NCBI GenBank assembly: GCA_052389415.1
Contig: JBQTHX010000018.1
Span: 9,558 to 73,557, forward strand
DNA from: Nitrosopumilaceae archaeon
GTDB taxonomy: Archaea > Thermoproteota > Nitrososphaeria > Nitrososphaerales > Nitrosopumilaceae
DNA: 64,000 nt
Direction of reading: 5' to 3'
Shown: one piece after another, positions 1-64,000 of the stretch
How the letters are laid out: every line of letters starts with the position of its first letter
Position numbering within the stretch: the stretch's first letter is position 1
Program-made: the position numbers and the translations under genes
Notes under the pieces: generated by a model
What the model was told of the DNA's origin: nothing
The model's input: the letters and a program-made list of their open reading frames with translations, nothing else
The model's database searches: none

Positions 1-353
1 TAGATAAATATGTAAACTTTAAAATTGTATTTTCAAACAAATATTCCGAAATTTTTTCTAGTTGTCGTTGTGAGAAAAAAATTCCAGCTTTTGGTAATGA
101 CATGTTGACACACTAAATGGAGATTAAAATAAAAACTATCTTGCCTAATTTTTTGACTAACCTTTTTTCGATCCGATTTGATAGACACTTCTTTTCTCTA
201 AAACCAATATCAAATAATTTTCAAGAACTTGTGTCATAACTGTCTACTTTGTATGTTACCTGCTTGGCCTGTGATCGAGAAAAACATGCACTAATTTTAT
301 GATTTCTTCACAAAATCCAAGGAAAGTTTATTCATCTAAACGGAAGACTATCG

Positions 354-1220
354 ATGTTGACCAGTACCGTATTGAAACCCGCTTTGATAAAAAAATTCAT
401 TCCTTCAAGAAAATTTGCTTCAAGAAAGGGTGATAATGGCAAAGTATTGGTACTTGGAGGAAGTTACATTTATCATGGTGCTCCAATCCTCGCTTCAATT
501 GCTGCCTTGCGATGTGGGACAGATCTCGTTTACACATGTGTCCCAAAAATTAATGTAAGTTCAACACGATCATTTAGTCCTAATCTTATTGTTATACCGC
601 TTGTTGATGCAAAACTTACACGTGGAGCGGTAAACAAACTTCTAGGAATAATTCCTAAAGATCTTGATTCTGCAACCATTGGAATGGGACTACGGATACA
701 GGACATCAATGCATTAACTCTCCTTGTAAAATCCTTATTAGAATTGGATCTCAGATTGTCACTTGATGCTAGTGCTCTAGTTCCAGAAGTTCTACCTGTA
801 ATTAAAAATAAAAATGTCATAGTTACTCCACATGGAGGAGAGTTCAAGAGACTTTTTGGTGAACTTCCTCCTGATTCTAGAAAGGAAAGAATTTCACTAG
901 TTGAAAAACATGCAAAAGAAAATTCAGTGACAGTCTTGTTAAAAGGACCAACAGATATCATATCAGATGGCAACAAGACATTTCTAAACGTGAAAAAAAC
1001 TCCGGCAATGACTGTGGGTGGAACAGGAGATGTACTGTCTGGAATTGTTGGAGGAATGCTATCAAAAAATAAAAATCTAATAGAATCTGCTGCAACAGCA
1101 GTATTTATCAACGGAAGAGCAGGAGCAATGGCACAAAGAAAGTATGGTTTACATATTGTAGCAACTGATCTCTTAGAATTTATTTCAGCAGCGATGAAAC
1201 CATTTGATAGAGTAAAATGA
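354..1220 (+). CDS. nnrD: ADP-dependent NAD(P)H-hydrate dehydratase (YjeF C-terminal)
   Basis: KGDNGKVLVLGGS..Y.GAP, TPHGGEF, LLKG, GGTGDVLSG motifs. Confidence 0.9.
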   Translation: MLTSTVLKPALIKKFIPSRKFASRKGDNGKVLVLGGSYIYHGAPILASIAALRCGTDLVYTCVPKINVSSTRSFSPNLIVIPLVDAKLTRGAVNKLLGIIPKDLDSATIGMGLRIQDINALTLLVKSLLELDLRLSLDASALVPEVLPVIKNKNVIVTPHGGEFKRLFGELPPDSRKERISLVEKHAKENSVTVLLKGPTDIISDGNKTFLNVKKTPAMTVGGTGDVLSGIVGGMLSKNKNLIESAATAVFINGRAGAMAQRKYGLHIVATDLLEFISAAMKPFDRVK

Positions 1221-2575
1221 CACCAGTCAAAGTGCTAAAACATGTAGACCAGAACATGATGGGGCTTGTCTCTGATTTGCAAACTTTGATCAGACAACCA
1301 AGCGTCTCCGCAAAAAATGAAGGCCTAGAAGAATGTGCCAAGCTGGTTTCAAAAACAATGCGTTGTTCTGGAATTAAATCAGAAATACTTCGCATTAGTA
1401 AAAAAGTTCCACCGATTGTTTATGGCGAAGTAAAATCAAAACAAAATCCATCAAAAACAATCTTATTTTATAATCATTATGACGTGCAGCCTGCAGAACC
1501 ATTTGATCTATGGGATGATAAACCATTTAGCGGAAAAATTAAAGGAAACAAGATCTTTGGAAGAGGATCTGCAGATGACAAAGGAGAATTAATCACCAGA
1601 ATAAAAGCAGTAGAATCCTATCTGAAAGTTCATGGGGATGTTCCTTGTAACGTAAAATTTCTTGTTGAGGGTGAAGAAGAAATCGGCAGCTTGCATGTTG
1701 AAGACTATCTTAAAAAATACAGGAAAAAACTTGCCTGCGATGGCGTGATATGGGAATTTGGATATGTCGATCAAAAAGATCGGCCAATAATCAGTCTTGG
1801 CATGAAAGGATTACTTTACGTTGAGCTTAGTGTTACCGAGTCCATTCGTGATGCCCATTCTAGTCTTGCAGTCTTGATCAAAAACCCATCTTGGAGACTA
1901 ATAGAAGCTCTTAAGACTCTTAGTGGCTCTGATGGAAAAATACTCATTAAAGATTGGTACAAAGAAGTAGAACCATTCACAAAAAAAGAGCTTGAGCTGA
2001 TAGACTTGGAACCATTTGATGAAAGATCATTCAAAAGAGAATATGGCATAAGCCAATTTGTCGCAAACAAGAAGGGATTCGACGCTAAGAAGGCCTTAGT
2101 TGGTGAACCTACGTGTAATATTGCAGGTTTTGTTTCAGGATATGTTGAAAAAGGAGCAAAAACTGTATTGCCTGCTAAGGCACTTGCTAAGATCGATTTC
2201 AGACTTGTACCAAAGATGGATCCAAAGAAACAATTTGCAAGGCTAGGACAACATTTAAGATCAAAAGGTTTTGGTGATGTTAACCTGACAATGATTCATG
2301 GAGAGGCTGCATCCAGAACAAAAATCACAGACCGATTTGTCACTCAAGTAAAAAAAGCTGCTGAAGATTCGTTTGGCAAATCAATAATTAGTGTGTCTTC
2401 TGCAGGAACTGGACCAATGTACTCTTTTTCCAAAATATTGTCTGTGCCATGCATATCAGTAGGAAGCACATACGTGTTCTCTAGGATCCATTCTCCAAAT
2501 GAATTCGCAAGAATTGATCTTTTAAAGAAAACCACAAAATGTATCTGTCTGATTATGAACACATTTTCTTCATAG
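1217..2575 (+). CDS. M20/M25/M40 family metallopeptidase
   Basis: YNHYDVQP, GRGSADDKG, EGEEE, IHSPNE motifs. Confidence 0.9.
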   Translation: MTPVKVLKHVDQNMMGLVSDLQTLIRQPSVSAKNEGLEECAKLVSKTMRCSGIKSEILRISKKVPPIVYGEVKSKQNPSKTILFYNHYDVQPAEPFDLWDDKPFSGKIKGNKIFGRGSADDKGELITRIKAVESYLKVHGDVPCNVKFLVEGEEEIGSLHVEDYLKKYRKKLACDGVIWEFGYVDQKDRPIISLGMKGLLYVELSVTESIRDAHSSLAVLIKNPSWRLIEALKTLSGSDGKILIKDWYKEVEPFTKKELELIDLEPFDERSFKREYGISQFVANKKGFDAKKALVGEPTCNIAGFVSGYVEKGAKTVLPAKALAKIDFRLVPKMDPKKQFARLGQHLRSKGFGDVNLTMIHGEAASRTKITDRFVTQVKKAAEDSFGKSIISVSSAGTGPMYSFSKILSVPCISVGSTYVFSRIHSPNEFARIDLLKKTTKCICLIMNTFSS

Positions 2576-2610
2576 AAAGGCCTTTATTGTCCTCGTCGTG
2601 AAATGCATTT

Positions 2611-3204
2611 ATGGCCTATGTGTACATGCCAGGTGCAACAGCAGTCGGTATAACCTATGATGAAGGCGTAGTTATGGCAAGCGAAAAAAGAGTTGCCTAT
2701 GGGAACTTCCTTGTAAGCAAGACCACCAAAAAGACATTCAAGATCACTGATTTTGTGGGAGCTTGCTGTGCAGGATTGGTGGCAGACATGCAGGTCTTGG
2801 CAATGCAGATGAGAGCACTTACAAAAATTAGAAAAATGGAACTTAAACGTGAGATCCCACCAAACTCAGTAGCAAAGATGATGTCTTCTTTAATGTATGA
2901 ACGACGTTACTATCCTTTACTTACCCAAGTTATAGTTGGTGGAGTTGACGGTAATCCTGCAATCTATACGCTTGATCCACTGGGATCTGTACTTCCAGAT
3001 GATTATGCAGCTGTAGGAACCGGAGCCGAAATGGCCTTGGGAGTTTTGGATCAAGAATTCAAACAAGGCATGAAAGAAAAGGATGCAGTTGCCTTGGCAA
3101 TAAAATCTATAAAATCTGCTATCATGAGGGACGCAGCAAGCGGTGATGGAATAGATGTCCTAGTTGCTGACAAAACTGGAATAAGAGAATTTATTGAACA
3201 ATAA
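2611..3204 (+). CDS. psmB: Proteasome beta subunit (GAT type, likely non-catalytic)
   Basis: GATAVG, AGLVAD, DPLGS, GTG, RDAASGDG motifs. Confidence 0.92.
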   Translation: MAYVYMPGATAVGITYDEGVVMASEKRVAYGNFLVSKTTKKTFKITDFVGACCAGLVADMQVLAMQMRALTKIRKMELKREIPPNSVAKMMSSLMYERRYYPLLTQVIVGGVDGNPAIYTLDPLGSVLPDDYAAVGTGAEMALGVLDQEFKQGMKEKDAVALAIKSIKSAIMRDAASGDGIDVLVADKTGIREFIEQ

Positions 3205-3259
3205 ATTACAAATAATTTCTAAGACAGACTTATCTACCATTTGTGTTTCAAGCTGAATA

Positions 3260-4048
3260 TTGAAATTTCTGGCAATAATATTATTGGGATTAATATTTTC
3301 GTCTGTCACTTTCCCTGCTAGTGCTACGATTAGAAATGGTGCATTGACTGAGAACGATATTGAATTTTGTCACGAGGTCTACCCGCAATACAAGGCGCTA
3401 GGATTAAGCTGGTTTGTCAAAAATTACCATTACAGCATAGAGGCCAGAGTTTGTGCTAGCTTGTACGAAGATCCTGTATGGAAATACGAAGGAGATGACA
3501 GAGTAGACAAACTCATCCGACAAAGTAAATATTTTGTGCAACTAGAAATCGAGGAAAGTGAAGATGAGGCTCAATCAGGACAAGTAGATCCAACACCTGC
3601 GGGCATTTCTGAAAAATCAAACTCCATAATGAAAGTTTCCTCTGACGGAACAATTTTTGTCATAATAGAAACAACCGATGCTACTGCAGGAGAATACATG
3701 GGAGTAGACATTATTTTTGAAGATTCTGAAGAAAATCCAATTCAACACGTAAACTATGATTTGGAAGTAAGACAAAACCAGCAAGAGTTCTTGATTGTAA
3801 AATCTCAGCATGCAGAAAATGGTAAGGCCGAGCATTGGACAAGGCCATTGTTTTCAGATGATCCTGTTGATATTCAGGCAAAAATACTAGGAATTGGATT
3901 ACCTAAAGAAAGAGCAAACTGGAGTGGCCCAAACGATGAATCATTAACCTTTCAGGCTGTTCCAGAATTTGGCCTTCTTACATTGACCATACTCATGATG
4001 TCGTTGATGCTGCTTGTTCCAATACAAAAATTTAGGCAGATTCAATAA
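3260..4048 (+). CDS. Secreted PEFG-CTERM sorting-domain protein
   Basis: Signal peptide; C-terminal VPEFG followed by hydrophobic helix and basic tail. Confidence 0.85.
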   Translation: MKFLAIILLGLIFSSVTFPASATIRNGALTENDIEFCHEVYPQYKALGLSWFVKNYHYSIEARVCASLYEDPVWKYEGDDRVDKLIRQSKYFVQLEIEESEDEAQSGQVDPTPAGISEKSNSIMKVSSDGTIFVIIETTDATAGEYMGVDIIFEDSEENPIQHVNYDLEVRQNQQEFLIVKSQHAENGKAEHWTRPLFSDDPVDIQAKILGIGLPKERANWSGPNDESLTFQAVPEFGLLTLTILMMSLMLLVPIQKFRQIQ

Positions 4049-4054
4049 TGCTGT

Positions 4055-4531
4055 CTATCGCTTAATCTCTTTTGCGGCTTCCCAAAACCTATCTGAAACA
4101 TAATGCAAATTTTTTAATACCTCGCCTTTTGCCATGTTTTTCATTTCTTTGCTTGATACAAGCGTTCTGCCAACTGCCAGAAATTTGTTACGAGATTCTT
4201 CTACAACACATGCTATCTGATCCTTTTCAAACTCGGAATAGCTTTTAACACCTGGTCTCATTACTGTTGCTCCATCACAAACAAACTTTACTGCTCCCAT
4301 GTCAACTACAATTTTAGGAAATTTTTCAAGTAATGCTGTTTCAGATAAAAATGGGATATAAGAATCGTTTAATTGTATTGCTGAAAATCCCTCTCCGGTT
4401 AATATGCTTACATTATCATCAATTTCGTGAATTGTAAGAGTTTTTACTTTAGGTAATTCTATATTCCACTGCAAAGCGATTTTAGAAAAAGTATCAGAAG
4501 TACTACTCTTTGATAACAAATTTGACTTCAA
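4055..4531 (-). CDS. PUA-domain RNA-binding protein
   Basis: VVDMGAVKFVCDGATVMRPG, LHYVSD. Confidence 0.85.
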   Translation of the reverse strand: MKSNLLSKSSTSDTFSKIALQWNIELPKVKTLTIHEIDDNVSILTGEGFSAIQLNDSYIPFLSETALLEKFPKIVVDMGAVKFVCDGATVMRPGVKSYSEFEKDQIACVVEESRNKFLAVGRTLVSSKEMKNMAKGEVLKNLHYVSDRFWEAAKEIKR

Positions 4532-5538
4532 TTTCTTGACATTTCCTGTTTGATGTCTAAGAGGTCTCGTAGTATGGAACTTGCTGTCTCCATCCCGCCA
4601 GCACCACGGCCTATTATTGTTTGTTGGCCCGAGTGCTCCGAATTGAAGGTGATTGCATTTAAAGTTCCATTAACACACAGTGGGTCATCAAGTGAAATAG
4701 CCTTTGGTGCAACAACTAGATCTCTGTTACAAGACGCAATCAACTTTATTGCACTTTTTTTTGCAGCGGCCTTTCTGACATCCACAGTTGTTACGTCGCT
4801 TATTCCCTTTCTTTCAATATCCTTCATAGTGACTTTCATATCCATAACCCAATTTGCAAGTATGACAAGCTTAGCAGCAGCATCAAAACCATCGATATCA
4901 AGAGAGGGATCAGCTTCGACATATCCCCTTGATTTTGCATCTGCAAGTGCCGCCTTGAAAGTCATTCCCTTTGCCATGTTTGTCAAAATATAATTTGTTG
5001 TGCCATTTAGTATTCCTTCAAATGAAACTATTCTTTCACCTCTCAAACTATTTTTTGCATAGTCTAAAATTGGCGTACCTCCGCCCACAGTTCCACTAAA
5101 CCGTAGTAATACCTGATTGTATATTGCAAGTTCCATCAAGGATGGAAAAGCAAGAGCAAGGGGTCCCTTATTTACAGTAATTACGTGTAGGCCATTTTTC
5201 ATTGCATTAACTATATGTGACATTCCGGGTTCAGCATCTTTGTAATTGCTAGTGGTAGTCTCTACGAGAACTTCCGCCTCCAGACCGCCTATCATGTCAA
5301 GCCCATTTGCGTCCTTTTCCTTGTTATGAAATTTTTTTATGCTTCCGTATTTTTTTTTCATTTCAAGCAATCTGTTTATATCAAGACCTGCTGATGACGC
5401 AGCTGAACCTTTGCTATCAAATACTCCAACAATCCGTGGCTTTAGTCCGTGTTTGGCATAAAGATCTTCTGATCTTGACAGCAATAACTTTGCAAAATTT
5501 TGGCCTACCACACCAAATCCACATAATATTATTCGCAA
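4528..5538 (-). CDS. hom: Homoserine dehydrogenase
   Basis: GFGVVG, VITVNKGP, VGGGTP, GILNGTTNYIL, EADPSLDIDGFDAAAK. Confidence 0.95.
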   Translation of the reverse strand: MRIILCGFGVVGQNFAKLLLSRSEDLYAKHGLKPRIVGVFDSKGSAASSAGLDINRLLEMKKKYGSIKKFHNKEKDANGLDMIGGLEAEVLVETTTSNYKDAEPGMSHIVNAMKNGLHVITVNKGPLALAFPSLMELAIYNQVLLRFSGTVGGGTPILDYAKNSLRGERIVSFEGILNGTTNYILTNMAKGMTFKAALADAKSRGYVEADPSLDIDGFDAAAKLVILANWVMDMKVTMKDIERKGISDVTTVDVRKAAAKKSAIKLIASCNRDLVVAPKAISLDDPLCVNGTLNAITFNSEHSGQQTIIGRGAGGMETASSILRDLLDIKQEMSRN

Positions 5539-5634
5539 CAGGAGACTGAAATCATACGGTATTAATTAAGATTGACTGGTATTTTGTGGCTGATCCGAGA
5601 TTGCTTTATTAAAGAATAAAAAAATTCACCGATT

Positions 5635-6276
5635 ATGAAATATGCAAAACATCTCTTTCTTGGCATTGGAATCGCAACAATGGCAATTATCATCGCCTTA
5701 ACATTGTACAATGAGAAAACTGAAATTCAAAAAATAGATACGCTCTCACTTGATTTTACGTATGATGATGCTAATACTCTATTAAAACAAAGCTTACAAT
5801 CTCAAGGAATTCTAGTGTCTTCACCTCTGCAATTTCAAAAACAGCAAGATATAGAAAGGTGGTGTAAATTCTTTAGCAGTCAAGAAAAACAAAAACTAGT
5901 AGAATATTGTACCTCTACTGAAATCAAAGATTCAAGTGGAAATTTTCTTGGAAACATCCACATCGTAGGGTCTCCTGAGGCTCCCAAATTAGTTCTTGTT
6001 GCATTGCAATCCAATCCTTTTTTTGAAAACATGAGTCAAATAAAGACTATTTTTGGCGCAGCTACAAAAGAACTTGTGTGCGATTGTTGGGAAACCGTAA
6101 AACCTGATGGATATGACACGCTGGATAACTGGATAGACGCTTTAGGTGATTTTCATACTGGCGGAAACAAGCCACACAGTGAATCAAAATCGATTCCTCT
6201 TGCGTTAAAACACGTACAAATTCAATTAACGACTACAACAGAAGGATTCGTTTGGGAAATGTTGATTGCAAAATGA
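5635..6276 (+). CDS. Membrane-anchored hypothetical protein
   Basis: N-terminal hydrophobic helix, 213-aa ORF. Confidence 0.7.
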   Translation: MKYAKHLFLGIGIATMAIIIALTLYNEKTEIQKIDTLSLDFTYDDANTLLKQSLQSQGILVSSPLQFQKQQDIERWCKFFSSQEKQKLVEYCTSTEIKDSSGNFLGNIHIVGSPEAPKLVLVALQSNPFFENMSQIKTIFGAATKELVCDCWETVKPDGYDTLDNWIDALGDFHTGGNKPHSESKSIPLALKHVQIQLTTTTEGFVWEMLIAK

Positions 6277-6358
6277 TTTGTAAAATATTTTACCAAATTA
6301 ACAGGTTCATTAAGGTTGACGTAACCATTAATCCATATCTTACTCCTTTGTGTGACTG

Positions 6359-7120
6359 TTGTTAGAAATCTGGTTATTGCTGTTAGGTTTTGCGGCAGGC
6401 ATACTTGGATCGATGATAGGGCTTGGTGGTGGAATTGTAATAGTGCCTGTCTTGACATTTTTTGGATTTTCCCCTGCGCTGGCTGCAAGCAACAGTCTTT
6501 TTGCAGCCTTTAGTAACGCTGTGGCATCTACATCCTCTTATGCAAAACAAAAAAGGATAGAATATTCAATTGGTTTGAAATTTGGATTACTCGCAATTCC
6601 TGGAACGGTACTTGGTGCATTTATCTCACATGATATTACACCATCATTGTTTAAGATATTGTTTGGAATTGTGTTAATTGTTTCAGGTGCATACATTTTT
6701 TTAAGAAGAAAGATCGAACCAAAAGAAAGAAACTTGTCAAAACAAGTTATTGTACTGTCAATCGGGGCAAGTTTCTTTGCAGGAATAATTTCTAGCTTAT
6801 TTGGTATAGGTGGCGGTATTGTATTTGTCCCTCTAATGGTGATTGCAGTTGGACTCTCGATGAAGATTGCCGCTCCTACATCACAATTTATCTTACTATT
6901 TGTTTCTGCGTCAGGAATGGCTGCTCACTCTATTCTTGGTCATCCTGATTACTATGAAGCACTCTTGCTTGCCATAGGTGCGTTTGTTGGTGGGTTGGTA
7001 GGAAGCAGACTCTCAGTAGAGGTAGAAGAAAAAAAACTACGAATCCTTGTAACAATAGTGATGATCGCTGCTGCAATCAAACTTTTTATTGATTCAGTAA
7101 TTGGTACTGGTCCTTTTTGA
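6359..7120 (+). CDS. TauE/SafE family (sulfite exporter) membrane protein
   Basis: Duplicated G[LI]GGG...VP motifs in a multi-TM protein. Confidence 0.88.
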   Translation: MLEIWLLLLGFAAGILGSMIGLGGGIVIVPVLTFFGFSPALAASNSLFAAFSNAVASTSSYAKQKRIEYSIGLKFGLLAIPGTVLGAFISHDITPSLFKILFGIVLIVSGAYIFLRRKIEPKERNLSKQVIVLSIGASFFAGIISSLFGIGGGIVFVPLMVIAVGLSMKIAAPTSQFILLFVSASGMAAHSILGHPDYYEALLLAIGAFVGGLVGSRLSVEVEEKKLRILVTIVMIAAAIKLFIDSVIGTGPF

Positions 7121-7544
7121 TCTGGTAAAGGTTACGTTTTGCAAGTACAACCAAGTCGCCATCTTCTTTGGTAGCTTCAAAATCAATTGCTAAAAGACCA
7201 AAATTATCGTTAAGATCTGTTTTTTCTGATATTCTAAATTTCATTTTTAAAATTTCATCCGTGTAAAGCGGTTTTAAAAATCTAGCATGTCTATTTTTCC
7301 ATGAAGGCTCTCCATCCATCCCATAAAATATCAACAAATTGCCGTACATCTCCTCTAGTTTAGTAAATTCACCTTCCATTCTTCCCAAAATTGCTCTTCC
7401 AGAAACGATTTTCTTTTGCTCATTGTCTTTGTACAATACATTTTTTATTCCAGAAAATACCAGATAACTTTCAAGCTCTTGTAATGTAATTTTTCCTTGG
7501 GAAAAAAACTCATCGCCAACATTTAGTTCTGAAAACTTTTTCAT
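7086..7544 (-). CDS. MaoC-like hot-dog fold protein
   Basis: FSELNVGDEF, RFLKPLYTDE; coupled to the upstream SDR (1-bp overlap). Confidence 0.65.
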   Translation of the reverse strand: MKKFSELNVGDEFFSQGKITLQELESYLVFSGIKNVLYKDNEQKKIVSGRAILGRMEGEFTKLEEMYGNLLIFYGMDGEPSWKNRHARFLKPLYTDEILKMKFRISEKTDLNDNFGLLAIDFEATKEDGDLVVLAKRNLYQIKKDQYQLLNQ

Positions 7545-9331
7545 TACTGTCGTACTTCATCAGGATAGAATATTACTTCAGAACTCGAAATTGCTTTTCC
7601 CGACGCAAAATACTTTAAGGCATTAAAAATTCGTTCATTGTTTGGCTCCACCCCATCTACGCTTCCTGGAAGGATCAAAAAGATTCTCACATTAGATTTT
7701 AAAACATCGCTTAATTCTTGATTTACTGTAGTTGTAAACGGTCTCAGTGCACCACGAAAGACATCCACTTTGGCTCGTTCTGCACCAGTTACTTTTGGGC
7801 CTATAGGAAAATCAGGACCTATTATGACCATGGTTCCAGATTTGCCCTTGAAAAGAGGTGGATTCTTGGATCCATCTGGTACAAATGTGCTAAGAGATTC
7901 CTGTCCGACAATTGCAGGAGTCAGTATGAACTTGTCTACAACTGAATCCCATTGAGATCTTGAAAGTTCAGTTATCTTTGGGAATGAAGGTACTTTACCT
8001 GTTACATGGATGGTCATTGATATAGGACCTACTTTTTCTGTAGCTGTGGCAAACCATCTCTTGATCTCTTCTTGATCTGAAAGATCGATTGCATGTGAAT
8101 GAAATTTTGCTAGTCTGTCTTGGTTTTGTTTTGGAAGGTTTTTTGCAAATAAAATGACAATTTTTGCTCCCGCCTTTTCTAAATTCTGAGCAAGGAACTC
8201 TACTCTTGAAATATCAGAATCTTCTGAGGCGTCAACTGTAAAAACTATTACTTTGGAATCAAAGCCTGCCTCAGTTTCTGGTATTGTGGATGTAATATGC
8301 GGTTTTACTGGATAAAATACTCTGTCCCCTGGTATCACCTTTCCATTTAGAATCTTTGAAATTTCATTATCACATAGAGCAAGAACAGTTTCAGCAACTT
8401 GAGGTTGAGATAAGAATTGTTCATCCGCAATCATCTTGCTTGTGTTAAGTTGTACCTTTTCTGCTATTTGCTGAATCTTTGAAAGCAATGAAGCAATTGT
8501 TGTATTTAGTTTCTGTATTTCAATATCGGAAATTATTCCTTTTATTTTTGCCATCTTGTTGGCTGCATTTTCTATTCCTTTCTTGACGGTTTCTTCATTT
8601 TCACCCATGAGAGGTAAAATATCATTATTTACTTGTTCGACTTCTGGAGGAGTCAAAGTTTCAAAACCACTCACTCGCATAAACTCAGCAGCGGCCTTTG
8701 GATATACAGTTTTGTAAATTCTGTCAGAATGGACAGGACCAGGATTTGTTGCAATTGAGATTATGCCTTTCTGTGTTAGCTCCCATGACATTGCTTCCGC
8801 TAATCTATTCTTAGCTCCTTGTGATGCGGTGTAAGGGCTTCTGAATCTGTAAGGTCTCTGTTCAAGTGGTCTCTCTTCTGCAAAGAAAGTTGATATTGTT
8901 ATGATCTTTGATCCAGGTTTCATGGCTTTTAATGCCTGAACTGAGGTCCAAAAAGTTCCTGTAAGGTGAATTGCAACTGTGCTTTTAAATTCAGTCATTG
9001 GCGAGTTTGCAAAACATGTGACTGGTCCTGAAACACCAGCATTGTTTACTACTATATCTACGGCACCGACTGATTTTTTTAGCTCATCAAACATTGATGA
9101 TATTCCAACTTCATCGCTGACATCCACTCCTGCGAAAATTTTAACAAATCCATTGCTTTTTGCTTTGTTAATTATTTCTTGTAACTCCTTTGCAGCCTCT
9201 TCAAGTGGTTCTTTTCTTCTTCCTAAAATGACAACACTTGCTCCATTTTCTGCAAATTTTGATGCAATGGCTTTACCAATACCAGTCCCGCTGCCTGTAA
9301 TTACTGCTATCTTACCTTGAAATTTTAACAT
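7544..9331 (-). CDS. Two-domain SDR oxidoreductase resembling Chloroflexus-type malonyl-CoA reductase N-terminal part
   Basis: TGSGTGIG, NNAG, STFF, YRFRSPYTASQ, PGPVHSDRI; degenerate second SDR domain. Confidence 0.8.
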   Translation of the reverse strand: MLKFQGKIAVITGSGTGIGKAIASKFAENGASVVILGRRKEPLEEAAKELQEIINKAKSNGFVKIFAGVDVSDEVGISSMFDELKKSVGAVDIVVNNAGVSGPVTCFANSPMTEFKSTVAIHLTGTFWTSVQALKAMKPGSKIITISTFFAEERPLEQRPYRFRSPYTASQGAKNRLAEAMSWELTQKGIISIATNPGPVHSDRIYKTVYPKAAAEFMRVSGFETLTPPEVEQVNNDILPLMGENEETVKKGIENAANKMAKIKGIISDIEIQKLNTTIASLLSKIQQIAEKVQLNTSKMIADEQFLSQPQVAETVLALCDNEISKILNGKVIPGDRVFYPVKPHITSTIPETEAGFDSKVIVFTVDASEDSDISRVEFLAQNLEKAGAKIVILFAKNLPKQNQDRLAKFHSHAIDLSDQEEIKRWFATATEKVGPISMTIHVTGKVPSFPKITELSRSQWDSVVDKFILTPAIVGQESLSTFVPDGSKNPPLFKGKSGTMVIIGPDFPIGPKVTGAERAKVDVFRGALRPFTTTVNQELSDVLKSNVRIFLILPGSVDGVEPNNERIFNALKYFASGKAISSSEVIFYPDEVRQ

Positions 9332-9731
9332 TGATAGATGATGAACTTTTTCTGATATTTATTCCGATTGATCCGTTATGTGGAAAACTGATATGGTATT
9401 TATTACAAAAGCTAGTTTTGAGTACATGAATTTTGAGTAAACACCAATACTTTTTTGGTTTTTCACGTTTTTTTAAAAAAAAGGGAATCTGTTATGATTT
9501 CCGAAAAAACTTCCCATGTAGGGTGTCACATAAATTGCTCCTTTAAAATGACCCTTTGAATATTTGAATAGATGAACTATCCCGATGCTAGCAGATCCTG
9601 AGAGACATGATTTTATTTAGATGGTTATTTCGAGAAAAATCTATTTAACAGATTGGAAAGATACAAGAACCTATTGTCTTTCCTGGAAATTACAATACAA
9701 GATAATTAAAGTTCTTTCGCTATTGGGAATT

Positions 9732-10190
9732 ATGAGTAAACAAGTTTGCTTTTTATGTGAACAAGAACTAGGAGTGCTAAATATAAAATGGTCTGCAAAG
9801 GGTTTTCTTTCTTCAAGAGTTCCTATTCCAGAAGGGATGGGTGAAGAGGACAGAGTTTGTAACGAGTGTTACAACGTAGAAAAAAAGCAAGTCAAAGAAG
9901 AACTAAAGGAAGCAAAAGAGGAATTTAAAGAGATAACTGTGGATCTACTCAAAAGAACGCCTGAATACAAAAAACTCTGGAACAAGGATGGTGTTATTCA
10001 GTTCAAGAACGAAAGAGTAGCTATTCTTCAAAGAGCGCTAGGCAAGCAAGTGGAATTTATCATTGCGTTTGACGATCTAACAAAGGAAGGATACAAACTC
10101 ATGGCAATACAGGAGATTCAAAGCACAGATGGTAAATCTGTAGGAGGAATTAATTCCAACTACTTTTTCCAGAAAATGCAAAGCCTGTAG
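9732..10190 (+). CDS. Hypothetical protein with CxxC...CxxC zinc ribbon
   Basis: Probable start MSKQVCFLC at 9732; CNEC. Confidence 0.65.
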   Translation: MSKQVCFLCEQELGVLNIKWSAKGFLSSRVPIPEGMGEEDRVCNECYNVEKKQVKEELKEAKEEFKEITVDLLKRTPEYKKLWNKDGVIQFKNERVAILQRALGKQVEFIIAFDDLTKEGYKLMAIQEIQSTDGKSVGGINSNYFFQKMQSL

Positions 10191-10290
10191 TTATGTAGTT
10201 CAATTCTAAAATAATAAAACGAATCTTTATTTTTAATCCATTTTAAAACTGCCCAGAATATTTATTTGAGGGAGAAATTCTCATTCATGC

Positions 10291-10527
10291 ATGCACGATT
10301 CAGAACCGGATACCTTTCCGCTAAAAACTAGACCTGAGCAATTTTGTGATCTATTAAAAGAAATAGGCATCACTGCACAAGCAAAGGAAATTGCTTCTGA
10401 CGAAGTTGAAAAAGGTGATTATTATAGTAGATATTTTTCGGTGACTCCAAGAATGGTTACAAACAAGGGGTGTCTTGAGGTAAAAGACACTAATATTGAT
10501 ATCATACAGATAATTCAAAAGGGATAG
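10291..10527 (+). CDS. Hypothetical protein
   Basis: 78-aa ORF with upstream TTTATTT promoter-like box. Confidence 0.6.
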   Translation: MHDSEPDTFPLKTRPEQFCDLLKEIGITAQAKEIASDEVEKGDYYSRYFSVTPRMVTNKGCLEVKDTNIDIIQIIQKG

Positions 10528-10529
10528 AA

Positions 10530-10904
10530 TTGCAAGATCCAAACCCGTTGCCATGGGGCGCACAAGACCGTTTTCAGGCTCATTTCATAGTAAGGAGAAA
10601 CCTTTCTGAAGATGACAAGGGATTTGTAGCTGAAACAAAACAAACAACCAAAGGATTCTTTGGGTCAAATAAGCTGATTAATGTAGAATGGATAGGTGGA
10701 AGTATTGCTGACATACTAAACAACGACTCTGACCTTACCAAAATGATTCTAAAACAGTCTATCAAAGATGCTCAAATTAGGATAGATCCAACAAAGAATG
10801 GAGTGAGAATTTATGGAAAATGGAAAAGCGAAAACGAGTTTGGAATCTCAAAAGAACTGTTTGCTATATACGACAGAATAGCATCTCACATAAAAAATCT
10901 CTAA
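10530..10904 (+). CDS. Hypothetical protein
   Basis: 124-aa ORF 2 bp after previous gene. Confidence 0.6.
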   Translation: MQDPNPLPWGAQDRFQAHFIVRRNLSEDDKGFVAETKQTTKGFFGSNKLINVEWIGGSIADILNNDSDLTKMILKQSIKDAQIRIDPTKNGVRIYGKWKSENEFGISKELFAIYDRIASHIKNL

Positions 10905-11437
10905 GCTCGCCACCAATCTAGTGCTATACAATCTACCTTATCTTTGCCCCGTGGTATAGCTAAGATAAATTGCTTCTTGACTGTAGTGGCAAGCCTCCCA
11001 GCCAGAACCACTCCTGTAGCAGTAATTGTATCACTGGTGTTATAGACCTGAACTAAATAGGGAGCATGATCAATTCCAGGTCCTTTTTGATATACTGCAA
11101 AATCACAACCAAATTTTATTCCGGGATTTACTATGTATCCCTTTTCTCTGAAATCTTTGTAGACTGAATATTTTTTATCAAAGTTATGGTATTCTGACCT
11201 TGCTATTTGCAATAACTCCTTTTCTGAAATTTGTTTTTTTGCTTTGTAAACTTTAATTTTTGATTTTTGTATTAGGTAATATCCTTCTATTAAATCCAAA
11301 ATCAGAGGTACGTTTATCTCATCTAGTTTTGGTTTTGATATTCCAACTGGTTTTCCATAATATCCCTGCACAAAAAGAGAACGCGAATCTTGGATGTTCC
11401 AGATTACGATTCTATTTTCTATTAGTTCGCCTTTCAA
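10901..11437 (-). CDS. endA: tRNA-splicing endonuclease catalytic subunit; likely start TTG at 11437 (MKGELIENR)
   Basis: PGIKFGCDFAVY, GPGIDHAPY, RLATTVKK (Y/H/K catalytic triad). Confidence 0.92.
   Translation of the reverse strand: MKGELIENRIVIWNIQDSRSLFVQGYYGKPVGISKPKLDEINVPLILDLIEGYYLIQKSKIKVYKAKKQISEKELLQIARSEYHNFDKKYSVYKDFREKGYIVNPGIKFGCDFAVYQKGPGIDHAPYLVQVYNTSDTITATGVVLAGRLATTVKKQFILAIPRGKDKVDCIALDWWRA
11425..11437 (+). repeat. attL core GTTCGCCTTTCAA
   Basis: Identical to 23114-23126; 46 bp before integrase ATG. Confidence 0.88.
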
Positions 11438-11483
11438 TTTAGGATTATTGTCACTTAAATGCCAGTAATTAACGTTATAGACC

Positions 11484-12740
11484 ATGCAACGAAGTCTACT
11501 GCGATTCGAAAATGCCATAAAGAGTGAATCTACAAGAAAGTCATACAGGTATCAGCTACAAAAGTTTCTGGGATGGGCAAAAGTTCCTGAAGCTGATGGA
11601 CTGTTGAAACTTAGTGATTCTGACTTGGAATTGTTGCTTGAGGATTACCTGTTCTATAAAAAAACTAGAATCAGTCCTAATAGCATTCCTTTGATCTTTT
11701 CTCCACTTGAATTATTCTTTGGTATGAACGACAAAAATGTTAATTTTAAAAAATTAAGAAAAATGTTTCCTGCTAAAGTGAAGAGAAGTGGTTATGCTGC
11801 TTGGAGTAATGAAGATGCTCGAAAAATACTTGATGGTGCGAAAGGTTATCGTAACAAAGCACTAGTTCACGTTCTTGCAAGTACTGGATGTCGACTAGGG
11901 GCTATTCCTACATTGAAAGTAGGTCATGTTTCAGACATGCAAGGTGGATGCAAAGCAATCCTTCTCTATGAAGGATCAAACGAAGAATACTACGGTTTCT
12001 TAACCCCTGAAGCAAGTAAGGCACTGGATGAATATTTGGAGAGACGAAAACAGGACGGCGAAAAAGTAGGGATTGAATCTCCACTTTTCCGTTTACATTA
12101 CAGGATAGGTTCAGCAAAGGTGGAACCGCTTAACATGATTGCCCTGCAAGCCACGATGGTGAACATCATGAAATATGCAAGACCTAAGAGACACAAGGTT
12201 GGAATACGATACAACATTCAGCTTGATCACGGTTTTAGAAAGAGATTTGCCACAATTATCAAAATGGATAAAAAGATCAGTTGGGCAGTAGGGGAAAAAC
12301 TACTTGGTCATAAAACATATCTTGATGCGGAATATTTCAATCCTACAAAAGAAAACCTTTTTGCAGAATTTCAAAAGGTTGTTTTTAATCTTACAATCGA
12401 CGATTCTGAAAGAAACAAAATAACCATTCATGATCTAAAACAGCATAATTCTACTCTTCAAGTCAAGACTGCAGAAATTCCTGAAATGAAGAAGCAGATT
12501 GAACATGATCACTTGATAGTTCAGGTATTGGCAAAAACTATGAAGGAGATTGGAATAAATTTTGAATATCCTGACGGCACGCCATATAAGATTGATGAAA
12601 ATCTCAAAATCCCTGCTGAATACCTTCCTGAAACTGTTGCATACGATAAACCTCTAGTTGCACATAGCGAAGAAATTTTTCGTAAGATGCGTGAAAAAAA
12701 TAGTACTAATTTTTTTAATGGGGAAAAAAGGTCCTACTAA
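11484..12740 (+). CDS. Tyrosine recombinase/integrase
   Basis: STGCR (R), HGFRKRF (HxxR), LLGH, DAEYF (Y nucleophile); N-terminal STRKSY..L..F segment. Confidence 0.93.
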   Translation: MQRSLLRFENAIKSESTRKSYRYQLQKFLGWAKVPEADGLLKLSDSDLELLLEDYLFYKKTRISPNSIPLIFSPLELFFGMNDKNVNFKKLRKMFPAKVKRSGYAAWSNEDARKILDGAKGYRNKALVHVLASTGCRLGAIPTLKVGHVSDMQGGCKAILLYEGSNEEYYGFLTPEASKALDEYLERRKQDGEKVGIESPLFRLHYRIGSAKVEPLNMIALQATMVNIMKYARPKRHKVGIRYNIQLDHGFRKRFATIIKMDKKISWAVGEKLLGHKTYLDAEYFNPTKENLFAEFQKVVFNLTIDDSERNKITIHDLKQHNSTLQVKTAEIPEMKKQIEHDHLIVQVLAKTMKEIGINFEYPDGTPYKIDENLKIPAEYLPETVAYDKPLVAHSEEIFRKMREKNSTNFFNGEKRSY

Positions 12741-12957
12741 ATTTTAGAGAATTTTTTCTTGTTTTAATTACTTAGTAAAATAAATTCATCACACTTTATA
12801 CATTTCCAGAAACCTATGATTACGCCTAAAACCTCACACTAAGCGTGATATGATGTGTGATATTATAAAAAATGTGAAAATAGCCATAATGTTAGGCATA
12901 ACAAAATCACATTTTGATAGCTACCACAGGCATAACGTTTTCAGTACCGCATATTTT

Positions 12958-13380
12958 TTATGTTCACATAATTTTTTAAAATCACATAATTACACATTTT
13001 AGGCACATAATTAACATCTAGATATTCACATAAAAAATTGCCAAAAGTTTTTTTTGACCCGATACAGCTTGTTTGACACATCTTATGATTTGAATCTTTT
13101 AGGTCCATAAGAAAATCTTAGGAATAAGATTTTGAAATATTCTAAGATCAGGCATTTTATTCCTAAGATTCCTTCTATCTTGTTCCTAAGAAAAAAGGTA
13201 TTGTAATAACATTTAGCATATTTGCTTGTAATACCATATGACTCGTTGCAGGAAACGTCATAATATGGGACGAGTGAGTTCTTATAGGCTCATATTAAAA
13301 TCATGTGCACATGATTTTATGATATCACATGATCTGGTTTTTTGTTCACATGATCATTCACAAGCTACGCACATGAAAAA
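12958..13380 (+). repeat. Three modules of identical geometry (X'-N4-X-N13-X-N16-X-N18-X-AAAA) with X = CATAA, TAAGA, CATGA
   Basis: X at 12967/12985/13006/13029; 13125/13143/13164/13187; 13310/13328/13349/13372. Confidence 0.88.
13296..13319. repeat. Perfect 24-bp palindrome TAAAATCATGTGCACATGATTTTA
   Basis: Read directly; head of module 3. Confidence 0.9.
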
Positions 13381-13481
13381 GAGGTCTATTCAAATGAAAA
13401 AAGCTTGTATGACAAAAGCCTCGACATAAGCTTGATTATTTTGTACAAAAAGATGCGAATTTATCCATTTATGCAACAATT

Positions 13482-13505
13482 GCGTAATCATTGTATAGAT
13501 TACGC
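13482..13505. repeat. Dyad GCGTAATC-N8-GATTACGC overlapping the stop codon of the EndoIV-like gene
   Basis: Read directly; direct copy at 14457-14482. Confidence 0.8.
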
Positions 13506-14345
13506 GGATAATTCCTTTACTTTTTTTATGTTTCCAAAGTCATCGCGTCTATCATCTATTGGCGTTTCCAAAATGATTGGAATCTTCTTAGAACTAGCAA
13601 ATTTAATCACGTGTCTGAGTCCTTCTTCTCCTATCTTGCCTAATCCAATGTGCTCATGTCTGTTTACGTTGCACCCTATTTCTCCCTTCGAATCATTTAG
13701 ATGAATTAGTTTGAGGTGCTCAAATCCTATGGATTCATCAAATTTTTTAAGCGTTGTTGAAACTGATGTTTCAGTTCGTAAATCATATCCTGCTGCAAAT
13801 GCATGGCAAGTGTCAAAGCAGATGCCAAACCTATTTGCAGGTTTGAGTTGCCGCAAAATGGAAGCTAGCTGCTCAAAATCAGAACCTACGCTGTTTTTGA
13901 ATCCAGCCGTGTTCTGAAGAAGAATCATAACATCGTTTTGGTTTTCTGAAGTAGCTTTTGTAAACGCTTCAACAAGCTTTTCTATTGCCCTCTCGTCACC
14001 CGCTCCCATGTGGCTTCCTAGCTTAGATATGAGGTATGGAATGCCTAGTTGACCAGCTCTTCTTGTCTCATCAATTAAGCTGTTCAAAGATCTTACAAAA
14101 AAATCTCCATGTGGAGATGATAGATTTGACAGAATTGGCATTTTAGCAAACGTTGCAAACCTGTCAATTTTACTTGCAGCAAGTTTTTCTCTAAAATTAG
14201 TTATAACATCATTTGAAAGTGGTTTTGCTTTCCACCCACGTGGATTTCTTGTAAAAATTTGAAAAGCAGTGCAACCAAGAGTTAGTGCGTTATCTACTGC
14301 TCTATCGATGGAACCACTGATGGATACATGCATTCCAAGCTGCAT
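13500..14345 (-). CDS. Endonuclease IV (Nfo) paralogue with substituted metal ligands
   Basis: GMHVSISG, FQIFTRNPRGW, CFDTCH, IHLNDS, ILETP present; KMPI, SKLGSH, QNTAG, NRH replace HMPY, THLGSH, ENTAG, DRH. Confidence 0.92.
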   Translation of the reverse strand: MQLGMHVSISGSIDRAVDNALTLGCTAFQIFTRNPRGWKAKPLSNDVITNFREKLAASKIDRFATFAKMPILSNLSSPHGDFFVRSLNSLIDETRRAGQLGIPYLISKLGSHMGAGDERAIEKLVEAFTKATSENQNDVMILLQNTAGFKNSVGSDFEQLASILRQLKPANRFGICFDTCHAFAAGYDLRTETSVSTTLKKFDESIGFEHLKLIHLNDSKGEIGCNVNRHEHIGLGKIGEEGLRHVIKFASSKKIPIILETPIDDRRDDFGNIKKVKELSA

Positions 14346-14440
14346 CGTCTTTCATCTATAACAAGTCGGTGATTTAGATAAACTGGATCGTCTCATATAC
14401 GAATAAAATTTTAATTTCATGTGAGAATTAGATTTACCGT

Positions 14441-14482
14441 CGTAATCCTAAACAAGATTGCGTAATCTTAGTAGAGATTACG
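14441..14482. repeat. Two overlapping CGTAATC-N8-GATTRCG dyads (20-bp period)
   Basis: CGTAATC ctaaacaa GATTGCG (14441-14462); CGTAATC ttagtaga GATTACG (14461-14482). Confidence 0.8.
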
Positions 14483-14721
14483 AAATAAAATCAAATCATA
14501 CGCAAGAACAGAAACGCAGATAGATCCTAATCTATGCTGGATCTCAACAGACTAGAACCAATATTGTAGTTTGAACAAAGATTCAATCGATATACATGGA
14601 AGTGTCAAAAAGACACCTGCTGAACAAGATGAAATAAAGCTAATTTTGGTCAGAATAAGATAATCGTTTGTCGAAAAACTTTAGGCTTTATATATTTATT
14701 TTATAAAATGTACAAATATTT

Positions 14722-14744
14722 TATCTTTACAACAAGTAAAGATA
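14722..14744. promoter_or_regulatory. Operator-like palindrome TATCTTTAC-N5-GTAAAGATA upstream of the Lamassu-like operon
   Basis: Perfect 9-bp arms between an AT-rich TATA-like stretch (~14687-14706) and the start at 14773. Confidence 0.45.
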
Positions 14745-14772
14745 TTAACTAATCACAAATGATGATCAAGAA

Positions 14773-15992
14773 GTGGGAAAATTTTCTGCAGCTTCGTCTG
14801 CTCTCGGATACCTATTTCAGGCAAGGGAAGGATTACTCCTATTACTAAATTCAGAACCAAAAACTGTCATGTATTTAGAACGTTTTGATGACATAGAATT
14901 TGAAAAAGATGGTTCACCAACGGAACTAATACAGTTAAAACACAAACCAAGGTCGGCAACATCTCTGTCGGATACTAGCCCGGACATATGGAAAACACTA
15001 CGAATTTGGATTGAAGCGCATAAGAGCCGCCATGTTAACTTAGATAACACAATTTTCACCATAATTACTACAAATAAGGCAGAACATAATTCTGTAGCAA
15101 GTGTATTAGGATTAGATCAATCTAAACGGGATGTCAAATACGCTGTGGAGACTCTAACAACAGTGGCTAAAACTTCAGTTAGTAAGACTAACGAAGTAGC
15201 ATACAAAGTCTTCTTAAATCTAGAATACGGCGAACAATACAAATTATTAGATAGCACAAGAATCATAGATTCAGCTTCAACTATAGTAAATTTGCAAGAG
15301 GCATTCTACAAAAAATTAAGAATAGCCATTGACCAGAACACCTCAAATCCTTCCTCGAACGATTAGAGGGGTGGTGGTTTGGCGTTGTCATTAGTCATTT
15401 ATCCGGTGACTCTTCAGAACCAATTCATTATGAGGAGTTAGAAGCAAAGATTCATGATCTAAGTGACCAGTATCGAGTTGAAGATCTGCCAATAGATTAC
15501 AGAAACCTGATTCCTACAGAGGAAGCAGAATTAACAGCAAAACAACAAATTTTTGTAAATCAACTAAACATCATCATGTTAAGACAACCCAGAATAAAAA
15601 AAGCTATTACCGATTATTACAAAGCGTATAATCAACGGTCAAGATGGGTAAGAGAAAAGCTTGTTTTTCTCAACGAACTAAGTGAATATGAATCACAGTT
15701 AATTGATGAATGGGAACGTTATTTCTTTAAAGTTGATGAAGGTCTTCGTTCTACCCCCACCGAAGGCGAGTTAGTGAGTGCAGGAAGAACAATTTTTGAC
15801 TGGATGGATACTCAAGCCGATTTCTGCATAAGAAAGTATTGTACGGAACCATACGTTATGAGAGGCACGTATCATATTCTTGCAAATAAACTTCGTGTAG
15901 GCTGGCATCCAAAATTCCTAGAGCGTCTACAAGAATTACTTTCACCAGATTCGGAGAAACATTATGGAACAACAGAAAGAGCGTCCAATTGA
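14773..15992 (+). pseudogene. Lamassu LmuA/DdmA-like Cap4-type PD-(D/E)xK nuclease, frameshifted at ~15330
   Basis: SALGYLFQ, ERFDDI, LIQLKH; alternate frame from 15333 reads PEHLKSFLERLEGWWF and is open into ORF 15576-15992 (RGTYHILAN..VGWHP). Confidence 0.85.
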
Positions 15993-16449
15993 AATAGCGT
16001 CCCTTCTTAATCCAGCATTTTGTGGTCAGACTATATTGCATTGTATTTACAAATTTGAAAAAGTTGCTTCAGATGGATTCCCATACCCGTTGGTTTTTCT
16101 AGTATTGCCATTAATACTACATCAGGAAACAAGAGCAAAGGTTCCTTCTTTTACCCGCATCCCGTTTCATGTTTGGCTCCATAAAAATCAGAATCTGTTA
16201 ATTGGCTTCGCAGAACGTGCAAAACAATTGGTCACAATTACGAAAGAAGCCATTGCATTCTTGGCGAGTTATGACGTACTTAAATTAGAAGATGGAAAAT
16301 TCAGAGTTAGTAACTTTGAACCAAAATATGATGCTGCTATCTCACTGGATGTAAAGGATTGCTTTGCGAAGGCGGAAGTATTAGGAAAGTGGTTTGCAAG
16401 AACGGGTACTACAGCGACAATATATTCTATGTTAGGAGTGCAACCCTAG
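15964..16449 (+). CDS. ABC three-component middle protein (LmuC/DdmB-like, DUF6521-like)
   Basis: RP.EIASLLNPAFCG, LVLPLILH, LGKWF; lies between effector and SMC-like ATPase. Confidence 0.8.
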   Translation: MEQQKERPIEIASLLNPAFCGQTILHCIYKFEKVASDGFPYPLVFLVLPLILHQETRAKVPSFTRIPFHVWLHKNQNLLIGFAERAKQLVTITKEAIAFLASYDVLKLEDGKFRVSNFEPKYDAAISLDVKDCFAKAEVLGKWFARTGTTATIYSMLGVQP

Positions 16450-16450
16450 T

Positions 16451-18367
16451 TTGCAAATTTTGCAAGTAATTCTATATGGTTATAATAACAAAGTACGTAC
16501 GTTATCGTTTAAACTAGGCTCAGTAAACATAATCACTGGTAATTCTGCAACAGGCAAATCCGCCATACTAGAAATTGTTGATTATTGTTTAGGTAAATCG
16601 GAATGTTCGGTACCAGCTGGCGTCATCCGTGATTCAGTAAGATGGTTCGGAATTGTTCTACAACTGAAAAATAGTCAAATGTTTATTGCAAGGAAAAATC
16701 CTCCAGCTGGTAGCACATCTTCAGAAGTGTACATAGAGGAAGCTAAAGAGATTCGTATTCCGTCCTCTCCAATGCCAAGTAATAGTAATGTTGATGCATT
16801 AATTGAGACTCTGAGTAATAAAGTCGGAATATCTCCTAATCTTTACATTCCACCGAGAGGTCAAACGCGAGAAAAGTTATCCGCGACGATACGTCATACT
16901 ACATTCTTCTGTTTTCAAAAGCAGGATGAAATTGCGACCAACAGATATCTATTCCATCGTCAAGCAGATGGTTTTATCGCGCAATCGATTAAGGATTCTT
17001 TAGAATATTTTTTGGGCGCGATTAGGGAAGACAGATTAGCATTACTACAGAAATTAACTCTAGAAAAGAGGAATTTAAGCAAAGCAGAACGAGAACTGGT
17101 CGAGGCAGAAGCAATTAGAGGGGAAGGAATAAGCAAAGCTGTAGGATTAATAATACAAGCCAAAGAAGTTGGACTTGCTTCTCAGGAAGTTAACACACAA
17201 ACACCGGAAGAATATCTAAAAGTGCTCCAAAATATTTCAAAATGGAGACCTCGCGATCTAAAGGTTCCAAAAGCAAATCTTTTAGAAAAACTACAAGATG
17301 ACCTGCTGACACTAAAAGAAGAATTAAGAAGGAAAAATGAAGAAATAAATTCAGCAGTTACATTCTCTCAAGAGGCAGAAGGATTTACGGATGAGATACA
17401 ATATCAAGAACACCGTCTCGAATCTATAGGGCTATTTGATGAACACAGTGAATCCGATTGCCCCATGTGTTCGCAGCCTATTAAGGAAAGGAGTGATAAA
17501 GCTAAAGAAATTCAAAAGATGATTCATGAACTAAAAAATAATCTTGAGGGCTCACTGAGAACAAGATCGAATATTAGAGATTACATAGCAAAATCTGACG
17601 AAGAAGCAGAATCGATCAGAAAGAAAATCGACGAAAAAACCATTGAAATTTCATCGTTAATACAAGAACATGAATCATCAAGCAAGTTACGTGATGAGAA
17701 TATCCGGCAAAGCCAGATCATTGGCAAGATAAAATTTTGGCTCGAGAGTGTTGCTCTTACAGACGAAACGTCAGAATTGCGGTTGGCTGTTGAAAAAGCT
17801 AAGAAGAAAGTGAAGGAACTAGAATCATTAATTTCTGATGAGGAGAGAATAATGCGTCTAACTAGGATTTTGAACATTATCGGAAGGCAAATGTCTATTT
17901 GGACAGAAGAATTAGAATTAGAGCATAGTGGATATCCTGTTTATTTTGATATTCACAAATTAACAGTTGGAGTAGAAAAAGATGAACAATATATTCCTCT
18001 AATAGAAATGGGGAGTGGCGAGAATTGGTTAGGCTATCATATAATAGTAAATTTTGCTCTGCATTTGTATTTCCATCGGCATAATAGACCAGTACCAAGT
18101 TTTCTCTTCTTAGATCAACCGTCTCAAGTCTATTTCCCGCCAGATTTAGCAGATGAGTCGAAGGGTTCAATAGCTAAACTGAAAGATCGAGATAGAGATG
18201 CGATTAAAAGGATATACAATTTCATTTTCAAAGTTACAGAATCAATGGCGCCAAACTTTCAGGTAATAGTAACGGATCATGCAAAGTTGGACGATCCTAA
18301 ATTCCTTAAAAGTATTAGAGAAGAATGGAGAGACGGTAAAGCTTTGATTCCTCAAGATTGGCAATAG
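16451..18367 (+). CDS. Rad50/SMC-like ABC ATPase (LmuB/DdmC-like, DUF3732)
   Basis: Walker A ITGNSATGKS, coiled coils with CPMC hook, GSGENW signature, LFLDQPSQVYFP, VIVTDH. Confidence 0.88.
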   Translation: MQILQVILYGYNNKVRTLSFKLGSVNIITGNSATGKSAILEIVDYCLGKSECSVPAGVIRDSVRWFGIVLQLKNSQMFIARKNPPAGSTSSEVYIEEAKEIRIPSSPMPSNSNVDALIETLSNKVGISPNLYIPPRGQTREKLSATIRHTTFFCFQKQDEIATNRYLFHRQADGFIAQSIKDSLEYFLGAIREDRLALLQKLTLEKRNLSKAERELVEAEAIRGEGISKAVGLIIQAKEVGLASQEVNTQTPEEYLKVLQNISKWRPRDLKVPKANLLEKLQDDLLTLKEELRRKNEEINSAVTFSQEAEGFTDEIQYQEHRLESIGLFDEHSESDCPMCSQPIKERSDKAKEIQKMIHELKNNLEGSLRTRSNIRDYIAKSDEEAESIRKKIDEKTIEISSLIQEHESSSKLRDENIRQSQIIGKIKFWLESVALTDETSELRLAVEKAKKKVKELESLISDEERIMRLTRILNIIGRQMSIWTEELELEHSGYPVYFDIHKLTVGVEKDEQYIPLIEMGSGENWLGYHIIVNFALHLYFHRHNRPVPSFLFLDQPSQVYFPPDLADESKGSIAKLKDRDRDAIKRIYNFIFKVTESMAPNFQVIVTDHAKLDDPKFLKSIREEWRDGKALIPQDWQ

Positions 18368-18830
18368 GCGGTGACAAATTAATGACAGGACGATTCATGG
18401 AGTCTTTTCCAGATGTTGAAATTATAACTTGAATCTTATTTCAACTTAAAATATCACTTTCAGGAACAACTGATGCCTTTGGATGTTAAGATTGTAGTAG
18501 ATCCTGCCAAACAAATAGGATGATACATGTCTTGCATTGATAATGTTGTATTGGCTGCTTTTGCGTTTTACTATCAATGAAAACTATGACTAAATTCAAT
18601 GGAAATAAGATTAATTTTGTTAATTAATGAATGACGTGGCAATAAATTTCTAAACAATAATCTTTTCGTGCAAATTTTCTAAACGATTAAAATTTCCAGT
18701 TTAGGAAATGTGAAACTGATGAATTCTACTTAAAGTTTAATAAAATCGACTATACGACCACGGTATGAATGTATTTTTGAATCATGACATCCATTCAGGC
18801 ATATATTTCGAAAGGGATATGATGTAATAG

Positions 18831-19895
18831 ATGTATCCACTGATTGACGCCGCACGACTTTACGATGAACTTGCTTTGTCGTCGGAGAGAATTAAATGGT
18901 CTTGGGCTTGCAGAATTTTAGATAAATCCAACCTTAAGATTGATACTTCACTGCCAACGACGCCAAGAGCTGGTGATATTGTTCTTGTAAGAGTGGAACA
19001 AATTGGTTATCATAAATCAATCATAGCTTCTAGCAATAAAAAACTCCGTATATATGATGGCGATCTTATCATGGGAATTTTTGGGAACCGATATGCCACA
19101 AACGCACTTGAAGGTGTAGTCGAAGGATTTGAAAACCTCAGCATTTTGACTGCAGGTGGAATGATTGGAACGGTAAAATCCAAACATCAAGACTTTGGGA
19201 AAACTACCAACGTCTCATTTATTGGGTTTCTAAATGACAAGAGTAACCATAGGGTTAACCTAAAAGAACTGAAATTTCACAAATCGAAACCAGTCAGCGA
19301 TACAAAAAATCTAATAGTTTTAGTTGGAACAGGAATGAATACAGGCAAAACAACATCTGTTAGAATGCTAATTAGAGGACTTTCAAAAAGGGATCTAAAA
19401 ATAGCTGCATGCAAACTTACAGGTAGTGTGTCAAATAGAGACGCAGACGAAATGAGGTCCGCATCAGCTAGCTGTACAATTGATTTTAGCGATTATGGAT
19501 TTCCTTCAACATATCTGTGTGACAAAGAAGAGTTACTTGATCTCTTCAATAATATGTTATCTGATGTGGAAAAGTTAAATCCAGACGCAACGGTGATGGA
19601 AATTGCTGATGGTATTCTTCAAAGAGAAACCATGATGCTTCTTGAGGATCCATCAATTAAAAAAAGAGTCAAAGGCATTATACTAACAGCGGAAAGTGCA
19701 CCATCTGCGCTTTATGGTGTTGACAAACTCAAAAAATTAGGTTACAATATAATCGGGGTATCGGGTGCAATGACATCGTCACCATTATTTGTAAAAGAAT
19801 TCAGGCAAAACTGCGAAGTCAGAGTAGCGTCATCTGTTGATTCGGCGGATGAATTGGTCGAAATTGTTCACAAGGCTATTACTATGGAAAACTAG
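18831..19895 (+). CDS. DUF1611-like P-loop protein
   Basis: GNRYAT, GTGMNTGKTT, KLTG, EIADGILQRET. Confidence 0.72.
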   Translation: MYPLIDAARLYDELALSSERIKWSWACRILDKSNLKIDTSLPTTPRAGDIVLVRVEQIGYHKSIIASSNKKLRIYDGDLIMGIFGNRYATNALEGVVEGFENLSILTAGGMIGTVKSKHQDFGKTTNVSFIGFLNDKSNHRVNLKELKFHKSKPVSDTKNLIVLVGTGMNTGKTTSVRMLIRGLSKRDLKIAACKLTGSVSNRDADEMRSASASCTIDFSDYGFPSTYLCDKEELLDLFNNMLSDVEKLNPDATVMEIADGILQRETMMLLEDPSIKKRVKGIILTAESAPSALYGVDKLKKLGYNIIGVSGAMTSSPLFVKEFRQNCEVRVASSVDSADELVEIVHKAITMEN

Positions 19896-19911
19896 AAGAC
19901 ATTGTTGAAGA

Positions 19912-21684
19912 ATGAGCTCACAGCAGATATCTCCAGTAAAATATGCACTTAAGCATCTTAAAAAATATAAGCTAAAATTAGCAGCTGCCATCTTCTGGTC
20001 TATTCTTTTTGTAATAATTCCTATGCAGGTGCCTATTCTTACTGGAGCTTTAATTGATGGCATACATGGAAAGAGTGTAAAATTATACGGACTTGTAGAA
20101 TTAAATCAATCACAGGAACAAATTCTCAATCTTGCTGTTATAGGTCTAGTTCTAGTTGCCGCAATTTATGGTGTCACTGCGTATTTTCGTACAACTGCAA
20201 GAGCAAAGATAAGTCGGCACTTCATATTTGAGCTTCAAAAAGCACTGATTCAAAAATTAGAATTTCTATCCTTAGATATACACGCAAAATACGGATCTGG
20301 AGAACTACTAAACAGAACAATAGTTGATACTGGTTCAGTAAGACCGTTTGTTGAAGGCACTATAATCAAAGCGTGCACCAACGTTGTTAGAATAACATAT
20401 CCATTTCTAATACTGTTCATTATGGATCCAATTCTTGCTGCAATGTCTTCGTCAATCTTGCCCGTTCAATTCTTACTTACTAGAACTCTACAAAAAAAAG
20501 TTCGTAAAGCGTCAAGACATTCTAGAAAAAACAGATCAAAGTTAACCACCTTCGTAAAGGAAAGTCTTGATGGCATAGAAACAATTCAAACTTCAAATGC
20601 CGAAAGATATTCAATTGAGAAAATTTCCCGACAAGCAGAAATGGTGGAAACCCATCAATTACATACTCAGAAATATTTTGGACTGATGACTGGTCTTGCA
20701 TGGTCTCTAACTAGTTTAGGACTAGCAATAACATGGTGGCAAGGTGGACTCAAGGTCATATCAGGAGAAATGACAATAGGCAATCTAATAGTTTTCACAG
20801 GGTTTGTACTCTTTATTTATGCCCCCCTGCGCAGATTTACGGAAGTAATGAAGGATTACCATAAAAGTATAACAGCAGTTGAGAATATTCAAGAAATTCT
20901 GGATACACCTTCATCAATTCAGGAATCTCCAGATGCGGTACAATTAACAGCGCCACATGGAAAAATAGAACTCCAGAACGTCAGTTTTTCATATGCTGAA
21001 CGCAAAGTATTGAACAATCTTAACATTACTATCGAAAAAAATAGCATTACAGCCATAGTAGGTAAAAGTGGTTCAGGGAAGAGCTCTCTTTTAAAATTGA
21101 TTACAAGACTGTATGATCCCTCGGAGGGACAAATTCTGATTGATGGACAGGATATCAAAAAAATCACTCTTCTATCCCTTAGAAAGGCTATCGCAGTTGT
21201 TCCTCAGACACCTGTGATCTTTAATGGAACAATACTGGAAAATGTCAGATTAGCAAGACCAGAGGCAACAGATCAAGAAGTAATAGAAGCATGCAAATCA
21301 GCTGACGCGTTGGAATTTATTCTTAAACTTGATAGGGGATTCAACGCAGTTCTAGGAACTGGTGGAACCAATCTTTCTGGAGGACAAGTCCAACGAGTAG
21401 CCATAGCAAGAGCCTTACTTAAGAAACCAAGAATACTTTTGCTGGATGAACCCAGCTCCGCCTTAGATGCTAAATCAGAATCAGCTGTGATAGCAACGTT
21501 AGAACATCTAAAAAATAATATGACAATCATATTGGTTGGGCATCATCTTAAAGCAATTAGCAGTGCAGACAGATTAATCGTATTAGATGACGGAAAAGTA
21601 GTGCAAGAAGGAACTCATAAAGAACTTGTTTCTTCACAGGGAGTTTACAGTCTCTTGTATTCTTGGGAGGAAAATAAAAATTGA
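19912..21684 (+). CDS. ABC exporter, fused TMD-NBD (MsbA-like)
   Basis: GKSGSGKS, LSGGQ, LLLDEP; N-terminal TM domain. Confidence 0.92.
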   Translation: MSSQQISPVKYALKHLKKYKLKLAAAIFWSILFVIIPMQVPILTGALIDGIHGKSVKLYGLVELNQSQEQILNLAVIGLVLVAAIYGVTAYFRTTARAKISRHFIFELQKALIQKLEFLSLDIHAKYGSGELLNRTIVDTGSVRPFVEGTIIKACTNVVRITYPFLILFIMDPILAAMSSSILPVQFLLTRTLQKKVRKASRHSRKNRSKLTTFVKESLDGIETIQTSNAERYSIEKISRQAEMVETHQLHTQKYFGLMTGLAWSLTSLGLAITWWQGGLKVISGEMTIGNLIVFTGFVLFIYAPLRRFTEVMKDYHKSITAVENIQEILDTPSSIQESPDAVQLTAPHGKIELQNVSFSYAERKVLNNLNITIEKNSITAIVGKSGSGKSSLLKLITRLYDPSEGQILIDGQDIKKITLLSLRKAIAVVPQTPVIFNGTILENVRLARPEATDQEVIEACKSADALEFILKLDRGFNAVLGTGGTNLSGGQVQRVAIARALLKKPRILLLDEPSSALDAKSESAVIATLEHLKNNMTIILVGHHLKAISSADRLIVLDDGKVVQEGTHKELVSSQGVYSLLYSWEENKN

Positions 21685-23018
21685 TTCAACTAGATTCTGT
21701 TCTGAAACCTATAGAAAATCACAACTCATCTGAATCTGAAATTATTGGTTTTTCAGAAGAGGATAGGCCATTAACCGTTACATACCATGGTAGAAACATA
21801 AAATCATCACTTAGGGTTTTTATTATTGCGGGTCAACATGGAGACGAAAGATATGGACGTAAAGCCATTGATCGTTTTATTACTTACATGACAGATGGAA
21901 AACTAAATTTTCCACTAATGCAGTTTGCAATTTTGTCTAACGCAAATCCAGACGGTGCGTCAGTAAGGAAACGAGAAAACGCACAGGGGATAGATTTGAA
22001 TAGAGATCATCAACGTTTGGACAGTAAGGAGAACCGCTGTGTACATTCCTTCGTAAGACGATGGAATCCACACATGATTATTGATGTACACAACTACCCT
22101 TCAAAAAGGAAACATCTACTAGAAAAAGACATCATGCTATATTATGATGTACTTGTAGACGTTCCAACAAATCCAGCTGCCTATTGTATTAAAGAAAAAA
22201 GCAAAGCAGAATTCATAAAAAATATTCGTTCAGATCTACGATCTCATAACATTAATTGTGAAAGATACTTTATTGTAAAGCCATCGGGGAGAGTCAGACA
22301 TGGTAGCCCTGACATAGTAGACGCTAGAAATTCGCTTTCATTAAGGTACAACACTTTGACTTTTCTAGTAGAGGGACGAACTTCCACACGAGGAGAAGAT
22401 AAATCCTACAGGGAACATCTTGTTTCTTCCCAATGCGAAGCGATTGCATCAATACTGCGATGGACCCAAACGCAAAGAAGTTCTTTAATGGAAAATCAAA
22501 ACTCCATTCCTAAAAAAGGAGACAATGTCGCAATTAGTTCGAGATATGTAGGAGCTACTCAACCATTTGAAATAAGTTTTAAGAATTTACAAACAAGAAA
22601 ATTGGACGTTGTTTCACTTGTAAAGTATACGCCCAGCATAAAAGTTACAAAATATGCTACTTTACCAACTTGTTACGCTATTCCATCAGGTAAGTCCAAG
22701 GTCATTGAAATGCTACATAGACATGGATTCGTGTCTGCGCTTTCTGACTCCCATAAGTTTGAAAATATTCAATATTATAGTATTCAGTCTGTAAAATATT
22801 CAACACGCGAAAATAGAGCGCCAAGGAAAATCACTATGTTGACAAAATCAGAACAAAGAAGATTAGATAAATTCTTTATTTTCCCCACATCTCAAAGAGG
22901 AGGTCACTCGCTTGCAGTCTTTTTGGAGCCTGACTCGAAGTACGGACTTCATAGATACGCCGATCTAGATCTGCCAATTATTCCAGATTCACATTATCAT
23001 ATCTTACGAATTATGTGA
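21681..23018 (+). CDS. M14 family zinc carboxypeptidase
   Basis: QHGDE, NPDG, RENAQGIDLNRD, IDVH. Confidence 0.85.
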   Translation: MIQLDSVLKPIENHNSSESEIIGFSEEDRPLTVTYHGRNIKSSLRVFIIAGQHGDERYGRKAIDRFITYMTDGKLNFPLMQFAILSNANPDGASVRKRENAQGIDLNRDHQRLDSKENRCVHSFVRRWNPHMIIDVHNYPSKRKHLLEKDIMLYYDVLVDVPTNPAAYCIKEKSKAEFIKNIRSDLRSHNINCERYFIVKPSGRVRHGSPDIVDARNSLSLRYNTLTFLVEGRTSTRGEDKSYREHLVSSQCEAIASILRWTQTQRSSLMENQNSIPKKGDNVAISSRYVGATQPFEISFKNLQTRKLDVVSLVKYTPSIKVTKYATLPTCYAIPSGKSKVIEMLHRHGFVSALSDSHKFENIQYYSIQSVKYSTRENRAPRKITMLTKSEQRRLDKFFIFPTSQRGGHSLAVFLEPDSKYGLHRYADLDLPIIPDSHYHILRIM

Positions 23019-23113
23019 CCATCATGTGGATACACACTTCAAGTTCAGCCTTGATGACACGTAGTCTTTAGAATTTTTGATACTATCATACAATTGAAAA
23101 AATTCGCTAATTT

Positions 23114-23126
23114 GTTCGCCTTTCAA
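23114..23126 (+). repeat. attR core GTTCGCCTTTCAA
   Basis: Identical to 11425-11437; 1 bp from the DUF47 stop codon. Confidence 0.88.
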
Positions 23127-23127
23127 G

Positions 23128-23781
23128 TTATAGGCTTAGGGCTAAAGAAATAAAGGAATCAGAGGCTTCAAGACATTTATCGGCCATTTCCTCCACTCCG
23201 CCTATGATGTCTTTTAAAAGTAACAATTCTTTGGTAATTGTAATCTCATCTAAGACCTTGATCGTTAGGTCACGATATTTATCATCCACATTACGTTCTA
23301 TTTTTTGAGTTTCATGAGCAAGCTCTATGGCTCCTGATGGATTAGTATTCAGTGCACGAACAATTTCATTCAGCTTGTAAATTTCATCTACTACTAGATC
23401 AATTAATTCTGTAATGTCTTTGTCAAGTTTACTTTTCTTCAAAGTAGAAGCCTTGATATTTGAAAGTTTGAATGCTATGCCGTTGATATATCCTGAAATT
23501 TCATCCATTGTATATGCTGTTCGCAAGATATTTTCCCTATTCATCATCAAGCCTCCTACTTCAGCAATCTCTCTTGTTATCTTTCGGCGCAGAGCTTCTA
23601 CTTCATCTTCTGTGCTGCGCATTCGTTCAAGGGATGCTTTTATCTCGGTTTTATCTCCTTTTATAATAAGGGCAGGTAATGCAGAGAGATCTCTTACTGC
23701 GTTAAGAATTCTGTTAATTTCATCTTGCAAAACTGCAATCGCTTTTCGCTTTGCTTGAACTTCTAATTCTCCGCTGTACAT
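23128..23781 (-). CDS. DUF47/PhoU-like phosphate transport regulator
   Basis: Helical repeats EDEVEALRR, IERNVDDKYR, EEMADKC. Confidence 0.82.
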   Translation of the reverse strand: MYSGELEVQAKRKAIAVLQDEINRILNAVRDLSALPALIIKGDKTEIKASLERMRSTEDEVEALRRKITREIAEVGGLMMNRENILRTAYTMDEISGYINGIAFKLSNIKASTLKKSKLDKDITELIDLVVDEIYKLNEIVRALNTNPSGAIELAHETQKIERNVDDKYRDLTIKVLDEITITKELLLLKDIIGGVEEMADKCLEASDSFISLALSL

Positions 23782-23856
23782 GTAAGGCTTTAAAGTATTT
23801 GCAGAGACTAATAATCCTTACGTGGAGTTTTCCTAAATCATTTTTAGATTATTGTC

Positions 23857-25629
23857 TTAAATGTAATTCTGTCTTTCTTCTTGAATTGATCTTTTTTGTC
23901 CGTTGTAAAGTGAGATGACCTCTTCATCTGTTGTTGCATTCTCTGGAGTTTTTTCAAGCCTAATCTTGCCTGTAAATTTTGGAAATCTAAGAGCAAGACC
24001 ACTCCCTTTTCTTATCCTATCTATTGCTGTTTTGTGGATAGGACTAAGGGTTATTTCCGATGCTACAATCTCAATCACCACTTCAGGTTCAAACCATACA
24101 TCAGCGTCAAGTCCGCTGTTTATTCTAGGATTTTTTTTCAAAGTTATTCTGCTAGAAAGTATCTGAAAGAATTGATCAAGATTTTCATCTGTAAATCCGG
24201 TGCCAACTTTGCAAATACTTGGATAGGTGTCAGTTTTATCATCATACGTGGCAAGTAATAATGCACCATATCTTCCAGTCCTTCTGCCGCGTCCAAAAAA
24301 CGCACCTACTACAACAAGATCTAAACTGTCTCCTAGCTCATTCCTGTATTCCCGTTTTAGCTTAAGCCAGTTATTTCCTCTGGCACCAGCTCTGTAGGGG
24401 GCATCGAGTTGCTTTAACATTAATCCCTCACATCCTGCATTAATTGCATTTTCTAATGCATCTTCAACGTCATTATCTGATTTTACTAATGTCATTGGCA
24501 TGACTTTGGCAAACTCGTCTTCTCTGACAATTTTTTCAAGTATCTTTCGTCGCTCTTTGTATGGCAAGTCAAGACAGCTTTTACCATCAATAAATAAAAT
24601 ATCAAAAAAGTTTACGGTGATGGGATATTGTGAAACTGCCTTTGCAATATTGTATTTTCTTCTACGATGCATTAGTTCTTGAAACGCTAGAAACTCGCCT
24701 GTGTTATCATTGATTGCAACAGCCTCTACTTCCAATATTGCTTCATTTGCATCAAGGGATTTGCTAATCCTCTCAACTATGTCAGGGTAATAACTTGTAA
24801 TATTTTCAAGACTTCGAGAATAAAGTAGAATCTTCTCTGCTTTTATGTGAATCTGCACTCGTTCTCCATCAAGCTTGTATTCTGCCGCAAACTCCTCGCC
24901 CATCTTCTCATGAGCTTCTTGTGGACTTTTTACGCGCTCTGCTAACATTGGTCTGATGGGATTAAAAACTGAAACTTGGAAATTCTTAATAGAATCAATT
25001 CCGTCTTTTGCAAGGGTTGCAGAAATTTTTCCTAAATCGCTTGACACGTTATATGCTTGTTCAAGCAGTAGTCTATTTTCCTTTGAACCAGTAAAAGCAA
25101 TTGAAAGTGAATCAAGTAGCGTGTAATCAGCAATTCCTAAACGCAGAGAATTGGTAATTATTTTGAGAATAAATCCTGCCTCTATAGGACTTGCATCATT
25201 TAACAGACTTGAAATATACTTTAATTTCATATCCTGTGAGCGTATTCCTTTAAGTTCCGCAATTTTGAATAAAGTTTCATAAACTCTTTCCACAGTGATA
25301 TCTTCTTTAACGAACGTGGTCTGTATTTTTTGTTTCAATATGTTTGCAGCAGCTTGGCCTAAATCACCACTTTCATGATACGCATTTTCAATTTTTTTGA
25401 TTGGAATTCCTGCAGATTTTGATATTGCTTTTATGGCAATTTTTTCTGCAACGCCTAACTCTATTCCCTCATGATCTGGTTTTAGTTTTCCTTGCAATAG
25501 ATACACAACACTTGAAATTACTTCAGGTGGAGTTTTTTTGAATAAATCTACAAGATATTGTGTTAACTCTAGTCTTTTTGTCGTAGTCTCCATTATTTTT
25601 AGCGTTTCTGCTACAAGAGAAAACTTCAT
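23857..25629 (-). CDS. lig: ATP-dependent DNA ligase
   Basis: EYKLDGER, EGLMLK, WLKLK, LRFPKF. Confidence 0.96.
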   Translation of the reverse strand: MKFSLVAETLKIMETTTKRLELTQYLVDLFKKTPPEVISSVVYLLQGKLKPDHEGIELGVAEKIAIKAISKSAGIPIKKIENAYHESGDLGQAAANILKQKIQTTFVKEDITVERVYETLFKIAELKGIRSQDMKLKYISSLLNDASPIEAGFILKIITNSLRLGIADYTLLDSLSIAFTGSKENRLLLEQAYNVSSDLGKISATLAKDGIDSIKNFQVSVFNPIRPMLAERVKSPQEAHEKMGEEFAAEYKLDGERVQIHIKAEKILLYSRSLENITSYYPDIVERISKSLDANEAILEVEAVAINDNTGEFLAFQELMHRRRKYNIAKAVSQYPITVNFFDILFIDGKSCLDLPYKERRKILEKIVREDEFAKVMPMTLVKSDNDVEDALENAINAGCEGLMLKQLDAPYRAGARGNNWLKLKREYRNELGDSLDLVVVGAFFGRGRRTGRYGALLLATYDDKTDTYPSICKVGTGFTDENLDQFFQILSSRITLKKNPRINSGLDADVWFEPEVVIEIVASEITLSPIHKTAIDRIRKGSGLALRFPKFTGKIRLEKTPENATTDEEVISLYNGQKRSIQEERQNYI

Positions 25630-25666
25630 TGAAGAAACTCAACAGCTTCTGGAATAAAAGCTTGAG

Positions 25667-25960
25667 TTATTTCATCTTAAGGTGAGACTTGATACTTAAC
25701 CAAATCTCTGGGGTTCTGTTAAAAAGTATGGAATGAAAACCTGAAATTTCATCATCATTCAAAAATCTTTTATTTCTTCTTAAGAATCCATCAAAGAAAA
25801 CTCCAGATATGTATCCAACGTATAACCCAAAGGCAAAATCTGGAAGTGTCGCACTGGTAGGAGCAAGAGGTTTTGCTTCATTTAAAACCACACGCGGGTA
25901 ATCAAGGGTATACGTTATGACCTCGTTTAGATTTTTTTCCTCGATCATGTCTAATCCCAT
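25667..25960 (-). CDS. Hypothetical protein
   Basis: 97-aa ORF filling the intergenic space. Confidence 0.55.
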   Translation of the reverse strand: MGLDMIEEKNLNEVITYTLDYPRVVLNEAKPLAPTSATLPDFAFGLYVGYISGVFFDGFLRRNKRFLNDDEISGFHSILFNRTPEIWLSIKSHLKMK

Positions 25961-26040
25961 AACGAAAACCAGTGACCCAAATATTTAGGATTTTGCAGAA
26001 ATTCTTGTCGTTTATAAATAGGAATTTGAAAAACTTTAGC

Positions 26041-26355
26041 ATGGGTGGAGCAAAAAAACAATCTCCTGCACAAGCAGAAAAATCACAGCAGGCAGAAGCT
26101 GCAAAAAAGGATGGTCGTCAAAAGAAAGGAGACAAGAAGGAACAAAAATCAAAATCAGCGATATCTGTAATAATTGACGAAAACCAAGCCATGAATTTTA
26201 TCAAAGGTGCGAAAGTCTTTACAGTACAGGAAATTGCGCGACAAGAAGGCGTGAAAATATCTGCGGCAAATGCATTCTTACTAAAATTATTGAAAAATGG
26301 AATTGTCAAAAGAACTGGCGGCTATAGCGGTCATCATGTCTATACTGCCGCTTGA
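26041..26355 (+). CDS. rps25e: Ribosomal protein S25e
   Basis: MGGAKK, Lys-rich N-terminus, wHTH VKISAAN..L; start at ATG 26041. Confidence 0.8.
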   Translation: MGGAKKQSPAQAEKSQQAEAAKKDGRQKKGDKKEQKSKSAISVIIDENQAMNFIKGAKVFTVQEIARQEGVKISAANAFLLKLLKNGIVKRTGGYSGHHVYTAA

Positions 26356-26732
26356 GTTACAATAAATACATCACCAGGTTTTACATTGTTTAATTCATCT
26401 ACATTGGATATGATCATGCCAATAGGAGTCAACGGTTTTGTAGAACCAATCTCATTTATAAAAAAGCAGATTGATCCTGTTGATTGCATGAAAGCAATTT
26501 CGCCTTTTTTGAATTGACTTCGCTGCCTTTCTCCACCGACATTTATCCTAGTTTCTAAGTATACAAAGCTGTTTTCAACTCTGTGTGCATTTCCTTCAAG
26601 TGGCAAGGATCTAATTATGGTTCCAACAGTCTTTGGAGCCAGATGACGTTTTAACTCACATCTAAATTGCGATTTGTCTTTAATTTGTAAATAAATCTCA
26701 ATTCTTGAAACAGATCCTGCACTCATTTTCAA
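26340..26732 (-). CDS. Cyclophilin-like (DUF369) protein
   Basis: LAPKTV..I..SLP, KKGEIAF..GSICFF. Confidence 0.75.
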   Translation of the reverse strand: MKMSAGSVSRIEIYLQIKDKSQFRCELKRHLAPKTVGTIIRSLPLEGNAHRVENSFVYLETRINVGGERQRSQFKKGEIAFMQSTGSICFFINEIGSTKPLTPIGMIISNVDELNNVKPGDVFIVTQAAV

Positions 26733-26778
26733 GAGAGGGGTTTATGAATTATATAACGTTTGTTTAGACCAAATACCA

Positions 26779-27288
26779 ATGTCTGAAGAACCAGAAGAGA
26801 TTATTTCAGAAACTGAAGAGGTTCCCGTAGAGGTCGAACCAGAAGAGCCAGTTGTTGTAGAGGAATCGGTAGATAGTGAAGAAATACTAGAAGAAGGAGA
26901 AGAACCAACAAAGGTAAAAAAGCTCAAAAAAGGTGAACTATCTCCAGAGGAGCTTGCCGAACGACAACGACTGCAAAAAATTATTGATGCAAGAGAAATT
27001 ATTGAAATTGATCCTGTCCATGAACCTATTGAATATGAAACAACCGGTAAAGGCAAGATAATGATCGGCCCTCCCACTTTGACTAGATTCGAAAAAGCAA
27101 GAATAATGGGAGCCAGGGCTTTGCAACTTTCACTAGGAGCTCCTCCTTTCATCTCAGTCCCAAAAGAAGTAGCTACATCACTTGACTTGGCATATGCAGA
27201 ACTTGAAAAACGAGTGATACCTATTACCATACGACGGGTGTTGCCAAATGGTGACTTTCAAAATATTCCAATTGATCTGTTCAACTAA
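26779..27288 (+). CDS. rpoK: RNA polymerase subunit K (Rpo6) with acidic N-terminal extension
   Basis: LTRFEKARIMGARALQLSLGAP, IPITIRR. Confidence 0.93.
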   Translation: MSEEPEEIISETEEVPVEVEPEEPVVVEESVDSEEILEEGEEPTKVKKLKKGELSPEELAERQRLQKIIDAREIIEIDPVHEPIEYETTGKGKIMIGPPTLTRFEKARIMGARALQLSLGAPPFISVPKEVATSLDLAYAELEKRVIPITIRRVLPNGDFQNIPIDLFN

Positions 27289-27340
27289 TGGACCAATCAT
27301 CGATAAAACTTAATAGAATGCAAAATTTTGTGTGATATGA

Positions 27341-27676
27341 TTGAGTATTGTGAGTGTGGAAGATGTCAAGACACAACTGACTAACGATGCCTCATTTTCA
27401 AATAAAGAAAGGATTTTCTTGATTCAAAGACAACCAATAATGGAATGTGCGGTAGATATTTTGACTGTACTTGGAAGCATAGGTCGTGTTGTGTTAAAGG
27501 CTAAAGGAGAGGACATTCCTACTGCAGTGGGAGTAGCAAACGTAATAACCGAAAAAATGATGAAAGGAATATCAGAAGTAAAGGATATAGTTATTGACAG
27601 CGAGAATGGTGCTGGAAAATATGGGATGACGCTTGTTTCAACGATAGAGATTGTTCTTACAAAGAAAACAAATTAA
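27341..27676 (+). CDS. Alba-like nucleic-acid-binding protein
   Basis: VVLKAKGEDIPTAVGVA, VSTIEIVL. Confidence 0.75.
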   Translation: MSIVSVEDVKTQLTNDASFSNKERIFLIQRQPIMECAVDILTVLGSIGRVVLKAKGEDIPTAVGVANVITEKMMKGISEVKDIVIDSENGAGKYGMTLVSTIEIVLTKKTN

Positions 27677-28089
27677 AAAGTTGTGCCTGGGCCTTTGAGA
27701 AGCATGTTCTCACATTCTTTGCATACTGCTTCATCGATGTTTGTCTCTAAATTGTGGTGTATGTCGCAAATCAAAAGACTTGATTTGATGTAATTACACA
27801 ACCCGATGAATTTTGAAAGACTTGCAGGAGTATATGCCATATTGGTTGAAAGGTTGCTGGCGATTTCATCAATCATGTCTGATACTTCTTTAATAGAAAG
27901 AAGTTTGGTTATTAATTCTGGATTCCCTCTTGTTCCTCTAATGTAATTACTTATTGCGGCCTGTGTTACTCCAAGCATTTTTGATATGTCTTCTTCTTGG
28001 ATGTTGTATAATTCCATTAATTTTTTGGCCAAGATTGCTCGCAAAGCTGGAATAAGTGTTTTAGTTTCTATCTCTGCTGGAAGCAACAT
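27673..28089 (-). CDS. HTH transcriptional regulator
   Basis: IPALRA, ISKMLGVTQAAISNY..G.RG, C..H. Confidence 0.82.
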   Translation of the reverse strand: MLLPAEIETKTLIPALRAILAKKLMELYNIQEEDISKMLGVTQAAISNYIRGTRGNPELITKLLSIKEVSDMIDEIASNLSTNMAYTPASLSKFIGLCNYIKSSLLICDIHHNLETNIDEAVCKECENMLLKGPGTTF

Positions 28090-28217
28090 GAAAAAACTAG
28101 GCCTTGAAAATATTTAAACCTACCAATAAGCTTGACCTAAGTTTCTAGAATGATTTTTTCACTCACATCTGTTCCTATGTTAGATAACTTATTTTATCAA
28201 CTTCATCATATCCGTGA

Positions 28218-29168
28218 ATGTTGAAAAAGATTTTTGCAGATCTAACGAAACTCATATCGGAGGAAGTATTATCATGTACGTCTGATTGTATCGCTCTTTC
28301 TGGGGGATTAGATAGTTCTATTCTTGCGAGCAATCTAAAAAAAAATACAAAGGCAATTGTGGTTGTAACTAAAGATTTTCCATCGTCAGATCTGGTTTTT
28401 TCACAGTTAGTTGCTAAAGAATTTGACTTACAACTAGTCATAAAAAAAGCAACAATTAATGATCTAATGTATTCTATCGAGGAAACAATAAAGATCTTGA
28501 AAAATTTCAACAATATAGAAATACGAAATTCTATAGTCTTGTTTATTGCAATAATGACGGCAAAAGAAAATGGATGTACAAGTATCATCACGGGTGATGG
28601 CTGCGATGAATTGTTTGCAGGCTATAGCTTTTTTTTAAAAAAAAATGACACTGAGTTACAAAAAGATTTGGAAAGGATATGGGAAATAATGCATTTTCCA
28701 TCACAACAGATAGGTAATGCGTTAGGTATGGACATTGAATCTCCATTTCTCAATGAAAAAGTTGCAAATTATGCAAAATCTATAAGTGCAGATCTAAAAG
28801 TTCACAATGAAAATAATAAAAAATATGGAAAATGGATCCTAAGAAAAGCATATGAAAATATTATTCCCGAATCGATTCTTTGGAGAGAAAAATCTCCAAT
28901 GCAAAACGGTTCAGGAACAAATAGTCTGACAGAATTTTTTGAAAACAGTATTAGCAATGGAACATTTGAGTCAAAAAGAAGATCATATCAGAAAAAAGAC
29001 AAGGTGAAGCTAAATTCCAAGGAATCATTATACTATTATGAGATATATAGAAAATTCTTTGATCCTCCTCATCTAACTGGATCTTCAACGTATAGGTGTC
29101 CCGATTGTCAAGCCGTTATATCAAAAAACTTTCATTTTTGCCGTATGTGCGGCAGCTTTCCCATCTAG
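28218..29168 (+). CDS. Asparagine synthase C-terminal domain protein with zinc ribbon
   Basis: LSGGLDSS, TGDGCDELFAGY, KWILR, CPDC..CRMC. Confidence 0.82.
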   Translation: MLKKIFADLTKLISEEVLSCTSDCIALSGGLDSSILASNLKKNTKAIVVVTKDFPSSDLVFSQLVAKEFDLQLVIKKATINDLMYSIEETIKILKNFNNIEIRNSIVLFIAIMTAKENGCTSIITGDGCDELFAGYSFFLKKNDTELQKDLERIWEIMHFPSQQIGNALGMDIESPFLNEKVANYAKSISADLKVHNENNKKYGKWILRKAYENIIPESILWREKSPMQNGSGTNSLTEFFENSISNGTFESKRRSYQKKDKVKLNSKESLYYYEIYRKFFDPPHLTGSSTYRCPDCQAVISKNFHFCRMCGSFPI

Positions 29169-29308
29169 TCTTTTTTCCATTTGTTTGGTTTTTTAACAAA
29201 AATTCGTTTGCATCCATGACAACAAAAATAGTATTTTTTCCCCTCAAATTCATGAACTAGTGCTAAACTCTCATCAAGCTCTATTCCACAAACGGGATCC
29301 ACTGGCAT
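29165..29308 (-). CDS. YHS/TRASH domain small protein (47 aa; absent from ORF track)
   Basis: Hand translation MPVDPVCGIELDESLALVHEFEGKKYYFCCHGCKRIFVKKPNKWKKD. Confidence 0.82.
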   Translation of the reverse strand: MPVDPVCGIELDESLALVHEFEGKKYYFCCHGCKRIFVKKPNKWKKD

Positions 29309-29345
29309 ACGACAATGCAATGTTGGTTTCTATTTATTCCTTGCA

Positions 29346-30449
29346 TTATGAAGTAAGCTTTGTAACAAGTTGATTAAATTCTAAATCACTCATTGGTGGA
29401 ACTTTGACTAGCTCAAGGTTCTCCTCAACATGAGAATTTGATTTTTGACCAACTAGTGGAGCTATTATTCCGGGTGTTGATCTAACAAACTGAATGGCAC
29501 GATGTACAGGTTTCAAACTGCCAAACTCTGGAATTACATTTGGACCAAGAAGTTTTGTTTGCATAAGAGGTACACTTGCAAAAACCCCCACTCCAAAATA
29601 TCTTGAAGCATCCAATATGGAATTTTCTTTTCCATTGGCATTTTGATTCTTCATTGTTAATGCCTGATCAAGATACATGTTATATGGAAGTTGGATGAAC
29701 TTGAATCCATTTTCTTTTCCGCCTGCTACTTTTGCAAGTTGTAATACGTCTGATAAATTTAGATACTGGGGATGTTCCTTTGGCACCCTAAAACAATCCC
29801 ATGTTGCCATTCCATAATATCTGATTGTGCCTTTTTTTCTTTGTTCTTCATAAAACTCGAAAACTAGTTTGAGATTCTTAATAAACACTTCTTTTGAAAT
29901 ATCTTGCAATTGACCTTCAGCCGCATTATGAAGATACATCAAGTCAATACAATCAAAATCAAGATTTTTCAGACTTGTTTTAAGCTGATTTTCAAGATAT
30001 GGTATAGTCATGCAGTGATATCCTGATGAGATATCCTCTGGCTTGATTGTTCCTGTTTTGATCAAGATGTTGTTGACATATTGCCAGAATTCCTCTCTTA
30101 CATCGCCATCATTGGTAATGTACCCATTTTTTGTACTGACAAACAGCTCTTCTCTTTTTATTTTGTCTTCCTCAATTAGTTCAGAAATGGCTTTTCCCAC
30201 AGATCTTTCGGCTTTTTGAGCTCGATAGTTTATTGCGGTATCTATTACATTTATCCCTGATAACACTGATTTTTTAATTGCTTCTTTTACAAGGCGATCT
30301 GTTGTATCATCTATATTTCCAAGATATGTGCCAATTCCTAAAGATGATAAAGTTAGTCCTGCAAATTGCCGAAAGTGGTTTTCTCCTACAGCATGATTTT
30401 TGTTTGCAAAGTTTGTTGTTCCATCATCAGTTACATGCCCTGAAATCAT
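29346..30449 (-). CDS. Aldo/keto reductase
   Basis: LGIGT, IDTAINY, STK, DLMYLHN, IQLPYN. Confidence 0.9.
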   Translation of the reverse strand: MISGHVTDDGTTNFANKNHAVGENHFRQFAGLTLSSLGIGTYLGNIDDTTDRLVKEAIKKSVLSGINVIDTAINYRAQKAERSVGKAISELIEEDKIKREELFVSTKNGYITNDGDVREEFWQYVNNILIKTGTIKPEDISSGYHCMTIPYLENQLKTSLKNLDFDCIDLMYLHNAAEGQLQDISKEVFIKNLKLVFEFYEEQRKKGTIRYYGMATWDCFRVPKEHPQYLNLSDVLQLAKVAGGKENGFKFIQLPYNMYLDQALTMKNQNANGKENSILDASRYFGVGVFASVPLMQTKLLGPNVIPEFGSLKPVHRAIQFVRSTPGIIAPLVGQKSNSHVEENLELVKVPPMSDLEFNQLVTKLTS

Positions 30450-30473
30450 GATGTGATTTTTTATTTACTCGAT

Positions 30474-31370
30474 TTAATTGTACTGTGTAATACCAAAAAG
30501 AAAACTCAACACTAGTAAAACTCCAGTTATTCTACTATACAATACAAATGACCTCATTACGGGAACCATTTTTTCTATATTATCAAAATTTTGTTTTAAT
30601 TGCAGTCCTGATTTTATTAAAAGTGGAATCGTGCATAATGTGATCAAAGAAAAAATTGGCAAACTATGAGAAATAATGCCTGTTATGATTACGCCATATG
30701 CTATCGAAGGAAAGATCCAGATAATACTTGAAGCTCTTTTTTTTCCAAGTAAGATGACAAGAGTTCTTCTACCGCTGGATTTGTCAGCATCAAAATCAGG
30801 AAATGAATTTACGAAAAGCACCATTGAAGATAAAACTCCCAAAACAATGCCTCCAAGGATTGATTCTCTTACAATTTCAGGTGATTGCACAAAATATGTT
30901 CCAAGTACAATCATAGTTCCCTTTATTGTGACAAACACTTCGCCCAAACCAGAGTCAACTATACGAGTAGAATAAAAGTAAATTGAGACAACCGCAAAGG
31001 CAAGTATGACTGCAATAGTTGTTCCATTTACAAAAATGAAATAGCCTCCTATGGCAGCACCAAAAATTAGGGCAACCACTCCAGCTCGGTATACGTCTTT
31101 TGGCTTTAGCAGACCTTCTGGCAAAATACCAGTGCCACCACTAAACTTTGTTTTTGTTGTCTTTGTATCTATATTACGTTTAAAATCCCAATAATCATTG
31201 AGCAGATCAACACTTGCATGTAATGCAATTACGCCCACAAGCGTTAGAGCTGCACTGATGACATCAATTGTCTGATGTTGCCACCAATTTATGGCAAGAC
31301 CAAGAGCCACTGCAATTACTGATGAAAGTAGAAATCTGATCCTAATCACTCTAAGCCAAGCAGACAGCAT
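30474..31370 (-). CDS. UbiA/MenA-family prenyltransferase
   Basis: NDYWDFKRNID, NSFPDFDADKSSGRRTL; multi-TM. Confidence 0.87.
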   Translation of the reverse strand: MLSAWLRVIRIRFLLSSVIAVALGLAINWWQHQTIDVISAALTLVGVIALHASVDLLNDYWDFKRNIDTKTTKTKFSGGTGILPEGLLKPKDVYRAGVVALIFGAAIGGYFIFVNGTTIAVILAFAVVSIYFYSTRIVDSGLGEVFVTIKGTMIVLGTYFVQSPEIVRESILGGIVLGVLSSMVLFVNSFPDFDADKSSGRRTLVILLGKKRASSIIWIFPSIAYGVIITGIISHSLPIFSLITLCTIPLLIKSGLQLKQNFDNIEKMVPVMRSFVLYSRITGVLLVLSFLFGITQYN

Positions 31371-31777
31371 CACACTAAAGACTCGTCACTTACACTAAGA
31401 GGTTTTCTTCCCATGAAACCTTCTTCTTTTCCATGCCAGAATTTTATCTCGGTTTCACCTTTTTTCCAGCAAAGAAATATCTCTTCATTGAATCTGATTG
31501 ATGGAAAATCTAACAAACCCTCTTCTATACTTTTTATCAAGACTCCGGTGCTTTCTAAATCTTCAATGGCTTTGTAAAAATTTGACATCACTGTATTAAG
31601 TTCCTGTTTCTTAATTACATAATCTTTAAAGTTTGACATGTATTTTGGGTTTGTTTCCAACTCACTTTGGATTAGTAGTGCCTGATCCTTGAGGTTTACT
31701 ATATCCTTGAATTTCTTAATCACGGCTGGCAGTATCTCATTAGCATCTTTTATCGTAAAATGTGAGAACATCAGCAA
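31370..31777 (-). CDS. DUF2203 family protein
   Basis: FT..DAN..LP, GLLDFP, LCWK.GE..I.FWH...GF.GR. Confidence 0.85.
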   Translation of the reverse strand: MLMFSHFTIKDANEILPAVIKKFKDIVNLKDQALLIQSELETNPKYMSNFKDYVIKKQELNTVMSNFYKAIEDLESTGVLIKSIEEGLLDFPSIRFNEEIFLCWKKGETEIKFWHGKEEGFMGRKPLSVSDESLV

Positions 31778-31837
31778 TTTAGCAAAATGGCCCAGTTAAA
31801 AGCATATTGTAAAAACTAAAATCATTTTTTGCAACTT

Positions 31838-32674
31838 TTATGAAGATGAGACCACTTCACCAATCATTCTTGATGCCAGATGTGAGGTTCTATCCTTAAT
31901 ATCATACTCAGGGCAAACCTCCATTAAATCCATTCCTGTGATTCCTCTATGTGCCAGTGATTTTAACAAATAGACAGCTTCACTATTTCGCAATCCGATC
32001 GGGACAGGAGCCGATACTCCCGGAGCAAACGCTGGGTCAATAGCATCCATATCAAACGAAACATATACCTTTTTTCCTACTTTCTCCAATATCTTTTTCT
32101 CGGTTTCTAACAAGCCAATTTTTAATATATCAAACGGAGTAATTACTGAAAGATTGTATTTTTTTATATTATCGATTTCTTCTTGCTCTGGGGTTCTAAT
32201 TCCTATCTGTATACTTGATTTCAAATCTATGAAGGGTAGCACATCAAAAAAAACTGAGCCATAATAGTTTCTGGTCGAACTGATAAGGTCTGGATGAGCA
32301 TCAAAATATACTAAAGACAAGGATCCATGCGCTTTGGAAATGGATTTTATTATTTCAACAGTAATGGAATGATCCCCCCCAATAGCAATTGGAATTTTGG
32401 ATTTTGAAACTATTTTGTTTATCACTTCAGCAATTTGGTTCCTTGAAACGTTTCCATAGTCAAACACCTTTTTTCTTATTCCTCCATACGGGATTCCTGT
32501 TGAAATAGTGCCATTTCTAAAGTATCTGTCCCTTGTTGAGGATATCTCTCGAATCTTGTCTGGTGCTTCCGATGCTCCTTTTCTGAGAGCATGAGATTTT
32601 GATTCATCAGGAATACCTAGGATAACTATATCAGATTCATCAAAATCCTCAGTATTTGCCCAACAGATGCTCAA
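31838..32674 (-). CDS. Agmatinase/arginase family hydrolase
   Basis: GGDHS, DAHPD, SFDMDAIDPAFAPG. Confidence 0.88.
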   Translation of the reverse strand: MSICWANTEDFDESDIVILGIPDESKSHALRKGASEAPDKIREISSTRDRYFRNGTISTGIPYGGIRKKVFDYGNVSRNQIAEVINKIVSKSKIPIAIGGDHSITVEIIKSISKAHGSLSLVYFDAHPDLISSTRNYYGSVFFDVLPFIDLKSSIQIGIRTPEQEEIDNIKKYNLSVITPFDILKIGLLETEKKILEKVGKKVYVSFDMDAIDPAFAPGVSAPVPIGLRNSEAVYLLKSLAHRGITGMDLMEVCPEYDIKDRTSHLASRMIGEVVSSS

Positions 32675-33663
32675 CTTACGTCGCCTACAAGAACACGCTG
32701 ATTTCTTCCTTTGCTTGATATCACAAGAGCTCCTTCCTTGTCAATTTTGATAGCTTTTCCTTTGATGGGTCCGTGCTGAGATGTGACCATTATTGTCTTT
32801 CCAATAGTGGATGATCTACTTGTCCATTGTTTTGCAATATGTTCAGAACTCCCATCTAAGAACAAAGTGTACAATCTTTCAATCTCTGATAGAAATGTCT
32901 GCACTAATTTGACAGGATTAGCTTTATTTTTTTCATTGACAAGAGAAGCTACACCGTAATAGTTTCCTGTATTTTTGATGTTCTTTTCGATTTCTAATAC
33001 ATCGATTTTGAAATTGATTCCTACGCCTAAAATAAGATATCCTATGTTCCCTGACTCTATAGATACGTCAATTAGGATTCCTGCTACCTTTTTGTTATTG
33101 ATGGTCAGATCATTTGGCCATTTTATCTGCGGTTTGATTTTCAAAACCTTCTCAATTGAGACTGCAAGTGCAAGTGATGATATTATAGGAAAAAATGTAG
33201 ATACAGAAACATCAAATTCTGGATGTAAAATTAATGACATCCATATGCCACCTTCTGGAGACGTCCATTTCCTACTTAATCTACCTCTGCCTTGGGTTTG
33301 TTTTTGGGCAATTACTAAAGTCCCATTTTCTTGAGGCTTTGATGCTATCTCTGCTGCAAAATTTTGTGTTGAATTGATTGTATCAAAGTAATAGACTCTT
33401 TTTCCCAAAAGTCTTGTTTCTAATCCGTCTCTTATTTCCCATGGTAAGAGCAACTCTGTTGTTTCTGTCAATCTATATCCAATCTTGGGTCTGGAATCGA
33501 TCTTGTATCCAAGTAATTGAAGCTTTTTGATATGTTTCCACACCGCTGCACGGCTAAGTTTCAAAGATTCGCTTATGTCTTGCCCCGATAAATAGTCTGA
33601 TTTGTGAGACTTGAGAAGAGTGATTATCTTAACAAGAGAGCTGTTGTCATAAGATGTATACAC
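32671..33663 (-). CDS. birA: Biotin-protein ligase with N-terminal HTH
   Basis: SRAAVWKHI, QTQGRGR, KWPND, KVAGIL. Confidence 0.93.
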   Translation of the reverse strand: MYTSYDNSSLVKIITLLKSHKSDYLSGQDISESLKLSRAAVWKHIKKLQLLGYKIDSRPKIGYRLTETTELLLPWEIRDGLETRLLGKRVYYFDTINSTQNFAAEIASKPQENGTLVIAQKQTQGRGRLSRKWTSPEGGIWMSLILHPEFDVSVSTFFPIISSLALAVSIEKVLKIKPQIKWPNDLTINNKKVAGILIDVSIESGNIGYLILGVGINFKIDVLEIEKNIKNTGNYYGVASLVNEKNKANPVKLVQTFLSEIERLYTLFLDGSSEHIAKQWTSRSSTIGKTIMVTSQHGPIKGKAIKIDKEGALVISSKGRNQRVLVGDVS

Positions 33664-33677
33664 GAATAAATTCTATA

Positions 33678-34337
33678 TTACTCATTTAATAAATTCTGTA
33701 TTCTACTTTCAAGGAGCCCATTTTGGCCAAACGAAACATCACGTAGAATACCTTTCTTGTCTATGAGAATGGAGGAAGGTGTTCCCCTTAAGGTATATTC
33801 TTCAAAAGTTTCGGCAGAAAATTCTTTCGATTTCAAATATTGTTTCACGCGTTCAATTAATTCTGTTTTTTGTTCCGAGTTATACGAATCAAAATCTGGA
33901 ATATTTGCATTGATGACTCCCATTATGTCTTCGTTACTAATGTTTTGCGAGCCCTTTTTCAAAGAATCCATTGCTACGGGGAAAGGAATCTTGTACAACA
34001 GCTTTGTTCCATTAAGCTGTTTGTACTGCCCAAGTGCCTTTAGCGTATCGCCTATCGTTTCCCCAGTAGAGAGTAAAAGTTCTAAATTTTCCAATGTGTT
34101 TTTGTCAAAATCTTCAAAGGCAGTTGCTACACCAAGGACAGTAAGGCCATCTTTACGATACTTGTTATAGATTTCTATTGCTTCAGGAATTCCGTACAAG
34201 AAACAGCCTGGACAATTTACTTGAAAAACCTCAACTAGGATTACATTGTCTTTTTCTTTATCGATATTTGTATGTAGTCCTTGAACCCATTTTGAGATTT
34301 TTAAATTAGGTGCTTTCTCTCCAATTTTTGCAGTCAT
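33678..34337 (-). CDS. Thioredoxin-fold redoxin
   Basis: FQVNCPGC, GTPSSILIDKKG. Confidence 0.8.
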   Translation of the reverse strand: MTAKIGEKAPNLKISKWVQGLHTNIDKEKDNVILVEVFQVNCPGCFLYGIPEAIEIYNKYRKDGLTVLGVATAFEDFDKNTLENLELLLSTGETIGDTLKALGQYKQLNGTKLLYKIPFPVAMDSLKKGSQNISNEDIMGVINANIPDFDSYNSEQKTELIERVKQYLKSKEFSAETFEEYTLRGTPSSILIDKKGILRDVSFGQNGLLESRIQNLLNE

Positions 34338-34411
34338 AGATTGAACACTTTGTAAATTAGTTAAAAACGTAATTATTCATGAAATATTACGTGATTAGAA
34401 TTTTTTATCGG

Positions 34412-34951
34412 TTAAAATCCAATATCTATGTCAAAATCTCCGCCGCCGCCGACATCAGAACCTCCATCACTGGCATCTGATGAGGCATCAGCACCACTGT
34501 CTGTTTGAGCTGGCATCTGCTCTGTTGGAATATAGCTGGACATTGCCATTCCCATGAAACTCATCATGGTTGAAAACATGATTATGTCCAAAATGCCCAA
34601 AAACATCAATGATGGCAGAATCGATTTGTTATTGTCCATGTATTGTTGCAATTTTTGTTTGTCTCCACCCTTCCACATTGTGACCATTTGGTCCCAGTTT
34701 TTTTGTAGTTCGAATTTCCTTTCTTGTAATTCTCGTTGGCCTTTTTCTGTTAAGATAATCTCTTTCTTTGTGCTAAAAAATCCTTTTTTTTCTATTACTC
34801 TGATTAGTCCCTTTTTATCAAGAGTCTCAAGTATCTCGTTTAATTCTTTGCCTTCGATTTTTGTGGATCTTTGTATCTTGTCAAACTTATTATTTCCTCT
34901 GTTGATTGCTTCTAGAATTATTACATCTTTAGGATCTGATTCAGATTCCAT
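34412..34951 (-). CDS. Winged-HTH protein with hydrophobic segment and Gly/Asp-rich tail
   Basis: L..LDKKGLI, LTEKG; start probably ATG 34951. Confidence 0.65.
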   Translation of the reverse strand: MESESDPKDVIILEAINRGNNKFDKIQRSTKIEGKELNEILETLDKKGLIRVIEKKGFFSTKKEIILTEKGQRELQERKFELQKNWDQMVTMWKGGDKQKLQQYMDNNKSILPSLMFLGILDIIMFSTMMSFMGMAMSSYIPTEQMPAQTDSGADASSDASDGGSDVGGGGDFDIDIGF

Positions 34952-35024
34952 ATTGTAGATTTCTAAAATCTTCCTATAAACTGTTTGCAAAACAGAATAT
35001 TAACCCAATCTATATAGACATTGT

Positions 35025-35435
35025 GTGGAAATAGATTCGCATACTGACGACCAAATAAGAAATTTCTATTTATTAAAAAATATTGCAGTAATTGGTATGT
35101 CAAAGCATCCAGAAAAGGCCGCACATTTTGTACCAAAATATCTTGTAGATCAAGGTTATAACATCATACCAGTAAATCCCACGGCAGATGAAATTTTAGG
35201 CAGAAAGTGCTATCGTGAAATTAATGAAGTTGACGAACCAATAGATATTGTGGACGTTTTTAGACCTTCTGATCAAGTACTAGATTTAGTTAAAGAAGCA
35301 ATAAAGAAAAAACCCAAAGTGATTTGGTTACAAGAAGGAATTCATAATAAAGAAGCTGAAGATATTGCTTGCAACGCAGGCATTGAAGTGGTCTTCAATA
35401 GATGCATGCTGGCTGAGCACGAGAGATTATTTTAG
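35025..35435 (+). CDS. CoA-binding protein (YccU-like)
   Basis: IAVIGMS, PVNP, DIVDVFR, WLQEG. Confidence 0.9.
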   Translation: MEIDSHTDDQIRNFYLLKNIAVIGMSKHPEKAAHFVPKYLVDQGYNIIPVNPTADEILGRKCYREINEVDEPIDIVDVFRPSDQVLDLVKEAIKKKPKVIWLQEGIHNKEAEDIACNAGIEVVFNRCMLAEHERLF

Positions 35436-35436
35436 A

Positions 35437-35802
35437 ATGACAAACGATTCATTCACAGAATTTTACAGATCTCTTGTAGAACTCGCAAAATCATTCGAAG
35501 AAACAAACAGACTAAAAATCCAATCAGATTTGGATTCTAATGTAATCAGAATATACGGTGAGAATGCCGACTCTTTAGCTTGTGCCAAAATCGGATTGGA
35601 AGAAGTAGTTGAGTTAGCTTATACAGTTGCTGAACATCACCCCTATTGGAATCTAGTATACAATGCATCACAAATTTCAAAACTTGCCCTAGAAAAGTGG
35701 AACGAAAATCTGACTAAGGAGGATCTTGACGAAATATCATGGTGCATAGAAGAGCTCAAAAACACAAGTATTAAGCTCAAAGAAAAACAGAACCATTGCT
35801 GA
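35437..35802 (+). CDS. Hypothetical protein
   Basis: ATG 1 bp after the upstream stop; AEHHPYW motif. Confidence 0.65.
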   Translation: MTNDSFTEFYRSLVELAKSFEETNRLKIQSDLDSNVIRIYGENADSLACAKIGLEEVVELAYTVAEHHPYWNLVYNASQISKLALEKWNENLTKEDLDEISWCIEELKNTSIKLKEKQNHC

Positions 35803-35845
35803 ATTCCTTCGGCAGAGATAAATATTCAAATTCTAAAATTAGTTC

Positions 35846-37063
35846 ATGCCAATAAAGATTGGTCTGATTGGTAAGACAAACACTGGCAAGACCACCTTCT
35901 TTAATGCCGCAACACTTTCTCAATCAGAAATCTCCACTTATCCTTTTACAACAAAAAAACCCGAAAGAGCAAAGGCTAATGCTATCACCCCATGTGTTCA
36001 CACAGAATTTAATGTTCAAGATCAACCACAGAATTCAAAGTGTAGCGATGGCTGGAGATTCATCCCAATTGAACTAATTGATCTTCCAGGATTGATAAAA
36101 GATGCATGGGCAGGCAAGGGACTTGGAAACCAATTTCTTTCAATTGCAACTCAATCTGATGCATTACTGCATGTAGTTGATGTTTCTGGAAGTGTTGATT
36201 CATCAGGAAAAATTACGGATGTAGGCAACGGTGATCCAATTTCTGATGTAGCTGATATCGAAGAAGAGCTAATGATGTGGTACCTAAAACTCTTGGAAGG
36301 AAACAGGGATAAAATTTCAAAACTAATTAATTCTGATACAGAGCAACTTGTGGCCCTAACAGATGTGTTTAGAGGAATAGGGGTAAAAGAATCACATGTA
36401 AAAGAAGCACTCAAGGTTACCAATTTGGAAGACAAACACTTTGACAACTTTGATATGCATGACAGCAAAAAATTTTCCTCATACCTAAGGCATATCTCAA
36501 AACCTACACTCATAGTTGCAAATAAGATCGACTTGCCAGGCGCAGACAAGAACTTTGATCGTTTGAGAGAAAAATATTTTGATACTATAACTGTACCAGC
36601 TAGCGCAGACAGCGAGCTATCTCTACGAAGGGCAGAACACGCTGGTCTGATAAAATATGTGCCAGGTTCTGAACAATTTGAGATACTGCAAAAGGATAAA
36701 CTAAATAAAAAGCAAACTGACGCTTTGGATTTTATCACAAAGGACATTCTTGGTGAATACATGCGAACAGGTGTGCAGTTTGCAATCAACGTAACAGTTT
36801 TCAAATTATTAAAAATGAATTCAATTTATCCTATTGCAGTGCCAGAAAAACTTTGTGATAAAAAAGGAAGAGTGTTGCCTGATCTCATTTTAATGAAGGA
36901 CGGCTCTACGGTGGAAGATCTGGCAAAGGAAATACACACCGATTTGACAAAAGGTCTTCTATACGCCAAAGATTTACGATATGGAGTGAGATTGCCTCCA
37001 AGTTATCAGTTGCGAGACAGAGATGTAATATCGGTAATTAGTGCGGTAACAAAAAAATCTTAA
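35846..37063 (+). CDS. YchF/Obg-family GTPase with TGS domain
   Basis: GKTNTGKT, YPFTT, DLPG, NKID, IHTDL. Confidence 0.9.
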   Translation: MPIKIGLIGKTNTGKTTFFNAATLSQSEISTYPFTTKKPERAKANAITPCVHTEFNVQDQPQNSKCSDGWRFIPIELIDLPGLIKDAWAGKGLGNQFLSIATQSDALLHVVDVSGSVDSSGKITDVGNGDPISDVADIEEELMMWYLKLLEGNRDKISKLINSDTEQLVALTDVFRGIGVKESHVKEALKVTNLEDKHFDNFDMHDSKKFSSYLRHISKPTLIVANKIDLPGADKNFDRLREKYFDTITVPASADSELSLRRAEHAGLIKYVPGSEQFEILQKDKLNKKQTDALDFITKDILGEYMRTGVQFAINVTVFKLLKMNSIYPIAVPEKLCDKKGRVLPDLILMKDGSTVEDLAKEIHTDLTKGLLYAKDLRYGVRLPPSYQLRDRDVISVISAVTKKS

Positions 37064-38451
37064 TTGTCTATTCCAATCTTTTCTTGTTTCATCCAAAGCG
37101 TTTTATGTTTATGATCAATTAACGTTATTCCCATATCTGAGATCTGTGTTCTTATCTTGTCTGATTCTTTGTACTGTTTTTGATCTCTGAACATATTGCG
37201 TTTCCTTATTAACTCATTTATGGTTGATTTTTCTTCTTCAGTTATTTTAGAAATCTTTAGGCCAAATATCTCAAGCATTCTTTCAAGTTCTGGTAACGCG
37301 ATTTTTGAGATTGATTGTGTGAGTAGGTCTGCTGCTGCAATCCTGTTTATTTCTTTCACAAGTTTGAAAAATGCACCTAATGCCAATGGAGTATTAAAAT
37401 CTGATTCTAATCCTTCATCAAACTCTTTTTTTGCTTCTGACATTGTCTTCTGTATCTCGTCAATAGGACCATGATTATCGGTTAAAATCAATTCAAAATA
37501 GCAGTTTTCTACTTGACGCCATTTCACAATGGTCTCCCTGAGAAGCTCTTCAGAATAATCAATTGGTTTTGAATAGTGACCAGATAGACAAAAAAGTCTG
37601 ATTATGTTTGGTCCCCAATGTTCAAGGACATATTTTACAGATTTTATATTCCCCAAGGATTTTGACATCTTTTCTCCGTTTATTGTCATCATCCCAGCAT
37701 GCATCCAAATCTTTGCAAATTGTTTTCCTGTGTGTGATTCGGATTGGGCAATTTCATTTTCATGATGAGGAAAAATCAAGTCTCTGCCACCGCCATGGAT
37801 CTCAAAGTTTTCACCAAGATACTTCAAACTCATCGCTGAGCATTCAATGTGCCAACCAGGACGTCCTTCACCCCATGGGCTAGGCCATTTTGGTTCTTCA
37901 TTTGTAAACTTCCATAATGCAAAGTCAAGAGGATCATTTTTGGTTTCATCTATCTCAATTCTTGCACCCGATAACAAATCATCAATTTTTTTTCTAGAAA
38001 GTTTGCCATAGTTTTTGAACTTTACTACGGAAAAATAGATCCCATTTTTTGAAATATATGCAAAACCTTTGTCAATAAGGTCTTTTATCAAATTGATCAT
38101 TTCCTGTATATGTTCCGTAGCCTTTGGATGTACGTCAGCACGTTTGATGTTTAGTTTATCAAAATCATCAAAATAACGTGATATGTATCTTGAACTGATA
38201 TCATTGGCACTTAGATTTTCCTGCTTTGCACGGTTTATTATCTTGTCATCTACATCTGTAAAATTCTGAATGAATTGTATTTTTCTACCTTGCGATTCTA
38301 GAAATCTTCTAAGAGTGTCAAACAAGATTATTGTCCTTGCATGTCCTATGTGACTCTCATCATACACGGTTACCCCACAAACATAAATCCTAATGATTCC
38401 AGTCGTATCAATTTCCTTCTCTGTTTCTGTTAAAGTATCAAAAATCTTCAA
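37060..38451 (-). CDS. cysS: Cysteine--tRNA ligase
   Basis: CGVTVY, HIGH, PGWHIECS, KMSKS. Confidence 0.97.
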   Translation of the reverse strand: MKIFDTLTETEKEIDTTGIIRIYVCGVTVYDESHIGHARTIILFDTLRRFLESQGRKIQFIQNFTDVDDKIINRAKQENLSANDISSRYISRYFDDFDKLNIKRADVHPKATEHIQEMINLIKDLIDKGFAYISKNGIYFSVVKFKNYGKLSRKKIDDLLSGARIEIDETKNDPLDFALWKFTNEEPKWPSPWGEGRPGWHIECSAMSLKYLGENFEIHGGGRDLIFPHHENEIAQSESHTGKQFAKIWMHAGMMTINGEKMSKSLGNIKSVKYVLEHWGPNIIRLFCLSGHYSKPIDYSEELLRETIVKWRQVENCYFELILTDNHGPIDEIQKTMSEAKKEFDEGLESDFNTPLALGAFFKLVKEINRIAAADLLTQSISKIALPELERMLEIFGLKISKITEEEKSTINELIRKRNMFRDQKQYKESDKIRTQISDMGITLIDHKHKTLWMKQEKIGIDN

Positions 38452-38466
38452 AATTTACACCGTTTC

Positions 38467-39255
38467 TTATAACTGGCAACATGTGGCAGTTATTCGCTTG
38501 TGTTCGCTTTTTTTGTATAATTTGTGGATTTTATCAACAATTGAGAGATCAACCTGCGCAAGATCTGCGGTTTCCTGTAATGAAAGATTCTTCTCTGTCA
38601 TGCAATAAAGAACTAGATCAATTTCTTCGTAACTAAATCCTATTTCATCTTCAGCTGTGTGACCCTGCCAAAGATTTGGACTGCTCTTCTTTGATATTAT
38701 TGAGTCTGGCAATCCAAGAAATTTTCCAAATTCGCGTATCTGTGTTTTGTACAATGAAACTATGGGTAAAAGATCAGACGCCCCGTCTCCAAACTTTGTA
38801 AAATATCCAATCAAATATTCGCTTTTATCGCTTGAGCCAAGTACAAGCAAGTTTTTAGAATTTGCGTAATAATATAAAATATTTGATCTTATCCTAGCTC
38901 TAAGGTTTCCAAGTGCTAGAGAATTTGGTTCAACGTATTTCGAATATTCTGAATGTATAAGATTAATATCGATTAATTTGTAGTCAAATCCAAACCTGTC
39001 TATAATCTTGAGGGCGTCTTCGGCATCAGTTTGTGGTGTGACTTTGGAATCTGGCATGAGAAGTGCAAGAGATTTTTCTTTTAATGATACTGCACATAAT
39101 GAAGCAATGACTGCTGAATCGATCCCGCCACTGAGCCCGAAAATAAAGCCTGATGATTGTCTTTCTGAAACTTCATTTTCGAGAAATCTTACGATTTTGT
39201 TCTGAATTGTTTGGTAGTCTTTTTTGATAATTTCCTGAAGAAGGGCCTTATTCAA
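38467..39255 (-). CDS. nadE: NH3-dependent NAD+ synthetase
   Basis: GLSGGIDS, GNLRARIR, GYFTKFGDG, SEHKR. Confidence 0.95.
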   Translation of the reverse strand: MNKALLQEIIKKDYQTIQNKIVRFLENEVSERQSSGFIFGLSGGIDSAVIASLCAVSLKEKSLALLMPDSKVTPQTDAEDALKIIDRFGFDYKLIDINLIHSEYSKYVEPNSLALGNLRARIRSNILYYYANSKNLLVLGSSDKSEYLIGYFTKFGDGASDLLPIVSLYKTQIREFGKFLGLPDSIISKKSSPNLWQGHTAEDEIGFSYEEIDLVLYCMTEKNLSLQETADLAQVDLSIVDKIHKLYKKSEHKRITATCCQL

Positions 39256-39289
39256 TAATTCTTCAAGCTGGTTTTATGGAATTAAACCT

Positions 39290-39592
39290 TCAGACATCCA
39301 CATAAATGCCATCATTTTTTAATTCTACTCTGTAGGTTTGTAAATTTACTCCTTTTATGTAGTCTAATAATTCTCCCGTCTTGATGTTGTAATGCCAAAA
39401 GTGTAATGGACATTCTACTATGTCTCCTTCCAACTTGCCAGCCGCAATTGAGCCATCCTGGTGGACGCATATCGAATCTAAACCGTGGTATCCATTTTGG
39501 TTAAAGATGGCAATATGTTTTCCATCTACGATAAACTCCTTTCCTTCTCCTTCTGGCACTTCATTTTTTTCCGCAATTTTTTTCCAGACCAT
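39290..39592 (-). CDS. Rieske [2Fe-2S] ferredoxin
   Basis: CVH...CPLH. Confidence 0.9.
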   Translation of the reverse strand: MVWKKIAEKNEVPEGEGKEFIVDGKHIAIFNQNGYHGLDSICVHQDGSIAAGKLEGDIVECPLHFWHYNIKTGELLDYIKGVNLQTYRVELKNDGIYVDV

Positions 39593-39670
39593 GTTTCACA
39601 GACCATTCCTTGGTCAATATTTACATTTTCATTTGATAGTATTTTATACTTCTTCAAATTGAGACCATCC

Positions 39671-40912
39671 ATGAGCAAAATAAAAGATCCACGTCTTGCT
39701 GAAAAAGGCAAACTATCTTACGAGTGGGCAAAAGATCACATGAAAATTCTCACAAATACTATTAACCGTTTGAAAAAATCAAAACCGCTAAGAGATATTC
39801 GAATAGGAATATGTTTGCACATTACTAAGGAGACATCAGTTCTGATAATGGGCGCAAAAGCATTAGGTGCCAAAGTAAGTGTGTGCGCAGCAAATCCACT
39901 TTCTACACAAAATGATATTTCTGCATTTCTTGCCTCTAATGATATAGACATTTATGCATGGGCAGGACAGACGTCAAAAGAATATGACTGGTGCATCGAA
40001 AAAATGCTTAGTCACAAACCACAAATTGTGACTGATGATGGTTCTGACTGTCACAGCAAAGTTCACAATGACAAAAAATTTTCATCCTTGAAAATTTTGG
40101 GCGGAACAGAAGAGACGACAACAGGAGTGATCAGGTTAAAAGTATTGGCAAAACAGAAAAAGCTTCGATATCCTGTAATTGCAGTAAATGATGCATACAC
40201 AAAACATATGTTTGATAATAGATATGGAACTGGCCAGAGCACGATAGATGGTTTTCTTAGATCTATGAATCTTCTAGTTGCCAGCAAACGTGTTGTAGTT
40301 GCTGGGTATGGATGGGTAGGAAGAGGTGTAGCAACAAGAATGAAAGGAATGGGTGCCAAAGTCTATGTCACTGAAGTAGATCCAGTTCGCGCCTTAGAAG
40401 CACACATGGATGGCTATGAAGTTTTGCCAATGGAAGATGCAGCAAAAATCGGAGATTTTTTCATTACGGCTACAGGTCAGACTGGGGTGATAAGAAAAGA
40501 ACACATTATGAAGATGAAGGATGGGGCAATTTTGGGTAATGTAGGTCACTTTGATGTTGAAGTCGATGCCAAGTTCTTACTTAATGAATCAAAAACAATA
40601 AGAGAAGTAAGACCGAGTCTAGATGAATGCTTACTTAAAAATGGAAAACGTATTTATCTAATTGGAAAGGGGAGGATTGCAAATCTTGTTGCTGCAGAAG
40701 GACATCCACCTGAAGTAATGGCACAATCGTTTTCAAATCAACTACTTTCTATGATATATATCGCAAAGAATTACAAAAAGATAGGAAAAAAAGTGATAAC
40801 TGTGCCATCCGAGATTGACAGACAAATTGCAGTTGATGCGCTCAAGGCGATGGAGGTCAAAATTGATAAACCTACATCATCTCAGATAAAATACGCGCAT
40901 AGCTGGGGATAG
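39671..40912 (+). CDS. ahcY: Adenosylhomocysteinase
   Basis: NPLSTQ, EETTTG, KHMFDNRYGTGQS, GHPPEVM; start at ATG 39671. Confidence 0.96.
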   Translation: MSKIKDPRLAEKGKLSYEWAKDHMKILTNTINRLKKSKPLRDIRIGICLHITKETSVLIMGAKALGAKVSVCAANPLSTQNDISAFLASNDIDIYAWAGQTSKEYDWCIEKMLSHKPQIVTDDGSDCHSKVHNDKKFSSLKILGGTEETTTGVIRLKVLAKQKKLRYPVIAVNDAYTKHMFDNRYGTGQSTIDGFLRSMNLLVASKRVVVAGYGWVGRGVATRMKGMGAKVYVTEVDPVRALEAHMDGYEVLPMEDAAKIGDFFITATGQTGVIRKEHIMKMKDGAILGNVGHFDVEVDAKFLLNESKTIREVRPSLDECLLKNGKRIYLIGKGRIANLVAAEGHPPEVMAQSFSNQLLSMIYIAKNYKKIGKKVITVPSEIDRQIAVDALKAMEVKIDKPTSSQIKYAHSWG

Positions 40913-40942
40913 CTTAAATTCGTCCCGCGGTTTACTCAACTA

Positions 40943-42592
40943 ATGAATGACAAGGCAATCATTACAAGCGCATTACCTTATGCCAATGGTGAAATTCATC
41001 TTGGTCATGTTGCATCGACATACCTTCCTGCTGATATAACGACAAGATATCTAAAACTCAAGGGAGTTGAAGCGTATTATATATGTGCATCAGACGATTT
41101 TGGAACTCCGATTCTATTGCAAGCAGAAAGAGAGAAAAAAAGTCCAGAAGAGTATGTAAAATTTTGGAATAAGCGAGATTATGATGACTTCACTGCTTTT
41201 GGAATAAAATTTGATTTTTTTTATAGAACCAGTTCACCCGAAAACAAAGAATTTGTTCAAGAAGTATTCAGAAAACTTCACAAAAATAATCATATTTACG
41301 AAAAAGAAATTGTCCAGTTTTATTGTAAATTTGATAACAAATTTCTTCCAGACAGGTATGTAATAGGAACATGTCCTTATTGTAAAGCCGAAGATCAGTA
41401 CTCTGATTTGTGCGAAAAATGTGGCAGAGTGCCTGAAGAAATTGATAATCCTAGATGTTCAATGTGCAAAAATCCACCTATAAAAAAAAGCACAAAGCAC
41501 TATTTTTTCAAATTAAGAAACTTTGTTACAAGCCTAAATGAGTGGCTTGAACAAAACTCACACCTGCAAAAAGACGTCAAAAAATATGTTCAAAATTGGA
41601 TTGAAGACGGTCTTGTAGATTGGGACATTACAAGAGACATTACATGGGGGGTACCAATACCACTTGAAGCAGCAAATAACCAAGTATTTTATGGTTGGTT
41701 TGACAACCATTTGGCATACATTTCTTCTGCAATCAAATTCTTAAATGATAAGGGAATGGATGGTAAAGCATTTTGGAATTTGGCAGACATTTATCATTTT
41801 ATTGGAAAAGACATTGTATACCATCATTATCTGTTTCTACCTGCTATGAGAATTGGAATCGAAAAAGAGTACAAACTTCCTGATTATATTCCAACTCGTG
41901 GACACCTCATGTTACAATCAAAAAAGATTTCAAAGAGCAGAAATTGGTATATTGGTCTAAAAGATTTTCTTAACCTCTATCCTGCTGATTATCTGAGATT
42001 TTATCTTGCTTTAATTACGCCATACAGTCAAGATGATCTTAATTTCGATTGGGATGAGTTTGCAATGAGAATAAATTCAGAGCTTATTGGAAATTTGGGA
42101 AACTTTGTAAATCGTGCATTGGGGTTTACTCAGAAAAGCTTTGAGGGAATTGTTCCATCCACAGACGATTTTGATTCAGTTGACAAAGAATTAGAAGCAA
42201 AGATCAAAACATTGTCAAATTCAGTAGGAGAATTATTAGATCAAAACCATATAGACAGATCTCTAAAAAAAATCCTTGAATTTTCAGCAAGTTTTAACCA
42301 ATATTTCCAACACAAAGAACCATGGAAAAAAGGAAAAGGTACTGAAAATTGTGCCTATCTTTCTGTAAATGCCGTACGCAGCTTGGCAATAGTAATATGT
42401 CCATTTTTGCCAGAATCTGCTCAAAAAATATGGGATCAACTTAACTTGAAAGAAAAAATAGATGAACAAAAGTGGAGCTCAATCTCAGATTTCGGAATTG
42501 AACCAAACCATAAACTTGGTTTAGTGTCTCCACTGTTTAAAAAAGTAGAAGAAAGTGAGATCAAGTCACACAAAACAAAGCTTGGTGCCTAA
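40943..42592 (+). CDS. metG: Methionine--tRNA ligase
   Basis: ALPYANG..HLGH, zinc knuckles, KISKS. Confidence 0.96.
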   Translation: MNDKAIITSALPYANGEIHLGHVASTYLPADITTRYLKLKGVEAYYICASDDFGTPILLQAEREKKSPEEYVKFWNKRDYDDFTAFGIKFDFFYRTSSPENKEFVQEVFRKLHKNNHIYEKEIVQFYCKFDNKFLPDRYVIGTCPYCKAEDQYSDLCEKCGRVPEEIDNPRCSMCKNPPIKKSTKHYFFKLRNFVTSLNEWLEQNSHLQKDVKKYVQNWIEDGLVDWDITRDITWGVPIPLEAANNQVFYGWFDNHLAYISSAIKFLNDKGMDGKAFWNLADIYHFIGKDIVYHHYLFLPAMRIGIEKEYKLPDYIPTRGHLMLQSKKISKSRNWYIGLKDFLNLYPADYLRFYLALITPYSQDDLNFDWDEFAMRINSELIGNLGNFVNRALGFTQKSFEGIVPSTDDFDSVDKELEAKIKTLSNSVGELLDQNHIDRSLKKILEFSASFNQYFQHKEPWKKGKGTENCAYLSVNAVRSLAIVICPFLPESAQKIWDQLNLKEKIDEQKWSSISDFGIEPNHKLGLVSPLFKKVEESEIKSHKTKLGA

Positions 42593-42594
42593 AA

Positions 42595-42714
42595 TTGAAG
42601 AAACTGCATGCATGTCCTATCTGTCCATCATGTGGATCAAGAAAGTTTGAAAGACTAAAAGCAGAAGAAACAATAGTCAAGTGTATTAAATGCGGAAAAG
42701 TACTGAAAATCTAG
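42595..42714 (+). CDS. Small zinc-ribbon protein (39 aa; absent from ORF track)
   Basis: Hand translation MKKLHACPICPSCGSRKFERLKAEETIVKCIKCGKVLKI; TTG 2 bp after metG stop. Confidence 0.6.
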   Translation: MKKLHACPICPSCGSRKFERLKAEETIVKCIKCGKVLKI

Positions 42715-42754
42715 CTATCGAAAGATTATATTTGCATTAAATTGTCCCCCTCGT

Positions 42755-43753
42755 ATGGCTAAAACTTGGAAAGACGATCAGGTCAGCTTGGATCCTATCA
42801 AAAACCAAACGATTGCAATACTTGGTTATGGTATTCAAGGCAATGCGCAATCAAATAACCTAAGGGATTCTGGTTTGAAAGTCATTATAGGATTAAAGGA
42901 AGGCGGTGGAAGTTGGAAAAAGGCCCAATCAGACGGTCACAAAGTAATGAAGATTTCTGATGCTTGCAAAACTGCTGACATCATACATGTTTTGGTACCA
43001 GATATGCTTCAGGCAAAGATTTACCGAGAAGAAATTGAACCAAACCTTGGTGAAGGAAAAGCATTGTCGTTTTCCCATGGTGCCGCGATCCACTGGGAGT
43101 GGATAAAGGCTCCAAAAAATATAGATATCATAATGGTGGCACCAAAAGGTCCAGGATCCAAAGTTAGAGAAACATATCTTGAAGGATTTGGTACGCCATC
43201 TATTGTTGCCGTTTATCAAGATTATACAAAAAAAGCATGGGACAGGACACTGGGAATCGCGAAAGGCATTGGAAGCACAAGGGCAGGAATCATCCAAACA
43301 ACATTTCAAGAAGAAGTAGAAACTGACTGGTTTGGCGAGCAAGCAGATCTTTGTGGAGGATGTGCATCAATGATAATGAATGCATTTGATACACTAGTAG
43401 AAGCAGGTTACCAACCAGAAATCGCATACTTTGAGGTCTTACACGAATTGAAACTAATTGTTGACATGATACAAAGGTACGGAATTAATGGTATGTGGCG
43501 CAGAGTCAGCGAGACGGCACGATATGGGGGTCTCACCAGAGGACCTATGGTGATTGATAAAGAAGTCAAGGAAAAAATGAAAAAGGTTCTAAAAATGATT
43601 CAAGATGGAACATTTAATCAAGAATGGATAAGTGACTATCAGAAAAATGGAAAAAATGCATTTGACCGATACATGAGACAGATAGAAACACATCAAATAG
43701 AACAAGTTGGAAAAAAAATGCGACAGATGATGTGGCCTGATTCTAAAGAATAA
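42755..43753 (+). CDS. ilvC: Ketol-acid reductoisomerase
   Basis: GYGIQG, VAPKGPG, ETDWFGEQ, SETARYG. Confidence 0.96.
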   Translation: MAKTWKDDQVSLDPIKNQTIAILGYGIQGNAQSNNLRDSGLKVIIGLKEGGGSWKKAQSDGHKVMKISDACKTADIIHVLVPDMLQAKIYREEIEPNLGEGKALSFSHGAAIHWEWIKAPKNIDIIMVAPKGPGSKVRETYLEGFGTPSIVAVYQDYTKKAWDRTLGIAKGIGSTRAGIIQTTFQEEVETDWFGEQADLCGGCASMIMNAFDTLVEAGYQPEIAYFEVLHELKLIVDMIQRYGINGMWRRVSETARYGGLTRGPMVIDKEVKEKMKKVLKMIQDGTFNQEWISDYQKNGKNAFDRYMRQIETHQIEQVGKKMRQMMWPDSKE

Positions 43754-44176
43754 TTAAATTTTTCTAAGTTTTGAAACACCAGATGTGATGTGTTCAATTA
43801 TTGTAGTTAGCGGAGTTCCTGGACCAAAATTTCCCGAGACTCCGGCTTTCTCAAGTTCGGGTTTATCGTCCTCAGGAATGACTCCTCCTCCAACAACTAA
43901 CACATCTCTAATTCCCTTTTCTTTTAACGTCTTGACAACTCTTGGAAACAATGTAAGGTGAGCTCCATTTAAAAGACTTAGTGCTACTGCGTCTACATCT
44001 TCATCTTCAACTATCTTAGAAATTCTTTCTGGAGTAGCAAAAAGACCCGAATAGATTACCTCCATTCCTGCATCTCTGAATGCACGGCATAATACCAATG
44101 CTCCCCGGTCATGACCATCAAGGCCAAGTTTTGCAACGAGAATTTTTATTCTTCTGGTAGCACTCTTTTGTGACAT
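43754..44176 (-). CDS. Methylmalonyl-CoA mutase small (B12-binding) subunit
   Basis: GLDGHDRG, GGVIP. Confidence 0.93.
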   Translation of the reverse strand: MSQKSATRRIKILVAKLGLDGHDRGALVLCRAFRDAGMEVIYSGLFATPERISKIVEDEDVDAVALSLLNGAHLTLFPRVVKTLKEKGIRDVLVVGGGVIPEDDKPELEKAGVSGNFGPGTPLTTIIEHITSGVSKLRKI

Positions 44177-44279
44177 GTTATTAAAACTGGTTTTTGGGTT
44201 TTAAAATCTTTGTTGGAATAAAATGGTAATGTCAAAAACAAGAAGATTTTATTGTGGATAGAAGAGTTATTCTCTCTAT

Positions 44280-45194
44280 ATGAATATCATAAGTGAATTG
44301 AAACATGGTAAAAGGCATGCTATTGCAAGGGCAATATCAATCATAGAAAACAATGAAAAAGAGGCACGTCCGTTAATAAAAAAGATATTCAAAAATTCTG
44401 GAAAATCAATTGTTATAGGAATAACAGGACCCGCAGGTGCTGGCAAAAGCTCTCTGATAGATAAGACAGCCCTTGAATTAAAAAAACTTGGTTACAAGAC
44501 GGCCGTTCTTGCAATAGATCCTACAAGCCACATCACAGGTGGGGCTATACTAGGTGACAGGGTTAGAATGTCAGAATCAACTGATTCAGGGACTTATATC
44601 AGAAGCATGGCATCAAGAGGCGCAACAGGTGCCATCTCGCGTGCTGTACGAAACAGTATCAGAATATTAGAATATGCAGGATTTGATACGATTATTATTG
44701 AAAGTGTCGGAGCAGGTCAGACTGAAGTGGAAATTTCAAAAATTGCAGATATCACTGTAGTTGTTTTTAATCCAAATACAGGTGACAACATACAAACAAT
44801 AAAAGCAGGACTCACAGAAATTGGAGATATTTATCTTGTGAACAAAAGTGATCTTACCGGAGCAAGTCAGCTGTATGATGCAGTAAGAGACTTTATAGGA
44901 ATGACAGAAAAGAACCCTCCAATAATGATGACTTCCACAAAATCAAACAAAGGAATAGTAGAGTTTGCAAAAAAATTAAAGGAGCTTATATTTATAAAAA
45001 AGAAAATAAAAAACACTGAAGAAAAATCTAGGCTTGAAATAGAACTAAGAGACATTGTTTTAAATAATGTTAAAACCAAAGTTGACCGGATGCTTGCTAA
45101 TAGTCCTACCTATGATAAATATTTAAAAAAAGTGCAATCAAAAACACTTGATCCTTTCGAGGCCGCAGAAAAAATATCAAAGTCCATCAAGTGA
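44280..45194 (+). CDS. meaB: Methylmalonyl-CoA mutase chaperone GTPase MeaB
   Basis: [30 protein letters not shown]. Confidence 0.92.
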
Positions 45195-45198
45195 TAAT

Positions 45199-46770
45199 AT
45201 GAAAGCAGAAAAAACTGATTCACAAATTCCCGTTAAACGTGTATACAATTCTAAAATAAAACCAAGAAACAAGGATGAGGAACCAGGGAAGTATCCATTT
45301 ACTCGTGGGGTGCATCCTGGAATGTATCGTGATAGATTGTGGACTATGAGGCAATATACTGGATTTGCTACTGCAGACAAGACAAATGAGAGATTCAAGT
45401 TTTTGTTAGAAAGAGGTCAAACAGGTCTTAGCATGGCTTTTGATCTTCCAACACAAATCGGATATGATGCAGATGATCCACATGCTGAAGGCGAGGTAGG
45501 AAAAGTTGGAGTCTCTATCACTTCACTTAAAGACATGATGTCTTGCTTTAACGGAATTCCTCTTGATAAGGTAAGTACATCTATGACAATAAACTCTACA
45601 GCTTCGACCTTACTTTCATTATACATTGCAGTTGGAGAATCGCAAGGCGTACCAAGCAATGCGTTGAGAGGAACCACGCAAAATGATATTCTAAAAGAGT
45701 ACATTGCAAGAAATACCTACATCTATCCACCAAAACCATCAATGCGATTAATTGGTGATATGATAGAATATTGTTCAAAAAAAGTTCCACAATGGTATCC
45801 TATATCAATATCTGGATATCATATGCGCGAAGCTGGTTGTAATGCAATACAAGAAGTTGCCTTTACAATTGCAAATGCGATAGAATACATTGAAACCTGT
45901 ATTGACCGTGGTCTGAAAATAGATGAATTTGCACCTAGACTGTCATTCTTTTTCTGTTGCACAAACGAATTTCTTGAGGAGGTAGCCAAATTCAGAGTAG
46001 CTAGAAGGATATACGCTAAAATAATTAAAGAGAGATTTCATGCGCGCGATCCTAAATCTATGCATCTAAGATTCCATGTACAAACCAGCGGAGAATCTCT
46101 TACTGCACAGCAACCTGATAATAACATCGTAAGAGTCGCTATACAATCTATGGCAGCGGTGCTTGGAGGGGCACAGTCACTACATACGAATTCAAAGGAT
46201 GAAGCACTAGCGCTTCCTACAGAAGCTGCCGTAAAGATAGCGCTAAGAACACAACAGATTGTTGCACATGAGAGTGGGGTTACTAAAACTGTGGATCCAC
46301 TGGGAGGTTCTTACTATGTAGAATCCCTTTGTGATAGAATTGAAGACGAGGTTAACAAGTATCTCAAGAAAATAGACAGAATGGGTGGTTCACTAGTTGG
46401 AATAGAGCGTGGGTTCTTCCAATCTGAAATCCGGCAAAATGCGTATCGCCTGAAGAAAGAGATCGATAGCGGTGAAAGAATCATTGTGGGTGTTAACAAG
46501 TTTACGGATGTAAAAGAAACAAAACAGGAACTGATGAAAATAGACAATTCAATAGAGACGCAGCAAGCCAACAATCTCAAAGAATTAAGAAGCACTCGTG
46601 ACAACAAAAAAACTGAAAACCTCCTTTCAAAAATGAAAGGTGCATCAGAAAAAGATGAAAACCTGATGCCATACATTATTGATGCAGTAAAAGGATATGC
46701 CACACTTGGTGAAATAAGTAATAATTTCAGAGAAGTTTTTGGGATTTACCGTCCAAAGGAAATGTTCTAA
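45199..46770 (+). CDS. Methylmalonyl-CoA mutase large subunit
   Basis: [36 protein letters not shown]. Confidence 0.95.
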
Positions 46771-46771
46771 A

Positions 46772-47170
46772 ATGAAAATAGATCATATTGCAATTGCTGT
46801 AAACAATGTGGAGGATGCTGCAAGACAATATCAACAAGCTCTTGGAGTAAAGGAAGTCATTTATGAAACAGTCGAATCAGAGGGTGTTAAACTTGCCATT
46901 CTTCGATTAGAAAATGGAAGAATTGAGCTAATGCAACCTACTCGTGATGACAGTCCTATTAAGAAATTTCTAGAAAAAAAGGGTGAAGGGCTTCATCACA
47001 TGGCACTTGCAACAGACGAAATTGAAAAAGAATATGAGCGCATGGAAGGGTGTGGAATCCAATTTCTTGGTAAAATAAGACCAGGTTCAGAAGGAACGAA
47101 AATAACTTTTATTCACCCAAAATCATTGCATGGAGTACTTGCAGAACTCTGTTCACATCCAAAATACTAG
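46772..47170 (+). CDS. mce: Methylmalonyl-CoA epimerase
   Basis: IDHIAIAV, GEGLHHMA, FIHPK..GVLAEL; adjacent to the mutase. Confidence 0.93.
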   Translation: MKIDHIAIAVNNVEDAARQYQQALGVKEVIYETVESEGVKLAILRLENGRIELMQPTRDDSPIKKFLEKKGEGLHHMALATDEIEKEYERMEGCGIQFLGKIRPGSEGTKITFIHPKSLHGVLAELCSHPKY

Positions 47171-47172
47171 AT

Positions 47173-47751
47173 CTATTCCATCATTTTTAGAGTGTCAGAG
47201 GTAGTAATTATTCCAATTATCTTACTATGTTTTGAAACCAGAATGCATTTTGAAAATCTGACAAGTGGAACTAAAGTCTTTGCGGGAGTATTGTATTCTA
47301 CGATAGGAGGACGCGGTTCCATAACTTCGGATAATCTTATTTTTTTTCGCTGGTTTTCATCACTATCTAACACATGTTTGACTAACCCATCTTCACTTAT
47401 CAAACCAACAACATCAGTTCCATCGAAAACAGGAATCTGACTAATTGAATGTTCTTGCATCTTTTTTATAGCGTCATGCAGCGAATCGTTTGTTCTTAGT
47501 TTTGTAATTTCTTTACTGCATATGTCTCCCGCTTTCATCGAGGATTGATTTTCCAGTGAACCAAGCACCTCGAAGATTTTCTTTGCTGTGGCATAGCTTG
47601 GTTGGCATCTTCCAGATTCTATTTGATTTATCATCGACGTGCTAACTCCTGTTAATGAGGCAAGTTTGTGCTGTGTTAAGCCAATCTTTAATCTGGCAGG
47701 TTTTATTGAATCTAATCGTGGTAACACTTCAAAATGATATACCCTTAACAA
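47173..47751 (-). CDS. HTH + CBS pair transcriptional regulator (start may be slightly downstream)
   Basis: GLTQ..LA..TGVS.S.I.QIESG; ISQIPV; GIIT.SD. Confidence 0.87.
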   Translation of the reverse strand: MLRVYHFEVLPRLDSIKPARLKIGLTQHKLASLTGVSTSMINQIESGRCQPSYATAKKIFEVLGSLENQSSMKAGDICSKEITKLRTNDSLHDAIKKMQEHSISQIPVFDGTDVVGLISEDGLVKHVLDSDENQRKKIRLSEVMEPRPPIVEYNTPAKTLVPLVRFSKCILVSKHSKIIGIITTSDTLKMME

Positions 47752-47802
47752 GATATTTCAGTTTTCTTCAATCCTTAATAGTGTGATTTTCATATTGAGA
47801 AT

Positions 47803-48426
47803 ATGTTAAAGGGCATCACAATCGCAGTTATTATTGGTGTTGCTGCTGTTGGACTATATTATCTTGCAGGTCCTCTTTTTTATGATAGAGTAATTGATGA
47901 ACCATTGCCCAAAGCCTTACAAGAAATTCAGGAAGATCTAACATATGAAAAATTTGTCAACATGGTGGATGAACAAAGAAATGAACTTGTAAAAAAGATG
48001 CCGCAGGATACTATAGATTTGATAATGGATGAAGCAAAAAAATTCACCACTAATGTTTCAGAAAATATGCAAGAGATGATATCAAAGATAGCACCTGATT
48101 CAAAAGAGACTCCAAAATTTTCTAAACTTGGATCTTTTCAAGGACTAAAAGGACATCAAGCAACAGGAAGGGCTGAAGTGATTACAGTAGGCGACGTATC
48201 ATTTCTCAGATTTGAAGATTTTGAAGTTACCAATGGTCCCGATCTTCACGTATACATGACAAAAAATGGTGATGTTGATACAGGAATCGATCTTGGAAAA
48301 CTAAAGGGAAACAAGGGATCACAAAATTATGAACTAAGCGGAATAAACACTGATGTTTATAATACTGTAGTGATTTACTGTCAACCTTTTCATGTTCATT
48401 TTGCCTCGGCTAAACTATTAGAATGA
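47803..48426 (+). CDS. DM13 domain membrane-anchored protein
   Basis: LRFEDF.V.NGPDLHVY, LKGNKGSQNY, IYC..F...F. Confidence 0.87.
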   Translation: MLKGITIAVIIGVAAVGLYYLAGPLFYDRVIDEPLPKALQEIQEDLTYEKFVNMVDEQRNELVKKMPQDTIDLIMDEAKKFTTNVSENMQEMISKIAPDSKETPKFSKLGSFQGLKGHQATGRAEVITVGDVSFLRFEDFEVTNGPDLHVYMTKNGDVDTGIDLGKLKGNKGSQNYELSGINTDVYNTVVIYCQPFHVHFASAKLLE

Positions 48427-48432
48427 TTGAAA

Positions 48433-51132
48433 CTATCTTCTTTTTGATTTCTTTTTTATCCTGATTTTTCTTTTTGGTACATCCGCAAGTGCAATTTGAG
48501 CTGCAGCAAGAATTGCTATTGGGATTCTGTGTGAAGACGCACTTACATAGTTCAAACCAGCTTTATGGAAGAATGATATGGATTTAGGATCTCCGCCATG
48601 CTCCCCACAAATTCCTATCTCCATGCCTGGTCTGGTCTTCCTCCCTTTTGCTATTGCAATTTCCATTAGACTTCCCACTCCTTTCACATCGACAGACTGG
48701 AATGGATTTTCTTGAAGAATCTCTTTTTCCAAATACTCAGGTAAGAATTTTCCTTCTGCGTCTTCTCTACTAAAGCTAAACACTGCTTGCGTTAGGTCAT
48801 TGGTACCAAAACTAAAAAACTCCGCTGTTTTAGCAAGATCGTCTCCAGTAAGACACGATCTTACCACCTCGAGCATTGTACCAAAATTAATTTTTAATTT
48901 TAGCCCCAACTTTGATTCAACAGATGATTTTATCGTATCATAAATTTGTTTAATTTGATTGAGTTCATCAATGCTTCCTACTTGAGGTACCATTATTTGT
49001 GCACGTGCATCAACTTTTTCTTTGGATAACTCACCTGCAGCTTCACAAATTGCTCTCACCTGCATTTCATAAATTTCTGGAAATGTTATTCCTACTCTAA
49101 CTCCACGGTGTCCCATCATGGGATTTATCTCAGCCAATTCTCTTGCACGTGAAAGGATTGTTTTTGTTTTTTCTAGTTCTTCTAGTGTGTTTTGATTTTC
49201 TAGTTTATGTACTTTAGTAATAAGTTCTTCAACATTGGGCAAGAATTCATGCAGTGGTGGGTCTAGTAGTCTGATTGTAACTTTATGCCCCTCCATAACC
49301 TTGAGTATTTCTTTGAAATCATTTTTCTGCAAAACCAGTAATTTTTCTAATACTTGTTTTCTTTCTTCCACACTGCGTGCCATTATCATATCAACAAAAA
49401 GCCCTAATCTGTCACGTGCATTGAACATTCTTTCAGTTCTACAAAGACCTATTCCTTTTGCACCATAACTTCTTGCTAGTTTTGCGGCTTCAGGAGTATC
49501 GGCATTTGCTCGTATGCCTAATTTTTTGAATTGTTCCGCCCATTGTATGATAGTTTTTAGATCATCTGTTATTTCTGGTTCAACGGTAGGAATCTCGCCC
49601 AAAAAGACAATGCCTTGGCTACCATCTATAGTAATGACTTCTCCTTCCTGTACCACTTTGTTATCAACTTGAAATCTTTTTGCAGAGTAATCTATTTTCA
49701 TATCTGCACAGCCAACAATACACGGTTTTCCCATGCCTCTTGCTACTACTGCCGCATGAGATGTTTTCCCCCCTCTGCTAGTTAAGATCCCCGAAGATGC
49801 AAAAAATGCGGGAACGTCTTCTGGTTTCGTTTCCTCTCTGACTAGCACTACTTTGACTCCATCTTCACCCATCTTTACTGCTTTTTTTACATCAAAGACA
49901 ACAATTCCAGTAGCAGCTCCAGGTGAAGCAGGTATGCCCTTTACAAATGGTGGGTGATTTTTTACTGCCTCTTGTTTTATGGTTTTGTGTAACAATTGTT
50001 CTAATTGATCAGGATTTAATCTTGTGATAGCTCTTTCCTTTGAAATCAACTTTTCTTTTACCATCTCGACTGAGGTTCTTATCATGCCTAAAGCATTCAT
50101 TTTTGCAGAACGGGTTTGCAACATGTAGAACCTCCCCTGTTCTACGGTAAACTCTAAATCTTGTGGTTCCTTGTAATGTTTTTCTAATTTTTCACAAGTC
50201 TTCATTAACTGAGCAAATGTTTGTGGTAGTTCTTTTTCCAAGTTGTCTATTGTCTGAGGAGTTCTGATTCCTGCAACTACGTCTTCGCCCTGTGCATTGA
50301 CTAGATACTCTCCAAAAACCTTTCTTGTACCGTCACCAGGATTTCTTGTAAACACGACTCCTGTAGCACTATCTGATCCCATGTTACCAAAAACCATGGC
50401 AACAACATTTACTGCAGTGCCACTTGCAATATCTTTAGTAATTTTGTACTTTTCCCTATACACCACCGCTCTTTCCCCCATCCAACTCTTGAAAACTGCT
50501 TCAATTGCTAACTCAAGTTGCCTGTAAGGATCAGAAGGGAAAGAGTGGCCTATGTGGTTTTCACATATCTTTTTGTATCGTGAGACAATTTCCTTTAATG
50601 TATCGGCATTGAGCTCACTATCGTTTTGTACGATGAATTGACGCTTGGTTTCTTCTAATATCTCATCAAATTGTTTGTCATTAATGCCAAAAACCACTTT
50701 GCCAAAAAGCTGAATAAATCTCCGATACGAATCCCAGGCAAATCGTTCATTATTACTTTTTTTTGCAAGACCTTTTACCGTTTCGTCATTTAATCCCAAA
50801 TTTAAGATCGTGTCCATCATTCCAGGCATAGATAAAGCGGCGCCAGATCGAACTGACACAAGAAGTGGATTTTCTATTGAACCGAATTTTTTACTAGTTC
50901 TCTTTTCTAATTTAGCGATGTTTTTTCTAACTAGCCCCATAAGATTAGGCGGTAATTTCTTGTTATTCTGATAGTACTTGTCACAAACTTCGGTAGTGAT
51001 GGTGAACCCTGGAGGGACCGGAAGTCCTATCCTTGTCATCTCGCATAGCCCTGCACCTTTTCCTCCGAGCAATTTCTTATTTTTACCGTCTCCTTCGTCA
51101 AAAAAATAAATCGGTTTCATATTATAGGGCAC
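48433..51132 (-). CDS. ppdK: Pyruvate, phosphate dikinase
   Basis: LLGGKGA, SMPGMMDT, GGKTSHAAV, GLCRTE, FGTNDL, CGEHGG. Confidence 0.96.
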   Translation of the reverse strand: MPYNMKPIYFFDEGDGKNKKLLGGKGAGLCEMTRIGLPVPPGFTITTEVCDKYYQNNKKLPPNLMGLVRKNIAKLEKRTSKKFGSIENPLLVSVRSGAALSMPGMMDTILNLGLNDETVKGLAKKSNNERFAWDSYRRFIQLFGKVVFGINDKQFDEILEETKRQFIVQNDSELNADTLKEIVSRYKKICENHIGHSFPSDPYRQLELAIEAVFKSWMGERAVVYREKYKITKDIASGTAVNVVAMVFGNMGSDSATGVVFTRNPGDGTRKVFGEYLVNAQGEDVVAGIRTPQTIDNLEKELPQTFAQLMKTCEKLEKHYKEPQDLEFTVEQGRFYMLQTRSAKMNALGMIRTSVEMVKEKLISKERAITRLNPDQLEQLLHKTIKQEAVKNHPPFVKGIPASPGAATGIVVFDVKKAVKMGEDGVKVVLVREETKPEDVPAFFASSGILTSRGGKTSHAAVVARGMGKPCIVGCADMKIDYSAKRFQVDNKVVQEGEVITIDGSQGIVFLGEIPTVEPEITDDLKTIIQWAEQFKKLGIRANADTPEAAKLARSYGAKGIGLCRTERMFNARDRLGLFVDMIMARSVEERKQVLEKLLVLQKNDFKEILKVMEGHKVTIRLLDPPLHEFLPNVEELITKVHKLENQNTLEELEKTKTILSRARELAEINPMMGHRGVRVGITFPEIYEMQVRAICEAAGELSKEKVDARAQIMVPQVGSIDELNQIKQIYDTIKSSVESKLGLKLKINFGTMLEVVRSCLTGDDLAKTAEFFSFGTNDLTQAVFSFSREDAEGKFLPEYLEKEILQENPFQSVDVKGVGSLMEIAIAKGRKTRPGMEIGICGEHGGDPKSISFFHKAGLNYVSASSHRIPIAILAAAQIALADVPKRKIRIKKKSKRR

Positions 51133-51150
51133 TTGTTATGATTTAGGTTA

Positions 51151-51822
51151 TCAACCTTTCTGGTTTTCTGATATTGCACTGGCGAATTCTTCAATTATGT
51201 TTGTCCAGTTCTTGGCTTTTACTATCCCGCTTGCTACTAGGATACCCTTTGCACCTAGCTGTATGGCTTTTGTAACATCATCTCCTGAGATAATGCCCGC
51301 TCCACAAAGAAGTCGTGTTGAATTTTTTGCTTTCTTAACAGCAATGATCGATTTAGTTATGATCTCTGGTCTCTGTGTTGAAATGGATTTTCCTGTTCCT
51401 ATGAGCTCAGGTGGTTCAATGGCAATATAATCTGGGTTCATCTTGGCATATTTTCTAGCTTCGTGTGTGTTTTTTACACAGACCACAGAGATCATTTTCA
51501 GTTTCTTCAGTCTAGATACTAATTCATGTATGTGACGTTCTGGAATGCGATGTTCACTATGATTGATTAATGATCCCTTTACAAAGGATTTTTTTACAAT
51601 TTCAGGAACAGTAAAACCAGTAGTACTTCCTACCTTTTTAATATCAAGATGTTGTGCAAGAACAGGTATGTTACATTTTGTTATTTCTGAAAGCAAATGC
51701 TGTGGAGGTGCAACGGCTATCTTGACTTTATGTTTTTTCGAAATCTTTTCTGCTATTTTTGCTAGCTTGGACGCTTTTAAACCTGCTATTTCTTCATAGT
51801 TTTTAAAGTTGATAATAAACAA
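51151..51822 (-). CDS. tpiA: Triosephosphate isomerase (archaeal type)
   Basis: INFKNY, NHSEH, IEPPELIG, LVASG. Confidence 0.95.
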   Translation of the reverse strand: MFIINFKNYEEIAGLKASKLAKIAEKISKKHKVKIAVAPPQHLLSEITKCNIPVLAQHLDIKKVGSTTGFTVPEIVKKSFVKGSLINHSEHRIPERHIHELVSRLKKLKMISVVCVKNTHEARKYAKMNPDYIAIEPPELIGTGKSISTQRPEIITKSIIAVKKAKNSTRLLCGAGIISGDDVTKAIQLGAKGILVASGIVKAKNWTNIIEEFASAISENQKG

Positions 51823-51911
51823 ACTATGGGTACTAGAATAATCTATGATATATTGATTATCAGTTTGGATGGTAATGATAACCGTTTATGTGATTCTATT
51901 TCTGATTACGC

Positions 51912-53225
51912 TCAGATTGCTTTTCTACTGTTTTGTTTCTGATTGATTTGGCTTTTGTTTTGGTTTGGTTTGACACTCCTCACTTTCTTTGTCTTTGGTT
52001 TTGTTGTTTTTTGTTCAGGTTTTATTGAAGGTTTTGGATGTTGTGGCGGTGTGTTCTGTTTTTGTTGATGTGATTGTGGTGTATGGGATTGTGTATGTTG
52101 CATATGTGATTTTTGATTATTATTTGTTATTTGTCTCATCTTACTCCATACAACGTTCATTCTAGCTCTGTATCCTTCGGCGTATTCTAGCTCACTTGGC
52201 ACAAGTGTTGCAGGATGGAAAAATCCTTGACTCCTCATTGCAAAGGCCCTTTTTGTAGCAAGATTTCTTACATAATCCCAATCAGCAGTTGCAAATCCGT
52301 CAACAGGTCCGACAAGTATGCCATTATGCATACTAAACACAAGACTGCTTACTATTGGTATTGCAAAGTTAATGCTTGCAGGAGAGTTTATCTTTACAGG
52401 CATTAGCGGCATGTGGTGACTGCCTCTTGTGTTTCCTGCAACATAATGTGGATTACTAAATGCACTTCCAACTTCTTCTGTTGCAGGAAAATCTTTTTGC
52501 GTTCTTATAATGCAGATGGGATCATCTTTCCCAACATATTTTCCAGCAATGTTGTGTAATCTGTCAGTAGATGCTGCAAGTATTGGTTGATTGTCTTTTG
52601 TAAACACTGAAGAGATAACATATCTACCAGGATACATTAAAGCAGCCTCAAGCGTTGGTTTATCTTGCCATAGGTGGAGTTCTGCAGCCTTGCCTTTCTC
52701 GACGTCCATGACGTTTATCTTGACTCCTTTTGAAAGATTTTGATTTACAATCAGACCAGTGTTACTTAGGGTATCTACAAACATTCTATAAAATGGATAA
52801 TTAAATGCGCCAGGCTCTGTCTTGTCTGCAGCATAAATTGTGAATGCTTCGTTTGGTCTCTCCTCAAATTGCATCTCGGCAACACCTGGACCCATTCCTT
52901 TCACGTTTCCGGAAAATGAATCTTTTAACAAATCCTGTCCTGCTCCATAAAGTCCTTCATTTTTTGCAACTCGTGTTGCTGCTTCAAACGCGTTCCATGC
53001 AATCTGGTGAACATCATGATTATCAGTTCCTTTTGTGTGGGTCATAACAATGTGAATATCATCGCCACAATACCCAATGTATGAATCAATTAAGAGTCCC
53101 TTTCCATCTTTTCTAACTTGTGGTCTTATCACATTTCTTACCGCATTTAACAAACCATCGCTAGGTCTTGTGTGTCCACCAATTCCACCAACATCAGCTT
53201 TGATAACTGTGACAGTAATTCTCAA
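51912..53225 (-). CDS. fbp: Fructose-1,6-bisphosphate aldolase/phosphatase with low-complexity tail
   Basis: KADVG, GLYGAGQDLL, GNVKGMGPG, DKTEPGAFN, YVGKDDP. Confidence 0.95.
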   Translation of the reverse strand: MRITVTVIKADVGGIGGHTRPSDGLLNAVRNVIRPQVRKDGKGLLIDSYIGYCGDDIHIVMTHTKGTDNHDVHQIAWNAFEAATRVAKNEGLYGAGQDLLKDSFSGNVKGMGPGVAEMQFEERPNEAFTIYAADKTEPGAFNYPFYRMFVDTLSNTGLIVNQNLSKGVKINVMDVEKGKAAELHLWQDKPTLEAALMYPGRYVISSVFTKDNQPILAASTDRLHNIAGKYVGKDDPICIIRTQKDFPATEEVGSAFSNPHYVAGNTRGSHHMPLMPVKINSPASINFAIPIVSSLVFSMHNGILVGPVDGFATADWDYVRNLATKRAFAMRSQGFFHPATLVPSELEYAEGYRARMNVVWSKMRQITNNNQKSHMQHTQSHTPQSHQQKQNTPPQHPKPSIKPEQKTTKPKTKKVRSVKPNQNKSQINQKQNSRKAI

Positions 53226-53370
53226 TATTTTTAGTCATAAAATACTTTGATTTATAGTATGTGAAAAATAATTGAGGTCAAACAATAGATCACCAAATTA
53301 TTCAAAATTTGTTGCAAAGAATCCCAAAAAATCGAAATGGTAATAAAGCCCTTGCTGATGAGGATTCGTT

Positions 53371-54675
53371 ATGAGCGCTAGCAAAAAGCCACACCTGAAC
53401 ATGATTGTTACAGGTCACATCGATAACGGTAAATCCACTACGATGGGTCACCTCTTGATGGATCTTGGACTTGTTGATGAAAGAACTATTGCAGCACATG
53501 CTGCAGAATCTGAAAAAACAGGAAAGGGAGACACCTTCAAGTATGCTTGGGTTATGGACAACATTAAAGACGAAAGAGAACGTGGTATTACAATAGATCT
53601 GGCGTTTCAGAAATTTGAGAGTGCAAAATATTTCTTTACATTAATTGACGCTCCTGGACACAGGGACTTTATCAAAAACATGATTACTGGAGCATCAGAG
53701 GCTGATTGTGCAGTTCTTGTTCTGTCTGCCAAAGAAGGTGAGACAGATACTGCCGTGGCACCAGGAGGCCAAGCAAGAGAACATGCATTCCTTTTGAGAA
53801 CCCTAGGTGTAGGGCAGCTAATAGTTGCAATTAACAAGATGGATGATAGCAATTATTCTGAACAAGCGTTTAAGGTGGCAAAAGACAAAGCTGAAAAATT
53901 AATCAAATCAGTTGGATACAAACTGGAAACGGTTCCAATTATTCCCGTTTCTGGATGGAAAGGTGATAACCTTGTTAAAAAGTCTCCAAACATGGCTTGG
54001 TGGACAGGCAAGACTCTACTTGAAGCATTTGATGATTTCAAACTTCCAGAAAAACCAACAGGCAAACCACTCAGAATCCCAATCCAAGATGTTTATACTA
54101 TTACTGGTGTAGGCACCGTCCCAGTAGGCAGAGTTGAAACTGGAGTTGTAAAGGCAGGACAAAAAATTGTTGTCATGCCAGCAGGAGTACCAGGAGAAAT
54201 CAAAACAATAGAAACTCATCATACACAAATGGAATCTGCTGAAGCAGGTGACAACATTGGATTCAACCTTAGAGGTGTAGATAAAAAAGATATCAAAAGA
54301 GGAGATGTAATTGGAACCCCAGACAGTCCTCCAAATGTTGCCAAGGAATTCAGAGCTCAAATTATTGTAATTCATCATCCGACTGCAATAGCACCAGGTT
54401 ATACACCTGTGATGCATGCACATACAGCACAAGTTGCAGCTACAATTGTTGCATTTGAAGCAAAGATAAACCCGCAATCCGGTGCTGCAGAGGAAAAGGA
54501 TCCAAAGTTTCTCAAAGCAGGTGATTCGGCAATCGTTCGAATTAGACCAGTCAGACCACTGCCAATTGAAACCTTCCAAGACTTTCCAGAGTTAGGAAGA
54601 TTCGCACTCCGAGATATGGGTGCAACAATTGCTGCAGGTGTTGTAAAAGAGATTACTGAAAAATACACCGCATAA
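53371..54675 (+). CDS. tuf: Elongation factor 1-alpha
   Basis: GHIDNGKST, ERERGITID, DAPGHRDF, NKMD. Confidence 0.98.
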   Translation: MSASKKPHLNMIVTGHIDNGKSTTMGHLLMDLGLVDERTIAAHAAESEKTGKGDTFKYAWVMDNIKDERERGITIDLAFQKFESAKYFFTLIDAPGHRDFIKNMITGASEADCAVLVLSAKEGETDTAVAPGGQAREHAFLLRTLGVGQLIVAINKMDDSNYSEQAFKVAKDKAEKLIKSVGYKLETVPIIPVSGWKGDNLVKKSPNMAWWTGKTLLEAFDDFKLPEKPTGKPLRIPIQDVYTITGVGTVPVGRVETGVVKAGQKIVVMPAGVPGEIKTIETHHTQMESAEAGDNIGFNLRGVDKKDIKRGDVIGTPDSPPNVAKEFRAQIIVIHHPTAIAPGYTPVMHAHTAQVAATIVAFEAKINPQSGAAEEKDPKFLKAGDSAIVRIRPVRPLPIETFQDFPELGRFALRDMGATIAAGVVKEITEKYTA

Positions 54676-54685
54676 TGTGGTCTGA

Positions 54686-54994
54686 ATGACACAAACGGCC
54701 CGAATCAAGCTTACCAGTACAAGTCTGCCTAGGCTTGACGGGGTTTGTAGTGAAATTAAAGGCATTGGAGAAAAAACTGGCGTAAAAGTAAAAGGGCCAA
54801 CTCCACTTCCTGTGAAAAGACTCAACGTTGTAACCCGAAAATCACCATGTGGTCAGGGAACCAACACTTATGAGAAATGGGAAATGAGAATACATCGTAG
54901 AGTGATAGATCTTAGTGCTGATGATAGAGCAATAAGGCAGTTAATGAGAATAAAGATACCAAATGACGTTTACATCGAGCTGACACTAAAATAA
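54686..54994 (+). CDS. rpsJ: 30S ribosomal protein S10 (uS10)
   Basis: GPTPLP, TRKSPCGQG, MRIHRR. Confidence 0.96.
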   Translation: MTQTARIKLTSTSLPRLDGVCSEIKGIGEKTGVKVKGPTPLPVKRLNVVTRKSPCGQGTNTYEKWEMRIHRRVIDLSADDRAIRQLMRIKIPNDVYIELTLK

Positions 54995-55034
54995 TTCTGT
55001 TAACCTTAAATTACAGATATTTTTGATGAATGTG

Positions 55035-55235
55035 ATGACTACAGAAGATTCTCAAGATATAGTCGAAGAAAAACCACAAATCGCAAGTTTTAGCGTAGTG
55101 TATACATGTATGCGATGTGGAACACCTGTGACGCAGACTGAGCTAAGTAGATTACCTGAAATAAAATGCATCTGTGGATTCAGAGTCTTTAGCAAGTTAA
55201 GACCCCCAGTAGTGAAATCCCTAAAAGCAGTCTAA
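55035..55235 (+). CDS. rpoP: RNA polymerase subunit P (Rpo12); start uncertain
   Basis: YTCMRCG, KCICGFRVFSKLRP. Confidence 0.85.
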   Translation: MTTEDSQDIVEEKPQIASFSVVYTCMRCGTPVTQTELSRLPEIKCICGFRVFSKLRPPVVKSLKAV

Positions 55236-55438
55236 TCGTTTCTGGTTCCTCGGTATGAGTGATATCTTTGCAGATGAGATCTCATCTGTTCCATACTTGA
55301 AAAAAATTCATTGCATTCTTTGCAATCATAAAGCGAATCTCTCTCATGAACAACCTGTTCATGCTGCATCAGTTCTTCTTGCTGTTTGAACTTTTTATCG
55401 CATTTTTCACATTTGAATTTTTTAAAAAGATGTATCAT
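55232..55438 (-). CDS. C2H2 zinc-finger protein
   Basis: Two CxxC-x12-HxxxxH fingers. Confidence 0.85.
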   Translation of the reverse strand: MIHLFKKFKCEKCDKKFKQQEELMQHEQVVHERDSLYDCKECNEFFSSMEQMRSHLQRYHSYRGTRND

Positions 55439-55848
55439 AAGCTATTCTTTGCTTTTTGTGCATCCCAACAAATCCTGCAAATTTGCCCCTGAATAGACCA
55501 CTGTTTCTTTGGATTGTATCTTATAATGCCAAGTTTACTTCCACACGAAGCACAAAAATTTCTTGACTTAAAATGTTCTGACTCTTTGTTATCAAAGCAT
55601 GGTTTACAAAGAAGGCCTTTCATCTCCCATTGCCATCGTGGTTCCCATAAATCTGGAACATTTTTTTCAATACCACAGACAATACACTTTTGCTTTACAC
55701 TCAAATCATAATATTTTTGCATCTCGTTGATATAACAATCAGAACACAAAGGCCCTTCAACATTCCATTCTCTTTTTGGTTTGTGTTTATGAGTAATGTT
55801 TTTTTTGCATACATTACAAAAGGTTGGCTTGCGATTTAGTAATCTCAT
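55435..55848 (-). CDS. Cys-rich repeat hypothetical protein
   Basis: Three CxxC...W..G.[LI]CxxC repeats. Confidence 0.75.
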   Translation of the reverse strand: MRLLNRKPTFCNVCKKNITHKHKPKREWNVEGPLCSDCYINEMQKYYDLSVKQKCIVCGIEKNVPDLWEPRWQWEMKGLLCKPCFDNKESEHFKSRNFCASCGSKLGIIRYNPKKQWSIQGQICRICWDAQKAKNSL

Positions 55849-55976
55849 AGATATAATTTGTATATCTGTTAAAAAAACATTGATGGCAAATCTTTATCAG
55901 AATGTATTCATACTGAAACTTTCCTTCATGCGCTAGCGTAGATTATTAAAATCTGACAAAGAAATTGGCGATGGTT

Positions 55977-56102
55977 CTAACTCTGTTCTAAAGCTTCTTC
56001 AATAAGTTGACTTGCATTTAGCATGCCTTTTCGTTTTGCAATCTCTTCTACCATTTTGTACTGATCCGTGGTAAAACAAACTGGCATTGAACGTTTTTCC
56101 AT
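55977..56102 (-). CDS. Small ribbon-helix-helix-like protein (41 aa; absent from ORF track)
   Basis: Hand translation MEKRSMPVCFTTDQYKMVEEIAKRKGMLNASQLIEEALEQS. Confidence 0.6.
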   Translation of the reverse strand: MEKRSMPVCFTTDQYKMVEEIAKRKGMLNASQLIEEALEQS

Positions 56103-56184
56103 AAATGAGATTCAATATTTGATTTAATATCCTTTTTGGTGTGCTAAAATCACGATTTTTATTCTGTTATGTTTCATCAAGTAC

Positions 56185-56697
56185 GTGGCAAAAAGAAAAC
56201 AAATTTTGGTAATAGGAAACAATGAAAGCGAAATAATACCTGCGATTGAAAAAATAGCATACGATACAGGTGTAGAGGTGGCTAAATCTAGATCTGTGTT
56301 GGTGACTGGAGGACTTGATGGAGTCATGCGTGCAGCTTGTAAAGGTGCCAAAGATGCAAACGGTCTTACCGTTGGTATCATTCCTCAAAACGATCCCTCT
56401 TTTGCAAATGAGTATTGTGATATAGTAATTCCTAGTGGATTGGGTTTGGCTAGAGACTTTCTTAATGCGCTTTCCTCAGACGGAGTCATTATAATAGGAG
56501 GAGGTTCTGGTACGCTTTCTGAAACATGTGCTGCATATATGCACAAAAAACCAATTGTAGCGATAAGAAACACTGGAGGAATAGCTGATATGTTTGCTGA
56601 CAAGTATCTTGATCATAGAAAAAATGTTCTGATAGTCGGTGTAGATTCGCCAAGAGATGCGGTCAATTATATTTTAGAAAAAATTAACTCTGCATAG
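56185..56697 (+). CDS. TIGR00725/LOG-family Rossmann-fold protein
   Basis: TGGLDGVM, TVGIIP, GGGSGTLSE. Confidence 0.87.
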   Translation: MAKRKQILVIGNNESEIIPAIEKIAYDTGVEVAKSRSVLVTGGLDGVMRAACKGAKDANGLTVGIIPQNDPSFANEYCDIVIPSGLGLARDFLNALSSDGVIIIGGGSGTLSETCAAYMHKKPIVAIRNTGGIADMFADKYLDHRKNVLIVGVDSPRDAVNYILEKINSA

Positions 56698-57829
56698 AGA
56701 CTAGCAAAGGATCTGGTTCATAAAACTGACCATATCTTTGGGCTTGTGTTTTTAATTCTTTAACAATGTTTGCAAGTCCAAATTCTTTTCCAGTTTCAAA
56801 TATAGGTTTTTTGAGCCCCATTCCAAGCTGTAGGGCCTTCTCAATCTCCATTACATCACTCGCCTGGTTTGTAACAAGCCATGCTGCATTGTTTAACATG
56901 TTTGCAACAAGTCTTATTGGATTAAACTTTTTTGCAAGATCCTCAGACAATGGAATTCGTTCATATTTATCACCTGAATATTCATAAAATCCCGAACCAG
57001 ATTTTTGGCCAAGCTTTTTTTGGTTAAACAGATCCTCTACTTTTGGATGTGGATTGATTACTTTCTTGTCCCTTGAATGCATCTCAATTGTGGCTTTGTG
57101 AATAACATCGAGTCCTGTAAAATCTGCAAGCTCAAATATTCCCATAGGAAACCCAAGCCTAAACTTTATCGCAGAATCTATCTCTGTCATGGAAGCATCA
57201 TCTCGTTCCAATGCCCAAGCCGCTTCATGAACCAATGGAATGAAAATGCGATTTACAATAAATCCTGCCACGTCTTTTTTGCACAAAACTGGTTCTTTTG
57301 ATACTGATTTTACAAAATCAAGTGTGGTCTGAACTAATTCGGTTGATGTTTTTTGTCCAGGTATTACTTCAACTAATTTCATTAGCTGTGGAGGGTTGAA
57401 AAAATGAATTCCTATAAAGCGCTCAGGCCTTGATGTGGTATTTGCAATTTCCGTTATTGGTAACGTGCTGGTATTTGATGCAAATACTGTTTTTTTATCT
57501 GCAACCTTGTCAACCTCTGCGTAAACCTTTTTCTTTAATTCCATAATTTCTGGAACTGCCTCTATCATTAAATCACAATTTTTTAGAGCGTCAGCGAGAT
57601 CAACCTTGGGAATTATTCTTCCAAGGATGCTATCTGCTTCCTGTTGTGAAAGTTTTTGTTTTGATACTAGTTTGTCTAGACTCCACTTTATCTTCTCCAT
57701 GGCCTTGTCCAAGAACTGTTGTTCGACATCTCTTAGTGTTACATTGTATCCAGACATTGCCGAAACTTGAGCAATTCCATGACCCATTATTCCAGAGCCT
57801 AGAACAGTAACGTTTTTTATGTCCAACAA
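56684..57829 (-). CDS. 3-hydroxyacyl-CoA (3-hydroxybutyryl-CoA) dehydrogenase
   Basis: GSGIMGHGIA, EAVPE, SNTS, HFFNP, GFIVNR. Confidence 0.93.
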   Translation of the reverse strand: MLDIKNVTVLGSGIMGHGIAQVSAMSGYNVTLRDVEQQFLDKAMEKIKWSLDKLVSKQKLSQQEADSILGRIIPKVDLADALKNCDLMIEAVPEIMELKKKVYAEVDKVADKKTVFASNTSTLPITEIANTTSRPERFIGIHFFNPPQLMKLVEVIPGQKTSTELVQTTLDFVKSVSKEPVLCKKDVAGFIVNRIFIPLVHEAAWALERDDASMTEIDSAIKFRLGFPMGIFELADFTGLDVIHKATIEMHSRDKKVINPHPKVEDLFNQKKLGQKSGSGFYEYSGDKYERIPLSEDLAKKFNPIRLVANMLNNAAWLVTNQASDVMEIEKALQLGMGLKKPIFETGKEFGLANIVKELKTQAQRYGQFYEPDPLLVSMQS

Positions 57830-57934
57830 GATTTGTTGCTATGCTCCCTTTTTAAATTATGACAAATCCACTTTCTAGCAAATCTCTTTTACCAGCTAGC
57901 TTCTTAAAACAGAAAAACGATTGGTTGCTAGATT

Positions 57935-58594
57935 TTGGACGTTGAAAAATTCACTGAAGATGTATATGCAATAGCACAAAGACTCTCAGAAGGAAAATCA
58001 GTTGAAGTCAAAGCAAGAATAAACTATGTCAGGGAGAAATTAATCGAACTATATCAAAAAAACTTGGTAAAAATAAACCACTCTGTTTTAGAGATAATTT
58101 GCGCATCAAATCTGATTTCCCAAGGGTATTCGATAGATATCGAAAAGTCGCTTTCTGATTCACTTGTGTGCGATGTGTTTGCAACAAAGGGTGATGGCAC
58201 ATTCATAATGGAAATCGAGACTGGATTTACACCACCTGATCATGCTTTAGACACTATAGATTACTATGTTGCAAGAATAGCAAGCAAGATTGCCAGATAT
58301 AGTAAATATTGTTCAAAATTCGGTCTTGCCACCCCAGTAGTTGGGATATTGCCTATTCCAAAATTATTTTTAAAGTCACCTGGAGAGCGTAAAGAAAAAG
58401 AAATCAAAAAGATTAAAACACTATGCGATAGGTTTTACAAGAACCCGCCAATAGAATATGACGATATACTAAATGCTCGATTGCACTCGATTTATCTTAT
58501 TAATATAGATAAAGGATTTGCAAAGCAGCTTGATCCGTGTAGTTATCTGGATCTTACTGAAAAACTACAAGAGAAAAGTGAGCTTGATCTTTGA
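57935..58594 (+). CDS. Conserved hypothetical protein, possibly PD-(D/E)xK-like fold
   Basis: CDVFA...MEIETG pattern. Confidence 0.6.
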   Translation: MDVEKFTEDVYAIAQRLSEGKSVEVKARINYVREKLIELYQKNLVKINHSVLEIICASNLISQGYSIDIEKSLSDSLVCDVFATKGDGTFIMEIETGFTPPDHALDTIDYYVARIASKIARYSKYCSKFGLATPVVGILPIPKLFLKSPGERKEKEIKKIKTLCDRFYKNPPIEYDDILNARLHSIYLINIDKGFAKQLDPCSYLDLTEKLQEKSELDL

Positions 58595-58617
58595 TGTCGT
58601 TTTGGAATTGGAGTCAT

Positions 58618-59265
58618 TTAAACACCACATAGGGAAGCACTTTGTACATTCCCATCATATAACAATATTAATGAAGCAATATCACAATCGGTTACATAAG
58701 ATGGTACTTGAACAATATTGTACATTAGATCGTTTGGAGAATCTGCATGTACTAGCCCAAGGGCGTGTCCAAACTCATGTCTTGTAATTGATGAAATTTG
58801 TTCTCCTGAAATGTTGTTAATATCGTATATTGTAATCTCAGACCTTACTATCTTGCTATCCTCTAACACATGAGTTGTATACCCAGAATAACCGTCTGCA
58901 TTCTTGGCATCCGTTACTAGTATGACAATGTCCGCATTTTTGTTATTTTCACTAATCATCTCAATTTTTGGCATAGCGGTTTTTGTATCGTATTCTGATG
59001 CCGTGTTTAATGCCTCATTCCAGCTAACATAAGTCGTGGTATCATCAAACTTTATTGTGCCATAGCCTGTTATTGCGTTTTTAACCTTCTCCAACTGGTC
59101 AGCAGAAAGAGGCGTTTCTTTGACTATTGAAACCTGTAATGTTTTATCTGTCTGTTCTTTCCACGGAAAAAACGTGTTTATCGTAGTAAGCTCGCTTCCC
59201 TTTGCATTGATTGGGAAGAACACAAGAAGAATCATTAGTGGAATGGCAATAAGGGTTATTTTCAA
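58618..59265 (-). CDS. Matrixin (M10) family secreted metalloprotease
   Basis: Signal peptide, HEFGHALGLVH, Met-turn DLMY. Confidence 0.88.
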   Translation of the reverse strand: MKITLIAIPLMILLVFFPINAKGSELTTINTFFPWKEQTDKTLQVSIVKETPLSADQLEKVKNAITGYGTIKFDDTTTYVSWNEALNTASEYDTKTAMPKIEMISENNKNADIVILVTDAKNADGYSGYTTHVLEDSKIVRSEITIYDINNISGEQISSITRHEFGHALGLVHADSPNDLMYNIVQVPSYVTDCDIASLILLYDGNVQSASLCGV

Positions 59266-59624
59266 TTATGGAAATGAGGATCTAAAAACCACAAATGCAC
59301 AAGGACGTCATATTGCTTACAGACACTTCCAAATTTGGAAATAACAAGATAAAATATGCCTGGACAAAATTTTAGAAATGAATCTATTGTATGTATGTTA
59401 TAGAATTTACATACATGTCGAGTTTTTCATTTCATTAAACACATTTACTCATGTTATCAAACCTAGATCAATTACTAGTTTATAGTTAATAGAACCAAAA
59501 TCTAAAATTCATTACAAAAATTTTTGAAAAATTATTTGATCATAGAAAAGCTATCATTAATCCTCCATTTCCAAACTTGGCAGAAGGGAGTTTTATACCA
59601 ATTATCATTACCAAATTTAGTAAA

Positions 59625-62600
59625 ATGAAAAAATTCAGTCATCTTAACAGTAGGATATGCAGTTTTCTTATTGCAGTAATATTATTGAGTGGAGCTACAG
59701 CATCCAATATTCAGTTAGCAGCTGCTGTTACTAGTCCTGTATTATATGCAGGTACTTCAACTGTTGCCGCTAATCAATGGCAAAACCCAACTAATGCACT
59801 AGGTGTTGAAGATTCTCTTTGTACAACTAACTTGGGCAATAACAGAATAATAAAACTGACTAACTTTGGTTTTAGCATCCCGTCTGGTTCTACAATTGAT
59901 GGTATTAAAGTCGAGGTCAAATATGCATCATCTGCTGGTAGCAACTCGGATGTTCAACTCCTAAGTTCCTTACTTGCCGTAGGTGATGTAAAAGAAATAT
60001 CACGACAATCCTCTAGCACTGATACTTGTGTAGAATCAATCTTTGGTGCCTCTAGTACTGCTGGCTCGTCAAGTGATCTTTGGGGTGCATCTTGGACAGT
60101 AGATGACATTAATTCCACAGATTTTGGAGTACAAATACAATCCAGCTCTGCTGCAAACAGTGAATTTGTAGACAGCGTAAGAATTACGATAGAATATACA
60201 ACAAACGATGATGACGGTGATGGAATACCAAATGATAGTGACAATTGTCCTACAGTGCCAAATGCAGATCAGGCAGATAATTATGGAACAAGTGCAGGTG
60301 ACGCTTGTGAAGATTCCGATTCTGATACTATATTAGATATTACTGATAACTGCCCTACCACACAAAACACAGATCAAGCTGATAATTATGGCGGTCCTTT
60401 AGGTGATGTCTGCGATGACAATGATCTAGATACCATCTTTGATATTCCTGATAACTGTCCACTAGTTGAGAATCTTGATCAAGCCGATTCCGATGACGAT
60501 GGACTGGGCGATGCATGTGACCTAGATGATGATAATGATGGCATCCCTGACGATGATGATAACTGTCCTATAGAGGAAAATCCAGGTCAGGAAGACTTTG
60601 ATCAAGATGGATTAGGCGATGTATGTGATGACGATGATGATGGGGATAATGTTCCAGATGATCTTGACAACTGTCCTCTTGTAGTCAATCCAGATCAATT
60701 AGATAACGAAGGAGATGGCATAGGGGATGTATGTGATGACGATGATGACAATGACGGCGTATTAGATGACTTCCCTGACAATTGCCAATTTGCACCAAAC
60801 GCAGACCAGACAGACACTGATAACAACGGTATTGGTGATGCGTGTGATGGAGATATTGATGGTGATGGCTTACCAAATGAAAATGACAACTGTCCAAATG
60901 TTCCTAATCTTGATCAATTAGACACTGACGGTGACGGTGCTGGAGATGCATGTGATGACGATGATGACAATGACGGCGTATCAGATGACTTCCCTGACAA
61001 CTGTCCTCTAATAGAGAATGCAGACCAATTAGATACTGATCAAGACGGAATAGGAGATGCATGTGATGACGATGATGACAATGACGGCGTATCAGATGAC
61101 TTCCCTGACAACTGTCCTCTAATAGAGAATGCAGACCAATTAGATACTGATCAAGACGGAATAGGAGACGTTTGTGATGAAGATATTGACGGTGATGGAA
61201 CACCAAACAACAATGACAATTGTCCACTTGTAGTCAACGCAGACCAAACAGACATTGATAACAACGGTATTGGTGATGCATGTGATGGAGATATTGATGG
61301 TGATGGAACACCAAACGACAATGACAATTGTCCTACAGTGCCAAATGCAGATCAACTAGATACTGATCAAGACGGAATAGGAGATGCATGTGATGACGAT
61401 GATGACAATGACGGCGTATCAGATGACTTCCCTGACAACTGTCCTCTAATAGAGAATGCAGATCAACTAGATTCAGATAGTGATGGAGTTGGTGATGTTT
61501 GTGAAACAATAGATCTTACAGTTACGGCACTAGACCAAACAATAATCAACCTATCATGGACTGGTGCACCAACTTCAGAATGTGGTGACTTGATAGGATA
61601 TGACATTTACAGAATGGGGCCAGACGACGAAGGCCTTGTTTATCTTGCTTCTGTAGGTGCTGATACAACAGAATATTCAGATACCGAACTTGATGGAAAT
61701 ACGGAATACACATACATGGTAGTTGCAATCTACGACGGCGAATGTTCCCCAGTAGAATCTAACGAAGCATCAGCAACGACTGCTCCATTTGTAAACAAGA
61801 AAGGAGGATTATCATTTGATGTAACCGCTCCAACTACAAACGGAATAAGCTTCTCCTCGACACAAGATGGAACAGATACTGAAGGATTTGGTGGAAGACT
61901 GGCATCATACTCTAATGATATTCCAACACAGGTGATGAACACAGGAGTAGAACAACGATTCCAGGTTAACATTTATGACAACAACGGAATTGCCGCAGTC
62001 AAACGAGTAGTGATAAACATGTTCTTTGACTACATGCAAATTCAAAAAGCAGATACTTACTTTATGTATGAAGAAGATGGACAAAAATTAACAGTATCAG
62101 ATCCAAACGGATTCTTTGGAGATGTAAAAGTACATAGAACATTTACAGAAACAGAGATGGTACTAACATTTGTCTTTACACCACAAAATCCAATGCCAAT
62201 AACTGACTTGGTGATCAACGCTGAAGACGAATTTAGAAACAACCAGAATACTATTGTCTTTGGTGCGTTTGAGATTCAAGGTGAACCAATATCATCTGTA
62301 GAATCTAGCATGGCAGCAGCAGAGATTCCATACTACAAGAATCCAGACTGGAACCAGTTTGTGATAGATGCAGATGGAAATACGTTGGCCTATGATTCCT
62401 TTGGTAACTTGGACATAAAGCCGATGCAGGTAATAGTACCATCCGTACAATACGGTGATGTAGGAAAATCTGAGAGACATGATGATGGTTTCTATGATAA
62501 AGTATCAGCAGAGAAGGCAAGAATACAAGCACTAGTAGATTCAATGAATCCACAAAAATTACTTGAATCAGAAGAGACGGCAAAGAATGTCAAGATATTC

Positions 62601-62711
62601 CAGTATCCAAGTAATGTAGGTAAAGGCGACAGAGCTGATACCAAGTCAATGAGTGATCTAAAACAAAAAGAGCATTCAAAAGCGATGAAATTAGTCAAGA
62701 GAATTTCATAA
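59625..62711 (+). CDS. Large secreted protein with thrombospondin type 3 repeats and an FN3 domain
   Basis: Signal peptide; repeated DNCP...N.DQ.D.D.DG.GD.C; LSW...Y.IYR...YTY FN3 pattern. Confidence 0.9.
60942..61460 (+). repeat. Near-identical 111-bp coding repeats inside the TSP3 array
   Basis: Unit starting GGAGATGCATGTGATGACGATGATGACAATGACGGCGTATCAG at 60942, 61053 and 61380. Confidence 0.85.
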
Positions 62712-62916
62712 GATACTTTCATCAAGAAAATTTATTTTTCAAGATTTAATTTTTTTGTAGTATTAAGAAAGAAAATATCTGCTAAACAGTATGTCAACGA
62801 AAAAACATACAATAAACTTAGACTGTTTTTTTGAAAATCACTTGTTAATTCTATGGCTTCCAAAGTTGGCAGAGGGGATTTTAATATTACATTTCCAATA
62901 ACCGGAATGTATAAAG

Positions 62917-64000
62917 ATGTTTGAAGAAAAAACACTAGCGAAACTACGAGGTATTATCTTGGCAGTTGTACTGATAAGTGGAACTTTAACCGTCGCATTT
63001 CCATCTGTACTTCCAGATGCATATGCCGCTCCAGCAGGCAAGCCAGCAAAAGTTGTCAACCTCCAAGTAGTGGTTTCTTCATCACAAAATCTTCTAATTT
63101 GGGAAGCTCCAGATGACAATGGTTCACCTATTATTGGTTATCACATAGAAAGACAATCGCCAAACAGTGGTGGTTATGTTGATCTGAGTGCAAATACTGG
63201 TAATACGAATACATTCTTTCTTGATAATATCGGAGTGACCCCATCTACAACTTATAATTACAAAGTTAGCGCAATTAATGCAATTGGAGAAGGTACATCC
63301 GACGAACAGAGAAACGTAACAACCCTTCCTGGACCTTCAGTTACACTTAGTACAACAGCCTCTGATCCAACAAACGTATCACCAATCCCAGTCACAGCAA
63401 CATTTAGCGAAGATGTTTCTGGCTTTACAATAGATGACATTATAGTGACAAACGGAGTTGCTAGTAATTTTGTTGACGTCGATGGCACAATCTACACATT
63501 TGATGTAACACCATCATCTGATGGATTAGTATCAGTAGATGTTCCTGCAAACATAGCTGTTGATATATTAGGATCTCAAAACACTGCAGCGGAAACTCTT
63601 AGTATAACGTATGATGGAACTTCTCCATCTGTCGTATTATCAACAACTGCATCAGATCCAACAAACGTATCACCAATCCCAGTCACAGCAATATTTAGCA
63701 AGAATGTTTCTGGCTTTACAATAGATGACATTACAATAACAAACGGTGTAGCAAGCAACCTTGCAGGTGGACCAAGTGTATACACATTTGATGTTACACC
63801 AGCAGATCAAGGACTAATATCAGTAGACATTGATGCAGACGTTGCAACAGACGGAGTAGGAAACGGTAACACCGCAGCTGCAACACTTAGCATCACCTAT
63901 GATGGAACAGGACCATCTGTCGTATTATCAACAACTGCATCAGATCCAACAAACGTATCACCAATCCCAGTCACAGCAACATTTAGTGAAGATGTAACAG
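62917..64000 (+). CDS. Surface protein with FN3 and tandem Ig-like repeats (runs off the window; absent from ORF track)
   Basis: Open frame from ATG 62917; signal peptide; WEAPDDNGSPIIGY FN3; ~96-aa repeats DPTNVSPIPVTA at 63364, 63655, 63943. Confidence 0.85.
   Translation, partial: MFEEKTLAKLRGIILAVVLISGTLTVAFPSVLPDAYAAPAGKPAKVVNLQVVVSSSQNLLIWEAPDDNGSPIIGYHIERQSPNSGGYVDLSANTGNTNTFFLDNIGVTPSTTYNYKVSAINAIGEGTSDEQRNVTTLPGPSVTLSTTASDPTNVSPIPVTATFSEDVSGFTIDDIIVTNGVASNFVDVDGTIYTFDVTPSSDGLVSVDVPANIAVDILGSQNTAAETLSITYDGTSPSVVLSTTASDPTNVSPIPVTAIFSKNVSGFTIDDITITNGVASNLAGGPSVYTFDVTPADQGLISVDIDADVATDGVGNGNTAAATLSITYDGTGPSVVLSTTASDPTNVSPIPVTATFSEDVT

Follow-up and report, generated by a model that had tools for sequence, protein, structure and literature searches.

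Three non-coding modules of fixed geometry and differing sequence words beside the integrase of a thaumarchaeal integrated element

The window, which is the whole 64,000-nt stretch of DNA analysed here, comes from an ammonia-oxidising archaeon and carries an integrated element of 11.7 kb, inserted at the start of endA (Table 1). The empty site is found in three genomes of the same genus (G008, G001 and G009), in which the sequence at window position 11441 is joined directly to that at 23115. The integrase gene is followed by a gene-free gap of 759 nt and then by the convergently oriented nfo gene. This gap holds the array described below, at a distance of 1.5-1.9 kb from the att core. By homology, nfo also follows the array in the related locus L057; the conserved backbone of this element family consists of the integrase and the array region only. 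In family and profile searches, no recognisable DNA-binding regulator or replication initiator is found among the ORFs of the element, and none of these ORFs matches a Rep, winged-helix or primase family.

In the empty site of G008 the first endA codons are TTG AAA GGC GAA, to which the att repeat is the reverse complement. In the integrated state, the sequence preceding endA is element-derived, and the gene has an in-frame extension of 24 codons (ORF 10901-11518, 205 aa, compared with 181 aa in the relatives), so the element must also supply the endA promoter. In the cargo defence system, the two LmuA ORFs (14773-15366 and 15576-15992) match positions 5-182 and 265-370 of the PADLOC LmuA model (of 373 positions), with a gap of 210 nt, and the effector gene is either split or interrupted. 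The right end (18831-23018) encodes a P-loop protein, an MsbA/HlyB-type ABC exporter and an M14/MpaA-like peptidase, a set of cargo genes that may have to do with peptide export or the cell wall. In G006, of the same genus, another insert of approximately 4.8 kb is present at the same endA site (L053:8400-13202); it has genes for a double winged-helix protein and a plastocyanin-like protein, and has neither an integrase match nor a unit of the kind described below.

Table 1. Features of the integrated element and of the related units (positions refer to the window unless a locus is named)
Feature	Position	Strand	Description
attL	11425..11437		13-bp direct repeat GTTCGCCTTTCAA; minus strand gives the first codons of endA
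Tyrosine integrase	11484..12740	+	418 aa; Pfam PF00589, E 9.5e-8; NCBIfam XerA-type, 62.8 bits, below cut-off
Leader	12789..12943	+	TCACA at 12789, 12834, 12907; TTTATA at 12795; inverted GTGATAT at 12845, 12857; GCATAAC repeats at 12896, 12930
U1	12958-13033 (to 13037 with AAAA tail)	+	Word CATAA, core ATAA; TTATG-N4-CATAA-N13-CATAA-N16-CATAA-N18-CATAA, then AAAA
U2	13116-13191 (to 13195 with AAAA tail)	+	TCTTA / TAAGA, core AAGA; 22-bp palindrome from 13112
U3	13301-13376 (to 13380 with AAAA tail)	+	TCATG / CATGA, core ATGA; 22-bp palindrome from 13297
Tail of non-coding region	13381..13499		87.4% identical in L057; palindrome TTTTGTACAAAA
nfo, deoxyribonuclease IV	13500..14345	-	Convergent with integrase; NCBIfam TIGR00587, 254.8 bits (cut-off 129.65)
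Lamassu / ABC-3C defence system, cargo	14773..18367	+	LmuA (two ORFs), LmuC, LmuB; PADLOC; Pfam CTD7, MC3, DUF3732
attR	23114..23126		13-bp repeat again, marking the right end of the element
U3'	L057:1766-1845		Near-copy of U3, 90.8% identical; first base of X varies C/T; spacer 3 identical at 18/18 positions
U4	L058:1641-1720		Fourth core, AACA; TGTTT / CAACA, AAACA, TAACA, TAACA
U5	L059:1781-1860		Same spacers, partly degenerate; CCTTG / GAAGG, X2 CAATA, X3 and X4 TAAGA

The array consists of three non-coding units, U1 to U3, each of approximately 80 bp and with the layout revcomp(X)-N4-X-N13-X-N16-X-N18-X, in which the word X differs from unit to unit. The start-to-start distances are 158 bp between U1 and U2 and 185 bp between U2 and U3. 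A preliminary description of this DNA had noted modules of the same geometry and different words after the integrase, with spacers of 4/13/16/18 nt in each, and this is borne out when the sequence is read directly and when it is scanned: a back-reference scan of both strands, in which X may be any 5-mer, returns exactly three matches, U1, U2 and U3, in the window as well as in the whole genome (94 contigs, 1,430,811 bp), as compared with an analytic expectation of 4.5e-5 per genome. In the shuffled-sequence null proposed in that description, the pattern is found neither in 100 dinucleotide shuffles of the window nor in 3000 shuffles of the 759-nt AT-rich spacer. A degenerate IUPAC form of the unit gives three matches in the window and none in 100 shuffles. 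When all spacers are relaxed (to 3-6 nt and 9-23 nt), two extra matches are obtained, on C61 and C87, which are unrelated and have other spacings. The three units, together with approximately 45 nt upstream of each, can be aligned as homologous tandem copies. Judged from this alignment, the units are tandem paralogues of one another; stacked remnants of other elements, one of the possibilities that had been suggested, are not supported. The concerted change of the word within a fixed geometry, in homologous non-coding modules, is supported by the scan, the alignment and the spacer identities.

In each unit the inverted pair is followed by further copies of the word, such that there are four direct copies of X at unequal distances of 18, 21 and 23 bp. 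The sequence shared per repeat is just 5-9 bp, and with the 18/21/23 spacing not all sites lie on one helical face. The palindrome half-sites, of 4 bp, are inverted and 10 bp apart from centre to centre, which is one helical turn, and in U2 and U3 the inverted pair is extended to a 22-bp palindrome, AAAA-N4-N6-N4-TTTT. Additional copies of the words are present just 5' of the units (CATAA at 12885, 12897 and 12931; TAAGA at 13108; TCTTA at 13081). The leader word TCACA also occurs inside sites of U1 and U3, and on these sequences the specificity gap between U1 and U3 is possibly smaller than it appears. A decayed gene for a repeat protein, which would have refuted the preliminary description, does not account for the units: six-frame translation gives no frame common to U1-U3, and the frame that is open through U3 meets stops in X itself in U1 and U2. 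Comparison by eye of the small ORF after U3 with its counterpart in L057 gives two synonymous changes, four non-synonymous changes and one stop-loss, a pattern that does not indicate purifying selection.

One metagenome scan identifies five loci, L057, L058, L059, L060 and L061. The integrases of L057 and L058 are 82% and 84% identical, respectively, to the window integrase, and L058 shares the endA insertion site. No unit is present in L060 and L061. Other words on the same scaffold, for which a search had been recommended, are found in the related elements L057, L058 and L059 (Table 1). This is also seen in a 4-mer scan with the 18/21/23 distances fixed and the inverted copy included, in which only U1-U3 are found genome-wide and, among 56 other loci, only L057 and L058. 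The six units, all of them from four related elements of which three are short metagenome contigs, align with zero indels, and the spacer identity is 34-62%, when compared with a random expectation of approximately 29%. The constrained part of X consists of its last four bases, which are ATAA, AAGA, ATGA or AACA (A-W-N-A). In five of the six units one 4-bp core is common to all five copies and position 1 drifts (U3' and U4); in the sixth unit, U5, the inverted pair is altered jointly (CCTT/AAGG). The inverted repeat X'-N4-X1 is preserved in 6/6 units, and its 22-bp extension in U2, U3, U3' and U5.

When the window is compared with L057, the identity is 90.8% for U3, 87.4% for the tail of the spacer, 84.6% for the integrase gene and 68.2% for nfo; the value for U3 is close to the baseline of the element, and the conservation of U3 alone is therefore no proof of constraint. 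The homology between the window and L057 ends at 12604 and restarts at 13294, and the homology between the window and L058 ends at 12943. The breaks at 13294 and 12943 lie 7-15 nt before a unit, which shows the units behaving as exchangeable modules. In L057, the place of U1 and U2 is taken (L057:1400-1600) by a cluster of the self-complementary word TAGCTA with A/T runs on the flanks; there are six copies at 1441-1576, with spacings of 13, 12, 15, 43 and 52 bp, which is a different array on the same theme.

The leader is conserved as well. TCACA is found at 0, +45 and +118 in the window, L058, L059 and L296 alike, and the inverted GTGATAT is at +68 in these four, with a further copy at +56 that only the window and L296 have. 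In 3/3 of these loci that have a unit (window, L058 and L059), the first unit starts exactly 169 nt after the first TCACA. In L296, which is more distant, the leader is present, but it is followed by a purine-rich pseudo-unit only. L296 belongs to a soil-type thaumarchaeal MAG, and its integrase gene (2974-4274) is divided between two reading frames (2974-4038 and 4086-4274), which points to a frameshift or a fault in the assembly.

Integrase homologues occur in 145/301 genomes of the order, and the 1.5-kb flanks of 29 such loci from the order contain no unit. At the DNA level, the 759-nt spacer is matched in none of 40 related genomes, and BLAST gives no match to it in phage and plasmid collections. 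A covariance model, applied to 150 family genomes, gives weak matches only (E 0.01-1), and none of the 29 loci inspected has a concerted word; these negative counts on order and family genomes include the unpublished G287, G126, G276 and G363, which are used for no positive claim. In the collection scans, the loose IUPAC pattern gives, among the matches listed, chance matches in AT-rich bacteria. The stricter pattern gives 73 genome and 11 viral matches, with a uniform core only in poly-A cases, and one Clostridia match with 4/5 ATAA is taken as chance; the patterns of these scans were fitted to the few units described here and may miss distant members. The integrase-based locus search finds no locus in genome contigs or viral contigs with a single protein as the query, and one locus in genome contigs (L296) and none in viral contigs with an alignment as the query.

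The best explanation of these observations is that the units, together with the leader of approximately 200 nt, make up a non-coding control region close to the integrase in a small family of integrative elements of thaumarchaea. As to how this region works, we tentatively favour, at somewhat less than an even chance, that the units are cis-acting docking modules of double-stranded DNA, in which the palindrome and the phased half-sites are read by proteins supplied in trans. The inverted half-sites, which are often flanked by A4/T4, would take up a protein dimer, and this dimer would nucleate more protomers on the three direct half-sites 18, 21 and 23 bp further on, and often also on one more upstream copy of the word. 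The different cores (ATAA, AAGA, ATGA and AACA) would be read by different specificity variants, provided by the host or by co-resident mobile elements; no reader is encoded in the conserved backbone, and for this reason the readers would come in trans. The rigid 4/13/16/18 spacing and the 169-nt leader distance fit a nucleoprotein assembly. The most likely role is the maintenance or control of the excised element, by a site of the origin, centromere or operator type. Taken singly, a maintenance site is a doubtful proposition, a site of transcription control more doubtful, and any other docking function more doubtful again.

In our analysis a protein-docking platform, as the preliminary description had proposed, is the reading that fits best. 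Among the element ORFs, family and profile searches give no binding protein for the units, so that their co-evolution with a protein family is something that we infer. What counts against docking is that the word shared between repeats is much shorter than a classical iteron, that the spacing leaves the sites on more than one face of the helix, and that three specificities in one gene-poor element would need three unseen readers. The genome contains no second locus of this geometry that could be the cognate one.

It is unlikely, but conceivable, that the units act as transcribed RNA, in which a hairpin and single-stranded words bind protein or RNA, as in a sponge or a switch. The transcript would start from the conserved TTTATA box of the leader or from T-rich boxes inside the units. 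This box is a TATA-like hexamer of the type that is enriched 28-36 nt before start codons here, and it is conserved in L058 and L059; U1 has TTTAAA between X1 and X2 and is followed by a T8 run, the strand in question has no protein gene farther downstream, and X' could pair alternatively with an upstream or a downstream copy. With TATA-like hexamers in the leader and inside U1, transcription across the array, and with it an RNA role, can still be envisaged. The exact TATA hexamer is, however, absent in U2, U3 and U4. A promoter weight matrix drifted to generic A/T on iterative refinement and was dropped; its seeded version has a TATA core and no strong BRE.

The pairing itself is in better agreement with DNA. 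All 44/44 paired cells of the palindrome are Watson-Crick pairs, without G-U, 4/9 pairs are changed on both sides, and the covariation score is equalled in 2/500 shuffles. The z-scores of folding are about equal for the two strands (-2.9 and -2.4), and both strands thus fold alike, as does a DNA palindrome and unlike a strand-specific RNA. The covarying helix is limited to X':X1, the direct copies X2-X4 have no pairing partner, and RNAalifold gives just -9 kcal/mol over 264 columns. The sequence downstream of the units differs between the paralogues and is not conserved. Rfam 15 gives no match in the window region, where the best overlapping model is a plant miRNA (18.8 bits, compared with a gathering score of 100), and nothing in the arrays of L057-L059. 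The RNA alternative, which the preliminary description had already called the weaker one, is weakened further by these comparisons.

Sites with a related logic are known, and the logic of the proposed docking modules would be that of iterons combined with an inverted-repeat operator, or that of a P1-type parS. The iterons of theta plasmids (F, pPS10 and R6K type) are direct repeats accompanied by an inverted-repeat operator, and a classical iteron measures 17-22 bp. As in the units, an inverted pair of the same word accompanies the repeats, and different replicons keep the layout and change the word; the four direct copies in a unit, near two-turn spacing, may correspond to the iterons. The element described here differs in that it has no Rep gene, adjacent or elsewhere, in that just 5-9 bp are conserved per repeat, at the unequal 18/21/23-bp spacing, and in that three heterospecific sets stand side by side in an archaeal integrative element. 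In the P1-type parS, as far as described in the text of PMC10999674, BoxA heptamers are combined with BoxB hexamers, and BoxB discriminates between related plasmids. This site resembles the units in its short words and its fixed asymmetric layout with an inverted pair, and specificity between related elements depends there on a few bases of one word class, as is proposed for the units; the words and the layout are, however, unrelated. The element has no parA-parB pair and no ParB. In its P-loop protein (18831-19895), which is without a relative in the PDB, the Walker A motif is of the classical kind, and by motif the protein is not ParA-type.

The association with the integrase leads to a third reading, in which this integrase subfamily uses the arrays as accessory, arm-like sites, bound through the C-terminal tail or by a factor that the tail recruits, and controlling integration or excision. 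We consider this reading quite unlikely. The tail, of approximately 110 aa, comprises a long helix and a nearly invariant peptide of approximately 22 residues, and is present in just 11 of 5.8 billion proteins, each of which is an integrase. Units are found in 4/5 loci with a tail-bearing integrase and in 0/31 loci of other integrase homologues (29 from the order, with L060 and L061), an association in which the loci are few and related and therefore not independent. The linkage to the integrase clade, for which a test had been proposed, thus holds only for a very small tail-bearing subfamily and is not seen in the 31 loci of other homologues. The DNA of the tail (12464-12740, residues ~327-418) is 87-91% identical across integrases whose catalytic domains are 24-45% identical. 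In L059, the integrase core is only ~36% identical, yet the nucleotide identity is 87-91% from integrase residue ~327 through the leader, and by these identities the tail and the leader look like one recombining block, travelling together. Against arm-like sites, the tail is invariant whereas the word of the units varies, three different cores would be hard for one integrase to read, and the array, at its distance from the att core, has no word in common with it. In the structural model, the tail is predicted as one long helix (307-355) with a low-confidence or disordered end and has no DNA-binding fold; the tail as a DNA-binding domain was rejected on this model.

The arm-type sites of lambda attP, where multiple Int, Xis and IHF sites are described in the text of PMC8371274, are like the array in that repeated short sites beside the integrase gene build a higher-order complex. 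These arm sites lie within an attP of ~240 bp, whereas the array is far from its core and has three words. A lambda-type set, expected within ~150 bp of the core and with one word, is not what is seen when comparing the core (11425-11437) with the array (12958-13380). The earlier suggestion of stacked accessory sites left by related elements is not supported, in view of the same distance, the placement of the array inside one element and the lack of shared sequence with the att core.

A variant of the docking reading, which we regard as rather improbable, takes the units as heterospecific sockets, each serving a different helper (virus, plasmid or ICE), whose initiator or whose partition, packaging or transfer protein would read it. 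If this were true, a gene-poor defence island with only its own integrase could be replicated or moved by several helpers or, conversely, could titrate helper initiators as an incompatibility-type decoy. The swap of a unit would then re-aim the island, and helper choice in archaeal mobile elements would be written in a cis-code of exchangeable modules. Finally, it is very unlikely that the units have no function and are tandem duplicates, now in decay, of an ancestral regulatory region: the very narrow distribution (none in the 40 relatives at the DNA level, the 150 family genomes or the collection scans) and the partly degenerate U5 would fit decay, but under drift the five cores of a unit would not stay identical where those of other units have changed, and the spacer lengths would not all be preserved at 34-62% identity.

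Returning to the docking modules, their interest lies in the context of the element. According to the text of a survey of integrated elements of thaumarchaea (PMC6563490), many of these are cryptic and without visible replication proteins; most of those of ammonia-oxidising archaea are "cryptic" in the sense that they have an integrase and cargo and no visible replication or transfer genes. A repeat array of this kind is not mentioned in the text of this survey, and the text of a review of archaeal tyrosine recombinases (PMC8371274) describes no "arm-type" or comparable array for archaea. Further literature searches show nothing relevant among the articles listed. In the present element family, a non-coding region with nucleotide-exact geometry and exchangeable words is the sole conserved part besides the integrase. 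If the units are docking sites, it is through them that such islands are controlled, copied or moved; they would also serve as a direct bait for the proteins that read them, and would provide a clean natural example of site arrays that diversify in specificity while the architecture is kept.

Several known identities were compared with the units and rejected. Host operators for the U2 or U3 palindrome are not seen: the U2 palindrome has a single other exact match in the genome, and this match is inside a coding sequence. The units share no word with att beyond A/T runs, att-like sites are not supported, and the units have no complementarity to the att core, as would be needed for an RNA guide. 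An integron attC array does not agree with a stem of only 5-9 bp, with the lack of ORFs between the units, or with an integrase score of 62.8 bits, when compared with the cut-off of 220 of the XerA/integron model. CRISPR was tested and is not supported, and no tRNA or tmRNA is found in the window. Mimicry of host ORBs was rejected as well, the ORB repeats beside cdc6 (L295:2764-2793 and 2826-2855) being unrelated to the words of the units. The region beside cdc6 (L295:2540-2860, contig C84 of G000) is itself a candidate chromosomal origin, with three ORB-like repeats of 30 nt (97% identity between two of them) and an inverted partner, and it is AT-rich at ~2620-2670.

Two further observations concern the window outside the element. 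All four same-genus relatives compared lack a segment of 866 bp (9391-10256), whose 189-aa ORF belongs to no known family. At 60207-61504, tandem DNA repeats of 78-291 nt, rich in GAT/GAC, lie within a 1044-aa ORF (59577-62711), and their composition suggests Asp-rich repeats of the calcium-binding type.

Follow-up and report, generated by a model that had tools for sequence, protein, structure and literature searches.

Why does an endonuclease IV gene on an archaeal genomic island lie between near-identical palindromes, and do these palindromes make it a mobile cassette? The question arose from a sequence-only reading of the window, i.e., the whole 64,000-nucleotide stretch of Nitrosopumilaceae DNA analyzed here, in which the gene (nfo) was proposed to have been captured, or to be excisable, as an integron-like cassette. 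The features concerned are the following.

11425 to 11437, no strand: attL core GTTCGCCTTTCAA, inside the 5' end of a tRNA-splicing endonuclease ORF (10901-11518, minus strand)
11484 to 12740, plus strand: island tyrosine integrase, 418 aa, Xer-like (clade A); Pfam Phage_integrase, 32.4 bits
13294 to 13482, no strand: conserved non-coding stretch with CACATGA repeats, ending at the left dyad, 86-93% identical to the related metagenome locus L306
13483 to 13504, no strand: left dyad, CGTAATC ATTGTATA GATTACG, 0 mismatches, containing the nfo stop codon
13500 to 14345, minus strand: accessory endonuclease IV (nfo), third copy in the genome, 281 aa; Pfam AP_endonuc_2, 132.8 bits
14441 to 14462, no strand: right dyad a, CGTAATC CTAAACAA GATTGCG, 1 mismatch
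14461 to 14482, no strand: right dyad b, CGTAATC TTAGTAGA GATTACG, 0 mismatches
14773 to 18367, plus strand: island cargo rightward of the dyads, encoding an unknown protein (197 aa) and the ABC-3C defence genes CTD7, MC3 and DUF3732, from Pfam
23114 to 23126, no strand: attR core GTTCGCCTTTCAA, exact direct repeat of 11425 to 11437

The dyads around nfo and the island that carries them

As for the dyads, a repeat search of the window strengthens the sequence-only reading. The sequences ATTGCGTAATC-ATTGTATA-GATTACG (13479-13504) and ATTGCGTAATC-TTAGTAGA-GATTACG (14457-14482) form one 26-nt direct-repeat family, 88% identical (23/26) and spaced by 978 bp as had been claimed, and the third, overlapping dyad proposed at 14441-14462 is present with one mismatch, right dyads a and b sharing 2 bp. 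A single gene is enclosed, again as proposed: the minus-strand ORF 13500-14345, whose TAA (the complement of 13500-13502) falls within the dyad arm at 13498-13504. The nfo gene starts 116 bp from right dyad b and the ORF at 14773 starts 291 bp from it, the dyad being upstream of both. When the window was searched for CGTAATC-N8-GATTACG with up to two mismatches, three matches were found versus 0.04 expected, a number reached in none of 100 shuffles. In the whole genome (1,430,811 bases), the window's three dyads are the only matches with up to one mismatch (0 for the reversed-pattern control), while up to two mismatches give five matches, the two outside the window's three being weak.

The dyads sit within an 11.7-kb integrated island (11425-23126), evidenced by its integrase, flanking att direct repeat and an empty site in relatives. 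Alignments with three same-genus genomes stop at 11441 and restart at 23115, and at the empty site these genomes have a single copy of GTTCGCCTTTCAA. The island segment is missing from three of the four same-genus loci compared, the fourth having a different insert of 4.8 kb. Moreover, in contigs from run X1 the sequence breaks off at 11437 and 23114, and the empty site is represented by a 47-bp contig that links both flanks. The island is polymorphic in the sampled population, and nfo is an accessory copy carried on it. With its tyrosine integrase at one end, 13-bp att repeat and protein-coding target, it is like the integrated mobile elements of Thaumarchaeota described in a published survey (PMC6563490), whose passages on arrays, cassettes, palindromes and att sites describe no internal dyad arrays.

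The product of the nfo gene belongs to the endonuclease IV family, matching NCBIfam TIGR00587 at 254.8 bits (cut-off 129.65) over residues 2-274. The genome's other two copies, on contigs C14 and C67, are 72% and 65% identical to it. It had been noted that the cassette idea would suffer if the motif also flanked the ordinary chromosomal nfo; dyads are absent around both other copies, and none of 10 same-genus genomes contains the motif. The best nfo match in 400 family genomes is 77% identical, so there is no close copy of the nfo module elsewhere among them.

The same integrase-dyad-nfo-dyad layout is found in the metagenome relative L306, with dyads that have decayed (four and three arm mismatches). 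Identity to L306 drops at the left dyad, from 85.7% to ~70% on its right, and the low-identity segment ends at 14591 rather than at the right dyad. The dyads themselves are 72.7% and 81.8% identical between the two loci, no better conserved than their surroundings, and the first 20 bp of right dyad a are an insertion relative to L306. In a maximum-likelihood tree the two nfo genes are not sisters, the AU test not rejecting sisterhood (p 0.088) and both branches being long. Since the layout is kept in L306 despite decayed dyads, the window arrangement is old and stable, not freshly captured. The conserved non-coding stretch that ends at the left dyad has CACATGA copies at 13308, 13326, 13347 and 13370, and a reversed copy at 13301. 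Folding of 13294-13510 gave z values of -1.0 (plus strand) and -2.7 (minus strand), which are driven by the palindromes.

The two flanking dyads differ in their centres, ATTGTATA on the left and TTAGTAGA in right dyad b. These 8-mers agree at five of eight positions in direct and two of eight in inverted orientation. Although they match better direct, the orientation of the left dyad within the pair is ambiguous because its reverse complement, TATACAAT, differs by one shift from CTATACAA, the commonest centre in the family. The centre type of right dyad a, CTAAACAA, is also present in another genome (G185, contig C30). Deletion, circle or joint forms at the dyads were absent from Logan contigs of three runs from one study, of which two may have supplied the window's DNA, a result that is uninformative either way as rare variants are dropped from such contigs. 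Rather than forming an active cassette, the window dyads are probably remnants, passed down from earlier module exchange. Of the proposal that nfo was captured or can be excised, there stands that its flanking sites belong to a class marking module borders; the differing centres and the old, stable layout in L306 speak against the rest.

A class of intergenic sites in Nitrosopumilaceae

Matches with up to one mismatch occur in 77 of 401 family genomes, with up to 44 copies per genome (0-3 for the reversed control). These sites are clustered as arrays between genes of variable regions, and a Xer-like tyrosine integrase gene often lies immediately upstream. Their extended consensus is T-D-CGTAATC-Y / 6 bp / R-GATTACG-H-A, i.e., ~26-28 bp. 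Among 228 half-sites, 207 have T at position -2, which is outside the search pattern, none has C at position -1, and 201 have a pyrimidine as first spacer base; no longer conserved flanks were found beyond the 22-28-bp dyads. Because the flanks extend the dyad symmetry, the arms are better read as ~10 bp around a 6-bp centre. The dyads with an 8-bp spacer described in the sequence-only reading are real and their dimensions are refined. The half-site profile has the arm-centre geometry of Xer/dif sites (10/11-6-10/11; dif is given as 11-6-11 in a passage of PMC8371274), which bears out the earlier assignment to tyrosine-recombinase core sites as far as geometry is concerned.

The sites are intergenic, with 3 of 81 inside ORFs that are small and doubtful. 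Dyads are present in 19 of 56 convergent, 29 of 130 tandem and 15 of 46 divergent gaps, and this equal occurrence shows that they are not promoter elements. A location mainly at promoters had been named as evidence against the cassette idea; 19 of the 63 dyad-bearing intergenic gaps are convergent, and no promoter consensus was found at a fixed distance from the dyads. The TAA in the arm serves as stop codon for 9 of 53 nearby gene ends in family arrays, so the overlap of stop codon and site pointed out for nfo extends to the class.

Among 115 sites there are 46 distinct central 8-mers, of which 13 recur in at least two genomes and cover 70 sites. The commonest, CTATACAA, is found in seven genomes, and recurrent centre types are common to several genera. 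The order GTTAGGTA > CTAGTAGA > TGTAGTTA > TTACTATG > CTATACAA recurs, with different intervening genes. One array (L303) is co-oriented with one gene per interval; other arrays mix orientations and have several genes per interval, while the window comprises a single interval.

None of 113 matched loci in viral contigs has an array or a family-type centre. In a scan of all genomes, the matches listed are mostly chance bacterial singletons, Nitrosopumilales/Thaumarchaeota accounting for 6 of 80 titled rows. Two candidates were rejected along the way: an extended 85-bp element (site plus 60 bp ending in CTTTTTCTAT), confined to one site type and mainly to G411, and a circular element suggested by like dyads near both ends of contig C22 of G411, whose genes are ordinary metabolic ones. 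No published description of the dyads was found in the literature searched. They are apparently a previously undescribed, widespread class of short palindromic sites in islands of ammonia-oxidising archaea.

Breakpoints at the sites and the neighbouring integrases

Where paralogous arrays are compared, their homology is interrupted at the sites. Among internal blastn HSP ends, 8 of 66 lie within 5 bp of a site edge versus ~0.45 expected (80 sites, 258,733 bp), corresponding to four independent junctions; the enrichment is overstated because related genomes are not independent. For example, positions 1-1924 of L284 equal 11097-9174 of L285 at 99.7%, the match ending 2 bp beyond a site, and 5232-6334 of L285 equal 4794-5896 of L286, starting at the first base of a site. 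When arrays are compared across genera, the shared sequence is the sites alone (27-50 bp). In G185, among sites with one and the same centre, the variants A/G at arm position 5 and T/C at its mirror occur in every one of the four possible pairings, a pattern expected of crossovers within the site. L100, L285 and L286 share a histidine-kinase gene (92% identity); the homology runs into the site and ends there, and the neighbours differ. That this gene precedes one centre type in L100 and another in L285/L286, however, counts against simple exchange within identical centres. Most of the junction evidence comes from contigs assembled from metagenomes, and several of these contigs terminate at sites, so assembly joins at repeats may account for part of it.

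Two clades of Xer-like integrases adjoin arrays in G000, G012, G032, G168, G185 and G411. Clade B is present in 20 of 401 genomes, and at least three dyads are found in 10 of these 20 versus 26 of the 381 others. In two cases (G419:C22 and G401:C126), the first dyad follows the integrase match by ~40 bp. However, the two array-adjoining clades are only ~30% identical over short stretches, which counts against one tied enzyme, and the DNA analyzed around some arrays, such as L303 and the first array of L289, has no integrase. XerA_Arch is the best NCBIfam match of all eight array-side integrases (21.9-78.7 bits, cut-off 220). It is also the best match of the island integrase in the window (62.8 bits, same cut-off), which has no IntI match and aligns to XerA in the PDB (5hxy) with an E of 4.9e-6. 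Relatives of this enzyme are found in L307 (84% identity), L298 (45%) and L301 (39%), the last two adjoining dyad arrays. The island's own att, GTTCGCCTTTCAA, is unrelated to the dyad, with different arms. The histidine kinases in L021, L065, L093 and L100, at first taken for integrases from blast clustering, were ruled out by Pfam.

No single-copy dyad-like site that could be the host dif was found in this genome. One candidate, CATAATC-N6-GATTACG on contig C94, was rejected as a lone chance match; AATAATCCAACCAGATTACG, which recurs in relatives, falls at the start of a conserved coding sequence that resembles SRP19.

In our reading, to which we assign a probability of about 0.5, the dyads are recombination sites that delimit exchangeable cargo modules and are closest to Acinetobacter dif modules, not to a canonical integron. 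The window's three dyads would be copies of this Nitrosopumilaceae-wide site class in the cargo regions of integrase-bearing islands, most likely acting as core-type (Xer/dif-like) tyrosine-recombinase sites. A recombinase dimer would bind both ~10-bp arms and strands would be exchanged across the centre, so segments between sites would behave as exchangeable modules, and centre types would determine which sites pair. That the joints are made by a recombinase, not by general recombination, is our inference, as is any choice of enzyme. More tentatively, the arrays may constitute an undescribed gene-module exchange system of Nitrosopumilaceae, with dif geometry, 6-8-bp centres and at least 13 heterospecific types conserved across genera, which partition the cargo of integrative elements and in which Xer-like recombinases could swap, insert or delete single modules between elements while array order stays. 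The modules would then include kinases, methyltransferases, defence genes and repair genes such as the window's nfo.

Alternative explanations and known systems

The dyads might instead be operators of an island-borne regulator, e.g., a 47-aa ribbon-helix-helix (RHH)-like protein, recombination being incidental and mediated by 22-26-bp microhomology as with the PeSLs discussed below; we regard this as unlikely, though deserving of serious consideration. A 47-aa family (MxKRVTIxLDDDLxKKLR...SVSFS...LRKGLK) is encoded between dyads in five arrays of G411 and L100, where the gene starts have a dyad 62 or ~107 bp upstream, and is also present in G242. At least 35 bp separate every gene start from any site, the distance being 35-54 bp for 12 of 51, which agrees with operators, and PeSLs indicate that regulatory motifs can drive module shuffling (PMC2839356, PMC4122927). 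However, the family has no significant Pfam match (best E 0.012 for Tra_M, 0.12 for RHH_5), was not found in G185 (16 dyads, 97% complete), lies away from the arrays in G032 and G012, and in the window genome has a distant copy on another contig. It was therefore rejected as a universal dyad binder. Convergent gaps are as rich in dyads as divergent ones, there is no promoter consensus at a fixed distance, and the conservation of centres across genera amid unrelated flanks would be unexpected if the centre were a spacer left unread by a dimeric regulator. It is improbable, in our view, that the dyads are structural sites for partition, replication control or silencing that play no role in gene exchange and lie at gene borders because coding sequence excludes them. 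Consistent with such a function, they are intergenic, confined to variable islands and present many times per element, and one array-bearing element has a D5-like primase next to its integrase. It would leave unexplained, however, the breakpoints at sites, the mixed arm combinations and the ordered centre types. Partition and origin repeats are normally grouped in one short region, not distributed one per intergenic gap over many kilobases, which is a further argument against it.

A hairpin function has little to recommend it, whether as REP-like elements spread by a Y1 (IS200/RAYT-type) transposase or as RNA structures ending or stabilising transcripts. The sites can fold into a stem of 7-9 bp closed by an 8-nt loop, their number per genome ranges from 0 to 44, and many follow stop codons. 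Yet Y1_Tnp (PF01797) was detected in only one of the five dyad-richest genomes (G401), control genomes being detected, arm variants occur in non-compensating combinations, dyads are also present in divergent gaps, where no transcript ends, and 12700-15400 of the window gave no Rfam match at E up to 1. As for a canonical integron, in which IntI captures cassettes by attC x attI recombination, it is refuted on the defining features tested, although the repeated sites mostly enclose one gene each, contain stop codons and form arrays next to a tyrosine recombinase. The attC sites of integrons are imperfect palindromes of 57-141 bp (R''-L''...L'-R') that are recombined as folded single strands, whereas the dyads are near-perfect double-strand palindromes of 22-28 bp. 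With the IntI model TIGR02249, the best array-side integrase scores 40.5 bits (cut-off 265), and the window enzyme has no match. Moreover, archaeal integrons reported to date have the bacterial structure, according to a paper whose main text contains no words beginning with Nitroso or Thaumarch (PMC9668308). What survives of the integron-like cassette proposed for the window is the position of such sites at module borders, seen elsewhere beside integrase genes and with breakpoints on the sites; IntI and attC are lacking, and the island integrates through an att of another sequence.

In oceans and soils, ammonia-oxidising archaea rank among the most abundant microbes, and how accessory genes are gained and lost in their small genomes is poorly understood. 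If the dyads are recombination sites, they would provide a new and easily searchable marker for mobile gene modules in these organisms. The import for the window is smaller, namely an accessory nfo aboard a polymorphic island.

Among known systems, the PeSLs of T4-type phages are similar in that a short motif lies between nearly every gene of a hypervariable region and swaps end there (PMC2839356). In contrast to the dyads, which show no promoter consensus or dependence on transcription direction, PeSLs are composites of promoter and terminator that act via homologous recombination. Integrons, including archaeal ones, resemble some dyad arrays in having a tyrosine recombinase gene next to accessory genes that are separated by recombination-type sites; frequent stop codons in the sites and some arrays that have no integrase are further common features. 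They differ in that dyad arrays are without IntI, use short double-strand sites rather than folded attC, contain genes in both orientations, and keep an order of site types that attI x attC insertion would not. The likeness to loxP/FRT and their heterospecific variants lies in inverted arms around a short asymmetric centre giving direction and pairing specificity, and differing centres in one array would guard against self-deletion yet permit swaps between like sites. Natural examples of loxP/FRT are single sites, and heterospecific cassette exchange is a laboratory design. If our reading is true, the arrays would be a natural counterpart of recombinase-mediated cassette exchange, and their naturally heterospecific sites might serve as genetic tools for organisms that now have almost none.

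The closest parallel is with the dif modules of Acinetobacter plasmids (pdif sites, XerC/XerD), in which, as in the dyad arrays, two ~11-bp arms around 6 bp flank modules of one or a few genes. Further shared features (PMC6449649, PMC13141974) are many sites per replicon and no proven dedicated recombinase; the Acinetobacter modules are shuffled between contexts, as those of the dyad arrays may be. However, the dyads lie in archaeal chromosomal islands rather than on bacterial plasmids, and their arms are symmetric, as would be expected for a single Xer-type enzyme, whereas pdif sites have distinct XerC and XerD halves. The dyad arrays also differ in often having Xer-like integrase genes beside them and in their many centre types with a set order, and no likeness of the dyads to a host dif could be shown. 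If true, this archaeal analogue of integrons and dif modules would be the third natural module-and-site system after these two, and the first with symmetric archaeal Xer-type sites.

The integrated element and its dyads

The features of the 11.7-kb island that matter here, in window coordinates, are the following.

11425-11437 and 23114-23126: direct repeat GTTCGCCTTTCAA, bounding the insert
11484-12740: Xer-like tyrosine integrase, at the left end of the island
13483-13504: left dyad, CGTAATC-N8-GATTACG (two inverted arms around a centre), 0 mismatches
13500-14345, minus strand: endonuclease IV gene (nfo); AP_endonuc_2 132.8 bits, TIGR00587 254.8 bits (cut-off 129.65)
14441-14462: dyad with 1 mismatch
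14461-14482: right-hand dyad, 0 mismatches
15576-18367: complete-looking ABC-three-component (ABC-3C) defence set (CTD7, MC3, DUF3732 ATPase), just past the dyads, with a 197-aa protein outside any known family ahead of it

By blastn, window 11441-23115 is absent from three of four same-genus loci (in genomes G008, G009 and G001), and the fourth, G006, has a different 4.8-kb insert at the identical point; empty sites in relatives hold one copy of GTTCGCCTTTCAA. In the assembled contigs of sequencing run X1, which is possibly the source sample and hence not independent, one contig stops at 11437 and another begins at 23114, the island forms a contig of exactly 11408-23143 (depth 14.6, flanks about 19.8), and a 47-bp empty-site contig of depth 7 links the left flank to 23110 onward. 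Because of these contig ends, depths and the empty site, the island is a genuine integrated element, and either some of the population lacks it or it is excising. The att sequence differs from the dyad. The G006 insert (locus L168, contig C7, 2400-7202) occupies the same endA att position, which is therefore a reused integration hotspot. A second small insertion, at window 9391-10256, measures about 870 bp versus 10-28 bp in same-genus relatives; its 189-aa ORF has no Pfam match.

The dyads themselves are as the sequence-only reading described them: three in number, with a 26-nt repeat of 23/26 identity spaced 978 apart and the nfo stop TAA within an arm of the left dyad. By chance, 0.04 matches would be expected in the window, and none of 100 shuffles gave as many as three. 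At up to one mismatch, these three are the only copies in the whole genome (1,430,811 bases), where a reversed-pattern control gave 0 matches. The genome has three nfo genes, the other two lying on contigs C14 (72% identity) and C67 (65%); in same-genus genomes the usual number is two. Since none of ten same-genus genomes carries the dyad, the ordinary chromosomal nfo is not dyad-flanked; dyads around that gene would have counted against the sequence-only reading. Near back-to-back pairs such as window 14441-14482 (eight pairs with gaps of at most 100 bp among 114 sites; also fetched loci L021 7185/7217, L298 8686/8717 and L301 409/451) might represent empty slots for modules or sites of cooperative binding.

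The integrase-dyad-nfo-dyad arrangement is old, judging from L306, a metagenome relative of the island in which integrase, conserved non-coding stretch, dyad, nfo and dyad follow one another as in the window, and whose integrase is 82% identical over the available part. Its dyads have decayed (TGTAATC ACTTTATA GACTGCA and CGTAGTC TTCGTAGA GATTAGT); the 20 bp making up the window dyad at 14441 are missing from L306, whose left dyad and nfo stop have 20 additional bp between them. Up to the left dyad the two islands are 85.7% identical (core 88-93%); from there on the figure is about 70% (nfo CDS 70.0%, nfo 5' region 71.4%, right flank 68.6%), and homology stops at 14591, outside any dyad. Given this pattern, the left dyad coincides with a change of history; for the right dyads such a coincidence is not clear from the alignment. 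The two nfo proteins share 67.9% identity, below each one's best chromosomal match (77% and 74%), and the AU test does not reject a common origin (p 0.088). Present-day mobility of the window nfo is unsupported; no deletion or circle form at the window dyads was seen among assembled contigs. In the conserved stretch at 13294-13482 (with 12965-13027), CACATGA/CACATAA motifs recur and the palindrome ATCATGTGCACATGAT is present. The stretch matches L306 at 86-93%, against about 70% for neighbouring DNA; arm-type integrase sites, an origin or a small RNA may be located there.

Distribution and anatomy of the site

Searching related genomes, as had been proposed, yielded further, clustered sites: 77 of 401 family genomes, including the flagged unpublished G108, G122, G123 and G229, have at least one dyad at up to one mismatch. 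Counts are highest in G411 (44), G419 (27), G401 (20), G185 (16) and G103 (12), the reversed control giving 0-3. G032 has eight sites within 6.6 kb (five at up to one mismatch), and those of G411 form groups spread over 11 or more contigs, several of these contigs terminating at a site. In a scan of all genomes, the matches listed were mostly chance singletons in bacteria; 6 of the 80 titled matches listed were Nitrosopumilales or Thaumarchaeota, one of them (L100) a further array, that is, a row of dyads between genes. None of 113 matching loci on viral contigs had an array.

Alignment of 228 half-sites revealed T at -2 in 207, C at -1 never and a pyrimidine as first spacer base in 201. With conservation extending beyond the searched pattern, the site can be written roughly as T-D-CGTAATC-Y / 6 bp / R-GATTACG-H-A, with 10-11-bp arms and a 6-bp centre; dif of bacteria and archaea has two 11-nt inverted repeats and a 6-nt spacer, according to an excerpt of PMC8371274. 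The centre is constrained, not free: 115 sites have 46 distinct centre 8-mers, 13 of which recur in at least two genomes and account for 70 sites; CTATACAA is seen 17 times, in 7 genomes. Centre types recur in the set order GTTAGGTA, CTAGTAGA, TGTAGTTA, TTACTATG, CTATACAA with differing genes between them, and the sites are the sole DNA that arrays of different genera have in common (L018 11455-11481 equals L100 2780-2806, 27/27). At L018 6480-13092 and L289 4586-16421, two arrays with the same site-type order mirror each other, standing back-to-back in G032 and facing each other in G411. Like-type sites are thereby placed in inverted orientation, from which large inversions could arise. G411 also repeats a conserved 85-bp unit made up of a GTTAGGTA-type dyad and a further 60 bp with CTTTTTCTAT at their end (L284 1483-1566, L289 4586-4669 and seven more), usually after the stop of a ribbon-helix-helix (RHH)-like gene.

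A possible recombination site or operator

The most likely account, to which we give a probability of about 0.5, is that the dyads are Xer/dif-type recombination sites splitting the island cargo into modules, which such sites would delimit and leave open to exchange. Among blastn matches between fetched loci (at least 85% identity and 100 bp), 8 of 66 internal ends fall no more than 5 bp from a site edge, versus about 0.45 expected by our own arithmetic (80 sites, 258,733 bp); these ends come down to four independent junctions. In G411, two copies agree at 99.7% over 1,924 bp and diverge 2 bp past a TGTAGTTA site, from which the next site is 547 bp away in one copy and 283 bp in its counterpart; another two have 1,103 bp in common, and this shared stretch opens on the first base of a CTATACAA site. 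Likewise, the 92% identity of a histidine-kinase gene between L100 and L285/L286 ends in an arm, followed by different centres. Same-centre sites in G185 combine two arm variants in all four ways, and direct-order like-type sites flank single segments (L100 2783 and 3769, around one 213-aa ORF). Metagenome-assembled genomes supply the greater part of this evidence for recombination.

The main rival, which we consider unlikely, is a regulator's operator that doubles as a recombination hotspot; phage PeSLs are a parallel for it, as far as an excerpt of PMC2839356 describes them. A 47-aa RHH-like family occurs inside several arrays (L289 4668-4811, L286 7516-7659, L284 15014-15157, L290 4626-4778, L100 2015-2158), with 15 copies in G411 and 6 in G242; it was not found in G185 and is located away from arrays in G032 and G012. 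A promoter element would be expected to avoid convergent gaps and a transcript-end element divergent ones. The sites avoid neither: dyads are present in 19/56 convergent, 29/130 tandem and 15/46 divergent gaps (ORFs of at least 100 aa), so the motif is not mainly at promoters, a position the sequence-only reading had named as adverse. Only 3 of 81 sites fall within ORFs, all small and doubtful; the minimum distance from a gene start is 35 bp, and the arm TAA serves as stop for 9 of 53 gene ends within 150 bp, window nfo included.

As candidate recombinases for Xer/dif-type sites, two clades of Xer-like integrases adjoin arrays. Clade A comprises those of the window, L307 (84%), L298 (45%), L301 (39%) and L018 (27%); clade B comprises L284, L290 and L019 (51-59% to each other), one adjoining a D5-like primase. 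Clade B is present in 20 of 401 genomes, counting the flagged unpublished G229, and at least three dyads are found in 10 of these 20 versus 26 of the 381 others. About 40 bp separate the integrase match from the first dyad after it in G419:C22 and G401:C126. Of the five dyad-richest genomes, one has a Y1 transposase. Array cargo is varied: histidine kinases, response regulators, methyltransferases, NYN, serpins, a multicopper oxidase, a chemoreceptor, AIPR and Hcp-like proteins, and numerous small unknown ORFs. A Cas1 homologue (Pfam Cas_Cas1, E 2.7e-60) at L289 17742-18983 (G411:C28), 1.3 kb from a dyad array, may be part of a casposon.

Comparison with known systems

In the literature searched, we found no published description of the dyads. 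As for the integron-like cassette proposed by the sequence-only reading, membership among integrons fails on both IntI and attC; none of the array-side or window integrases is near the IntI model. Integrons are instead a functional analogue of the dyad arrays, and the nearest known system, as excerpts of PMC6449649 and PMC13141974 present it, is the dif module of Acinetobacter plasmids.

Follow-up and report, generated by a model that had tools for sequence, protein, structure and literature searches.

Endonuclease IV (Nfo) is the textbook trinuclear-zinc DNA-repair enzyme. In the E. coli protein H69, H109 and E145 bind Zn1, D229 binds Zn3, and Y72 wedges into the abasic gap. The locus considered here lies in a 64,000-nucleotide stretch of DNA from a Nitrosopumilaceae archaeon (the window, to which all coordinates refer) and encodes an Nfo-family protein in which all five of these residues are replaced, which raises the question of what such a protein might still do.

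Family assignment and predicted fold

13500..14345, minus strand: Nfo-family ORF, one of three nfo paralogues in the genome (ORF listing, TIGR00587, PF01261, structure alignments, AF2 model)

The initial annotation of this DNA described a full-length 281-aa Nfo ORF carrying K68, I71, K108, Q144 and N228, and both the ORF listing and HMMER alignments bear this out. The gene, referred to below as the window paralogue, is the sole 281-aa ATG ORF at these coordinates and is uninterrupted. Its product scores 254.8 bits against the TIGR00587 nfo model (cut-off 129.65) and 132.8 bits against PF01261 (2.2e-38; cut-off 31.1), and was aligned by HMMER with the T. maritima (2x7v, 3.6e-52) and E. coli (1qtw, 5.8e-49) enzymes. 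It falls below all four NCBIfam equivalog cut-offs, but so do both canonical paralogues of the genome and all of the variant proteins described below, indicating that such scores fail to tell variant and canonical Nfo apart. Structure modelling, which had been proposed as a check, returned an AF2 model with a pLDDT of 96.8 and a pTM of 0.94, and Foldseek comparison of the predicted TIM barrel with the solved structures 2NQ9, 4HNO, 1QTW and 2X7V gave TM scores of 0.93-0.94 and rmsd values of 1.5-1.9 A; as modelled, then, the fold is an intact, Nfo-like TIM barrel. Two canonical nfo genes were located elsewhere in the same Nitrosopumilaceae-type genome, as expected for the extra paralogue that had been proposed, and the window paralogue is accordingly a supernumerary copy. 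The gene is identical in contigs from two DNA runs, which are possibly the source of the assembly and hence do not constitute independent support.

Substitutions in the active site

14142..14144, minus strand: K68 codon AAA (E. coli H69, Zn1 ligand), from alignment and codon comparison
14133..14135, minus strand: I71 codon ATT (E. coli Y72, AP-site wedge), from alignment and codon comparison
14022..14024, minus strand: K108 codon AAG (E. coli H109, Zn1 ligand), from alignment and codon comparison
13914..13916, minus strand: Q144 codon CAG (E. coli E145, Zn1-Zn2 bridge), from alignment and codon comparison
13662..13664, minus strand: N228 codon AAC (E. coli D229, Zn3 ligand), from alignment, codon and variant comparison

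HMMER alignments with 2x7v and 1qtw place K68, I71, K108, Q144 and N228 opposite H69, Y72, H109, E145 and D229 of E. coli Nfo. The two canonical paralogues of the genome have CAC, TAT, CAT, GAG/GAA and GAC/GAT at the same five codons, amounting to 8 nucleotide changes, two of them for each His-to-Lys replacement, just as the initial annotation had reasoned for a substitution that occurred twice (AAA and AAG versus CAC and CAT). The window paralogue thus resembles endonuclease IV of E. coli (1QTW/1QUM) and T. maritima (2X7V/4HNO) in family model, length, barrel, the RNPRGW DNA-binding loop and the residues equivalent to D179, H182, H216, H231 and E261 (D178, H181, H215, H230 and E260 in its own numbering), and differs from it in the H69K, H109K, E145Q, D229N and Y72I changes, in being supernumerary and in its location on a mobile island. 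Five of the nine ligands of the trinuclear centre (H69, H109, E145, D179, H182, H216, D229, H231 and E261) are therefore kept, whereas all three Zn1 ligands and D229 are altered. The full set of nine ligands plus Y72 was present in 143 of 150 diverse representatives and in 200 thaumarchaeal references; the wedge position, occupied by Ile in the window paralogue, is Tyr in 200/200 of the canonical references.

The changes hit catalytic and wedge positions more often than chance would predict, as judged from the alignment: of 75 columns invariant among 121 canonical relatives, 67 are kept and 8 changed, and the changed columns include 5 of the 10 positions with a catalytic or wedge role (hypergeometric P 6.8e-4). 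The description of the metal centre as dismantled holds for the three Zn1 ligands and the wedge tyrosine, but is overstated with respect to the other ligands, most of which are kept.

Location on an integrated element

11421..11441, no strand: attL-like direct repeat at the 5' end of a tRNA-intron endonuclease gene, 19/21 identical to 23110-23130
11442..23109, no strand: island body of about 11.7 kb, missing in three same-genus genomes and a separate contig in run X1
11484..12740, plus strand: left-end integrase of the island, a tyrosine recombinase (PF00589 9.5e-8, 32.4 bits, cut-off 27.1)
13483..13504, no strand: palindrome CGTAATC-N8-GATTACG over the stop codon of the window paralogue (genome motif scan)
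14441..14482, no strand: the palindrome again, in two overlapping copies located 96-137 nt upstream of the start codon of the window paralogue (repeat scan)
14773..15992, plus strand: LmuA of a Lamassu system (CTD7 tail), with one frameshift near 15330-15366 (PADLOC profile positions 5-182 and 265-370 of 373, in two ORFs)
15964..16449, plus strand: LmuC (MC3), PADLOC model
16451..18367, plus strand: LmuB (DUF3732 ABC ATPase), PADLOC, 2.1e-134
23110..23130, no strand: attR-like direct repeat (21-nt repeat, spacing 11,689)

Inspection of the neighbourhood, as had been suggested, revealed that the window paralogue lies beside a Lamassu operon on an integrase-bearing island bounded by att-like repeats. 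The repeat is present as a single copy in an uninterrupted relative (L034), and the genes flanking the island are about 740 bp apart in the three genomes with an empty site (G088, G117 and G050). In run X1 the island was recovered as a separate contig of 11,736 nt, together with a contig spanning the empty-site junction. On the basis of the integrase, the flanking direct repeats and the empty site in relatives, the gene is carried on an integrated mobile element of the cryptic integrated element type. In its terminal integrase, its direct repeats of att type, its defence cargo and its length of less than 20 kb the island matches the cryptic integrated elements of Thaumarchaeota as described by Krupovic et al. 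(2019; PMC6563490); neither 'endonuclease IV' nor 'AP endonuclease' appears in the main text of that paper.

LmuA, LmuB and LmuC of the adjoining operon all match PADLOC models, with LmuA split by the frameshift, at which the contigs of the two runs show no indel difference. No functional link between the Lamassu system and the nfo-like gene was found, nor any literature tying Lamassu to endonuclease IV. The 1.43-Mb genome has just 3 occurrences of the palindrome that flanks the gene (0 for the reversed control), and none was present in the 183 other loci fetched. Viral carriage of the window paralogue, or of the Nitrososphaeraceae-type variants described below, was considered and rejected, since scans of IMG/VR yielded only Nfo homologues of 25-35% identity, many on GVMAG-labelled contigs.

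Selection and mosaic structure

13896..14165, minus strand: codons 61-150, a hyper-diverged central segment with K68, I71, K108 and Q144 (identity, dN/omega)

The dN/dS analysis that had been called for gave no indication of neutral evolution. The branch leading to the window paralogue has a dN of 0.126 and a dS of 0.86, with omega at ~0.15 (range 0.11-0.27) compared with ~0.07 for canonical genes. By region, omega is 0.13 for residues 1-60, 0.23 for residues 61-150 and 0.08 for residues 151-281, such that the two ends evolve much as canonical Nfo does (about 0.08-0.13). In the central, Zn1-building segment dN reaches 0.303, two- to threefold above that of canonical genes, for which dN is 0.10-0.17 and omega 0.07-0.16. 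The best identity to any protein found follows the same division, being 88-91% for residues 1-60, at most 70% for residues 61-150 and 82-84% for residues 151-281; by these sequence comparisons the gene is a mosaic. Neither the mosaic nature of the gene nor its location on a mobile element had featured in the initial annotation.

No stop codon or indel is present across the 846 nt of this AT-rich gene, despite the 8 changes in key codons, and the intact ORF together with the branch and regional omega values argues that the gene is not a long-standing pseudogene. Both sequence hallmarks of a pseudoenzyme, loss of catalytic residues and purifying selection on the remainder, are apparent, and the proposal that the centre was selectively dismantled, with the Zn1 triad and Tyr wedge altered in an otherwise constrained protein, gains support from these values. 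Recent decay would be a different matter. A redundant nfo copy, captured by the element, could have lost its function only lately and have stayed open by chance; an omega about twice that of canonical genes, the two canonical copies in the genome and the frameshift in the adjacent LmuA are all in keeping with such a history. Random decay sits poorly, however, with the low omega of both ends, with the retention of 67 of the 75 invariant columns, with the accumulation of 8 changes in five key codons with no stop or indel, and with the recurrence of the same losses in independent lineages described in the next section, and is considered improbable.

Recurrent loss of the Zn1 site

The exact K/I/K/Q/N combination was not seen in any other protein among those returned from a database of 5.8 billion proteins. 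The expectation that homologues sharing K/K/Q/N could be collected was therefore disappointed, and the pattern is a singleton, which is also in line with decay. Replacement of the Zn1 triad itself is recurrent: at least four thaumarchaeal lineages of Nfo show it, and these stay apart in all trees (FastTree, LG+gamma, SH-like supports). The variants are as follows.

L021: Zn1-site residues A/R/K
L149v: Zn1-site residues D/K, plus H216N
P0479: Zn1-site residues T/S/Q
P0410: Zn1-site residues E/Q/Q
P0420: Zn1-site residues N/S/K
P0466: Y72M and H109K
28 Nitrososphaeraceae-type variants (the largest variant clade): mostly H109D/E145Q/E261Q

The four lineages counted are the group of the window paralogue with L021, P0410, P0420 and P0466; L149v; P0479; and the Nitrososphaeraceae-type clade. 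The window paralogue and L021 were at first treated as independent; since the C-terminal half of the window paralogue clusters with P0420 and P0466 (support 0.95), the more conservative grouping was adopted. Among conserved columns, 68, 108 and 144 alone are altered in three or more of the four lineages (0.19 columns expected at random, P about 4e-4), and 12 of the 14 key-site changes across the lineages fall at 68, 71, 108 or 144 (5.6 expected, P about 2e-5). Conversely, H181 and H230 (E. coli H182 and H231) and the RNPR motif are unchanged in 13/13 variant sequences, D178 and D228 are each kept in 12/13, H215 in 11/13, and E260 in most, suggesting that a reduced metal centre probably persists in these proteins. 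The other Zn1-less paralogues resemble the window paralogue in phylum and family, in the sub-site lost and in the retained H182, H231 and RNPR loop; K68, I71 and N228 are confined to the window paralogue, and the replacing residues otherwise differ. It is also the only one shown to lie on an integrated element, the other Zn1-less paralogues having been seen with little or no genomic context; for L149v, no integrase was found within the 9 kb examined.

In each of the three genomes known to hold a variant, canonical nfo genes are present beside it (two in G000, two in G057 and one in G344), a coexistence that fits sub- or neo-functionalisation; most relatives lack an extra copy like the window paralogue. 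The Nitrososphaeraceae-type clade was not encountered in the top 30 loci of a survey of 301 genomes of the class, nor in 80 species-genome loci, where only the unrelated variant L149 appeared, and in 80 metagenome loci it was represented solely by L189 (1,062 nt). L189 is split into two ORFs, a further point in favour of decay. Taken as a pattern, the recurrent replacement of the Zn1 site suggests a selected change of function, as the initial annotation had supposed from a single gene.

The nature of the replacing residues bears on two further explanations. A lysine-based AP lyase, in which K68 or K108 would form a Schiff base with the abasic sugar and convert a hydrolase to a beta-lyase, might be suspected from the introduction of two active-site lysines at a cost of two base changes each, and from the independent appearance of K108 in L149v and its presence in P0466. 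Lysine occurs at 108 in only 3 of the 13 variant sequences, though, and at 68 in the window paralogue alone; in the other lineages position 68 is occupied by A, D, E, N or T, and position 108 by R, S, Q, D or N. The variants thus have no lysine chemistry in common, which counts against a lyase as a general explanation and weakens the proposal made earlier. Moreover, positions 68 and 108 of canonical Nfo face metal and phosphate as opposed to the C1' of the sugar, and we know of no precedent for a lysine-based lyase in the family. This chemistry is regarded as very improbable. The idea that cationic side chains offset the charge of the lost zinc was dropped because net charge changes are inconsistent between lineages.

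Alternatively, Lys (possibly carbamylated), Gln and Asn could rebuild the centre around another metal or fewer zinc ions, giving an enzyme that would be fully active in metal-poor water. A carboxylated lysine is reportedly present in UVDE, a related TIM-barrel nuclease (from a title), which would lend this some plausibility. Passages of PMC13113976 describe endonuclease IV structures with Zn3, Zn/Mn, Zn/Fe, Zn/Ca and Zn/Mg centres, and the title of 8RLY refers to a 'catalytic Fe2+'. Yet these metal variants share the same nine ligand positions (PMC13113976, same passages), the replacing residues are inconsistent between lineages, no link to metal regulation was seen, and the gene lies on a mobile island with no counterpart in most relatives, all of which makes a switch of metal quite improbable.

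Proposed residual activity of the window paralogue

The reading favoured here, with a probability of roughly 40%, is that selection has maintained the window paralogue as an Nfo derivative that lacks Zn1, can still bind DNA and metal, and acts as a narrowed or altered phosphodiesterase. That Zn1 is gone, that the other metals stay, that DNA is bound and that some catalysis remains are all inferred. The gene is cargo of a cryptic integrated element in a host that keeps two canonical nfo genes. In its product the Zn1 sub-site and Tyr72 wedge have been replaced, and the predicted TIM barrel and the RNPRGW loop are preserved, along with most ligands of Zn2 and Zn3 and the putative water-activating E260. 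Most likely the protein would dock on damaged or nicked duplex DNA and hold a centre reduced to two metals or possibly to one; K68 and K108, through their ammonium groups, could stand in for Zn1 at the scissile phosphate in both space and charge, and the repertoire of phosphodiester cleavage would be narrowed or altered relative to canonical Nfo.

Laboratory mutants of E. coli Nfo match several of the natural changes. H69A corresponds to the loss seen in the window paralogue and others, Y72A to that in the window paralogue, and E261Q to the Nitrososphaeraceae-type clade, although these are engineered single substitutions whereas the window paralogue combines five natural changes. H69A is reportedly deficient in nucleotide incision and proficient as an AP endonuclease. 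The structure of this mutant (4K1G) contains a cleaved duplex, according to its title and parts of PMC8307549, which indicates that losing one Zn1 ligand need not stop cleavage. Retention of E260 also counts for residual catalysis, since in a later model, set out in passages of PMC13113976, Glu261 bound to one Zn generates the nucleophile. Against the favoured reading, the crystallisation of Y72A on damaged DNA (2NQ9, from its title) hints at impaired cleavage; five hits are combined, including D228N at Zn3 and Y71I; E144Q removes the ligand bridging Zn1 and Zn2; and the differing residues at the lost site look more like released constraint than a specific Lys-assisted design. The raised omega and singleton pattern likewise tell against it, as does the frameshifted LmuA, from which it appears that cargo of the island can decay.

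The largest variant clade presents a further difficulty. Its E260Q change falls at the proposed nucleophile-generating residue (PMC13113976, in part), and the corresponding E. coli mutant, E261Q (2NQH), was made for structural work; it follows that the whole Zn1-less class may be non-catalytic. The window paralogue could accordingly be a non-cleaving pseudo-nuclease that retains its DNA-docking surface and a residual metal or phosphate site, and serves the element or the cell by binding, shielding or sensing abasic sites, nicks or 3' ends. The alteration of three Zn1 ligands, the wedge and one Zn3 ligand is consistent with this, as are purifying selection on the barrel and RNPRGW loop, the canonical copies to which repair would be left, and the mobile location of the gene. 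On the other hand, if metal chemistry had been given up, H181, H230, D178 and H215 should have drifted as the Zn1 triad did, and they have not; replacement of the Tyr that stabilises a flipped AP site is unexpected in a dedicated AP-site binder; and no partner or regulatory link was found. A pseudo-nuclease is thus a credible, if doubtful, alternative to a narrowed phosphodiesterase. Literature searches found no account of endonuclease IV as a pseudoenzyme and, judging by title, nothing relevant on its paralogues in Thaumarchaeota.

Implications

It is conceivable, although unlikely, that ammonia-oxidising archaea have repeatedly turned spare endonuclease IV copies into a Zn1-less class of sensors or shields that recognise damaged or broken DNA without canonical incision, and that the mobile-element-borne member described here protects or signals the state of element DNA, or modulates base-excision repair or defence in the host. 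Where Zn1-less proteins are named in sources they are called 'deoxyribonuclease IV', such that the repair capacity of ammonia-oxidising archaea inferred from genomes may be over-counted. A derivative of a repair enzyme can travel as cargo of a thaumarchaeal integrated element beside a defence system. The Zn1-less Nfo copies may define a new functional subclass, and the natural, recurrent and selectively maintained loss of one metal site amounts to a ready experiment on the role of Zn1 in AP incision, nucleotide incision and exonuclease activity.

An Nfo-family protein altered at the Zn1 site

The gene under study is a member of the endonuclease IV (Nfo) family:

13500-14345, minus strand, nfo-like gene, a single 281-aa ORF with an ATG start

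Its product reaches 254.8 bits with TIGR00587, the NCBIfam nfo model (cut-off 129.65), and matches PF01261 at 2.2e-38, with T. maritima EndoIV (2x7v, 3.6e-52) and E. coli Nfo (1qtw, 5.8e-49) the best structure matches by HMMER. In alignments with the solved structures, the places of K68, I71, K108, Q144 and N228 are taken by His, Tyr, His, Glu and Asp (H69, Y72, H109, E145 and D229 of E. coli Nfo, whose numbering is higher by one). The codons are AAA, ATT, AAG, CAG and AAC versus CAC, TAT, CAT, GAG/GAA and GAC/GAT in the canonical paralogues, and therefore differ by 8 nucleotide changes in 5 codons. D178, H181, H215, H230, E260 and the RNPRGW loop are retained. According to PMC13113976, one zinc ion (ZN1) is bound by the counterparts of H69, H109 and E145. 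The initial annotation's description of the ORF, substitutions and retained residues was right in every detail checked, and the structure model that it proposed was predicted confidently by AlphaFold2 from a 45-sequence alignment (pLDDT 96.8, pTM 0.94), superposing on Nfo structures with TM 0.93-0.94.

Canonical nfo genes in the host and its relatives

The genome containing the window (1.43 Mb, 94 contigs) has three nfo-family genes. As had been anticipated, canonical nfo is present elsewhere: none of the ten key residues (nine metal ligands plus the Tyr72 wedge) is changed in the copies on contigs C14 (282 aa) and C67 (281 aa), and the variant protein is 72% and 64% identical to them, respectively. 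Its named Nfo relatives, where the source gave names, are from Nitrosopumilaceae. Across the family, 118 of 121 sampled genomes have an nfo match, mostly in one copy. Within the genus there are two matches in four genomes besides the host, three in G026 (one a fragment at a contig end) and zero in one 84% complete genome; no orthologue of the variant was found in these sampled genomes, the best match being 77% identical and canonical. The sole match in another family member (G086:C2:50235-51226) is broken in two, one part covering query residues 1-205 and the other 185-280, which suggests a frameshifted nfo.

Other Nfo proteins without the Zn1 triad

The 119 database proteins nearest to the variant are all canonical, as are the top 30 loci of the class survey. 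Representatives at 50% identity comprise 143 canonical proteins of 150, three truncated, three with a single difference (68 or 71) and P0124, in which the Zn1 triad is gone (N/D/Q at 69/109/145); P0124 and its 119 nearest relatives include 92 canonical sequences and 28 that are not, mostly H109D/E145Q/E261Q. Canonical loci number 79 of 80 from species genomes, the exception being L149v (D/F/K plus H216N), and 78 of 80 from metagenomes, where one is truncated and L189 is split. A search with residues 60-150 of the variant returned 96 further proteins: 88 canonical, four truncated and four variants, namely P0410 (E/Q/Q), P0420 (N/S/K plus two more changes), P0466 (Y72M, H109K) and P0479 (T/S/Q). 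Finally, L021, the third nfo copy of the same-family genome G057, has A/R/K at the triad. Canonical copies accompany L021 (two) and L149v (one, in G344).

The exact K/I/K/Q/N set was found in no other protein or locus across all searches, and homologues sharing K/K/Q/N, which the initial annotation had proposed collecting, were lacking among the proteins and loci examined. The Lys lyase that it had offered as one possibility is scarcely credible.

L189, on a 1,062-nt metagenome contig, consists of two ORFs, has D178N also, and is the sole Nitrososphaeraceae-type variant recovered as DNA; decay of at least some variants of this type is one possible reading, an error in the contig another. The related P0420 and P0466 have a common N-terminal extension of about 47 aa with no Pfam match; the variant under study lacks it, a stop codon lying three codons upstream of its start.

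Recurrence of the loss

In FastTree trees of variant and canonical Nfo, L149v lies beside the canonical copy of its own genome (branch length 0.35-0.37), P0479 near canonical genes of another genus, and the Nitrososphaeraceae-type variants adjoin that family's canonical sequences. A clade made up of P0410, P0420 and P0466 (support 0.98) adjoins L021, within the C67-type group. The variant under study is basal in full-length trees; by its C-terminal half it falls with P0420 and P0466 (support 0.95). Because of these placements only four lineages were counted: A (the variant, L021, P0410, P0420 and P0466), L149v, P0479 and the Nitrososphaeraceae-type clade.

The comparison set was 200 canonical sequences, in which 77 columns reach at least 97% conservation; of these columns the lineages have changed 4, 11, 8 and 5, respectively. 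Only columns 68, 108 and 144 are changed in at least three of the four (random expectation 0.19, P about 4e-4), column 108 in all four. Since the lineages were chosen by change at any of the ten key sites, the test was also run within these, and 12 of 14 hits fall on 68/71/108/144 versus 5.6 expected (P about 2e-5). H181, H230 and the RNPR motif are intact in all 13 variant sequences. At column 149, where 72 of 84 canonical sequences have Gln, 11 of the 13 variants carry a replacement, and K108 and M113 are common to the variant under study and L149v by convergence. Three canonical comparison loci (L011, L013, L020) are from genomes flagged unpublished, and no conclusion rests on them. Loss of the Zn1 triad and Tyr wedge is recurrent and specific.

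Selection and mosaic structure

Nei-Gojobori comparison with canonical genes gave dN/dS of 0.04-0.16, dS being close to saturation. For the branch of the variant, three-point estimation yielded dN 0.126, dS 0.86 and omega of about 0.15, compared with about 0.07 for canonical genes and 0.14 for L021. On these rough estimates the proposed dN/dS check indicates purifying selection, not neutral evolution; that the gene is a decaying duplicate is improbable.

Rough estimates for the nfo-like gene by region
Residues; dN; dS; omega; canonical omega
1-60; 0.067; 0.51; 0.13; 0.07-0.13
61-150; 0.303; 1.34; 0.23; 0.07-0.16
151-281; 0.124; 1.53; 0.08; 0.06-0.08

The ends are constrained like those of a working Nfo, and the excess change is limited to a 90-residue stretch forming Zn1 and adjacent loops. 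Since canonical dS for residues 1-60 is 1.2-2.2, this part was swapped fairly recently with host-genus-type genes. Over residues 181-220, identity is 95% to P0466 and only 65% to the nearest canonical gene overall; from this and the regional dS, the gene is a recombinant.

The integrated island

The nfo-like gene is carried on an insertion placed by blastn at about 11442-23114.

10901-11518, tRNA-intron endonuclease gene
11421-11441, left 21-nt direct repeat, ATTAGTTCGCCTTTCAATTTA
23110-23130, right 21-nt direct repeat, ATTTGTTCGCCTTTCAAGTTA
23857-25629, DNA ligase gene

The endonuclease and ligase genes are 12.3 kb apart in the window and about 740 bp apart in genomes G088, G117 and G050. The bracketing repeats are identical at 19 of 21 positions and are represented by one copy only in a relative; the repeat includes the TTG that is probably the start codon of the endonuclease gene. 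A tyrosine recombinase gene lies at the left end, and the cargo includes a Lamassu system (LmuA, LmuC, LmuB), an ABC transporter and an M14-like peptidase besides the nfo-like gene, an architecture in keeping with the thaumarchaeal 'cryptic integrated elements' (PMC6563490). In DNA run X1, which with run X2 is possibly the source of the assembly, the island is its own 11,736-nt contig (window 11408-23143) at depth 14.6, with flanks at 19.7 and 19.9, contig depth not being a share of cells; a 47-nt contig of depth 7 links the left flank straight to the right-hand repeat, as an empty attachment site. These contigs suggest that a single sample held both island-bearing and island-free genomes.

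In the same-genus genome G026 this attachment site is occupied by another insert, about 4.8 kb long (L035, G026:C7, 1900-6702), encoding secreted/membrane proteins and a winged-helix-like regulator with no integrase; because this insert is different, the site is an insertion hotspot. A second small insertion (window 9391-10256), absent from four same-genus genomes, contains a 189-aa ORF (9621-10190) with no Pfam match.

LmuA (14773-15992), a Cap4-like effector with a CTD7 tail, has one frameshift near 15330-15366, probably real because no indel difference was seen at this point in contigs from two runs; no such damage is apparent in LmuC and LmuB. The Lamassu system may be inactive. The 354-aa protein at 18831-19895 has weak ParA/MinD/CbiA-type P-loop matches, all under cut-offs. 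It is a possible partition ATPase; such a role would agree with a plasmid-like ancestry for the element. Between integrase and nfo-like gene, 12741-13499 (760 nt) is AT-rich and without a long ORF, with iteron-like short repeats (tandem 18-mers at 12953-12988, repeated CACATAA and repeated TTCCTAAGA), and may be the element's replication origin. The palindrome CGTAATC-N8-GATTACG has three sites in the 1.43-Mb genome (reversed control 0):

13483-13504, palindrome
14441-14462, palindrome
14461-14482, palindrome

All three bracket the nfo-like gene, within a 26-nt direct repeat 978 nt apart, and could be an operator, recombination site or cassette boundary.

Candidate functions

The protein is foldable in prediction, has an intact DNA loop and is under purifying selection, and its Zn2 and Zn3 ligands are largely intact. 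An altered, reduced-metal phosphodiesterase is tentatively favoured (probability about 0.42): Zn1 binding would be impossible, a reduced metal centre would be left, docking on DNA would be retained, and catalysis would be narrowed or altered. The H69A form of Nfo reportedly separates AP-endonuclease activity from nucleotide incision. Bearing on residual activity, E. coli Nfo H69A was crystallised with cleaved DNA (4K1G), and a later model has Glu261 activate the attacking water (PMC13113976); its equivalent, E260, is kept. A DNA-lesion binder that does not cleave is a less probable, rather doubtful reading, consistent with the additional Y71I, E144Q and D228N changes and with E260Q in the largest variant clade. 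Metals vary among known EndoIV structures (Zn3, Zn/Mn, Zn/Fe, Zn/Ca and Zn/Mg; PMC13113976). A metal-switched, fully active enzyme is highly improbable.

The protein is a variant within an established enzyme family and does not represent a novel type of system. No description of a natural Nfo without Zn1 ligands was found in the literature searched, the coverage of which excluded most subscription journals and supplements. What raises the protein beyond a curiosity is the recurrence of Zn1 loss across lineages, together with carriage of this gene by a mobile element.
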